Notes under the pieces: model-generated
What the model was told of the DNA's origin: nothing
Database searches by the model: none
The model's input: only the letters and a program-made list of their open reading frames with translations
In this document: positions 1 through 27,916 of the stretch, piece after piece
Numbering within the stretch: the first letter of the stretch is position 1
How the letters are laid out: the number at the start of each line of letters is the position of its first letter
Made by a program: the position numbers and the translations under genes
Assembly (NCBI GenBank): GCA_934271245.1
Contig: CAKQQY010000024.1
Location: 1 to 27,916, forward strand
Length of the DNA stretch: 27,916 nt
Origin: an uncultured Clostridia bacterium
GTDB taxonomy: Bacteria; Bacillota; Clostridia; Christensenellales; Borkfalkiaceae
Direction: 5' to 3'

Positions 1-7992: not shown

Positions 7993-8826
7993 ATGGCTTG
8001 TTATTCTGGCACTCATTCGCATCGTTATGGTACTAATGGTAGTGAAAATAATCCTAACTGCGAGTTTGGTTGTCAAGGTAGTTGTGGTAATGCTTGTTTA
8101 AGCGGATCAGATAATACATCTTGCACAGTTTGTAAAAACGATTGTGAAGCTGGCTGTGGCAATTGTAATACCTTATGTGGCCCTTAGCCCAGTTGCGATA
8201 CACTATGCAGCGGCGGATGCACTGGTGCATGTGAAGCTGGATGTTCAACAGGTTGTTCTGGCGGATGCAGTGGCGATTGTCAAAGTGGATGCTCAGGCTC
8301 TTGTTCTGGTGGCTGTCAAGGGACTTGTATATCTGCTTGTGCTTAGAATTGCGCGGGTGGATGTACTAATAGCTGTGTTGGCACTTGTAATTATGGATGT
8401 TCCAGTGATGAGGTAAATGATTTATATTTAAATCTTCATTTATCACGTATTGCAGAAAGTGATGATATAAATACTATTAAAAAAATTATTTATAGATTAT
8501 TTGAAAATCTTCAAAAAAGCACTATCTCTAATGGTGATGAAAAATATATAAATGAATTTGGAGGAGACGATCCAATAGGCCTTGTAGCTGACTGGGAAGG
8601 CTGGATGGCCGATGGCACAGCTACATTCTCAATGCTGTTGGATAAAACATTTGAAGCTATTATTAATAACTTAAATACTCTTAATAAAGGCCGAGTAGAA
8701 ATTGATCAAAACAAAATGGCACCAATCAAAATTTGGAAAGACTCTATATCTGGTGAACAATTAAATACAGTTGATCGTGATGCGGCGCTTTATTGGATTG
8801 AATGTCTTAAAAAAATATATGAATAG
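7993..8826 (+). CDS. CXXX-repeat (Cys every 4th residue) protein with C-terminal globular domain, module 1 (2 TAG = Gln)
   Basis: Example repeat: CSGGCTGACEAGCSTGCSGGCSGDCQSGCSGSCSGGCQGTC. TAGs at 8185 and 8344. AGGAGG RBS. Starts MAC, as does the paralog. Confidence 0.7.
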
Positions 8827-8845
8827 GTTATGCCAGTAAAATAAT

Positions 8846-8874
8846 TTGATAATCCTCCGATTTTATGATATAAT
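8846..8874 (+). promoter_or_regulatory. Sigma-70-type promoter TTGATA-17-TATAAT
   Basis: Canonical spacing. Lies upstream of the 8902 ORF. Confidence 0.45.
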
Positions 8875-8901
8875 AAAAATAAAAAAAGGAGGATTTTTCA
8901 T

Positions 8902-9342
8902 TTGATTGGAGAACCTATTTTTGATTACAATAAAGAAACTGGTGAAACCAGTTGTATAATTTCAGATGGTTAGAATATTTTTTATGGTATTTCTAAATGC
9001 CATCCAGAAGATAAAGAATTTTAGAGTGAATTCACAGGTTGTGAGATTGCAGAGCGCCGAGCGCGCATTAAAATTTTGCAACACATTAAAAATAATCAAA
9101 TCATTCCGCAAATTCAAGCTTATGAACATTTAATTAGCACTATGTTAAATAGCAAGCAATTAAATCCGCAATCTTATGAATTTAAACGTATTAAGGCCGA
9201 ATATGATAATTTACTTGATGAATATACTAAAATTAAAAATAATATTAAGTATCGTCAAGGTAAATTAAAAGATTACATTAATGATAAAGACAAGATGAAT
9301 AAGTATATTAAATTGCGCCAGGAGAAGAAAAATGATCGTTGA
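8902..9342 (+). CDS. Hypothetical protein (TTG start, 2 TAG = Gln)
   Basis: Continuous 147-codon frame only if TAGs at ~8971 and ~9022 are read through. AGGAGG RBS sits 9 nt upstream of the TTG. Motif SKCHPEDKEF...GCEIAERRA. Confidence 0.4.
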
Positions 9343-9505
9343 TGATTATATAATGGCTTAGATTGCACAAAATGAAAATTATAAGCCTACCTTGACGGAT
9401 TTGGGTATTTCAATTTATAATTCTGATGGAACATTAAAATCTACTAAATAGATTTTAAAAGAATTATCAGAAATATGGACCGATCCAGATAATTTATTTA
9501 CTTAA
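9332..9505 (+). CDS. Small hypothetical protein (2 TAG = Gln)
   Basis: ATGA overlap with the upstream gene. 57 codons. Confidence 0.3.
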
Positions 9506-9766
9506 TTTTTTATTATTAATAGGAATAATCCTTAGAAGGAGTTGGTTTTATTATAGTTTATTTTATTTTAGGTATAATATTTGCCAGCGTTGGAATGACA
9601 TTATTAGATTTTATTTCTGCGTTAATAGCAAATTTCGCCGAATTGGTTAAAGGCTGGTTTTCTGTGAAAATTTCATAGTATAATCGCCAAATCACAAATT
9701 TGAATGAAATGGATGAAGGCCCGCGGGCTATCGGTTTTTCAATACCATAGGAAGACGAGGTTGAAT

Positions 9767-10601
9767 ATGAAGATGATGAATAACTATTATGATACGTGTA
9801 GCTTGTTGATAAAGGGCAAAGATATAAAAAAAGATGAGCATATTTTAATTTCTTCAATTACTATTGATGAATTAGAAAATATAAAAACATCTGCAAATAA
9901 AGATGCAGATGTAAAATATACAGCTCGTCAGCTCTTGCGTAATATCAATGCAAATCCTGATATTTATTAGGTATTAATTTATAAAGAAAAAATGATTAAG
10001 CCTATTCAACGATTAGATTTATCAATAACTAATGATACAAAAATATTAGCTACGGCATTAGACTTCAATAAACATAATAAAACTCATCCCATTGATAATT
10101 TTATTACTAATGATTTAACTCTTAAATGTATCGCACGATTATTTCTATCTAACGTATCTTCATTAGAAGAAGGGGACCAAGAGCCATACACTGGTTACAT
10201 TGAGAAAACAATCTCGCAAGAAGAATTGATTAAATTTTATAATAATATTGGAGAAAATCAATATAATTTATTAAATGGTCAATATTTAATTCTACGTGAT
10301 GAAGAAGGTAATTTACTTGATGTAAGATGCTGGATGGATGATACACATAGATATCTTAATTCTAAGCCTATTGAATCAAAATGGTTTGGTAAAGTATCTC
10401 CATATAAAGGTGATGTGTATCAAAAATGCGCAATTGATAGCCTTGTAAATAATCAACTTACAGTATTTAGAGGCGGCGCCGGCGTAGGTAAATCCTTGCT
10501 CGGCCTTACTTATTTGTTCTCTCTATTGGAACAAGGTAAAATTGATAAAATTTATATGTTCTGTAATCCAATAGCTACCAGAGATAGTGCGAAGCTTGGC
10601 T
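9767..10601 (+). CDS. phoH: PIN-PhoH (PhoH2/YlaK-like) ATPase, exon 1 (1 TAG = Gln at 9968)
   Basis: N-terminal PIN-like YYDTCSLL...ITIDELENIK. Walker A GGAGVGKS. Ends ...SAKLG at a U, followed by a P1 pairing partner (GGGTCAAG) in the intron. Confidence 0.75.
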
Positions 10602-11901
10602 TAATCCATAGATAAGGGTCAAGTAAAACCTCGTGAATTGCTGGGACCTCCTTAAGATTTATTAACTACAACATAAGGATGAAATAAGCCTAAGTGTGAA
10701 TGTCTGAAAATAATAAATATTGGACAATCAGCAACCAAGCCCTGAATAGGGGAAGGCTCATCGACTATCGAAATCACATAGAAATATGGAAGAGAGTAGA
10801 GTAGGGCATAGCCCGAAGCGCGAGGGATTTAAACTGAAAAATTTTGGACAAAAAGTGAAAAATTATTTTCTCCAATTTTTAATAATAATAGAAAATAATA
10901 AAGGAGAAAATAATTTATGGATCAAGAAATTATTAATAAATATTTATCGGGATATTCAATAAGCAAATTATTATTAGAATATCCTACTTATAATAGAAGA
11001 TAGATTAATAAGTTATTTCGAGAAAATCAAATAACTATTAGAGGCGGAAGAAAAAAACGTGAATGGACAGAACAAGACAAAAAAGAAATCGAGCAAATGA
11101 TTGAAGATGGAGCATTTATAAAAGATATTAGTAAAAAATTTAAATGCAGCAAAGAAACATTAACTATAAAAATGGAAGAGTGGGGCATTAAATTAAAAAC
11201 TAAAAGTCATATAAATAGATGTATTAAACAAGATTATTTTTCAATTATAGACGCTCCTGAAAAAGCATACTGGTTAGGATTTTTATTTACTGATGGAAGT
11301 GTAGGATACATAAGAAATAGCAAACGTATTCGTCTTCAATTACAAGAAAAAGATTTAGAAATATTAGAACAATTCAAGAAAGATTTAAGTATAGAAACTA
11401 AAATTATTTATGATCGACGTCCTAATAGTGTATGTTGTTCTGTTGAATTTATATGTAGTTAGATTTTTGATGATTTAGGAAAATATAATATTATTCCTAA
11501 TAAAACTTATTTAACTTCTCATATTCCGTATGAAAAAATACCTCAAGAGTATTGGCCAGCATTTGCATTGGGCTTATTAGATGGTGATGGAAGCATTTTT
11601 GTAAGTAAAAATTGTAGCACAGATGTATCTATTAATTATACTGCTTATCATGAAAACGAAGTAGAAGATTTTCAAAATTTAATAAATTTTATAGCTAATA
11701 TAAATCATAAAAATAAAAATTTTTATACTTCAGCTTGGCATACTCAATGGAGAGGTCGTCTTCAAGTTTTAAAAATTCTTGATATTTTATACAATAATTG
11801 TCCAAGACATTTACAACGTAAATATGATATATACTTACGTTTAAAAAATAGTTTAAATTAAGATATAGTCAGTTTTATAGTGAAAGCTATAAAGTTTAAC
11901 G
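10602..11901 (+). mobile_element. Group I intron (~1300 nt) carrying a LAGLIDADG homing endonuclease ORF
   Basis: Exon 1 plus exon 2 give the contiguous PhoH motif KLGFYPGD, matching PhoH KLGFLPGD. The 5' exon ends in U paired to G in the IGS (CTTGGCT : GGGTCAAG). A P10-type pairing lies just upstream (GATAAG : TTTATC). The intron ends in G. A ~310 nt structured non-coding core precedes the ORF. Confidence 0.7.
10917..11862 (+). CDS. Double-motif LAGLIDADG homing endonuclease (intron-encoded; 2 TAG = Gln)
   Basis: Motif 1 WLGFLFTDGSV and motif 2 ALGLLDGDGSI. N-terminal HTH-like repeats. AAGGAG RBS. TAGs at 11001 and 11460. Confidence 0.8.
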
Positions 11902-12317
11902 TTTATCCTGGGGACAAGGACCTTAAGCTTCTTGATTCACAAATTGGCAATTTTCTTATAAGTAAATTTGGTGATAGAAATGCTGTTGAAGATTTAATTG
12001 CAGATGGTAAAATAATTCTTGTTCCGACGGCAGATTGCCGCGGTATGGATATTACAAATAATAGTGGAGTATATATTACAGAAGCACAAAATTCTACTAT
12101 CGATCTAATGAAATTAATGGTTCAACGCATTGGTGAAAATACCAAATGCGTAATTGAAGGCGATGATAAAACACAAGTTGATTTAATCTCTTATTCAGGC
12201 AATAATAATGGATTAATGAGATTATCAGAAGTATTTAGAGGACAACCTTATTATGGTGAAGTAACTCTTAAAAATTGTTATCGCTCTGAATTGGCTAAAC
12301 AAGCAGAATTAATGTAA
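11902..12317 (+). CDS. phoH: PIN-PhoH ATPase, exon 2
   Basis: VIEGDDKTQVDL matches PhoH ITGDxTQIDLP. IDLMKLMVQRIGENTK matches PhoH IEQMKMFLTRIGFNSK. C-terminal LKNCYRSELA. Confidence 0.75.
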
Positions 12318-12348
12318 GAGGAGAGGGGAAACCCTCTTCTCTTTTCTA
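12318..12348 (+). terminator. Terminator-like hairpin after phoH
   Basis: GAGGAGAGGG-GAAA-CCCTCTTCTC followed by a T-run. Confidence 0.5.
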
Positions 12349-12374
12349 TATCTTAAGAGGAAGGAGATAAAAAT

Positions 12375-12508
12375 ATGGCTTTTAAAATGAGAACAACTCG
12401 TCCAGAAGCCGGTAATAAATATTATATTACTAAAAATAATGGTGGATACTCTTATGCAATTAAGGGTAATCCAACAGATAAGCAAAATGATGTCTTGAGC
12501 AACTGCGT
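12375..12508 (+). CDS. Endolysin exon 1 (start of CHAP domain, includes the candidate catalytic Cys in SNCVG)
   Basis: AAGGAG RBS. ...LSNCVG resembles the CHAP GQCTW(Y) segment. The frame then hits TAA and 280 nt of non-coding sequence, after which the CHAP domain resumes. Junction is uncertain by a few nt. Confidence 0.6.
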
Positions 12509-12787
12509 GGGGTAAAAATACTATGCCCATAACTCACTATATCGGTTAAAGGGTGGAGACACTTCAGACCGAGGTAAGACTCTTAATTGAGAAACCTTAA
12601 CGACTGCGGGATAATAATAGTAATATTATTATTGAAGTGAGTTCTTCCAATAGGAAGTAATATACAGTCTGAACTATGGCTATAATCTAACTATGAAACC
12701 ATAGAGGTAGGATTAACGTCCTATCCGCCTTATATTTAAGGTCTTAAAGTAACAGAATGACGCATACGGTAGGTTCAATGAAATCGG
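12509..12787 (+). ncRNA. ORF-less group I-like intron (~279 nt) interrupting the endolysin CHAP domain
   Basis: Exon 1 and exon 2 are in the same frame, and the interval length is a multiple of 3. The best junction ends the exon at U and the intron at G, giving ...SNCVGYGYCKYL... No ORF. Contains an element similar to group I R/S motifs (CAGTCTGAACTATGG). Confidence 0.5.
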
Positions 12788-13901
12788 CGGCTATGGATAT
12801 TGTAAATATTTAAGTCCAGTTAATGCAGAACGCTTCCCGCAATATAACAATACTGGTATACCAATGGGTGATACCCCTAAACTTGGCGCGTGTATGGTAT
12901 GGCAGGGCGGACCAACATTACAAAGTGGTGATGGCGTTGGCCATGTGGCTATTGTTGAAAAAGTAATCAGTTCTACAGAAGTAATAACATCTGAAAGCGG
13001 TTGGGGCAGTAAGAACCCCTTCTGGACAGCAACACGCAAAAAAGGAAATGGTAACTGGGGAGCTGGCTCTGGCTATAAATTTCTTGGTTTTATATATAAT
13101 CCAGCAGTAAAGGATGATGATATTGTGAGTGATCAATATGGGTTTGGCGCTACCAATAGTCCATTAATAAATTATACGTAGATTAGCCCAAATCGCACCA
13201 GTCCACGCACTCATGTAATTGATACAGTCACTATACACTGTGTAGTTGGGCAATGTTCTGTTGAAACTCTTGGAAGTATATTTGCGCCAACAAATAAATA
13301 GGCTTCATCTAACTATGGCATTGGCCCAGATGGCCGAATTGGTATGTATGTAGAGGAAAAAGATCGGTCTTGGTGCTCTTCTAATGGAGCTAATGACGAT
13401 AGAGCAATCACTATTGAAGTTGCCAGCGATACTACTTCGCCATATAAAGTAACTGATAAAGCATATAATGCTCTTATTAAATTACTCGCTGATATTTGTT
13501 AGCGTAATAATATTAAATCACTTAAATGGAAAGCTGATAAAAGCTTAATCGGCCATCCAGAAGAACAGAATATGACTGTTCATAGATGGTTTGCGCATAA
13601 AACTTGCCCTGGTGATTACTTATATAATAAGCATTATGAAATTGCTGAAAAAGTAAATGAATTACTTGGTGTAGAGGAGGATGATGATATGACTCAGGAA
13701 AGATTTAATGAAATGATGGATAACTACATGAAAGAGCGCGCTGAATTAGATCCTAGTAAATGGTCTGCGCAGGCAAGAGCTTGGGCTGAAAGTAATGGTC
13801 TAATTAATGGTGATGCTCAAGGACGCACTATGTATAAAAAATATATGACGCGCGAAGAGGTTATCACTGTCTTATATCGTGCTATGAATAAGGGGAATTA
13901 A
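12788..13901 (+). CDS. Endolysin exon 2: rest of CHAP peptidase, Amidase_2 (PGRP-type N-acetylmuramoyl-L-alanine amidase), and C-terminal domain (3 TAG = Gln)
   Basis: CHAP: NAERF...TPKLGACMVWQGG...GHVAIVEKV...SESGWG. Amidase_2: THVIDTVTIHCVVG...GIGPDGRI...NDRAITIEVA...WFAHKTCPG. TAGs at 13179, 13299 and 13500 join three track ORFs. Confidence 0.75.
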
Positions 13902-13902
13902 A

Positions 13903-14355
13903 ATGTATAGTAAGTAGAGAAAACCTAAAAGAGAATATTCTAAAGGCTTACTTATTCAAGAGTCAGTATTGATTTGGATTACAAGCTTATTATATATTGC
14001 CTTAGCATTTTTCTGTATATTGTAGGGCTATACAGGTTCACTACCTTGGATTACTGCTTCAGCCTCATTACCTTGGGCGGCCTATGGTGTTAGCCAAGTA
14101 TTTTATTATAAAAAAAGTATGCTTGAAAATACCAAAGGTGGTATTAAATATGATACAGTAATGAAAGAATTAGAGGATTAGTTAGAGAAATATTTGAATA
14201 TGACATATGGTAACAGTGAGGATTATAATGATTTAATTAAGGAATTAATTAAAAATAATACTTCGTCTTCAACAACTTCTTCTACTAATAATGATACCAA
14301 AATTTTTACAGAAACGCAAATTTCAAATGAATTAAACGTTGATTATGGAATTTGA
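13903..14355 (+). CDS. Putative holin (two predicted TM helices; 3 TAG = Gln, first at codon 5)
   Basis: Hydrophobic segments LIWITSLLYIALAFFCIL and LPWITASASLPWAAYGV, then a polar C-terminal tail. Immediately downstream of the endolysin. Confidence 0.5.
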
Positions 14356-14380
14356 CTTTTACCTCCTTATATTATATAAT
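14352..14380 (+). promoter_or_regulatory. Sigma-70-type promoter TTGACT-17-TATAAT
   Basis: Canonical hexamers and spacing, upstream of the ORF at 14410. Confidence 0.5.
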
Positions 14381-14409
14381 ATATATATAATATAAGGAGG
14401 AATTTTTCT

Positions 14410-14907
14410 ATGAAGGATATAAGAAAAAAAATGAATTATTCCATTGAAATAATTAATGCAATAGAACATAATGATATCAATTAGAGTGATGCATTAATTA
14501 GGTTATTTGATAATTTACCCAATGATGAAAAATTTAATGTAGATAATATGCTTTTAATGTATTTTAGGAATATATTTTTTAATAAAAAATTTGAAATGTT
14601 AAATGAAACATTTTATTATTTTTTAGAAAATTTAAAAACATTTAAGCATGAAAATATTCATTTGTATTATTCTATTTGGTATAATATTGCTACTTCTCAT
14701 CCTACTAATACTTATAATTTAAATAATTTAGTCGCATTGTTAGAGGCTCGACCTGATATAGTCAATTGCTTGAATGATTATGATTTCCAATGTCTTATTT
14801 CTACTCTGGTATGTCAAGATAAAATTGAGTTAGTTAATCGTGTCAATAGGATAATGCATGGATAGGCTAATGAAAATCAACCTATGGAAAGTGAGCAATA
14901 CATTTAA
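14410..14907 (+). CDS. Hypothetical protein, first gene of CXXX-repeat module 2 (2 TAG = Gln)
   Basis: AAGGAGG RBS. TAGs at 14482 and 14863. No recognisable motif. Confidence 0.45.
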
Positions 14908-15176
14908 TGATTAAATATATTCCAATAGAACATGAAGAAGCAGTTGAAGCTTGTCGTTTATATCATGAATATAATGCTTACAAAGGCATTATGAGAAGAT
15001 TAAATATATTAAATATATCTTCTGAATTAAAAATAACTTATAAATTAAAATATTTTGATGCTCTTCTCAAAAGAGATTTATTTAATAAACATTTTTGCGC
15101 AAAATATTTAAATCCAGAAGATACATTAGATTTTAGAATTGATATAGCTAATGATTTATTAATATATGGAGAATAA
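14907..15176 (+). CDS. Small accessory protein of CXXX-repeat module 2
   Basis: Homologous to the 6440 ORF (IKYIPIEHEE vs ILRIPIEEKD). Overlaps the upstream stop by 1 nt. Confidence 0.5.
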   Translation: MIKYIPIEHEEAVEACRLYHEYNAYKGIMRRLNILNISSELKITYKLKYFDALLKRDLFNKHFCAKYLNPEDTLDFRIDIANDLLIYGE

Positions 15177-15179
15177 TAA

Positions 15180-16493
15180 ATGCTAAAGAACCAATATGAT
15201 TATATAGATTTTTATTATATGATTTATGGCTTAGATGCCGTTTCAGCTTATCAGACACATTATATTAAAAATATTACATTCCAAGTTACAGAAGATTGTA
15301 ATTTAGGATGTTCTTATTGTTATCAAATTTGTAAATCTAAAAATAAAATGACATTTGATACAGCAAAGAAAATTATTGATTATTTATTTATAGAACGAGA
15401 AAATCCTCAATCAGAATTCTGTGAAGAAAAGACCAAAGGATTTGTATTTGATTTTATAGGCGGAGAACCGTTTCTTGAGATTGATTTAATTGAGCAAATA
15501 TGTGATTATTTTGAAGAAAAGCTTCTTCAATATCCAGATAGTCCATGGATTATAAATCATGCTTATAGTTTTTCTACTAATGGCACATTGTATTTTACTC
15601 CAAAAGTGCAACATTATATTAATAAGTATAGAGAATATTTAAGCATTAGTGTTACTATTGATGGTTGTAAAGAATTACATGATCAATGTAGAGTATTTAA
15701 AGGAACTAATAAAGGTAGTTACGATATAGCTATTCAAGCGGCATTAAATGAGCTACGCAATAATCACAATGGAGCAACTAAAATTACTATGGCTCCAGCT
15801 AATATAAAGTATGTGGCCGATGGTCTTATTAATATGCTATCTCTTGGATTTACTATTATCAATATTAATTGTGTATTTGAAGAAGGATGGCAATTATCAG
15901 ATGCTCAAGAACTATATAATCAAATGAATATTGTTAGTAAATATTTAATTGATAATAATTTAAATAATAAAGTTTATATTGCAATTTTTGATGCTGGTAA
16001 ATATAGACCCATTAGTGAAGATACACTTGCCCATAATTGGTGTGGAGTTTCTAGTAGAACTATGACAGCATTTAATTATAAAGGTGATATGTATCCCTGT
16101 ATTAGATTTATGGAAAGCTCAACTGGTCATAATGTTGAACCATTTATTGTTGGTAATATTGAACATGGATTATGTGGAACTCCAGAAGAAAAAGAAAGAT
16201 ATGAAAAAGTGTCTTCATTGACCATAGAAAGTATGTCTCCTCAAAAATGTATTGATTGTCCTATCGGAGGAGGATGTGCCTGGTGTACTGGTTATTGTTA
16301 TCAACGAGGAGATATTGAGCATAAAACATTATTTATTTGTCAAATGTATAAAGCTCAAGCATTAGCGTGTAAAAAATATTATCATGATATTAAAGATTGG
16401 GAGACCTATGATAAAATAAATATACCTGATGAAATGGCCTTAGAAATTATTTCTCAGGATGAATGGAATAAATTTAATAAGAAGGAGGAATAA
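15180..16493 (+). CDS. Radical SAM/SPASM peptide maturase, CXXX-repeat target family, paralog 2 (no TAG)
   Basis: CNLGCSYCYQ, GGEPFLE, SPASM cluster CIDCPIGGGCAWCTGYCYQ. Paralog of 6695..7957. Confidence 0.9.
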   Translation: MLKNQYDYIDFYYMIYGLDAVSAYQTHYIKNITFQVTEDCNLGCSYCYQICKSKNKMTFDTAKKIIDYLFIERENPQSEFCEEKTKGFVFDFIGGEPFLEIDLIEQICDYFEEKLLQYPDSPWIINHAYSFSTNGTLYFTPKVQHYINKYREYLSISVTIDGCKELHDQCRVFKGTNKGSYDIAIQAALNELRNNHNGATKITMAPANIKYVADGLINMLSLGFTIININCVFEEGWQLSDAQELYNQMNIVSKYLIDNNLNNKVYIAIFDAGKYRPISEDTLAHNWCGVSSRTMTAFNYKGDMYPCIRFMESSTGHNVEPFIVGNIEHGLCGTPEEKERYEKVSSLTIESMSPQKCIDCPIGGGCAWCTGYCYQRGDIEHKTLFICQMYKAQALACKKYYHDIKDWETYDKINIPDEMALEIISQDEWNKFNKKEE

Positions 16494-16495
16494 TT

Positions 16496-17161
16496 ATGGC
16501 TTGTGTTACTGGTGATACTTGTACTGGTACAAGTTATAAAGCTGGTGATTGTTCAGTTGGTGGATGTATTTCATCTTGTTCTGCTTGTAGTAGTGTATGT
16601 GGAAATACTTGCACTGGTGACTGCGAAAATGGTTGTTAGAATACTTGCATAAGAGGATGCGGTAGTTCTTGTGGTGGCTGTGGAAGCAGTTGCTCTGGTG
16701 GCTGTGATGGCACTTGTAGCGGTAGTTGCACTGGTTGTTCAGGCACTTGTAGTGGTTATTGTGGTGATGGATGCTCCGGCAGTTGCGGGAGTAGTTGTTC
16801 TACTAATTGCACTAATACATGCACTGGAACATGTGCGAATGGTTGTAATACAACATTATTCAATTCTGCCTATGCTAATTTAGTATTAAATGATATTATA
16901 TTAGATGAAGATATAACTACAATAGTGGATTGGATTAAACGCGAAGGTAGCTTAAAAGGTGTTGCTATGGCTTCTCCAGAAGTAACAGTTGGAGAATCAG
17001 TTCCAGTCTTATATCAAGCATTTAATTCAATAATGGCTAATTTGCAGGCAATGGGCCAAAGCTTATCTTACACACCTGTTACTGGTAATGATATTAAGAA
17101 AGCATCTGTCCAAGAGTATATAGATAAAGCAAAAGTAATATATGAAACTATGTTACCTTAA
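16496..17161 (+). CDS. CXXX-repeat protein with C-terminal globular domain, module 2 (1 TAG = Gln)
   Basis: CGSSCGGCGSSCSGGCDGTCSGSCTGCSGTCSGYCGDGCSGSCGSSC. TAG at 16637. AAGGAGG RBS. Confidence 0.7.
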
Positions 17162-17183
17162 TTGAGATAAAGGAGAAAAATAA

Positions 17184-17471
17184 ATGACATATTATATTGA
17201 TATTCCAAAAGAGTATTTGGATGAATTGAAAGATAGTTATTTTGAAAGTGAAGCATATAAAGACATTCTGGCCGAAATTGCTGTGCGCGATCGGGCCTGT
17301 GAAAATAAAACACTTGAAAATTTAACTGCCTTATACAAGAACTCACTCATTCGATATACCAAGGCCAAGGCCGATTTAGAATTGGATTTCATTCGTAAAA
17401 ACTATCCTACTGTAAATAGCTGGACGGCCCATTTTGGTGATGACAAACTCACCATTGAAACGAACGATTAA
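17184..17471 (+). CDS. Hypothetical protein
   Basis: 95-codon ORF with AAAGGAG RBS. No TAG. Confidence 0.45.
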   Translation: MTYYIDIPKEYLDELKDSYFESEAYKDILAEIAVRDRACENKTLENLTALYKNSLIRYTKAKADLELDFIRKNYPTVNSWTAHFGDDKLTIETND

Positions 17472-17473
17472 AA

Positions 17474-17510
17474 AATAATAGGGAGATAAATCTCCCTATT
17501 ATTTTTTTTG
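17474..17510 (+). terminator. Rho-independent terminator
   Basis: AATAATAGGGAGA-TAAA-TCTCCCTATTATT followed by T8. Confidence 0.7.
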
Positions 17511-17577
17511 TTATTTAAGAAAATATATGATATAATATATTATATAAAAGAAGAATATATAAGAAGAAAAATAAAAT

Positions 17578-17606
17578 TTGACAAAGGAAAATTTTTATGG
17601 TATAAT
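17578..17606 (+). promoter_or_regulatory. Sigma-70 promoter TTGACA-17-TATAAT, apparently leaderless relative to the ATG at 17612
   Basis: Perfect consensus hexamers. Only 5 nt lie between the -10 and the ATG, and there is no SD. Confidence 0.55.
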
Positions 17607-17611
17607 AAATT

Positions 17612-17848
17612 ATGAAATATGATGTATTAAGTAAAGAAGATAAAATTTTAGTATATATAAATAAAGATGTTGATGTGCAAGCTACCCGAGATATTTGGAA
17701 AAATATGTAGAGGAATTTTCCCAATAATCAAGTGATAGTTATTCATAATGCATTTATTGATAATATTAAGGTTATTCATACAGATGATCCTTATAATAAG
17801 ATATTAAATGTTTATAATCAGTGTCTTGTTAATGAGGATTATTTATGA
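17612..17848 (+). CDS. Hypothetical protein (leaderless?)
   Basis: 79-codon ORF starting 6 nt after the TATAAT. Confidence 0.4.
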
Positions 17849-17915
17849 TTATTTATCTAATAGAGAATATTAAAATAAATTTTTTATTTTTTATATAATT
17901 AGGAGGAGATGATAA

Positions 17916-18605
17916 AATATAAGTAGTGGTATTTATAAAATAACAAATAAAATCAATAATAAGATTTATATTGGATGTTCTAAAAATATTGAACATAGAT
18001 GGGTAGCTCATAAATCAGAATCAATTTTAGAGCAATATCCTCCTTATAATTATTCTATACATAGAGCTTTTCGTAAATATGGTATTGATAATTTTAATTT
18101 TGAAATTATTGAAATAATAAATAATGAAACTCAATTATTTGCTAGAGAAAAATACTGGATAAAATATTATGATTCATATTATAATGGTTATAATGAAACT
18201 GAAGGAGGAGACGGTGGACCTAGCTTACCATTAGAATCAAATCCTAACAGCAAACTTAAAAACGAAGATATAATTTATATAAGAACCTTATAGCTAGAGG
18301 GGAAAATGCCTTCTGAAGTTTATTCTTTATTTAGCGATAGGATTTCTCGTCGAGGATTTGATCATATTTGGAGAGGAGAAAATTGGAAAGAATTAGTACC
18401 AGAAGCGATAAAGTATGTCCACAGCAAAGAATATAAAATAGCTATTAAAAAATTTGCTAGAGAAAAACAAATAAATGAAGATAAAAAACAAATTTTTAAT
18501 GATATTAAAGAAAAGAAGCAAAAAGGATTAAAACGTATGGATGTATATGAAGAGTATAAAAATATTTATAGTTTAAGCGGTTTTAATAAGGTATGGTATA
18601 AATGA
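17916..18605 (+). CDS. GIY-YIG homing-type endonuclease (start codon unresolved; 1 TAG = Gln at 18291)
   Basis: SGIYKITNKINNKIYIGCSKNIEHRW...YN...GG. The frame opens at 17916 after a TAA and contains no ATG. Continues through the TAG into the track ORF 18306..18605. Confidence 0.55.
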
Positions 18606-19078
18606 TTATATTTGTCGATGGAGCTTGTAGTCAAAATGGTAAAGCCAATAGCAAAGGCGGATTTGGTGTAGTAGTTTTTGATGATAACAACAGACTGATT
18701 GATGCTTATGGGCATTGGGAAGAGCATACTACAAATAATATTCAAGAATTAAAAGCTGTTTTATATGCAATTTATCATTATGGTAATAAATCTATAGTAC
18801 CTATTGTATATACAGATAGCTCTTATGTTCATCAGGCATTTACAAAATGGATGTATAATTGGGCTAATAACGGATGGCTTAAAAGTGATAAAAAAGAGCC
18901 AGAAAATTTAGAATTAATTCAAACGTATTATTATTTAATTAAAAAAGGATATAGAATTGATTTACGCAAAGTAACAGGGCATTCCGGCGTCAAAGGTAAT
19001 GAATTGGCTGATATGATTGCTACTGGTAAAATTAATCCTAAAGATTTAATCAATAAGGAGGACATGAATGGCCAATAA
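18602..19078 (+). CDS. rnhA: Ribonuclease H (RNase HI-like)
   Basis: DGAC, TNNIQELKA, YTDSSYV, GHSGVKGNELADMIA. ATGA overlap with the upstream gene. Confidence 0.8.
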   Translation: MIIFVDGACSQNGKANSKGGFGVVVFDDNNRLIDAYGHWEEHTTNNIQELKAVLYAIYHYGNKSIVPIVYTDSSYVHQAFTKWMYNWANNGWLKSDKKEPENLELIQTYYYLIKKGYRIDLRKVTGHSGVKGNELADMIATGKINPKDLINKEDMNGQ

Positions 19079-20960
19079 ATTATACACAGAAGATAGTATT
19101 CAATCACTGTCGCCCCTTGAATTTACTCGACTTAGACCAGGTGTATATTGTGGCTCTACTGAATATTCAACTCAATTACTTATTGAAATTGTATCAAATG
19201 CAGTAGATGAATATTGTGCAGGTCATGGAGATACAATTAAAGTTATTACTAATGAAGATCATAGTATTGTGGTAGAGGATAATGGACAAGGTTTTATTCC
19301 AAATGCAATGCGAGAAGATGGCAAGACTATCCTTGAAGCTTCATTTAGTGTATTAAATACTTCTGGCAAATATGATGACAATGGGGTCTATCAAGGAGTA
19401 GCCCTTGGCTTGAATGGTATTGGTAGTAAATTATCCTGTTTTCTTAGCCATTGGTTAAAGGTTACTACATGGCGTGATGGATCTTATGAAGAAATTACAT
19501 TTACAGAAGGTATTCTCTCTAATAGAATAACTGGAAAATGTGAAAAAGACAAGCATGGCACTAAAGTTAATTGGTTACCAAGTGAAGAATTTTTTACTCA
19601 TACTGAAATTAATTTAAATACTATTAAACAATTATTTAAGGTTCTTGTATGCTTATGTCCTGGGTTAAAAATTGTTCTTAATGATGAAGAATATTACTCG
19701 GCCAATGGATTAACTGATTTAGTCAATGATGCTGTTAAGAAAACAGAAATTATTAATAATAGATTAATTATTAAAAAAGATGAAGGAAAAAATAAATTAG
19801 ATTTTGAATTAACTTATACTGATAATTATACTTCTACTATTGTTCCTTATGTAAATACAGGACTTACTGATAGTGGTCCTCATATTACATTAATTAAAAC
19901 TATTCTTACTCGTGAATTAAATAAATTTTTCCGTGAAAAGAAATGGTTAAAAGATAAAGAAGAAAATTTATCAGGTGAAGATTGTCAAGAAGGATTGTAT
20001 CTTGTATTTAATCTTACTACTTCTGGAGTAAGTTATGATGCTCAGACTAAGAGTAGAATTGTAAAATTAGATATGTCACCATTTACTCCTTGGATTACTG
20101 AAGGAATTCGACAATGGCTTGAACTTAATGAGAAATCAATTAAAATTATTGCTGATAAAGCATTAAATGCACGACGCGCCAGAGAAGCTGCACGTAAAGC
20201 CAGAGAAGCCGTCAGACAACCAAAAGAAAAGAAGAAACAATTCTTAAATCTTCCCAGTAAACTTGTTGATTGTTGGAGCAAAGATAGAAGTAAGTGCGAG
20301 CTGTTCGTGGTCGAGGGGGATTCAGCCGCTGGCGGTCTTGTAGAAGCACGAGATGCTGAACATATTGCTATTTTCCCTGTTAGAGGTAAAATTATTTCAA
20401 GTTATAAAAATAGTAGCGAGAAAATTTTTGCTAATCAAGAAGTAGTTAATCTTATTAAAGCTATTGGTTTAGAATTAGATAGTAAAACTAATAAATTGAT
20501 TTATGATGAAAAAAAATTACGTTATGGTAAGATTTTTTTAGCAGCAGACGCTGATCCGGATGGGGCCAGCATCAGAAACCTCTTGATTGAAATGTTCTGG
20601 TGGTTATGCCCTGAATTAATTGAAAATGGGCATTTATATACAACCATGCCACCATTATTTAGAATTACTACTAAGAAAAATCAATACATTTTTATTAAAG
20701 ATGCTATTGAATTAGAAAAATATAAAGAATTGCATAAGGGTGAAAGTTTTTTAATCAACAGAAACAAAGGCCTGGGGGAGCAAGACCCTGATGAATTAGC
20801 AGAAGCCTTATTAAATCCTGAAACAAGAAATATAGCTCAATTAGTGATTGAAGATAAAAAATCAACAGAGAATTTAATTGAAATGTTGCTTGGACCAAGT
20901 GTACCGCCAAGAAGAGCATATCTATTAGCGCATAGTGAGGAGGCAAATGACAATGATTAA
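19068..20960 (+). CDS. Type II DNA topoisomerase, ATPase/TOPRIM subunit (GyrB/ParE / T4 gp39-like)
   Basis: GHKL ATPase motifs (VDEYCAGHG, VEDNGQGFIP, LNGIGSKL), TOPRIM VVEGDSAAG, and DADPDG. AAGGAGG RBS. Confidence 0.9.
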   Translation: MANKLYTEDSIQSLSPLEFTRLRPGVYCGSTEYSTQLLIEIVSNAVDEYCAGHGDTIKVITNEDHSIVVEDNGQGFIPNAMREDGKTILEASFSVLNTSGKYDDNGVYQGVALGLNGIGSKLSCFLSHWLKVTTWRDGSYEEITFTEGILSNRITGKCEKDKHGTKVNWLPSEEFFTHTEINLNTIKQLFKVLVCLCPGLKIVLNDEEYYSANGLTDLVNDAVKKTEIINNRLIIKKDEGKNKLDFELTYTDNYTSTIVPYVNTGLTDSGPHITLIKTILTRELNKFFREKKWLKDKEENLSGEDCQEGLYLVFNLTTSGVSYDAQTKSRIVKLDMSPFTPWITEGIRQWLELNEKSIKIIADKALNARRAREAARKAREAVRQPKEKKKQFLNLPSKLVDCWSKDRSKCELFVVEGDSAAGGLVEARDAEHIAIFPVRGKIISSYKNSSEKIFANQEVVNLIKAIGLELDSKTNKLIYDEKKLRYGKIFLAADADPDGASIRNLLIEMFWWLCPELIENGHLYTTMPPLFRITTKKNQYIFIKDAIELEKYKELHKGESFLINRNKGLGEQDPDELAEALLNPETRNIAQLVIEDKKSTENLIEMLLGPSVPPRRAYLLAHSEEANDND

Positions 20961-23298
20961 TATTAATCAAGAATTATCACAGAATTTCCTTGATTTTTCT
21001 TATGAAGCAAATAGTCAACGTGCATTTGCCGATGCCAGAGACGGCCTAAAGCCAGGCCAACGCGCGTGCCTATGGGAAATGTACTCAAAAGGCTATTCCA
21101 GCGCTAAACCACATGTTAAATCTGCAAAGATCAGTGGTGGCGTCATTAGTTCATGGTGGCCCCATGGTAATGTAGCAATTTATGATACATTTGCTCGTAT
21201 GTCTCAACCTTGGATTAATAATATTCCAGAAGTAGACTGGCATGGAGCAAATGGATCTATTCAAATAAGTAGTGAAGCGGCCGCAGATCGTTATACAGAA
21301 GCCCGTCTCTCTAAATCTACTGAAGATGGATTATTTGTAGGAATTAAGAAAAATAATGTTCCTATGAAATTAAATTTTTCAGAAGATGAAGAATGGCCAG
21401 AAGTATTACCAGCTCTGTATCCTCGTCTTATGGTAAATGGATGTCAAGGTATTGGATCTACCATTGCTAATATATGGCTTCCTCATTCTCTTGATGAATT
21501 AGCCGAAGTGATTAATGAATATCTTAAAACAGATACAATTAATTACTCTAAATTGGCCCCTTCATTTCCTACTGGTGGAATTATTGTAAATAAAGATGAG
21601 CTTGAAACAATTTACAAAACTGGTAAGGGTAAAGTAGTCCTCCGGGCCAAAACGGAAATTGTAGGTAATAATATTTTAATTACTGAAATCCCTTATCAAA
21701 TTTATGTTGAGCCATTTATTGAAAGTGTTAGACAATTAATTTTGAAAGATGAATTAACTAATATTGTTAATATTACAAATAAAAGTAATAAAAAACAGTT
21801 ATTAATTGAAATTGAATGCGATGCTAATCCTTCAATAGTATTAACAAAATTATTTCAAAAAACTGATTTGCAAAAAACATTTAATGCAAATCAATATGCT
21901 CTTATCGGTAAAACACCAAAGTTACTTAATTTTAAAGATTATATTGATACATTTTTAAATCATAATTATCAATGTATTGAAAAAGAATATACTTATGATT
22001 TAGAAAAATCTAAAAAAAGACTTGAAATTGTAGAAGGATTAATTAAAGCTCTTGAAGATATTGATAATATTATTGCGTTAATTAAAAGTAGTAATAGTTC
22101 TAAAGATGCAATAATTAATCTTATCAACAAATATAAATTTACTGAAAATCAAGCTCAAGCTATTGTTAATATGAAGCTTGGCCGTTTAGCACATTTGGAA
22201 GTAATTGAATTAAATCAAGAAAAAATTGATTTAACATCTACGATTACCAATTGCGAAGATGTTATTACTCACTTAGATAAGAAAAAACAAATTTTTATTG
22301 AAAGATTTAATTCATTTATTAAAAAATATCCAAATCCGCGCAAGACACAATTAACTCAATTAAATTATAATCCAAAAGTAGAAAAAGAAATAGTAAATGT
22401 AGAGCCTGAAAAATGTGTCGTTGTAGTAACTGAAGGTGGAACTATTAAGCGTATTCCTATTACCAGTTTTAAAATCCAAAAGCGCAATGGAAAAGGTGTA
22501 AAATCGCAAGAAGATATTACACATTGTGTAATTCGGACAAATACTATTGATAATCTTATGTTGTTTACTAATAAAGGTATTATGTATAAGTTATTGGTAA
22601 ATGATATTCCAGTAGGCACAAATGCAAGCGCTGGAACACCTATTTCGGCATTAGTAAAAATGAGTGTAGGTGAACAAGTTATTACTATTTATTCTATTTA
22701 TCGAGATACAGATGCGAAGTATGTATTATTTGCCACTAAGCAAGGATTAATTAAAAAAGTTCCTCTTGAAGAGTATACTGGTATGCGTAAGAAGACTGGC
22801 GTCTCAGCAACCACATTACATGATGGAGATAACTTAGCTAATGTATCCTTAATTAAAGATGAGCAATTAATTGTATTAACTAAAAACGGTTATGCAATTA
22901 AAATCAATAGTAGTGAACTTGGCACATCTTCTCGTATTGCTATGGGCGTTAAAGCTATTAATCTCAATGATGGTGATGAAGTAGCTTGCGTATTACCAAT
23001 TCGTGATAATACAGATTATTTTGGTATTTTTACTCGAAATGGATTTAGTAAAAAAATTAATTTAAGTGAACTATCATTACAAAAACGTGCAGGTCGAGGA
23101 ATTGTTGTATATAAGCCCACTGCTGAAACAGGTGAAGTGATTGATGCTTCTCTTATCAATGATACTGATAATTTATTTATTTGTGGAGATAAGAAAAATA
23201 TTTGTATTTCAGCTAAGGATATTATATATGCAAGTCGCACTGCTATTGGCAACTCAGTTATTAAAAATGAAAAAATTAAGAAAGTGACAAAAATTTGA
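20947..23298 (+). CDS. Type II DNA topoisomerase, DNA breakage-reunion subunit (GyrA/ParC / T4 gp52-like)
   Basis: RDGLKPGQRACLWEMY, and active-site AADRYTEARLS with catalytic Tyr. GAGGAGG RBS before the ATG at 20947. The track start at 20935 is probably too early. Confidence 0.9.
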   Translation: MTMININQELSQNFLDFSYEANSQRAFADARDGLKPGQRACLWEMYSKGYSSAKPHVKSAKISGGVISSWWPHGNVAIYDTFARMSQPWINNIPEVDWHGANGSIQISSEAAADRYTEARLSKSTEDGLFVGIKKNNVPMKLNFSEDEEWPEVLPALYPRLMVNGCQGIGSTIANIWLPHSLDELAEVINEYLKTDTINYSKLAPSFPTGGIIVNKDELETIYKTGKGKVVLRAKTEIVGNNILITEIPYQIYVEPFIESVRQLILKDELTNIVNITNKSNKKQLLIEIECDANPSIVLTKLFQKTDLQKTFNANQYALIGKTPKLLNFKDYIDTFLNHNYQCIEKEYTYDLEKSKKRLEIVEGLIKALEDIDNIIALIKSSNSSKDAIINLINKYKFTENQAQAIVNMKLGRLAHLEVIELNQEKIDLTSTITNCEDVITHLDKKKQIFIERFNSFIKKYPNPRKTQLTQLNYNPKVEKEIVNVEPEKCVVVVTEGGTIKRIPITSFKIQKRNGKGVKSQEDITHCVIRTNTIDNLMLFTNKGIMYKLLVNDIPVGTNASAGTPISALVKMSVGEQVITIYSIYRDTDAKYVLFATKQGLIKKVPLEEYTGMRKKTGVSATTLHDGDNLANVSLIKDEQLIVLTKNGYAIKINSSELGTSSRIAMGVKAINLNDGDEVACVLPIRDNTDYFGIFTRNGFSKKINLSELSLQKRAGRGIVVYKPTAETGEVIDASLINDTDNLFICGDKKNICISAKDIIYASRTAIGNSVIKNEKIKKVTKI

Positions 23299-23299
23299 T

Positions 23300-23328
23300 T
23301 TGCATTTTTAAAAATTTTTTCGTATAAT
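23300..23328 (+). promoter_or_regulatory. Sigma-70 promoter TTGCAT-17-TATAAT
   Basis: Canonical spacing, upstream of the ligase gene. Confidence 0.5.
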
Positions 23329-23353
23329 ATAAATAAAGAAAGGGATAAAAAAT

Positions 23354-24562
23354 ATGTCCTTCTCTCAAGAACTTATCGATAAATATGCTCCTGAAGCCGA
23401 GTGTATTCAAGCGATGAAAATTTGGAAATTACCAGATGGAAAAGAGGATATGTTTCCAACAGTTTGTACTAATGGAGACTATTTTGCCGAATTAAAAAAA
23501 GATGGATATTGGTATGAATTTGAAAAGACACAAAATCATATGTATCTATTTAGCAGGAATGTCAGTAAAAATACTGGTATTCTTACTGACAAATTAGCAA
23601 ATGTTCCTCATATTGAAGAAGCCTTGGCCGTTTTACCTGCGGGAACAATTTTAATTGGTGAAATTTATTACCCAGGTAAGACATCAAAAGATGTAACACG
23701 TATAATGGGTTGTTTGGCTGATGAAGCTATTTTGCGCCAAAAAGATAATCCAGTCCATTTTTATTTACATGATGTAATTAAATATAATGGAGAAGATTTA
23801 CAATCTTATGGTGCATTAACTCGTTATAAAGTGTTATGTAAAATTTGGGAAAAATTTAATTTAAGTCAATATCCATTTATGGAACTGGCAAAAGCAGTCT
23901 ATGAAAATATTTATGATTATACTGCACAAGCTCTTAAAAATGGAGAAGAAGGTGTAGTTCTTAAATTAAAAACTGCTCAATATGCTCCTGATAAAAGACC
24001 AGCTTGGTCGTCCATTAAAATTAAAAAGATTGATTATCTTGATGCTATTCTTATTGGTTTTGATGATGCGACTAAAGAATATGAAGGCAAAGAAATTCAG
24101 AGTTGGCAATATTGGGAAGTAAAAGAACCAAGTTTTTATGATTGTTTTGAAGAAGATCATTGTTTTGCTGGCTGGGTTAATCCTAAATTAGTAAGCGGTA
24201 ATTATTATTATAAATATACTCAAAATCGCAATAATACTAATTGGGGTTCTCAATTAGTAAATGATGATGAAAGATGTTATACACCAGTTACTAAAGGATA
24301 TTTTTATGGATGGAAAACTGCAATCCATATCGGCGCTTATGATGAAAATGGTAATATTGTAGAAATTGGCACTGTATCATCTGGGCTGACTGATGAATTG
24401 CGTGAAGGTTTTGCTAAATGTCCAGAAAAATATCTTAATAGAGTTGTTTCGTTGCAGTGTATGCAAAAAGACAATAAAGAACATACTTTACGTCATGCCT
24501 TCTTCAAAGGTTTTCGTGATGATAAAAATCCAAATGATTGTTTGCTGAATACAATATTTTGA
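23354..24562 (+). CDS. ATP-dependent DNA ligase (nucleotidyltransferase plus OB fold)
   Basis: Motif I AELKKDGYW (KxDG), motif III LIGEIY, motif IV EGVVLKL, motif V WSSIKIKK. Confidence 0.8.
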   Translation: MSFSQELIDKYAPEAECIQAMKIWKLPDGKEDMFPTVCTNGDYFAELKKDGYWYEFEKTQNHMYLFSRNVSKNTGILTDKLANVPHIEEALAVLPAGTILIGEIYYPGKTSKDVTRIMGCLADEAILRQKDNPVHFYLHDVIKYNGEDLQSYGALTRYKVLCKIWEKFNLSQYPFMELAKAVYENIYDYTAQALKNGEEGVVLKLKTAQYAPDKRPAWSSIKIKKIDYLDAILIGFDDATKEYEGKEIQSWQYWEVKEPSFYDCFEEDHCFAGWVNPKLVSGNYYYKYTQNRNNTNWGSQLVNDDERCYTPVTKGYFYGWKTAIHIGAYDENGNIVEIGTVSSGLTDELREGFAKCPEKYLNRVVSLQCMQKDNKEHTLRHAFFKGFRDDKNPNDCLLNTIF

Positions 24563-24587
24563 CAAAGTTCAAAAAATATTTTATAAT
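24559..24587 (+). promoter_or_regulatory. Sigma-70 promoter TTGACA-17-TATAAT
   Basis: Perfect consensus. Overlaps the ligase stop codon. Confidence 0.6.
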
Positions 24588-24620
24588 ATATTTGTAAATA
24601 AGGATAAAAAATTTTTCTAT

Positions 24621-24812
24621 ATGAAAAGAAAAGAACTAAAAAATCTCGCTGTTAAAATTGCTAAATTAGAATAGATTATTTAGCGCAATGAAGACCCGAA
24701 GCAAGTTCATCAAGCACAAGACGAAATCGTTAAATTATCAGGGCATGTTGATAGCCTTGAAGATATTATGCTGATGGATGAATTTATTCAGGATATTCTA
24801 AAAAATTCTTGA
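24621..24812 (+). CDS. Small hypothetical protein (2 TAG = Gln)
   Basis: 63 aa. TAGs at 24671 and 24680. Confidence 0.3.
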
Positions 24813-24837
24813 CTTTAAAAAAATTTTTTAGTATAAT
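24809..24837 (+). promoter_or_regulatory. Sigma-70 promoter TTGACT-17-TATAAT
   Basis: Canonical. Precedes the wHTH gene and its AAAGGAG RBS. Confidence 0.6.
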
Positions 24838-24909
24838 ATTTACATAAGCTAAATGCTTAAAAATTAAAAAAATAAAAAATTATTTATTAAAAGGAGATTA
24901 TTATTTATT

Positions 24910-25176
24910 ATGCTCAAACCTAATACCGTTGCTGTTATCAATTATCTTAAGGAAGTCAATGGCTAGAATGTCACTGCTGCCGATGTCGCAGAAGCTCTTG
25001 GTCTTGAAAAGCGCACTGTTGATGGTATTTTTACCTCTGCTATTCAGCGCAAGGAACTCGGTATTCGTACCCCGGCTGAGATTGAGCTTCCTGATGGCAC
25101 CCATAAGCAAGTGAAGTTTTTGTCTCTTACTGATGCCGGTATGGCATTTGATACTACTGTTACTGACGCAGAGTAA
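24910..25176 (+). CDS. Winged-helix DNA-binding protein, paralog 2 (1 TAG = Gln; locally GC-rich)
   Basis: VTAADVAEALGLEKRTVDGIFTSAIQRKELGI. Similar architecture to the ORFs at 1904 and 27248. Confidence 0.5.
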
Positions 25177-25190
25177 TTAAATAAATTTAA

Positions 25191-25228
25191 ATAGCGAGGG
25201 AGAATTTTCTCTCCTTCGCTATTTTTTA
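25191..25228 (+). terminator. Rho-independent terminator
   Basis: AGCGAGGGAGA-ATTTT-CTCTCCTTCGCT followed by T6. Confidence 0.7.
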
Positions 25229-25238
25229 TAATGAATTT

Positions 25239-26237
25239 ATGACTATAATTTTTTGTATTTTATCCTTGATACTGGGTGGAAGTATCATATATTATATTCT
25301 TCGGCCCAAGATAAAGTAGACAGAAGAATATAATCTTGAAATTGAAAAACTAAATAATGGATTAAAAGAAGAGAATAAATCATTAACAGAAAGTTAGAAA
25401 GAATTAACTACTAAAATCTGTTCTCTTAATATTACTTAGAACTCACTAATTAAAGATATTAATTATCTTGAAGATAAAAAGAAAATTCTTGATAATAATT
25501 ATAAAGAAGCCAATAAAAATGCTGAATTATATCGCCAGAAGGTAAATGATTTAGCATCTGAAAAATTTGCTCAATCGGCCGAACGTATGGCGATAGAATA
25601 CCAGTAGGCAGAAAGTAATTATCAACAAGAATATCTAAATACTATTGCCGAAGGAGCATAGGAATATACTAACCTAATCGCGCAAAAGCAAAATGAATTA
25701 CAATAGATACTTCTGGCTCTTAATGATGCTAAAGCTAAACAAGATATAATAGTTGAAGCGAATAAGCGCGTAGAAGAAATTAAATAGAAAGAACAATTTT
25801 ATAAACTTAATTTAAGTAATATTGATATTGAAGAAATTAAAAAACTTCGTTCAATTATTCCTTATTTGCGCTCGGCTGAGCCTATCAATAAGGTCATCTG
25901 GAAGGTTTATTATGAAAAACCTTATACAGATTTAGTTGGTCGAGTAATCGGACAAGGAATACACACTGGTATATATAAAATTACTAACATAGAAAATCAA
26001 AAATGTTATATAGGATAGGCAACATCACTGGCTGACCGCTGGAAATAGCATATTAAACGTGGCGTTGGTGCTGAAGCTCCCACTCGTAATAAATTATATC
26101 CAGCAATGTATGAACTCGGCCCAGAAAATTTTACATTTGAAGTATTAGAAGAATGTGAAAGAACTAAACTTGATGAACGTGAAGATTTTTGGTAGAATTT
26201 TTATTAGGCTAAAGAATTTGGATATAGTATAAAATAA
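25239..26237 (+). CDS. Membrane-anchored coiled-coil protein with C-terminal GIY-YIG/T5orf172-like nuclease domain (12 TAG = Gln)
   Basis: N-terminal TM IIFCILSLILGGSIIYYIL. Long coiled coil. C-terminal GIYKITNIENQKCYIGQATSLADRWKQHIKRG...ENFTFEVLEEC...EREDFWQ. Twelve in-frame TAGs. TATAAT lies 6 nt before the ATG. Confidence 0.5.
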
Positions 26238-26249
26238 GGAGGAAATTAA

Positions 26250-26531
26250 GTGTATAGAATTATTGATAAACGTGGTTCTGGCAAAACAGGTAGATTATTT
26301 TTAATTGCTAAAGATACTGGAGCTACAATCGTCTGTTCTAATCCTCGTATGATGCAAGAGAAAGCTATATACTATGGTTTTAAAGACTTAAATTTTATGT
26401 CTTATGCTGAATATGTAGAAGCTTATAAAGGACGAGGATACAATCAAAAATTTTTAATTGATGAAATTGAATCATTAGTAAAATGTTTAGGAAATGTAAT
26501 TGGATATTCCCTCTCGGAGGATGAAGAATAA
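26250..26531 (+). CDS. Small P-loop (Walker A GSGKT, Walker B-like LIDEIE) protein; GTG start
   Basis: AAGGAGG RBS. 93 aa. Confidence 0.4.
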   Translation: MYRIIDKRGSGKTGRLFLIAKDTGATIVCSNPRMMQEKAIYYGFKDLNFMSYAEYVEAYKGRGYNQKFLIDEIESLVKCLGNVIGYSLSEDEE

Positions 26532-27178
26532 TGGATATTGTAAGCAATGTAAAGATTTATGATTTAGAAGAAAGCATCATCGCAGCAGGATACCCGATGG
26601 TTACTGATGTAGAAAGCCAGTAGGGTAGAGAATTAGTAGATAATGATTTTAAGCGTTGTAATACTCTTATTAATGCTTGTGTAAAAGATAATTAGGCGCA
26701 TGGTCAATTTTTAACAGGTATTCGAGTTAATTTTGATTTGACTTGCTCTAATAAAATGTGGGTAGAGGCCGAACGCTACAGGTTCTTGGAATTTGTTAGC
26801 AGTTGTAGTACCATGCATCGTATTACCAAGTTTGATTTAGATAAAGCTTATAATAAATATGTTGATGAACGTGTTATTGATATTATGAAAGAAAAAGTCG
26901 ATACTTATAATACTCAACTTGAAATTAAAAAGAACATGATCAACAATGATGCAAGCACGGAATCAATTAAACAGCAAGAAGATTGGCTTAAAGAATTGTA
27001 TCTTGAAATTCTCTATACTAATCCTGCTGGATTTACATTAACTGCACGTATGACTACTAATTATCGTTGTTTAAGAAATATTTATAAACAACGTAAAAAT
27101 CATAGGCTTAAAGAGTGGCAAGATTTTTGCCATTGGATTGAGACACTTCCCTATGCAAAAGAATTATTGATTAATTAA
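26531..27178 (+). CDS. Hypothetical protein, tentatively ThyX-like (flavin-dependent thymidylate synthase fold) (2 TAG = Gln)
   Basis: Weak recalled resemblance to ThyX: HGQFLTGIRVNFDLT vs HETPFEHIVFTFHV, and RYRF...SSCSTMHR vs RHRIASYNELSGRY. Confidence 0.35.
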
Positions 27179-27181
27179 AAT

Positions 27182-27210
27182 TTGAAAATTTTTCTAAAAT
27201 ATGATATAAT
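27182..27210 (+). promoter_or_regulatory. Sigma-70 promoter TTGAAA-17-TATAAT
   Basis: Canonical spacing, upstream of the ORF at 27248. Confidence 0.55.
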
Positions 27211-27247
27211 ATTAATATAAAGAATAAGAAAGAGAGTTATTTTAAAA

Positions 27248-27607
27248 ATGACTAAAAAGCAGGCATTTATTAATTTTGTTAATGATTTAATTGAAAATTG
27301 TAATCATCCCGTAGAAATGAATGAAGATGTTGAATTCTATTGGAATTATCTTAATAATAGTGATGATAAAGAAGTTGCAACTCCATTGTTTACTGATAAT
27401 GGTAAAATTATTCTAACATTCCTCCAAGAGCATACAGAGAGTGACACTTGGAAGTCTAAAGATATGGCCGAAATCCTTGGTATTAGTTCAAGATCTATTT
27501 CAGGTAGTATCCGTAAATTAGTAAATGATGGATATGTTGAAAAGATTGATGATAATCCAGCTATTTATGCTATTACTACTAAGGGTAAAGATATTAAAAT
27601 TGATTAA
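27248..27607 (+). CDS. Winged-helix DNA-binding protein, paralog 3
   Basis: DMAEILGISSRSISGSIRKLVNDGYVEK. Confidence 0.5.
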   Translation: MTKKQAFINFVNDLIENCNHPVEMNEDVEFYWNYLNNSDDKEVATPLFTDNGKIILTFLQEHTESDTWKSKDMAEILGISSRSISGSIRKLVNDGYVEKIDDNPAIYAITTKGKDIKID

Positions 27608-27625
27608 TTAAAGGAGAAAATAATT

Positions 27626-27916: not shown

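What the first reader, a model, noticed from the sequence alone, without database searches (positions are those of the whole stretch)
9767..12317. PIN-PhoH gene split by a group I intron carrying a TAG-recoded LAGLIDADG homing endonuclease
Exon 1 ends ...SAKLG and exon 2 resumes (F)YPGDKDLK, which restores the conserved PhoH segment KLGFLPGD. The 5' splice site follows a U that can wobble-pair with the IGS (CTTGGCT/GGGTCAAG). A P10 partner (GATAAG vs TTTATC) sits directly 5' of the IGS. The intron ends in G. The HEG lies in a 3' peripheral position, has its own SD, and needs TAG=Gln for a full-length product. This means homing-endonuclease expression is tied to the recoding state.
Basis: partly seen in the sequence, partly recalled or inferred. 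Interest (0 to 1): 0.6.

Follow-up and report, generated by a model that had tools for sequence, protein, structure and literature searches.

The report
Mobile intron splitting a phage PhoH gene
A phage gene for a PIN-PhoH RNA-processing enzyme is interrupted by a self-splicing group I intron carrying its own LAGLIDADG homing-endonuclease gene, and this phage reads the stop codon TAG as glutamine; it is a clean example of a kind of element already described, not a new kind.

Summary
A PIN-PhoH (PhoH2-type) gene is split into exon 1 (9767-10601) and exon 2 (11902-12317) by a 1300-nt group I intron (10602-11901). The joined 416-aa product matches Pfam PhoH and PIN_4 in single stretches. It is colinear with uninterrupted genes in more than 12 related phages.

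P1, P10, P3, P5b, P6a, P7.1, P8 and P9 all show compensatory base changes across six copies at the same site. Rfam does not call the window copy at its gathering score; it gives two half-hits of 33.2 and 20.8 bits. A copy that has lost its endonuclease gene, at the same site in a relative, scores 68.2 bits over the full model.

The endonuclease gene (10917-11861, 314 codons, two LAGLIDADG motifs) sits in the P8 loop, not in a 3' peripheral position. Its only in-frame stops are two TAGs, which align with Gln codons in orthologues (dN/dS 0.07-0.20). TAG=Gln holds across the window.

That full-length endonuclease needs TAG decoding is shown. That this times its expression is inference, and it was already proposed for TGA-recoded phages (Borges et al.). 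This is a new member of a known kind.

Seen in passing: a second, ORF-less intron in the adjacent endolysin gene, and relatives whose P8 loop holds about 4.7 kb of genes.

The parts
9767..10601 (+). PhoH2 (PIN-PhoH) exon 1: 278 codons plus 1 nt. In-frame TAG at 9968-9970 (codon 68) lies in the PIN domain.
   Evidence: Pfam PIN_4 matches 9-124 and PhoH matches from 218. The N-terminus MKMMNNYYDTCSLL aligns with relatives. TAG codon 68 aligns with Gln in L001-L004.
10595..10601 (+). P1 5' strand (the last 7 exon nucleotides, CUUGGCU). The 5' splice site follows U10601.
   Evidence: It pairs with 10617-10623 and all six sequences are 100% paired. There are two compensatory changes: C-G to G-C, and U-A to A-U in L052.
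10602..11901 (+). Group I intron, 1300 nt, IA2-like: P7.1 and P7.2 present, no P2.
   Evidence: Rfam RF00028 half-hits at 10621-10826 (33.2 bits) and 11839-11890 (20.8 bits). The HEG-less orthologue in L121 scores 68.2 bits. Covariation is shown. The core is 70-78% identical to introns in SP-15, ICP1 and Staphylococcus phages.
10613..10615 (+). TAA that ends exon-1 read-through four codons into the intron, in the P1 loop upstream of the guide sequence.
   Evidence: Read directly from the sequence. L011, L013 and L052 also have TAA, not TAG, at this point.
10611..10616 (+). P10 5' strand (GAUAAG), pairing with exon 2 at 11902-11907.
   Evidence: 100% paired in six sequences, with an A-U to G-C compensatory change in L011 and L013.
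10617..10623 (+). Internal guide sequence (GGUCAAG), the P1 3' strand.
10629..10825 (+). Core 5' half. P3 10629-10635 / 10819-10825. P4 10639-10644 / 10728-10733. P5 10649-10651 / 10722-10724. P5a 10657-10663 / 10712-10718. P5b 10676-10678 / 10689-10691. P6 and P6a 10735-10756. P7 5' strand 10763-10768. P7.1 10777-10788. P7.2 10804-10814.
   Evidence: Rfam alignment, hand model and pair counts. Compensatory changes occur in P3, P5b, P6a and P7.1. P4 and P7 are invariant.
10826..10836 (+). P8 5' strand (GAUUUAAACUG).
   Evidence: It pairs with 11849-11859 across the HEG. Rfam aligns the same strands as P8 in the HEG-less L121 copy. There is an A-U to U-A change in L052. In L065/L089 the helix is a fully different but perfectly complementary 18 bp.
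10903..10906 (+). Shine-Dalgarno-like GGAG, 10 nt upstream of the HEG start codon.
   Evidence: Read directly from the sequence. L011 and L013 have GAGGA before a TTG start.
10917..11861 (+). Homing endonuclease gene in L8: 314 codons plus TAA. N-terminal helix-turn-helix-like region followed by two LAGLIDADG motifs (LGFLFTDGS and LGLLDGDGS). In-frame TAG at 11001-11003 and 11460-11462.
   Evidence: Pfam LAGLIDADG_3 and LAGLIDADG_1 both score above their cut-offs, and phrog_4645 gives 3.8e-49. Orthologues in L011, L013 and L020 are 66-68% identical, all 314 codons, with TAG as the only in-frame stop and dN/dS 0.07-0.20.
11849..11859 (+). P8 3' strand (UAGUUUAAAUU), which overlaps the last HEG codons and the first base of its stop codon.
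11860..11870 (+). J8/7 plus the P7 3' strand (AAGAUAUAGUC).
   Evidence: It matches the Rfam consensus AAGAUAUAGUC exactly. P7 is GACUAU (10763-10768) paired with AUAGUC (11865-11870), invariant in six sequences.
11873..11894 (+). P9 hairpin with a GAAA loop.
   Evidence: G-C to A-U compensatory change in relatives. L065/L089 has a different stem sequence with the same GAAA hairpin.
11901..11901 (+). Terminal G (omega-G) at the 3' splice site.
   Evidence: G is conserved at this position in all copies.
11902..12317 (+). PhoH2 exon 2: 2 nt plus 137 codons plus TAA.
   Evidence: tblastn and Pfam continuity across the junction.
12316..12345 (+). Intrinsic-terminator-like hairpin (12-bp stem, GAAA loop, T run) just after the PhoH2 stop codon.
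   Evidence: This is a consensus match only.

Best explanation
Window 9767-12317 is a single PhoH2 (PIN + PhoH ATPase) gene of an uncultivated, low-GC phage that decodes TAG as glutamine. A mobile IA2-like group I intron (10602-11901) interrupts it inside the conserved KLGF(Y/L)PGD motif.

Inferred from the anatomy, the pre-mRNA folds so that the last seven exon nucleotides pair with the guide GGUCAAG (P1, U.G at the cleavage site). Exogenous G bound in P7 attacks after U10601. P10 (GAUAAG/UUUAUC) then aligns exon 2. The 3' OH of exon 1 attacks after G11901, giving an mRNA for a 416-aa PhoH2. Ribosomes that read into the unspliced intron stop at TAA 10613-10615, before the guide sequence.

The loop of P8 holds a 314-codon gene with its own ribosome-binding site. 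It encodes a single-chain, two-motif LAGLIDADG endonuclease with an N-terminal helix-turn-helix-like extension. By analogy with other intron HEGs, it cuts intron-less PhoH2 alleles in co-infecting relatives. Repair from the intron-bearing genome then copies the intron in (homing).

The HEG has TAG at codons 29 and 182, so only a cell state that decodes TAG as Gln yields full-length enzyme. The host gene (one TAG) and about half the genes in the window share this dependence.

Shown here: gene continuity, RNA architecture with covariation, HEG family and integrity, TAG=Gln, and presence/absence polymorphism of the intron and of the HEG.

Inferred: self-splicing, cleavage and homing activity, and any timing role of the TAG codons.
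For: **Gene**
- The spliced product hits Pfam PhoH (1.6e-25, one stretch 218-412), PIN_4 (4.1e-09) and phrog_2765 over residues 3-415.
- 58 GenBank phage records hold a place covering at least 80% of it; those listed are single uninterrupted alignments covering 95-100%. Twelve IMG/VR loci have it uninterrupted at 43-59% identity.

**Intron**
- Rfam RF00028 gives half-hits of 33.2 and 20.8 bits.
- The same site is occupied in L011, L013 and L020 (with HEG), in L121 and L133 (365 nt, with a 3' HEG remnant) and in L052 (348 nt).
- L121 scores 68.2 bits, full length.
- In the 78-pair model, 93.3% of cells are paired. Sixteen pairs have double-sided changes, against 6.1 +/- 1.7 in shuffles (0/500) and at most 4 when partners are slid.
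- The core is 70-78% identical to introns in Bacillus phage SP-15 (annotated as a joined CDS), ICP1, Serratia and Staphylococcus phages.
- P7.1 and P7.2 joined by a conserved GUA-containing linker, with no P2, match the IA2 criteria quoted in PMC3428280.

**HEG**
- Pfam LAGLIDADG_3 and LAGLIDADG_1 score above their cut-offs, and phrog_4645 gives 3.8e-49.
- Homologues at about 27% identity are annotated 'intron-encoded putative endonuclease' next to a homologous intron core in Staphylococcus Silviavirus phages.
- In the three orthologues compared codon by codon, all are 314 codons and the only in-frame stops are TAG. Eight of nine TAG columns hold CAA or CAG in another sequence. dN/dS is 0.07-0.20. 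A fourth orthologue, L020, is also 314 codons with six TAG and no in-frame TAA or TGA.

**Code**
- No gene in the window ends in TAG.
- Three of three TAGs in radical-SAM gene 6695-7990 align with Gln in its TAG-free paralogue 15180-16493.
Against: - The window copy does not reach Rfam's gathering score as one hit.
- P4 and P7 are invariant in the available copies, so they carry no covariation evidence.
- The P5a alignment is out of register in the MAFFT alignment (52% of cells paired), although by eye it covaries.
- No suppressor tRNA(CUA) lies in the window.
- The HEG has no sequence relative in the PDB. Its fold and activity are untested.
- In the window itself the HEG is not richer in TAG than its host gene (2/15 against 1/16 Gln codons, p = 0.47). 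Nothing here shows that the TAGs are a dedicated control device.
Confidence: 0.9

Rival explanations
1. The intron and HEG are real, but the in-frame TAGs have no regulatory meaning. In a genome where TAG is a Gln codon they are ordinary synonymous codons that arise by CAG-to-TAG transitions. HEG expression is then no more 'tied' to recoding than that of any other TAG-bearing gene.
For: - The host PhoH2 gene also has a TAG.
- Thirteen of the 25 genes tabulated in the window have TAGs, at 6-50% of their Gln codons.
- The window HEG is at 13%, which is the low end.
- TAG positions differ between orthologues and swap freely with CAA and CAG.
Against: - In L013 and L020 the HEG is much richer in TAG than its host gene: 7/11 against 1/13 (p = 0.006) and 6/11 against 2/16 (p = 0.027).
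- TAG-free genes in the window cluster: gyrA, gyrB, ligase, RNase H, and 23-6282. This is the pattern Borges et al. read as early/late partitioning. They also report an intron endonuclease as preferentially recoded in a TGA-recoded clade.
Confidence: 0.5
2. The in-frame TAGs act as a timing gate. Early in infection host RF1 terminates at TAG, so no endonuclease is made. Once the phage's TAG-decoding machinery is active, full-length HEG appears. This confines DNA cleavage and homing to late infection.
For: - Full-length HEG needs TAG read-through at codon 29, so without it only 28 residues are made.
- HEGs are TAG-enriched relative to the host gene in two relatives.
- Genes in the window are partitioned into TAG-free and TAG-bearing groups.
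- The same idea has been published for Agate phages.
Against: - There is no expression data.
- There is no enrichment in the window copy or in L011.
- L013 and L020 are not independent samples.
- The host gene PhoH2 also needs TAG decoding, so the intron does not sit in a standard-code 'early' gene as in the published case.
Confidence: 0.35
3. The HEG is a decaying pseudogene whose TAGs are genuine premature stops. The intron is on its way to losing its endonuclease.
For: HEG loss does happen at this site. L121 and L133 keep only about 60 nt of the HEG 3' end, and L052 has none.
Against: - The three orthologues compared codon by codon (window, L011, L013) and L020 all keep exactly 314 codons with no indels.
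- There are no in-frame TAA or TGA, only TAG.
- dN/dS is 0.07-0.20.
- TAG aligns with CAA or CAG Gln in 8 of 9 columns.
- TAG=Gln is independently supported by paralogues in the window.
Confidence: 0.03
4. There is no splicing. The gene is permanently split, and exon 2 is translated on its own from GTG 11880 (or the two halves act as separate subunits).
For: A GTG-initiated ORF, 11880-12317, exists.
Against: - There is no SD-like sequence before 11880, and that GTG lies inside the P9 stem.
- P1 and P10 co-vary with synonymous exon changes. This is expected only if exon-intron pairing is under selection.
- HEG-less copies keep the whole ribozyme core.
- The break falls inside a conserved motif within the PhoH ATPase domain.
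Confidence: 0.02

Closest known systems
Phage IA2 group I introns with a homing-endonuclease gene looped out of the core (T4 td/nrdB/nrdD, SPO1/SP82 DNA polymerase, Twort and Staphylococcus Kayvirus/Silviavirus introns, Pf-WMP3 DNA polymerase intron)
   Same: - Same core architecture: P1, P3-P9 and P10, with P7.1 and P7.2 joined by a GUA-containing linker. P2 is absent, as in the Pf-WMP3, PhiI and W31 introns (PMC3428280).
- Inserted in a conserved motif of a phage enzyme gene.
- The HEG has its own ribosome-binding site.
- An in-frame stop follows shortly after the 5' splice site.
- The core is 70-78% identical in DNA to introns in SP-15 (major capsid gene), ICP1, Serratia and Staphylococcus phages.
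   Different: - The host gene, PhoH2, did not come up as an intron host in my literature search. That is not an exhaustive negative.
- The HEG is LAGLIDADG, not the HNH or GIY-YIG types of the classic T4 and SPO1 cases (the latter from my own knowledge).
- The genome uses TAG=Gln.
Staphylococcus Silviavirus (StAP1, SA11, Remus/Romulus-type) intron with 'intron-encoded putative endonuclease'
   Same: - A homologous intron 5' core (about 75-77% identity over about 95 nt) is followed a few hundred nt downstream by a homologous endonuclease ORF.
- That ORF is 27-30% identical over 95% of its length and belongs to the same PHROG-type family.
- The intron-core-then-ORF order is the same.
   Different: - Different host gene: recombinase-like or hypothetical ORFs.
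- Standard genetic code.
- Protein identity is low.
Recoded group I intron endonuclease in Agate phages (Borges et al., bioRxiv 10.1101/2021.08.26.457843)
   Same: [quoted passage not shown] The authors propose that these block endonuclease production until late in infection.
   Different: - There the recoded codon is TGA=Trp and the intron sits in an early, standard-code gene.
- Here the codon is TAG=Gln and the host gene itself carries a TAG.
- The window HEG is not TAG-enriched, although two orthologues are.
PhoH2 (PIN-PhoH) proteins of Bacillus, Geobacillus, Alicyclobacillus and Enterococcus phages
   Same: They share the two-domain architecture. The spliced product is 35-38% identical to them over 95-100% of its length.
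   Different: Those genes are uninterrupted and use the standard code.

Membership tests
Group I intron | P1 helix between the 5' exon end and an internal guide sequence, with a U.G wobble at the cleavage site. | tested here: met
   CUUGGCU (10595-10601) pairs with GGUCAAG (10617-10623). All 7 pairs form in all 6 sequences, U.G is invariant, and there are two double-sided compensatory changes.
Group I intron | Conserved core helices P3-P9, including the P3/P7 pseudoknot and the J8/7 consensus. | tested here: met
   Rfam aligns P3, P4, P5, P6, J6/7, J8/7 and P9. AAGAUAUAGUC matches the consensus exactly. The hand model is 93.3% paired, with 16 covarying pairs against 6.1 +/- 1.7 in shuffles. 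P4 and P7 are invariant, so they are uninformative.
Group I intron | Terminal G (omega-G) and a P10 pairing that aligns the 3' exon. | tested here: met
   G11901 is conserved in all copies. P10 is GAUAAG/UUUAUC, with an A-U to G-C compensatory change.
Group I intron | Score at or above the Rfam RF00028 gathering threshold (50 bits). | tested here: inconclusive
   The window gives no hit in gathering mode and two half-hits of 33.2 and 20.8 bits, split by the 1-kb L8 insert. An HEG-deleted orthologue at the same site (L121, core 84.6% identical by blastn) scores 68.2 bits over model 1-253. The window intron with L8 removed could not be submitted to the Rfam tool.
Group I intron | Removing the intron restores an ORF colinear with intron-less homologues. 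| tested here: met
Group I intron | Self-splicing by two transesterifications started by exogenous guanosine. | not testable with these tools
   This needs in vitro transcription and splicing, or RNA-seq.
Subgroup IA2 | P7.1 and P7.2 between P7 and P3', joined by a GUA-containing linker. | tested here: met
   P7.1 (10777-10788) has two compensatory pairs. P7.2 (10804-10814) is a hairpin in all copies but is poorly aligned. The linker GUAGAGUA is invariant. The criterion is taken from PMC3428280. No formal subgroup classifier was run.
LAGLIDADG homing endonuclease | LAGLIDADG motif(s) with a conserved acidic residue. Two motifs in one chain indicate a monomeric enzyme. | tested here: met
   The motifs are LGFLFTDGS and LGLLDGDGS. 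Pfam LAGLIDADG_3 scores 29.9 bits (cut-off 22.5) and LAGLIDADG_1 scores 23.8 (cut-off 23.1).
LAGLIDADG homing endonuclease | The alpha-beta-beta-alpha-beta-beta-alpha fold. | not tested
   No structure prediction was run. The PDB sequence search found nothing.
LAGLIDADG homing endonuclease | Site-specific cleavage of the intron-less allele, and homing. | not testable with these tools
   The only indirect evidence is the presence/absence pattern of the intron at one site among related phages, together with HEG+, HEG-remnant and HEG-less forms.
TAG-to-Gln recoded phage (genetic code 15) | TAG occurs in frame inside conserved genes, aligns with Gln in homologues, and is not used as a terminator. 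| tested here: met
   - No gene in the window ends in TAG.
- Three of three TAGs align with Gln in the radical-SAM paralogue pair.
- Eight of nine TAG columns in the HEG align with Gln codons.
- PhoH codon 68 aligns with Gln in relatives.
TAG-to-Gln recoded phage (genetic code 15) | A phage-encoded suppressor tRNA with anticodon CUA. | tested here: inconclusive
   ARAGORN finds no tRNA in the 27.9-kb window. The rest of the genome is not available.
PhoH2 (PIN-PhoH) | N-terminal PIN domain plus C-terminal PhoH P-loop ATPase domain. | tested here: met
   Pfam PIN_4 (37.3 bits) and PhoH (90.3 bits). The Walker A motif GGAGVGKS is present. phrog_2765 matches end to end.

The most novel reading that the evidence does not exclude
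In TAG=Gln phages, selfish homing-endonuclease genes are preferentially loaded with in-frame TAG codons, so that DNA cleavage and homing are licensed only after the phage switches the cell to the alternative code. Orthologues reach 55-64% of Gln codons as TAG, against 8-12% in the host gene. Separately, the P8 loop of this intron lineage is a general cargo bay. In two related phages it holds a roughly 4.7-kb, seven-ORF cassette instead of a HEG, including at least one radical-SAM-like enzyme. That would make it a gene-shuttling group I intron.
Probability: 0.25. Interest if true: 0.6.

Novelty: new member of a known kind. Interest (0 to 1): 0.35.

Why it matters
This is a clean, well-supported case for annotation. 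Standard-code gene callers would break this one gene into five ORFs (9704-9970, 9992-10615, 11097-11462, 11568-11861, 11880-12317). Rfam in its default gathering mode gives no intron call.

The set of related contigs gives a natural series at one site: empty site, intron with HEG, intron with HEG remnant, intron without HEG, and intron with multi-gene cargo. That series is useful material for studying the homing-endonuclease life cycle in uncultivated phages.

It extends the published link between stop-codon recoding and intron endonucleases from a TGA-recoded clade to a TAG-recoded one. It does not establish a new mechanism.

Tried and rejected
- **Rfam gathering mode.** It gave nothing on the whole window or on nine related loci. 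The second result is a false negative of the speed filters, because L121 scores 68.2 bits in E-value mode.
- **Rfam's local hairpin for P8 in the window** (GUUUAAA/UUUAAAU, 11840-11860). I rejected it in favour of the long-range P8 (10826-10836 / 11849-11859). Rfam itself uses the long-range pairing in the HEG-less L121 copy. That pairing also covaries in L052 and in L065/L089.
- **Alternative P5 pairing UCCUUA/UAAGGA.** Rejected because L011 has UACGAA there.
- **Possible ACAU/AUGU helix inside the P5 extension.** Not supported, because L052 breaks it.
- **Conserved AAATTTTGGACAAAAA upstream of the HEG as a repeated phage promoter.** There were 4 matches within 3 mismatches against 2.6 expected, so it is not enriched.
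- **Sigma-70-like sites in 9300-12700.** 21 found against 20.8 expected, which is uninformative.
- **PDB sequence search with the HEG.** Nothing below E = 0.6.
- **Megablast of 25 kb of the window against GenBank phages.** No match, so the phage is not a deposited isolate.
- **Literature search for an intron in phoH.** No paper surfaced by title or abstract, but I did not open the 12 papers that hold all three terms.
- **tblastn of the 4.7-kb cargo ORFs against the window.** No homologues.


Full report
**1. What is in the sequence**

Under the standard bacterial code, window 9700-12320 reads as five same-strand ORFs. ORFs 9704-9970 and 9992-10615 are in the same frame, separated only by TAG 9968-9970. 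ORFs 11097-11462 and 11568-11861 belong to one TAG-interrupted frame, 10917-11861.

Joining 9767-10601 to 11902-12317 gives an open frame of 416 codons with that single in-frame TAG. With TAG read as Gln, the product matches:
- Pfam PhoH, 1.6e-25, in one stretch 218-412 that runs across the junction at residue 279.
- Pfam PIN_4, residues 9-124.
- phrog_2765, residues 3-415 of a 443-position profile.

In GenBank phages, 58 records hold a place covering at least 80% of the joined protein. Those listed cover 95-100% in one uninterrupted piece at 34-38% identity, for example Alicyclobacillus phage KKP_3916, Geobacillus virus E3 and many Bacillus siphoviruses annotated PhoH or PhoH2.

**2. Relatives with and without the insertion**

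A scan of IMG/VR found 12 loci with an uninterrupted orthologue at 43-59% identity. It also found two loci (L011, L013) in which the match stops at residue 279. In both, exon 2 resumes about 1.29 kb downstream. A 314-residue protein 66-68% identical to the window's inner ORF lies in between.

A search with a 17-mer from the intron core (GACAATCAGCAACCAAG) hit more than 120 IMG/VR contigs. Among them were more copies at the same PhoH site:
- L020, with the endonuclease gene.
- L121 and L133, 365 nt, keeping only the last roughly 60 nt of the endonuclease gene.
- L052, 348 nt, with no trace of it.

This pattern of empty site, full element, decayed element and ORF-less element is what a mobile intron with a homing endonuclease is expected to leave.

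**3. Is it a group I intron?**

Rfam at its gathering score reports nothing in the window. With the permissive setting, RF00028 (Intron_gpI) hits twice:
- 10621-10826: 33.2 bits, E = 2.5e-06, model positions 43-158 (P3, P4, P5, P6, J6/7, P3').
- 11839-11890: 20.8 bits, model positions 159-251 (P8, J8/7, P7', P9).

The split falls exactly where the 1-kb ORF lies. The HEG-deleted copy in L121 has a core 84.6% identical to the window's by blastn. It scores 68.2 bits, E = 2.8e-17, over the whole model 1-253. Gathering mode had missed that hit too, so its silence is a filter effect.

I wrote a full model on six copies with the L8 interior removed (alignment A3) and counted pairs.
- 93.3% of 463 cells are standard pairs, against 87.4% in shuffles and 34-52% when partners are slid.
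- 16 of 78 pairs change on both sides, against 6.1 +/- 1.7 in shuffles (0 of 500 reach 16) and at most 4 for slid partners.

Compensatory changes fall in these helices:
- P1: exon C-G to G-C through a synonymous GGC-to-GGG change, and U-A to A-U through CTT-to-TTA in L052.
- P10: A-U to G-C through TAT-to-TAC.
- P3, P5b, P6a, P7.1, P8 and P9.

P4 and P7 never vary, so they say nothing either way. The MAFFT alignment puts P5a out of register. By eye it covaries (AUUUAUU/AAUAAAU, CCGAUU/AAUUGG, CUUUCU/AGAAAG).

The intron has no P2. It has P7.1 and P7.2 joined by an invariant GUAGAGUA. These are the criteria used to assign phage introns to IA2 in PMC3428280, where a P2-less example is described.

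Its 5' core is 70-78% identical to introns in Bacillus phage SP-15 (capsid gene annotated as a join, with an endonuclease ORF in the same relative position), Vibrio ICP1, Serratia jumbo phages, Flavobacterium and many Staphylococcus phages.

Reading from exon 1 into the intron stops at TAA 10613-10615, in the P1 loop before the guide sequence. Relatives also use TAA there, which is a true stop in this code.

**4. Where the endonuclease gene sits**

It is in the loop of P8. The 5' strand GAUUUAAACUG (10826-10836) pairs with UAGUUUAAAUU (11849-11859).

Three observations support this:
- Rfam aligns these same strands as P8 in L121.
- L052 has an A-U to U-A swap in the helix.
- In L065/L089 the helix has a completely different sequence but is a perfect 18-bp complement.

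The last four HEG codons and the first base of its TAA form the 3' strand of P8.

**5. The endonuclease**

The ORF 10917-11861 has GGAG 10 nt upstream of its start codon. It carries two LAGLIDADG motifs (LGFLFTDGS and LGLLDGDGS). It passes the Pfam cut-offs for LAGLIDADG_3 and LAGLIDADG_1, has a weak HTH_7 match near the N-terminus, and matches phrog_4645 ('endonuclease') at 3.8e-49.

Its relatives in GenBank include ORFs annotated 'intron-encoded putative endonuclease' in Staphylococcus Silviavirus phages. These lie just downstream of a homologous intron core. There is no sequence relative in the PDB. I did not test the fold or the activity.

**6. TAG recoding**

In the window, L011 and L013, compared codon by codon, the HEG is exactly 314 codons. 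The only in-frame stops are TAG (2, 3 and 7 respectively). Of nine alignment columns that hold a TAG, eight hold CAA or CAG in another sequence. Pairwise dN/dS is 0.07-0.20. L020 also has 314 codons, with six TAG and no in-frame TAA or TGA. The gene is intact and under purifying selection when TAG is read as sense.

Across the window no gene ends in TAG. In the radical-SAM gene 6695-7990, three of three TAGs align with Gln in the TAG-free paralogue 15180-16493. PhoH codon 68 aligns with Gln in relatives. No tRNA gene lies in the window.

TAG-bearing and TAG-free genes are clustered. The TAG-free ones are 23-6282, 14907-16493 and 18602-24562, the last of which includes RNase H, gyrB, gyrA and ligase.

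**7. 'Expression tied to recoding'**

A full-length endonuclease needs TAG decoding from codon 29 onward. That much is shown. Whether it is a control device is not shown.

| Copy | TAG share of Gln codons, HEG | TAG share of Gln codons, PhoH | Fisher p |
|---|---|---|---|
| window | 2/15 | 1/16 | 0.47 |
| L011 | 3/11 | 3/13 | 0.59 |
| L013 | 7/11 | 1/13 | 0.006 |
| L020 | 6/11 | 2/16 | 0.027 |

L013 and L020 are related, so these are not independent tests. The idea itself is in print. Borges et al. report a group I intron endonuclease that is preferentially recoded in TGA-recoded Agate phages. They propose that in-frame stops delay its production until late in infection.

**8. Verdict**

The element is a new member of a known kind: a mobile IA2-like phage group I intron with a LAGLIDADG HEG in L8, here in a PhoH2 gene of a TAG=Gln phage. 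Interest is moderate.

**9. Seen on the way**

*(a) A second intron.* Sequence 12514-12759 (246 nt, no ORF) splits the adjacent CHAP-Amidase_2 endolysin gene at its catalytic-Cys motif (NCVG|YAYGRF).
- The joined product gives a single CHAP stretch of 44.5 bits, against 28.5 bits for the downstream part alone.
- It is colinear at about 82% identity with uninterrupted genes in eight loci.
- L011 has a 1-kb version at the same site, with a GIY-YIG ORF in the P1 loop and two compensatory stem changes.
- A hand model gives P1 and P3-P9 with a terminal G.
- Rfam finds nothing even at E <= 1, and blastn against phages finds nothing.

*(b) A cargo-carrying variant.* In contigs 3300045988_175607 and _177309 the PhoH intron's L8 holds about 4.7 kb with seven same-strand ORFs and no LAGLIDADG gene. 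One ORF gives a weak Radical_SAM hit. Another carries a CxxxCxxC motif.

Noticed in passing
window 12375-13901 (intron 12514-12759): A second, ORF-less 246-nt group I-like intron splits the adjacent CHAP-Amidase_2 endolysin gene inside the catalytic-Cys motif (NCVG|YAYGRF). The joined product gives one CHAP stretch (44.5 bits) and is colinear at about 82% identity with uninterrupted genes in eight related loci. L011 has a roughly 1-kb version at the same site with a GIY-YIG ORF in the P1 loop. Rfam gives no hit even at E <= 1, and blastn against phages finds nothing. MFE z-score is -3.74.
   Followed up: yes
L065 (4694-4835) + L089 (1-4883); also L081 (1-1567, minus strand): In two related contigs the same PhoH site holds a homologous intron. 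Its P8 is a perfect 18-bp helix (AATTCAAGCTTAAATAAT / ATTATTTAAGCTTGAATT) enclosing about 4.7 kb with seven same-strand ORFs. One gives a weak Radical_SAM hit, one has a CxxxCxxC motif, and one is Ser/Thr-rich. There is no LAGLIDADG gene. This may be a cargo-carrying group I intron.
   Followed up: partly
L121 1516-1880, L133 1167-1531, L052 (minus strand, intron about 348 nt): These are HEG-loss derivatives of the same intron at the same site. L121 and L133 keep only about 60 nt of the HEG 3' end inside L8, and L052 has none. Together with the HEG+ copies and the empty sites they form a full homing-endonuclease life-cycle series.
   Followed up: yes
L001-L010, L012, L014 versus the intron-bearing loci, at the insertion site: Eleven of the twelve intron-less alleles read TTAGGTT|TTTATCCAGG; L012 reads TTAGGCT|TCTACCCCGG. 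Most intron-bearing alleles read CTTGGGT|TTTATCC(T/A)GG or CTTGGGT|TTTACCCCGG (the window has GGC, and L052 has TTAGGGT). The amino acids are the same and the differences are synonymous next to the site. This could reflect P1/P10 pairing constraints, co-conversion, or target-site immunity.
   Followed up: partly
window 6695-8844 and 15180-17161: Two paralogous cassettes each pair a radical-SAM/SPASM-like enzyme with a long Cys-rich protein (GCxGxC-type repeats). The first cassette carries six in-frame TAGs. In the second, the enzyme has none and the Cys-rich gene has one.
   Followed up: no
window 23-1813 and 4894-6282: A major-vault-protein-like protein (Pfam MVP_shoulder, Vault_3) and an SPFH/flotillin-like protein are encoded in a phage genome. 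Both genes are TAG-free and, unlike the rest of the window, use CAG far more than CAA for Gln (21:2 and 19:5).
   Followed up: no
window 17916-18605 and 25239-26237: Two ORFs contain GIY-YIG domains and may be free-standing homing endonucleases. The second has 11 in-frame TAGs, 48% of its Gln codons, which is the highest count in the window and among its highest shares.
   Followed up: no
L121 and other loci (method): Rfam 'gathering' mode over 78 kb returned no hit for a sequence that scores 68.2 bits (above the 50-bit threshold) when a 500-nt stretch is searched in E-value mode. A negative result in gathering mode is therefore not reliable for AT-rich phage introns.
   Followed up: yes
window 9392-9421 and 12316-12345: A near-consensus sigma-70-like site (TTGACG-18-TATAAT) lies upstream of PhoH2, and a strong terminator-like hairpin lies just after its stop codon. 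Together they suggest a self-contained transcription unit. These are consensus matches only.
   Followed up: no

What the first reader, a model, noticed from the sequence alone, without database searches (positions are those of the whole stretch)
12375..13901. Endolysin CHAP domain interrupted at its catalytic-Cys region by a ~280-nt ORF-less intron
The CHAP domain begins at 12375 (RBS, ...LSNCVG), hits a TAA, and resumes in the same frame ~280 nt later (YGYCKYLSPVNAERF...GHVAIVEKV). The interval length is a multiple of 3 and has no ORF. The best boundaries put U at the 5' exon end and G at the intron end. Introns in lysin genes are known in some Firmicutes phages, but this one adjoins the active-site Cys. 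The exact junction cannot be fixed by eye; I found no convincing P1 pairing.
Basis: partly seen in the sequence, partly recalled or inferred. Interest (0 to 1): 0.55.

Follow-up and report, generated by a model that had tools for sequence, protein, structure and literature searches.

The report
Small self-splicing intron in phage lysin
The cell-wall-degrading enzyme gene of this gut phage is split, three codons after its catalytic cysteine, by a 246-base self-splicing group I intron without a homing-endonuclease gene; this is a known kind of element, from a family that the standard RNA database (Rfam) does not detect.

Summary
The CHAP+Amidase_2 lysin gene (12375..13901) is interrupted by 246 nt at 12514..12759, not about 280 nt. 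Joining U12513 to A12760 restores the invariant motif LSNCVG-Y-AYGRFNEIG and a 426-aa protein.

Genomes 97.5-99.2% identical to the window lack exactly these 246 nt and encode that same 1281-nt gene. The insert folds into a complete group I core: P1 with a U·G wobble at the splice site, a P3/P7 pseudoknot, P4-P6, P7.1, P8, P9-P9.2 and a terminal G. Across 15 distinct relatives, 91.8% of cells are paired against 32-39% in slid controls, and 39 of 59 pairs have compensatory changes.

A covariance model built without the window finds the insert at E = 7e-28. A related phage (L039) has the same intron at the same site with a GIY-YIG-like ORF in the P1 loop. Other family members split tape-measure genes.

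Rfam finds nothing here or in nine related loci, so that is a false negative. Group I introns in phage lysin genes are known, so this is a new member of a known kind. Splicing itself is inferred, not shown.

Also in the window: a second group I intron (LAGLIDADG ORF) in phoH, and TAG read as glutamine.

The parts
12375..12513 (+). Lysin exon 1 (46 codons plus the first base of codon 47): MAFKMRTT...LSNCVG + U. It contains the catalytic Cys44 (TGC, 12504-12506).
   Evidence: ORF list and translation. Alignment to 13 uninterrupted homologues. C44 aligns with the Cys of QCTWYAY in peptidase C51 structure 9eum. Pfam CHAP match begins at residue 42.
12514..12759 (+). Group I intron, 246 nt, no ORF, 35% G+C. 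It begins with the AA of an in-frame TAA and ends in G12759 (omega-G).
   Evidence: It is absent, exactly, from 7 intron-less alleles and from genomes 97.5-99.2% identical to the window. The MFE fold has z = -3.7. A covariance model built without this sequence matches 12530-12671 at 134.9 bits, E = 7e-28. There are no terminal inverted repeats and no target-site duplication.
12510..12528 (+). P1: exon GGGU (12510-12513) plus A12514 pairs with the internal guide sequence UGCCC (12524-12528). U12513·G12525 is the splice-site wobble pair. The loop is 12515-12523.
   Evidence: Present in the MFE fold. In relatives the guide sequence changes together with the exon: GGGU/GCCC, AGGU/GCCU, GAGAU/GUCUC, AGGGU/GCCCU (sequences, read by eye). 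In L039 the loop holds an ORF.
12531..12643 (+). P3: AACUCACU (12531-12538) pairs with AGUGAGUU (12636-12643). P3 encloses P4-P6, the 5' strand of P7, and P7.1.
   Evidence: 8-bp perfect inverted repeat (I6). 5 of 8 pairs have compensatory changes across 15 sequences (helix 1).
12542..12596 (+). P4-P6 domain. P4 is 12542-12547/12567-12572. J4/5 is AAA (12548-12550). P5 is 12551-12555/12560-12564 with a GNRA loop (GAGA). P6 is 12573-12575/12594-12596 with a small P6a (12580-12582/12589-12591).
   Evidence: Compensatory changes in P4 (3 of 6 pairs), P5 (4 of 5) and P6 (2 of 3). In many relatives the P6 loop holds an ORF of 0.2-1.3 kb.
12598..12669 (+). J6/7 is UAAC (12598-12601). P7 is GACUG (12602-12606) paired with CAGUC (12665-12669), forming a pseudoknot with P3. 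J8/7 is UAAUAUA (12658-12664). This is the proposed guanosine-binding core.
   Evidence: Invariant in all 15 sequences, but P7 was part of the search pattern, so it gives no covariation test. The same strings in the same strand order occur in the T4 td intron (UAAC-GACUAUC ... GAUAUAGUCUG), whose sequence was verified as 100% T4.
12611..12632 (+). P7.1 hairpin between P7 and the 3' strand of P3: AUAAUAAUA / UAUUAUUAU with a GUAA (GNRA) loop.
   Evidence: Perfect 9-bp inverted repeat (I4). 6 of 9 pairs are compensatory and 99.3% of cells are paired (helix 6).
12644..12657 (+). P8 hairpin: CUUCC AAUA GGAAG.
   Evidence: All 5 pairs show compensatory changes despite imperfect MAFFT alignment (helix 7). 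L039 has CUUUC...GAAAG.
12674..12741 (+). 3' peripheral hairpins. P9 is 12674-12679/12699-12704. P9.1 is 12706-12712/12719-12725, with loop UUAACG. P9.2 is 12728-12732/12737-12741.
   Evidence: Compensatory changes in P9 (5 of 5 pairs) and P9.1 (5 of 7). P9.2 is supported only by eye (window CCUUA/UAAGG against TR-TP1 CCUAUA/UAUAGG), because MAFFT misaligns it.
12760..13901 (+). Lysin exon 2: (Y)AYGRFNEIGG..., the rest of CHAP (His108 in GHVAIVEKV), Amidase_2, and a C-terminal region. The stop is TAA at 13899-13901.
   Evidence: Pfam on the spliced product: CHAP at residues 42-126 (2e-11) and Amidase_2 at 199-332 (1e-20). The spliced gene has the same length (1281 nt) as the uninterrupted gene of near-identical genomes.
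13179..13181 (+). In-frame TAG, codon 187 of the spliced gene. Two more lie at 13299-13301 (codon 227) and 13500-13502 (codon 294). All three are read as sense, most likely Gln.
   Evidence: The same three TAG codons are in the intron-less allele L061. TAG aligns with Q in 3 of 3 positions of a paralogue pair and with Q in most PhoH positions. TAG is in-frame in many + strand ORFs across the window.

Best explanation
The 246 nt at 12514..12759 are an ORF-less group I intron of the phage IA (T4 td-like) type, inserted in codon 47 (phase 1) of a CHAP + Amidase_2 endolysin gene, three codons after the catalytic Cys44.

Proposed mechanism, inferred from the class rather than shown here. In the pre-mRNA the guide sequence UGCCC (12524-12528) pairs with the exon end GGGU-A to form P1, with U12513·G12525 marking the 5' splice site. 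The P3-P8 and P4-P6 domains fold around the P3/P7 pseudoknot. An exogenous guanosine bound in P7 attacks after U12513. The terminal G12759 then occupies the same site, and the freed 3'-OH of U12513 attacks after G12759. This joins U|AC into codon UAC (Tyr47) and yields mRNA for a 426-aa lysin. Unspliced RNA stops at once at the TAA formed by U12513 and A12514-A12515, giving a 46-aa peptide with no His or Amidase_2 parts. Active lysin therefore needs both splicing and read-through of three TAG codons as Gln.

Origin. The intron belongs to a mobile family common in gut Bacillota phages. A relative (L039) has it at the same lysin site with a GIY-YIG-like ORF in the P1 loop, and nearly identical genomes lack it. 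This is the presence/absence pattern expected from homing, with the window's copy being a form without the endonuclease gene.
For: Shown by tools:
1. Joining 12513 to 12760 recreates NCVGYAYGRFNEI, which is invariant in 13 uninterrupted homologues of 47-87% identity. The spliced DNA is colinear, with no indel, with 7 intron-less alleles.
2. Contigs 97.5-99.2% identical over up to 9.3 kb lack exactly 246 nt. Their lysin is 1281 nt (426 aa), equal to the predicted spliced gene.
3. The exons are under purifying selection: 29 synonymous against 4 non-synonymous codon differences from the intron-less allele.
4. The group I secondary-structure model, tested on 15 distinct family members, has 91.8% of cells paired against 31.7-38.8% for slid partners. 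39 of 59 pairs have changes on both sides (slid controls: 12-19). 169 cells have double changes (slid: 23-48). No shuffle out of 500 reaches any measure.
5. A covariance model of P3 to P7', built from 13 members without the window or L039, matches 12530-12671 at 134.9 bits, E = 7e-28, over its full length with no non-standard pair. It is the only significant hit in the window.
6. P1 with a U·G wobble is in the MFE fold, z = -3.7.
7. L039 has the same site and the same core, plus an ORF with the VYI...YIG motif (GIY-YIG 21.7 bits, E = 2.6e-4) in the P1 loop. The four synonymous bases nearest the junction are shared by the two intron-bearing alleles and differ in all intron-less ones.
8. Removing other family members restores long open frames in tape-measure genes, including Thomasclavelia phage TR-TP1, where an HNH ORF sits in the P6 loop.
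9. J6/7-P7 and J8/7-P7' strings are shared with the T4 td intron in the same strand order.

From the literature: group I introns, including endonuclease-less deletion derivatives, are frequent in S. thermophilus phage lysin genes (PMC3952083, citing Foley et al. 2000). A putative 349-bp ORF-less group I intron splits a CHAP tail hydrolase in Staphylococcus phage DW2 (PMC4124061).
Against: - There is no match to Rfam Intron_gpI or any other Rfam family at the gathering threshold, or at E <= 10 on 12350-12900. This is weakened because nine loci holding other family members also give nothing.
- There are no RNA data, so splicing is inferred.
- P7, the catalytic helix, is invariant in my sample because it was part of the search pattern, so it has no covariation support.
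- P10, P9.0 and the G-binding pair were not established.
- The core lacks P2 and has one hairpin (P7.1) where td has P7.1 and P7.2, so subgroup placement is uncertain.
- The GIY-YIG call for the L039 ORF is just below Pfam's cut-off (21.7 against 22.6 bits).
- No second ORF-less copy with these exact flanks was found in IMG/VR.
Confidence: 0.9

Rival explanations
1. The insert is a dead insertion, either a decayed intron or another mobile element. On this view the lysin gene of this phage is a pseudogene, or only a truncated product is made.
For: No Rfam hit. There is no endonuclease gene, so nothing maintains mobility. The first 300 nt of the gene are more diverged from near-identical genomes than the rest (20 of 34 differences).
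Against: Every modelled core pair is a standard pair in the window's copy. P1, the U·G wobble and the terminal G are intact. Both exons are in frame and full length, with 29 synonymous against 4 non-synonymous differences and no frameshift. There are no transposon-type terminal repeats or target duplication. No other lysin was seen in the window (ORF survey; not exhaustive).
Confidence: 0.04
2. These are two separate genes: a 46-aa peptide (12375..12515), and a CHAP-like protein without the catalytic Cys that starts at an internal site after 12753.
For: A standard gene caller would output exactly this. The exon-2 frame is open from 12753.
Against: There is no ATG/GTG/TTG with an RBS near 12753-12790; the first listed start in that frame is ATG 12864. 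The 46-aa peptide is the exact N-terminus, including the catalytic Cys, of a domain that is uninterrupted in about 1900 homologues and in near-identical genomes. The sequence between the two parts is a conserved structured RNA.
Confidence: 0.02
3. This is programmed translational bypassing, as in T4 gene 60: the ribosome takes off at GGG-UAA and lands 246 nt downstream.
For: A Gly codon immediately followed by a stop codon at the take-off position resembles gene 60 (from established knowledge of that system).
Against: The restored Tyr47 codon UAC is assembled from U12513 plus A12760-C12761, which only RNA joining can produce. No matching GGG/GGN landing codon precedes GCA at 12762 (sequence). 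The gap is five times the gene 60 gap. The interval is a covarying group I fold.
Confidence: 0.01
4. This is an assembly artefact: a chimeric contig that placed an intron-like repeat inside the lysin gene.
For: Most close relatives in public assemblies lack the insert. No second ORF-less copy with these exact flanks exists in IMG/VR.
Against: An independent contig (L039) has the same core at exactly the same site, with the same junction-flanking synonymous bases. The insertion is exact to the base and splice-competent, which a chimera would not produce.
Confidence: 0.01

Closest known systems
Phage T4 td intron (group I, subgroup IA2; self-splicing, carries I-TevI)
   Same: The strand order is the same: P3, P4-P6, J6/7, P7, extra hairpin(s), P3', P8, J8/7, P7', then P9 hairpins. 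Core strings are shared: UAAC-GACU (J6/7-P7) and AUAUA(C)AGUCUG (J8/7-P7'). A 3' hairpin has the loop AUUAACG, and the intron ends ...AAUG. The 5' exon ends GGGU. The td sequence was verified as 100% T4. The related L039 copy has a GIY-YIG-type ORF, the same endonuclease class as I-TevI.
   Different: There is no P2. There is one hairpin (P7.1) where td has P7.1 and P7.2. Total length is 246 nt with no ORF, whereas td has its ORF in P6. The host gene is a lysin rather than thymidylate synthase. No BLAST-level similarity was found.
Group I introns in the lysin genes of Streptococcus thermophilus phages, including endonuclease-less deletion derivatives (Foley et al. 2000, as cited in PMC3952083)
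   Same: A group I intron interrupts a phage lysin gene. Presence is polymorphic among close relatives. Forms with and without a homing-endonuclease ORF both exist. Deviations cluster in the exon sequence flanking the insertion site (PMC3952083; here).
   Different: The phage lineage and host are different, the lysin architecture and insertion site are different, and here the gene also contains recoded TAG codons. Sequence relatedness was not tested here.
Putative 349-bp ORF-less group I intron in the CHAP tail hydrolase gene of Staphylococcus phage DW2 (PMC4124061)
   Same: A small ORF-less insert splits a CHAP-domain peptidoglycan hydrolase gene, with an in-frame stop a few bases into the insert. 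It was recognised by comparison with an uninterrupted homologue.
   Different: The DW2 gene is a virion-associated tail hydrolase, not the endolysin. The DW2 insert resembles Twort nrdE and phage 812 introns. No structure or covariation analysis was reported there. Relatedness to the present family was not tested.
Unannotated intron in the tape-measure gene of Thomasclavelia phages TR-TP1 and TR-TP2 (PQ571309, PQ571310)
   Same: It belongs to the same intron family. The 5' 68 nt are 75% identical and the 3' half is homologous with compensatory changes. Its removal joins ...EEG|VGWTWQ... in frame.
   Different: It sits in a tape-measure gene and carries a 1.25-kb HNH endonuclease ORF in the P6 loop. 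The GenBank record annotates the pieces as three separate CDS.

Membership tests
Group I intron | The 5' exon ends in U, which forms a U·G wobble with an internal guide sequence (P1). | tested here: met
   GGGU-A pairs with U-GCCC, with U12513·G12525, in the MFE fold. In relatives the guide changes together with the exon: AGGU/GCCU, GAGAU/GUCUC, AGGGU/GCCCU (read by eye).
Group I intron | The last intron nucleotide is G (omega-G). | tested here: met
   G12759 precedes exon 2. The junction is fixed independently by protein and DNA alignment. Relatives end ...ACAG(A/C)(A/U)UG.
Group I intron | A conserved core of P3-P8 and P4-P6 domains, with P3 and P7 forming a pseudoknot. | tested here: met
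   Covariation on 15 sequences: 91.8% of cells paired against 32-39% in slid controls. P3, P4, P5, P6, P8, P9 and P9.1 each have compensatory pairs. P7 (GACUG/CAGUC) crosses P3 as required, but it is invariant through ascertainment.
Group I intron | A guanosine-binding site in P7, with conserved J6/7 and J8/7. | tested here: inconclusive
   The UAAC-GACUG and UAAUAUA-CAGUC strings match the T4 td R/S-type elements. The G-binding pair itself cannot be assigned without experiment or a 3D model.
Group I intron | A match to the curated covariance model (Rfam RF00028 Intron_gpI). | tested here: not met
   No hit at the gathering threshold or at E <= 10. Nine loci with other family members also give no hit, so I judge this a sensitivity failure of the model. 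GISSD subgroup models were not available.
Group I intron | Precise excision restores the host reading frame at a conserved site. | tested here: met
   The lysin is restored. Tape-measure genes of five other members are also restored.
Group I intron | GTP-dependent self-splicing. | not testable with these tools
   This needs in vitro transcription with GTP, or RT-PCR/RNA-seq.
Mobile (homing) group I intron | An intron-encoded homing endonuclease and presence/absence polymorphism with co-converted flanks. | tested here: inconclusive
   The window copy has no ORF. L039 has a GIY-YIG-like ORF in the P1 loop (just under Pfam's cut-off), and others carry HNH ORFs in P6. Near-identical genomes lack the intron. 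Divergence is raised in the first 300 nt of the gene, and junction-flanking bases are shared with L039. This fits past homing; the window copy cannot home by itself.
Subgroup IA2 (td/Twort type) | Two extra hairpins, P7.1 and P7.2, between P7 and P3', and usually a P2. | tested here: not met
   There is only one hairpin (P7.1, 12611-12632) between P7 and P3', and no P2 (3 nt, 12528-12531 exclusive, separate the guide from P3). The intron is IA-like in strand order, but I do not file it as IA2.
CHAP (peptidase C51) + Amidase_2 endolysin | A Cys-His catalytic pair in CHAP, plus an N-acetylmuramoyl-L-alanine amidase domain. | tested here: met
   Pfam CHAP 2e-11 and Amidase_2 1e-20 on the spliced product. 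C44 and H108 align with QCTW.../GHVAFVE of solved structure 9eum. Both residues are invariant in alignment A1.
Translational bypass (T4 gene 60 type) | Matched take-off and landing codons, with decoding resuming at a codon boundary. | tested here: not met
   There is no matching landing codon, and Tyr47 (UAC) must be built across the junction from U + AC (sequence).

The most novel reading that the evidence does not exclude
The intron may be more than a selfish passenger and may act as one half of a double gate on lysis timing. Active lysin would need both RNA splicing, without which translation stops at the TAA created at the 5' splice site, three codons after the catalytic Cys, and the late-infection switch that reads three TAG codons as Gln. 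The neighbouring phoH gene is split by a second intron. A weaker form of this reading is that the family is a distinct IA-like subclass (no P2, a single P7.1), invisible to Rfam, that preferentially occupies tape-measure and lysin genes of gut Bacillota phages.
Probability: 0.1. Interest if true: 0.6.

Novelty: new member of a known kind. Interest (0 to 1): 0.35.

Why it matters
Biologically this is an ordinary kind of element. [quoted passage not shown]

Its practical value is for annotation. Rfam does not detect this intron family, so gene callers split lysin and tape-measure genes into fragments. The GenBank record of Thomasclavelia phage TR-TP1 is an example. My two-part pattern alone found 43 IMG/VR contigs and 9 MAG contigs, so the number of mis-annotated genes is probably large.

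For anyone wanting to express this CHAP-amidase lysin, the correct 426-aa sequence requires removing 12514..12759 and reading TAG as Gln.

The locus also gives a clean natural comparison: intron-plus, intron-minus and endonuclease-plus alleles in near-identical genomes. That would suit a study of homing and co-conversion in uncultured, stop-codon-recoded gut phages.

Tried and rejected
- **Rfam.** Rfam on the whole window at gathering, on 12350-12900 at E <= 10, and on nine related loci gave no group I hit. The two weak hits (SraG, DABA-DC-AT) are chance.
- **Sequence searches with the insert.** blastn of the 246 nt against GenBank phages found only a 68-nt, 75% match in TR-TP1/TP2. That match turned out to be the key lead. 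An exact 25-mer from P4'-P6 found nothing in IMG/VR.
- **First splice attempt.** One search used 12516 as the exon end, an off-by-three error that produced a stop. It was corrected.
- **Early helix assignments.** I first took UCAGAC(12564-12569)/GUCUGA as P3 and GCGG/CCGC as P7. I dropped these because TR-TP1 does not conserve them and because comparison with td identified GACUG/CAGUC as P7. A P3 register error was fixed.
- **P0043.** I guessed it was an exon-2-only gene call from an intron-bearing relative. It is in fact an N-terminal fragment of an uninterrupted gene.
- **P9.2.** MAFFT misaligns this hairpin, so it has no count-based support.
- It used a wrong gap range (200-230 nt; the true spacing is 235 nt) and is void. 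The repeat, with a positive control on the window, found no other ORF-less copy with identical flanks in IMG/VR.
- **Spliced junction as DNA.** The exact spliced-junction 23-mer is absent from the JGI metagenome contigs.
- **Other element types.** I rejected a group II intron (too short, no domain V-like element sought or seen), an intein (the insert is full of stops), and an IS/MITE (no terminal inverted repeats or target duplication).
Full report
**1. What is in the sequence**

An ORF with a good RBS (GAAGGAG, 12360-12366) starts at ATG 12375, encodes MAFKMRTT...LSNCVG, and meets TAA at 12513-12515. The same frame is open again from 12753 and reads QNDAYGRFNEIGGYGYCKY... through CHAP and amidase sequence to TAA at 13899-13901. 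It crosses three TAG codons on the way, at 13179, 13299 and 13500.

**2. Where the junction is**

Joining U12513 to A12760 gives ...NCVG-Y-AYGRFNEIGG.... A search with the spliced N-terminal 186 aa found about 1900 homologues, many covering 100% of it at 70-84% identity. In an alignment with 13 of them, N43 C44 V45 G46 Y47 A48 G50 R51 F52 N53 E54 I55 G56 are invariant and no gap is needed.

At DNA level, seven intron-less alleles (L001-L007) align up to window 12514 and resume at 12762, while staying contiguous in their own coordinates.

The strongest evidence comes from contigs that carry a 437-aa radical-SAM protein identical to the window's (Hadza and other gut metagenomes, L061-L066). They are 97.5-99.2% identical to the window over up to 9.3 kb. 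Their lysin is called as one 426-aa gene of 1281 nt, which is exactly the predicted spliced gene, and the distance from lysin to the next genes is shorter by exactly 246 nt.

The insert is therefore 12514..12759, 246 nt. Because A12514 = A12760, shifting the junction by one base gives the same product, but only 12513|12760 leaves U at -1 and G at the 3' end.

**3. The host gene**

The spliced product has CHAP (residues 42-126, 2e-11) and Amidase_2 (199-332, 1e-20). NCVGYAYGR aligns with QCTWYAYNR, and GHVAIVEKV with GHVAFVEKV, of a solved peptidase C51 domain (9eum).

Against the intron-less allele of the near-identical genomes there are 29 synonymous and 4 non-synonymous codon differences, with no frameshift and the same three TAG codons. 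The gene is under purifying selection, so the insert must be removed before translation.

**4. The insert is a structured RNA of the group I type**

Rfam gives no hit on the window or on 12350-12900 at E <= 10. The MFE fold of 12500-12775 (z = -3.7, no shuffle as stable) already contains a P1 in which exon GGGU-A pairs with U-GCCC (12524-12528), with a U·G wobble at the splice site.

A weak blastn hit of the first 68 nt to Thomasclavelia phages TR-TP1 and TR-TP2 fell exactly at the annotated end of a tape-measure CDS. An HNH endonuclease ORF follows, and then a 'hypothetical protein'. The flanks of that HNH ORF are homologous to the two halves of the window insert, with compensatory differences in several stems.

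Two conserved strings, UAAC-GACUG and AAUAUA-CAGUC, correspond to J6/7-P7 and J8/7-P7' of the T4 td intron. I checked that my td sequence is 100% T4.

This gives the following model, in window coordinates:
- P1: 12510-12514 / 12524-12528
- P3: 12531-12538 / 12636-12643
- P4: 12542-12547 / 12567-12572
- P5: 12551-12555 / 12560-12564 (GAGA loop)
- P6: 12573-12575 / 12594-12596
- J6/7: 12598-12601
- P7: 12602-12606 / 12665-12669
- P7.1: 12611-12619 / 12624-12632 (GUAA loop)
- P8: 12644-12648 / 12653-12657
- J8/7: 12658-12664
- P9: 12674-12679 / 12699-12704
- P9.1: 12706-12712 / 12719-12725
- P9.2: 12728-12732 / 12737-12741
- omega-G: 12759

There is no P2.

**5. Test of the model on relatives**

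The pattern GACTGCRGGATA-N(35-65)-ATATACAGTC found 43 IMG/VR contigs and 9 contigs of mostly Lachnospiraceae, Clostridium and Faecalimonas MAGs. These hold 25 distinct 3' halves. Some members are ORF-less, and many have 0.2-1.3 kb inserted between the P6 strands.

I aligned 15 distinct members with the P6 ORFs cut out (A2) and counted my model on that alignment:

| Measure | Model | Slid controls |
|---|---|---|
| Cells forming a standard pair | 91.8% | 31.7-38.8% |
| Pairs with changes on both sides (of 59) | 39 | 12-19 |
| Cells with double changes | 169 | 23-48 |
| Covariation score | 0.538 | 0.06-0.11 |

None of 500 shuffles reached any observed measure. P3, P4, P5, P6, P7.1, P8, P9 and P9.1 each contain compensatory pairs. 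P7 is invariant, but it was part of the search pattern, so this says nothing either way. P9.2 is misaligned by MAFFT.

A covariance model of P3 to P7' built from 13 members, without the window and L039, hits window 12530-12671 at 134.9 bits, E = 7e-28. The match is full length, every modelled pair is a standard pair, and nothing else in the window is significant.

Rfam also finds nothing in nine loci holding other members. The Rfam negative is therefore a property of the library, not evidence against an intron.

**6. Mobility**

L039, a 107-kb IMG/VR contig, has the same gene order: phoH with a LAGLIDADG insert, then the lysin. It has the same lysin exon 1 ending ...LSNCVG-TAA, the same core, and the same 3' exon (ACGCATACGG..., AYGRFNEI). 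Between the 5' splice site and the guide sequence GUGCCC it carries an ORF with a VYI-x10-YIG motif and a NUMOD-like C-terminus. Pfam GIY-YIG scores 21.7 bits, E = 2.6e-4, just under the 22.6 cut-off.

The four synonymous bases nearest the junction (GTG GGG T|AC GCA TAC) are shared by the window and L039. They differ in every intron-less allele (GTA GGC TAT GCA TAT, or GTA GGT TAT GCC TAT). The GGT/GGC to GGG change is what allows the GGGU/GCCC P1.

Of the 34 differences from the near-identical intron-less gene, 20 lie in the first 300 nt (6.7%). The rest of the gene differs by 1.4%, and the flanking genome by about 0.8%. This is the pattern expected from co-conversion during homing, and I offer it as an inference. 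The same has been described for lysin introns of S. thermophilus phages (PMC3952083).

Removing other family members restores frames that are open across the full ±150-aa windows examined. These are mostly tape-measure genes, split at a conserved ...KFNEVG|NNYAIS... site or at ...EG|(V/I)GW....

**7. Rivals**

- *Transposon-type insertion.* There are no terminal inverted repeats and no target duplication.
- *Two separate genes.* There is no start site for the second part, and the first part is the N-terminus of a domain that is uninterrupted everywhere else.
- *Translational bypassing.* It cannot assemble the UAC codon from U + AC across the junction.
- *Pseudogene.* The intact core and the synonymous-dominated divergence argue against it.
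- *Assembly artefact.* L039 argues against it.

**8. Comparison with what is known, and verdict**

The insert works like a phage IA-type group I intron and meets every defining feature that can be tested in silico, except recognition by Rfam's model. It is not a clean IA2 member, because it has no P2 and only a single P7.1.

Group I introns in phage lysin genes, endonuclease-less derivatives, and a putative ORF-less intron in a CHAP hydrolase gene are all in the literature (PMC3952083; PMC4124061). Intron endonucleases have also been noted in stop-codon-recoded gut phages (bioRxiv 10.1101/2021.08.26.457843). Surveys that depend on Rfam/GISSD models acknowledge that they can only find introns resembling known ones (PMC11878797).

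I therefore rate this a new member of a known kind, with moderate-to-low interest. Its main value is practical: correct lysin and tape-measure annotation in gut phages, and a covariance model for a family that Rfam misses. Splicing itself remains inferred.

**9. Context noticed on the way**

- TAG is a sense codon in this window. It is in-frame in many + strand ORFs.
- TAG aligns with Q in 3 of 3 positions of a radical-SAM paralogue pair, and with Q in most positions of the PhoH comparison, H in two.
- No tRNA gene lies in the window.
- phoH is split by a second, unrelated group I intron of about 1300 nt carrying a LAGLIDADG ORF.

Noticed in passing
window 10602-11901: A second group I intron, about 1300 nt, splits the PIN+PhoH gene (exon 1 from ATG 9767 to 10601, exon 2 11902-12317) at the motif SAKLG-F|YPG. 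Its P1 pairs exon CUUGGCU with GGUCAAG (about 10616-10622), with a U·G wobble. It has an R-like element CAUCGACUAUCG near 10760. A LAGLIDADG ORF (10914-11861, containing 2 TAG codons) ends right before the S element AAGAUAUAGUC (about 11860-11870). The intron ends ...AACG at 11901. The spliced PhoH matches the Pfam PhoH profile at positions 8-199 of 205. L001 has the uninterrupted gene. The lysin-intron covariance model does not hit this intron, and neither does Rfam.
   Followed up: partly
window, + strand ORFs between about 6400 and 27900; lysin TAGs at 13179, 13299, 13500: TAG is used as a sense codon, most likely Gln (genetic code 15). Treating TAG as sense adds about 3.9 kb of open frame on the + strand. 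All 3 TAGs of the radical-SAM gene at 6692-7990 align with Q in its paralogue at 15180-16493, and TAG aligns with Q in most PhoH positions. Some genes, such as 15180-16493 and 19068-20960, have no TAG. No suppressor tRNA or any other tRNA lies in the window.
   Followed up: partly
window 6692-7990 with 7969-8844, and 15180-16493 with 16481-17161: There are two paralogous radical-SAM-like genes (42% identical; weak Pfam Radical_SAM and Fer4_12 hits). Each is followed by a small protein. The first (7969-8844) is extremely Cys/Gly-rich, with CxxxC-type repeats such as GCSGGCSGDCQSGCSGSCSGGC. The counterpart of the second in L061 has a faint Pfam hit to tSAM_targ_Cxxx_rpt. This looks like two phage-encoded maturase-substrate pairs.
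   Followed up: no
L008 (PQ571309.1, Thomasclavelia phage TR-TP1), locus coordinates 2491-4021: The GenBank annotation gives 'tail length tape measure protein', 'HNH endonuclease' and 'hypothetical protein' as three CDS. They are really one tape-measure gene split by a member of this intron family with the HNH ORF in P6. Splicing joins ...VYEEG|VGWTWQANPED... in frame. TR-TP2 (PQ571310) has the same arrangement.
   Followed up: partly
L039 (IMGVR_UViG_3300012662_000013), reverse strand, about 7525-8760: This is the same lysin intron at the same site, with a roughly 230-codon GIY-YIG-like ORF (VYI...YIG motif, NUMOD-like C-terminus, contains TAG codons) placed in the P1 loop. The ORF's last codons overlap the guide sequence GUGCCC. 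An endonuclease ORF in L1 is an unusual position, since most family members carry theirs in P6.
   Followed up: partly
L009-L051 (IMG/VR) and L052-L060 (MAGs): The intron family defined here is common. It occurs in 43 viral contigs of 5-190 kb and in 9 MAG contigs (Lachnospiraceae, Clostridium, Faecalimonas, one Rikenellaceae bin). Most copies sit in tape-measure genes at ...KFNEVG|NNYAIS.... None is recognised by Rfam 15.
   Followed up: partly
window 12316-12345: A strong terminator-like hairpin (AAGAGGAGAGGG-GAAA-CCCTCTTCTCTT followed by a T-rich tail) lies between the phoH stop (12315-12317) and the lysin RBS. This suggests the lysin is not simply co-transcribed with phoH.
   Followed up: no
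window 13903-14355: The 150-aa ORF immediately after the lysin overlaps its stop region, has 3 in-frame TAG codons and two or three hydrophobic segments (LIWITSLLYIALAFFCIL..., LPWITASASLPWAAYGVSQVFYY), and has no Pfam hit. It is a candidate holin.
   Followed up: no
window 12375-12675 compared with L061 1442-1741: The first 300 nt of the lysin gene are 6.7% diverged from otherwise 99%-identical genomes, whereas the rest of the gene is 1.4% diverged. In this tract the window often differs from both the intron-less allele and L039, so the donor of the tract, if it was gene conversion, is not in the data.
   Followed up: partly

What the first reader, a model, noticed from the sequence alone, without database searches (positions are those of the whole stretch)
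14410..17161. Second, diverged CXXX-repeat rSAM module whose maturase lacks TAG codons
This is a paralogous four-gene module: an unknown gene, a small partner, a maturase, and a 222-aa CXXX protein with a different C-terminal domain. The paralogs share ~50% identity over the rSAM core, so the duplication is old. The maturase here has no TAG in 437 codons, whereas paralog 1 has two. This suggests the two modules differ in their expression timing or in their dependence on the suppressor. Each CXXX protein probably has a dedicated maturase.
Basis: partly seen in the sequence, partly recalled or inferred. Interest (0 to 1): 0.7.

Follow-up and report, generated by a model that had tools for sequence, protein, structure and literature searches.

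The report
Second phage Cys-repeat protein maturation cassette
A large gut phage that reads the TAG stop codon as glutamine carries a second, swappable four-gene cassette in which a radical-SAM enzyme is predicted to cross-link a cysteine-repeat protein; the enzyme gene's lack of TAG codons is real but looks incidental.

Summary
The four tightly packed genes at 14410-17161 are real. They are a 165-aa protein, an 89-aa partner, a 437-aa radical SAM/SPASM maturase that passes the curated TIGR04115 "CXXX-repeat target" threshold, and a 221-aa target with 28 Cys, mostly spaced by four. Syntenic phages either lack exactly these four genes or carry strongly diverged versions between about 90%-identical flanks, so this is a swappable cassette. 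It is an old paralog of module 1 (6440-8844): the maturases are 43% identical overall and 54-56% in the core, and they sit in different clades. It is not an assembly duplicate.

Corrections:
- Maturase 1 has three in-frame TAGs, not two.
- The two targets share one homologous C-terminal helical domain.
- The 95-aa gene at 17184-17471 is a third paralog of the small partner.

TAG encodes Gln. Maturase 2 has 0 TAG among 18 Gln codons (nominal P=0.016). Its orthologs carry 2, 3 and 6 TAGs, and two genes of the same operon contain TAG, including the substrate. The proposed difference in timing or suppressor dependence is therefore not supported. The system type is already curated and is widespread in phages of Clostridia, usually next to tail-fibre genes. 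Its chemistry and role are untested.

The parts
14362..14400 (+). 17-bp-stem AT-rich hairpin followed by a T-run. It marks the left edge of the cassette, and its 3' arm contains the p165 ribosome-binding site (AAGGAGG).
   Evidence: Terminator-like site; sequence. A hairpin with a different stem sequence sits at the same place in L005. Identity to L005 and L012 drops here.
14410..14907 (+). p165, a 165-aa accessory protein of unknown function with 2 in-frame TAGs (14482-14484 and 14863-14865).
   Evidence: No Pfam, NCBIfam or PADLOC hit. Homologs lie directly upstream of the small partner in L005, L171, L168 and L170, and about 1.2 kb upstream of the maturase in L136.
14907..15176 (+). p89, the small partner protein (89 aa, no Gln codons at all). 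It belongs to the roughly 90-aa family found immediately upstream of nearly every maturase of this type.
   Evidence: An iterated HMM seeded with p95-like proteins hits p89 at E=2.7e-12. The family is present in 162 of 168 loci, mostly adjacent and upstream. Only one near-identical homolog shares exact words with it in the 5.8e9-protein database.
15180..16493 (+). Maturase 2, a radical SAM/SPASM enzyme of 437 aa with 0 TAG among 18 Gln codons.
   Evidence: TIGR04115 score 364.6 bits against a cutoff of 350. CX3CX2C motif at C40/C44/C47 and seven invariant C-terminal Cys. Closest solved structure is chain 5WGG_A, aligned only from its residue 94.
16496..16846 (+). Target 2, N-terminal (CXXX)n core: residues 1-117 with 28 Cys and a TAG at 16637-16639 (codon 48).
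   Evidence: AF2 pLDDT below 50. This is the fastest-evolving part between close relatives, about 50% identity.
16847..17161 (+). Target 2, C-terminal domain of about 104 aa forming four helices, conserved across the target family.
   Evidence: Alignment A3. AF2 pLDDT about 85, helices 120-128, 137-153, 170-185 and 202-219. No fold match in PDB or BFVD.
17184..17471 (+). p95, a third paralog of the small partner, which I call an orphan. It shares the transcription unit but is not part of the indel cassette.
   Evidence: Conserved at 76-99% in relatives with or without module 2. Same HMM family as p89. AF2 pLDDT 91.6, topology beta-alpha-alpha-beta-beta.
17470..17507 (+). Terminator-like hairpin closing the unit p165-p89-maturase 2-target 2-p95.
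   Evidence: A 12/12 promoter-like site follows at 17578-17606.
6440..6691 (+). Module 1 small partner, probably 83 aa from a GTG start, with 1 TAG.
   Evidence: hhalign of module-1-type partners against the small-partner family gives 92% probability and E=6e-7 over the full length.
6695..7990 (+). Maturase 1 (431 aa) with three in-frame TAGs (6782-6784, 6998-7000, 7958-7960).
   Evidence: TIGR04115 score 340.4 bits with TAG read as Q. All three TAGs align with Gln in maturase 2, one of them at an invariant Gln.
7993..8844 (+). Target 1 (283 aa, 30 Cys, 3 TAG). Same architecture as target 2, with an insertion in the C-terminal domain.
   Evidence: Precomputed PF27846 hit.

Best explanation
Module 2 is a self-contained maturation cassette for a Cys-repeat protein. 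It belongs to the type curated as TIGR04115 (maturase) plus PF27846 (target), and it sits in a large (about 176 kb) gut phage that decodes TAG as glutamine.

Inferred mechanism:
- The radical SAM/SPASM enzyme uses its CX3CX2C cluster to make a 5'-deoxyadenosyl radical, and uses two auxiliary clusters held by the seven C-terminal Cys.
- It installs many intramolecular thioether (Cys-S to carbon) cross-links along the N-terminal (CXXX)n stretch of the protein encoded immediately downstream. This would turn a disordered Cys/Gly/Ser/Thr-rich segment into a rigid ladder of small rings.
- The conserved C-terminal four-helix domain of the target would act as the handle that recruits the enzyme.
- The enzyme has no fused recognition domain, so the universally associated roughly 90-aa partner (p89) is the best candidate for an in-trans adaptor.
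- p165 is an optional fourth component of unknown role.

What is shown: family membership, gene order, operon-like packing, presence/absence and mosaic divergence of the cassette, and TAG=Gln.

What is inferred: the cross-linking chemistry, the adaptor role, and late expression together with the neighbouring lysis genes.

The cassette lies in a recombination-prone slot between the holin-like gene and p95. It was not made by a recent internal duplication of module 1. The absence of TAG in maturase 2 is a strain-level accident of codon choice, not a regulatory design.
For: - Membership: TIGR04115 364.6 bits against cutoff 350. rSAM and SPASM Cys are invariant.
- Target adjacency: an adjacent ORF with at least 6 consecutive CXXX units is present in nearly all of the 80 IMG/VR loci, upstream or downstream of the maturase. 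At least 581 viral stretches and 6330 database proteins are related.
- Target architecture: MAC start, (CXXX)n ending CNxGC, and a conserved C-terminal domain. AF2 gives a disordered core and a confident helical domain.
- Small partner: present in 162 of 168 loci, mostly immediately upstream of the maturase.
- No fused recognition domain: SPASM peptide-maturase profiles and chain 5WGG_A align only from their positions of about 64-111 onto residue 20-32 of maturase 2.
- Cassette nature: absent in L008, L012 and L014 with breakpoints at about 14401 and 17136. Against L005, nucleotide identity falls from about 90% to 34-65% at about 14380 and recovers at about 17200, with a conserved island at the 3' end of the maturase gene.
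- Separate clades for maturase 1 and maturase 2.
- TAG=Gln: the 3 TAGs of maturase 1 and the 2 TAGs of the L005 ortholog all fall on Gln, some of them invariant. Code 15 has been experimentally validated in gut phages (PMC9523058).
- TAG-free state not conserved: orthologs have 2, 3 and 6 TAGs.
- Chemistry precedent: PapB (second-best family hit, 156 bits) makes Cys-to-Asp/Glu thioethers (PMC12373016).
Against: - No member of TIGR04115 has been biochemically characterised as far as my searches show.
- PapB-type chemistry needs an acidic acceptor, but Asp plus Glu make up only about 6-9% of the X positions. The acceptor residue, and even the bond type, could therefore differ.
- p89 and p95 do not reach the curated TIGR04116 threshold.
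- The small partner is not an RRE/PqqD-like fold, so its adaptor role is a guess.
- 0 TAG among 18 Gln codons is nominally improbable (P=0.016). The window does contain a clear class of TAG-free genes (Band_7-like, GyrA/B, ligase), so a real difference for this strain cannot be excluded.
- The NJ tree has no bootstrap support values.
Confidence: 0.7

Rival explanations
1. The TAG-free maturase 2 can be translated before, or without, the amber suppressor. Module 2 would then be timed differently from module 1, or the enzyme would be pre-loaded before its substrate appears.
For: 0 TAG among 18 Gln codons against 22% TAG use in neighbouring genes, P=0.016. TAG-free genes in the window (GyrA/B, ligase, RNase H) are replication genes, a class that typically lacks recoded stops. 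Recoded stops are reported mainly in late structural and lysis genes (PMC10607447). The substrate has a TAG and the enzyme does not, so an 'enzyme first' order is conceivable.
Against: Orthologs of maturase 2 in the same genomic slot carry 2-6 in-frame TAGs, and their small partners carry 1-2. p165 lies upstream in the same tightly coupled unit and has a TAG at codon 25. Module 2 sits directly behind the TAG-containing endolysin and holin-like genes. The P value is uncorrected for the several genes that could have been singled out.
Confidence: 0.1
2. Module 2 was recently acquired from a phage or prophage that uses the standard code, and its maturase simply has not yet accumulated TAG codons.
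For: The cassette is an indel with sharp borders. Maturase 2 falls in a different clade from maturase 1. In L168 the related maturase and target are TAG-free, 0/13 and 0/3 Gln codons. Most family members are in standard-code Clostridia genomes, probably prophages given the tail-fibre and lysis neighbours.
Against: p165 and target 2 in the same cassette already use TAG. The closest relatives of maturase 2 whose DNA was examined (L171, L172, L005) are TAG-recoded and lie in the same slot. This argues for long residence within the recoded phage lineage.
Confidence: 0.1
3. The product is not a structural protein. It is a secreted or lysis-released antimicrobial or signalling RiPP: a giant ranthipeptide whose variable Cys-rich core is the active part and whose C-terminal domain acts as a 'follower' recognition sequence.
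For: The pattern is RiPP-like: a conserved recognition part plus a hypervariable core. The module sits next to the endolysin and holin-like genes here. The nearest enzyme families are RiPP maturases.
Against: No protease, transporter or immunity gene is seen in the cassette. Targets are 170-290 aa with no signal peptide. In several sampled (pro)phages the module follows tail-fibre, minor-tail or tape-measure genes.
Confidence: 0.15
4. The Cys repeats bind metal, or form Fe-S clusters or disulfides (metallothionein-like), and the radical SAM enzyme does something other than thioether formation.
For: Very high Cys density with small residues. The chemistry of this family is untested.
Against: The strict period of 4 and the obligatory pairing with a SPASM-type enzyme, whose relatives cross-link peptides, argue for enzymatic modification of the repeats.
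Confidence: 0.05

Closest known systems
TIGR04115 'radical SAM peptide maturase, CXXX-repeat target family', with its target family PF27846 (tSAM_targ_Cxxx_rpt) and accessory family TIGR04116 (CXXX_rpt_assoc)
   Same: Maturase 2 passes the curated threshold. The target has the CXXX periodicity and the family's C-terminal domain. A roughly 90-aa partner sits immediately upstream.
   Different: There are two modules in one genome, embedded in TAG-recoded genes. A fourth gene (p165) is not part of the curated system. The small partners p89 and p95 do not reach TIGR04116. The families are defined bioinformatically only; my paper searches found no characterised member.
PapB/PapA (freyrasin) ranthipeptide system, NF047865
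   Same: It is a SPASM radical SAM enzyme acting on repeated Cys-X3 motifs. It is the second-best family hit, at 156-171 bits. Thioethers form between a Cys and a residue C-terminal to it (PMC12373016).
   Different: The score is far below the cutoff of 340. PapB needs Asp/Glu acceptors and an RRE-bound N-terminal leader (PMC12373016). Here acidic residues are rare at the X positions, the conserved part of the substrate is C-terminal, and the enzyme lacks the N-terminal extension.
PDB chain 5WGG_A / 5WHY ('Radical SAM domain protein'). From memory, not tested here, this is CteB, the SCIFF/thermocellin maturase.
   Same: It is the only solved structure matched by sequence, E=1.5e-16, covering the rSAM core and the C-terminal Cys-rich region.
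   Different: The alignment starts at residue 94 of that chain. Its N-terminal domain (the RRE, from my own knowledge) has no counterpart in maturase 2. The substrate here is a 221-aa protein, not a peptide of about 50 aa.
Code-15 (TAG to Gln) gut phages, such as crAss-like phages and phAss-1
   Same: In-frame TAGs sit at conserved Gln positions, are concentrated in some genes including lysis genes, and are absent from replication genes (PMC9523058, PMC10607447).
   Different: No suppressor tRNA lies in the window. One with a CUA anticodon is seen near the related module in L170.

Membership tests
TIGR04115 rSAM_Cxxx_rpt (maturase) | HMM score at or above the curated cutoff (350 bits) | tested here: met
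   Maturase 2 scores 364.6 bits. Maturase 1 scores 340.4 bits with TAG read as Q, just below the cutoff.
TIGR04115 rSAM_Cxxx_rpt (maturase) | CX3CX2C radical SAM cluster motif plus a C-terminal SPASM-type Cys set | tested here: met
   C40/C44/C47 and C288, C307, C357, C360, C366, C369, C387 are invariant across 17 homologs.
TIGR04115 rSAM_Cxxx_rpt (maturase) | Adjacent gene encoding a protein with a long tandem CXXX repeat | tested here: met
   Target 2 starts 2 nt after the maturase stop. 21 of its 27 Cys spacings equal 4. The same adjacency holds in nearly all the viral loci scanned.
TIGR04115 rSAM_Cxxx_rpt (maturase) | Catalytic modification of the repeat Cys residues | not testable with these tools
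   Needs anaerobic reconstitution and mass spectrometry.
PF27846 tSAM_targ_Cxxx_rpt (target) | Match to the Pfam model | tested here: inconclusive
   The precomputed hit for target 2 is 'faint'; for target 1 it is 'weak' or 'faint' depending on the contig. PF27846 is listed for the 91%-identical P0121 and for many homologs. The local Pfam scan gave no hit at E<=1.
PF27846 tSAM_targ_Cxxx_rpt (target) | MAC start, (CXXX)n core and a conserved C-terminal domain | tested here: met
   Alignment A3 of 41 sequences. AF2 model of the 91%-identical ortholog.
TIGR04116 CXXX_rpt_assoc (small partner) | HMM score at or above the cutoff (50 bits) | tested here: not met
   p89 and p95 give no hit at E<=10. 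Two members of the same HMM-defined family give full-length hits of 15 bits, E about 0.015.
TIGR04116 CXXX_rpt_assoc (small partner) | Protein of about 90 aa encoded next to the TIGR04115 maturase | tested here: met
   p89 ends 3 nt before the maturase 2 start. The family lies adjacent and upstream in most of 162 loci.
RiPP recognition element (PqqD-like wHTH) as the fold of the small partner | Three-stranded sheet followed by three helices; structural match to PqqD/RRE | tested here: not met
PapB-family ranthipeptide maturase (NF047865) | HMM score at or above the cutoff (340 bits); acidic acceptor residue after each Cys | tested here: not met
   156 bits. Asp plus Glu make up about 6-9% of the X positions.
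Genetic code 15 (TAG = Gln) phage | In-frame TAG at positions that are Gln in homologs | tested here: met
   All 3 TAGs in maturase 1 and both TAGs in the L005 maturase fall on Gln, including invariant Q35 and Q144.
Genetic code 15 (TAG = Gln) phage | Phage-encoded suppressor tRNA(CUA) | tested here: inconclusive
   None in the window or in L001. One is present in the related recoded phage locus L170. The rest of the 176-kb genome was not available.

The most novel reading that the evidence does not exclude
The CXXX-repeat proteins may be virion (tail-fibre-region) components that a phage-encoded radical SAM enzyme staples into thioether ladders. That would be RiPP-type chemistry used to harden or diversify a phage surface protein. 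On this reading, the cassette with its hypervariable core and hypervariable small partner is exchanged between phages as an arms-race module, and this phage runs two orthogonal enzyme/adaptor/substrate sets plus a spare adaptor (p95).
Probability: 0.25. Interest if true: 0.75.

Novelty: new member of a known kind. Interest (0 to 1): 0.4.

Why it matters
The enzyme/target pair belongs to a very large, curated, but experimentally untouched family. More than 6000 related proteins and at least 581 viral stretches were found, mostly in gut Clostridia phages and prophages. Its position next to tail-fibre and lysis genes suggests that post-translational radical chemistry acts on phage proteins. This window offers two diverged, complete sets in one genome, which is a natural specificity experiment. 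It also defines the cassette borders and components precisely enough for cloning. The TAG observation itself adds little. It does show that a codon-usage oddity in one strain should be checked against orthologs before it is read as regulation.

Tried and rejected
- Assembly duplicate: rejected. Only 65-67% nucleotide identity, in patches.
- Recent internal duplication: rejected. The two maturases are in different clades, and maturase 2 is closer to other phages' maturases.
- Small partner as a bona fide TIGR04116 member: the curated threshold is not met.
- Fold of the target's C-terminal domain: Foldseek against PDB and BFVD found nothing below E=0.7.
- Word-indexed homology search for p89: only its own near-identical cluster. 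phmmer of p95 against 1.84e9 representatives: 8 hits.
- Defence-system membership: only weak viperin-like hits to the rSAM core.
- Cultured phage relatives: none close. The best hits are 35-39% identical in uncultured fecal phage contigs and 28% in SPN3US-like jumbo phages.
- Literature: no paper in the held library mentions CXXX-repeat maturases. Three look-ups for the two papers I tried by DOI or PMC id (the family-defining paper and the ranthipeptide mapping paper) found them not held.
- A suppressor tRNA in the window: none.
Full report
**Setting.** The window has about 31% G+C and all long ORFs are on the + strand. Many reading frames between about 6300 and 18600 are interrupted only by TAG. 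Reading TAG through restores full-length proteins. The exact maturase 2 protein is encoded on 19 public contigs. The longest shown is a 175,827-bp contig from a Hadza gut metagenome, and gene callers there already used read-through models. No tRNA lies in the window.

TAG encodes glutamine:
- The three in-frame TAGs of maturase 1 align with Gln in maturase 2, one at an invariant Gln of the family.
- The two TAGs of the L005 ortholog of maturase 2 fall on invariant or nearly invariant Gln.
- This is genetic code 15, which has been validated by metaproteomics in gut phages (PMC9523058).

**The observation.**
- p165 at 14410-14907, with 2 TAG.
- p89 at 14907-15176, with its start overlapping the p165 stop.
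- Maturase 2 at 15180-16493, 437 codons and no TAG.
- Target 2 at 16496-17161, 221 aa, with one TAG at codon 48.

Target 2 has 28 Cys, and 21 of the 27 spacings equal four. Target 1 has 30 Cys, with 23 spacings of four. The maturases are 43% identical overall and 54-56% over residues 29-240. DNA identity is 65-67% in patches only, so an assembly duplicate is excluded.

Two details are wrong. Maturase 1 has three TAGs, at codons 30, 102 and 422, not two. The C-terminal domains of the two targets are homologous rather than different. They align from the end of the repeats to a shared C-terminal 'IYE..(M)P' motif, with an insertion in target 1. Both targets also carry precomputed hits to the Pfam target family PF27846.

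**What the genes are.**
- *Maturase 2* scores 364.6 bits on TIGR04115, 'radical SAM peptide maturase, CXXX-repeat target family' (cutoff 350). Maturase 1 scores 340.4. The next best family is PapB, at 156-171 bits. The CX3CX2C motif and seven C-terminal Cys are invariant in 17 homologs.
- *No fused recognition domain.* Other SPASM peptide maturase profiles, and the only solved relative (5WGG), align from their positions of about 64-111 onto residues 20-32 of maturase 2. The N-terminal recognition domain of those enzymes therefore has no counterpart here.
- *The target family* has a fixed plan: a MAC start, (CXXX)n with small residues at the X positions (S/G/T dominate; Asp plus Glu about 6-9%), a terminal CNxGC, and then a conserved domain of about 100 aa.
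- *AlphaFold on a 40-sequence alignment* (91%-identical ortholog as query) leaves the repeat region below pLDDT 50. It folds the C-terminal domain as four helices at about pLDDT 85. Foldseek finds nothing similar in PDB or BFVD.

**The small partner.**
- An HMM iterated from p95-like seeds over all ORFs of 168 loci converges on a family of about 90-110 aa. It is present in 162 loci, mostly immediately upstream of the maturase, and it captures p89 at E=2.7e-12.
- The 95-aa gene just downstream of target 2 (17184-17471) is therefore a third paralog of the small partner.
- The module 1 partner is a shorter member. It probably starts at GTG 6440, giving 83 aa. hhalign gives 92% probability and E=6e-7.
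- The family touches the curated TIGR04116 model only marginally, at 15 bits for two members. p89 and p95 do not hit it at all.
- p165 has no family hit. It recurs in the same position in L005, L171, L168 and L170, and nearby in a Ruminococcus MAG. It is thus an optional fourth component, not a random neighbour.

**Cassette behaviour.**
- Syntenic large phages (L008, L012, L014; IMG/VR contigs of 104-188 kb) share the order Band_7-like gene, module 1, PIN/PhoH, endolysin, holin-like gene, p95. They lack all four genes of module 2. The breakpoints map to about 14401 and 17136.
- Other relatives have the module but in diverged form. Against L005, nucleotide identity is about 90% in the flanks. 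It collapses to 34-65% from about 14380, is 65-79% in most of the maturase, and rises to 85-91% at the maturase 3' end. It falls to 40-56% in the target and returns to over 90% at about 17200.
- In L171 the pattern is mosaic: p165 92%, small partner 56%, maturase 81-88%, target core 50%, target C-terminal domain 85%, p95 99%.
- The unit p165-p89-maturase 2-target 2-p95 is bounded by terminator-like hairpins at 14362-14400 and 17470-17507. The left hairpin has a different stem sequence at the same place in L005.
- In an NJ tree the two maturases fall in different clades. Maturase 2 is 50-53% identical to maturases of other phages. The paralogy is therefore old, or the cassette was imported.

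**The TAG question.**
- In the TAG-using block (6509-17848), TAG makes up 22 of 98 Gln codons outside maturase 2, while maturase 2 has 0 of 18. The hypergeometric P is 0.016, uncorrected.
- The window also has clearly TAG-free genes: the first long ORF, the Band_7-like gene, GyrB, GyrA and ligase. In this strain maturase 2 resembles that class.
- The feature is not conserved. Orthologs in the same slot have 3 TAGs (L171, 83% identical), 6 (L172, 71%) and 2 (L005, 70%). Their small partners also contain TAG.
- Within the window's own operon, p165 (TAG at codon 25) and the substrate (TAG at codon 48) need the suppressor.
- The module as a whole is therefore as suppressor-dependent as module 1. 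I find no support for a designed difference in timing. This fits the general report that recoded stops mark late and lysis genes (PMC10607447), since the cassette directly follows the endolysin and holin-like genes.

**Distribution and likely role.**
- The maturase family is large: 6330 proteins at E<=1e-20, at least 581 IMG/VR stretches, and 320 stretches in reference genomes. The 80 best-matching of these, the ones listed, are almost all Clostridia, with a few Bacteroidales.
- The target can lie upstream or downstream of the maturase. One locus (L061) has one maturase flanked by two targets.
- In several sampled (pro)phages, the gene just upstream of the module is a tail-fibre or minor-tail protein or follows the tape measure. 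In the large recoded phages the module sits near the lysis genes.
- I infer a late-expressed protein whose Cys ladder is cross-linked by the maturase. PapB is the chemical precedent for Cys-to-carbon thioethers (PMC12373016). The scarcity of acidic residues means the acceptor must differ.
- A virion-associated role is possible but unproven. A lysis-released RiPP-like product is the main alternative.

**Novelty.** The system type is already curated (TIGR04115, TIGR04116, PF27846). This is a new member, in a recoded phage, with two modules and an extra gene. No experimental paper on the family was found in the held library.

Noticed in passing
window 9704-12317: The PIN/PhoH-like gene is split by a LAGLIDADG homing-endonuclease ORF (10917-11861, 2 TAG). 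Relatives L008, L012 and L014 have one uninterrupted 430-aa ORF covering both halves.
   Followed up: partly
window 25239-26237: A GIY-YIG endonuclease-like ORF carries 11 in-frame TAGs among 23 Gln codons, by far the highest TAG density in the window. A second GIY-YIG ORF (17916-18605) has 1 TAG.
   Followed up: no
L006 3662-9341: In a close relative the GyrB gene is broken into several pieces separated by three GIY-YIG ORFs. In the window GyrB is intact (19068-20960).
   Followed up: no
window 14362-14400 and L005 ~2680-2725: A 17-bp AT-rich hairpin lies right after the holin-like gene, and its 3' arm contains the p165 Shine-Dalgarno sequence. L005 has a hairpin with a different stem sequence at the same place. 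It could be a terminator, an RBS-sequestering element or a recombination site.
   Followed up: partly
window 17184-17471: p95 is an orphan paralog of the small partner family, contains no Gln codon at all, and is 76-99% conserved in most relatives examined (59% in L172), including phages that lack module 2. Its partner enzyme is unknown.
   Followed up: partly
L170 12174-20147: A 20-gene tRNA array starts about 200 nt after the CXXX target in this related TAG-recoded 160-kb phage. It includes a tRNA with anticodon CUA (18778-18852), a candidate amber suppressor. L061's module is also embedded in a tRNA array.
   Followed up: no
L061 5275-8065: One maturase is flanked by two different CXXX-repeat proteins (240 and 258 aa). 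The same 185.5-kb phage has a second maturase locus (L010) with a 431-aa target carrying a long extra N-terminal region.
   Followed up: no
window 16215-16514 vs L005: The last ~280 nt of the maturase gene, its stop and the first few codons of the target gene form an island of 85-91% identity inside an otherwise 40-79% identical cassette. This suggests a recombination joint or a constrained enzyme/substrate interface.
   Followed up: partly
L170 8292-9218: A second, shorter radical SAM protein (308 aa) is encoded just upstream of the four-gene CXXX module in this relative.
   Followed up: no
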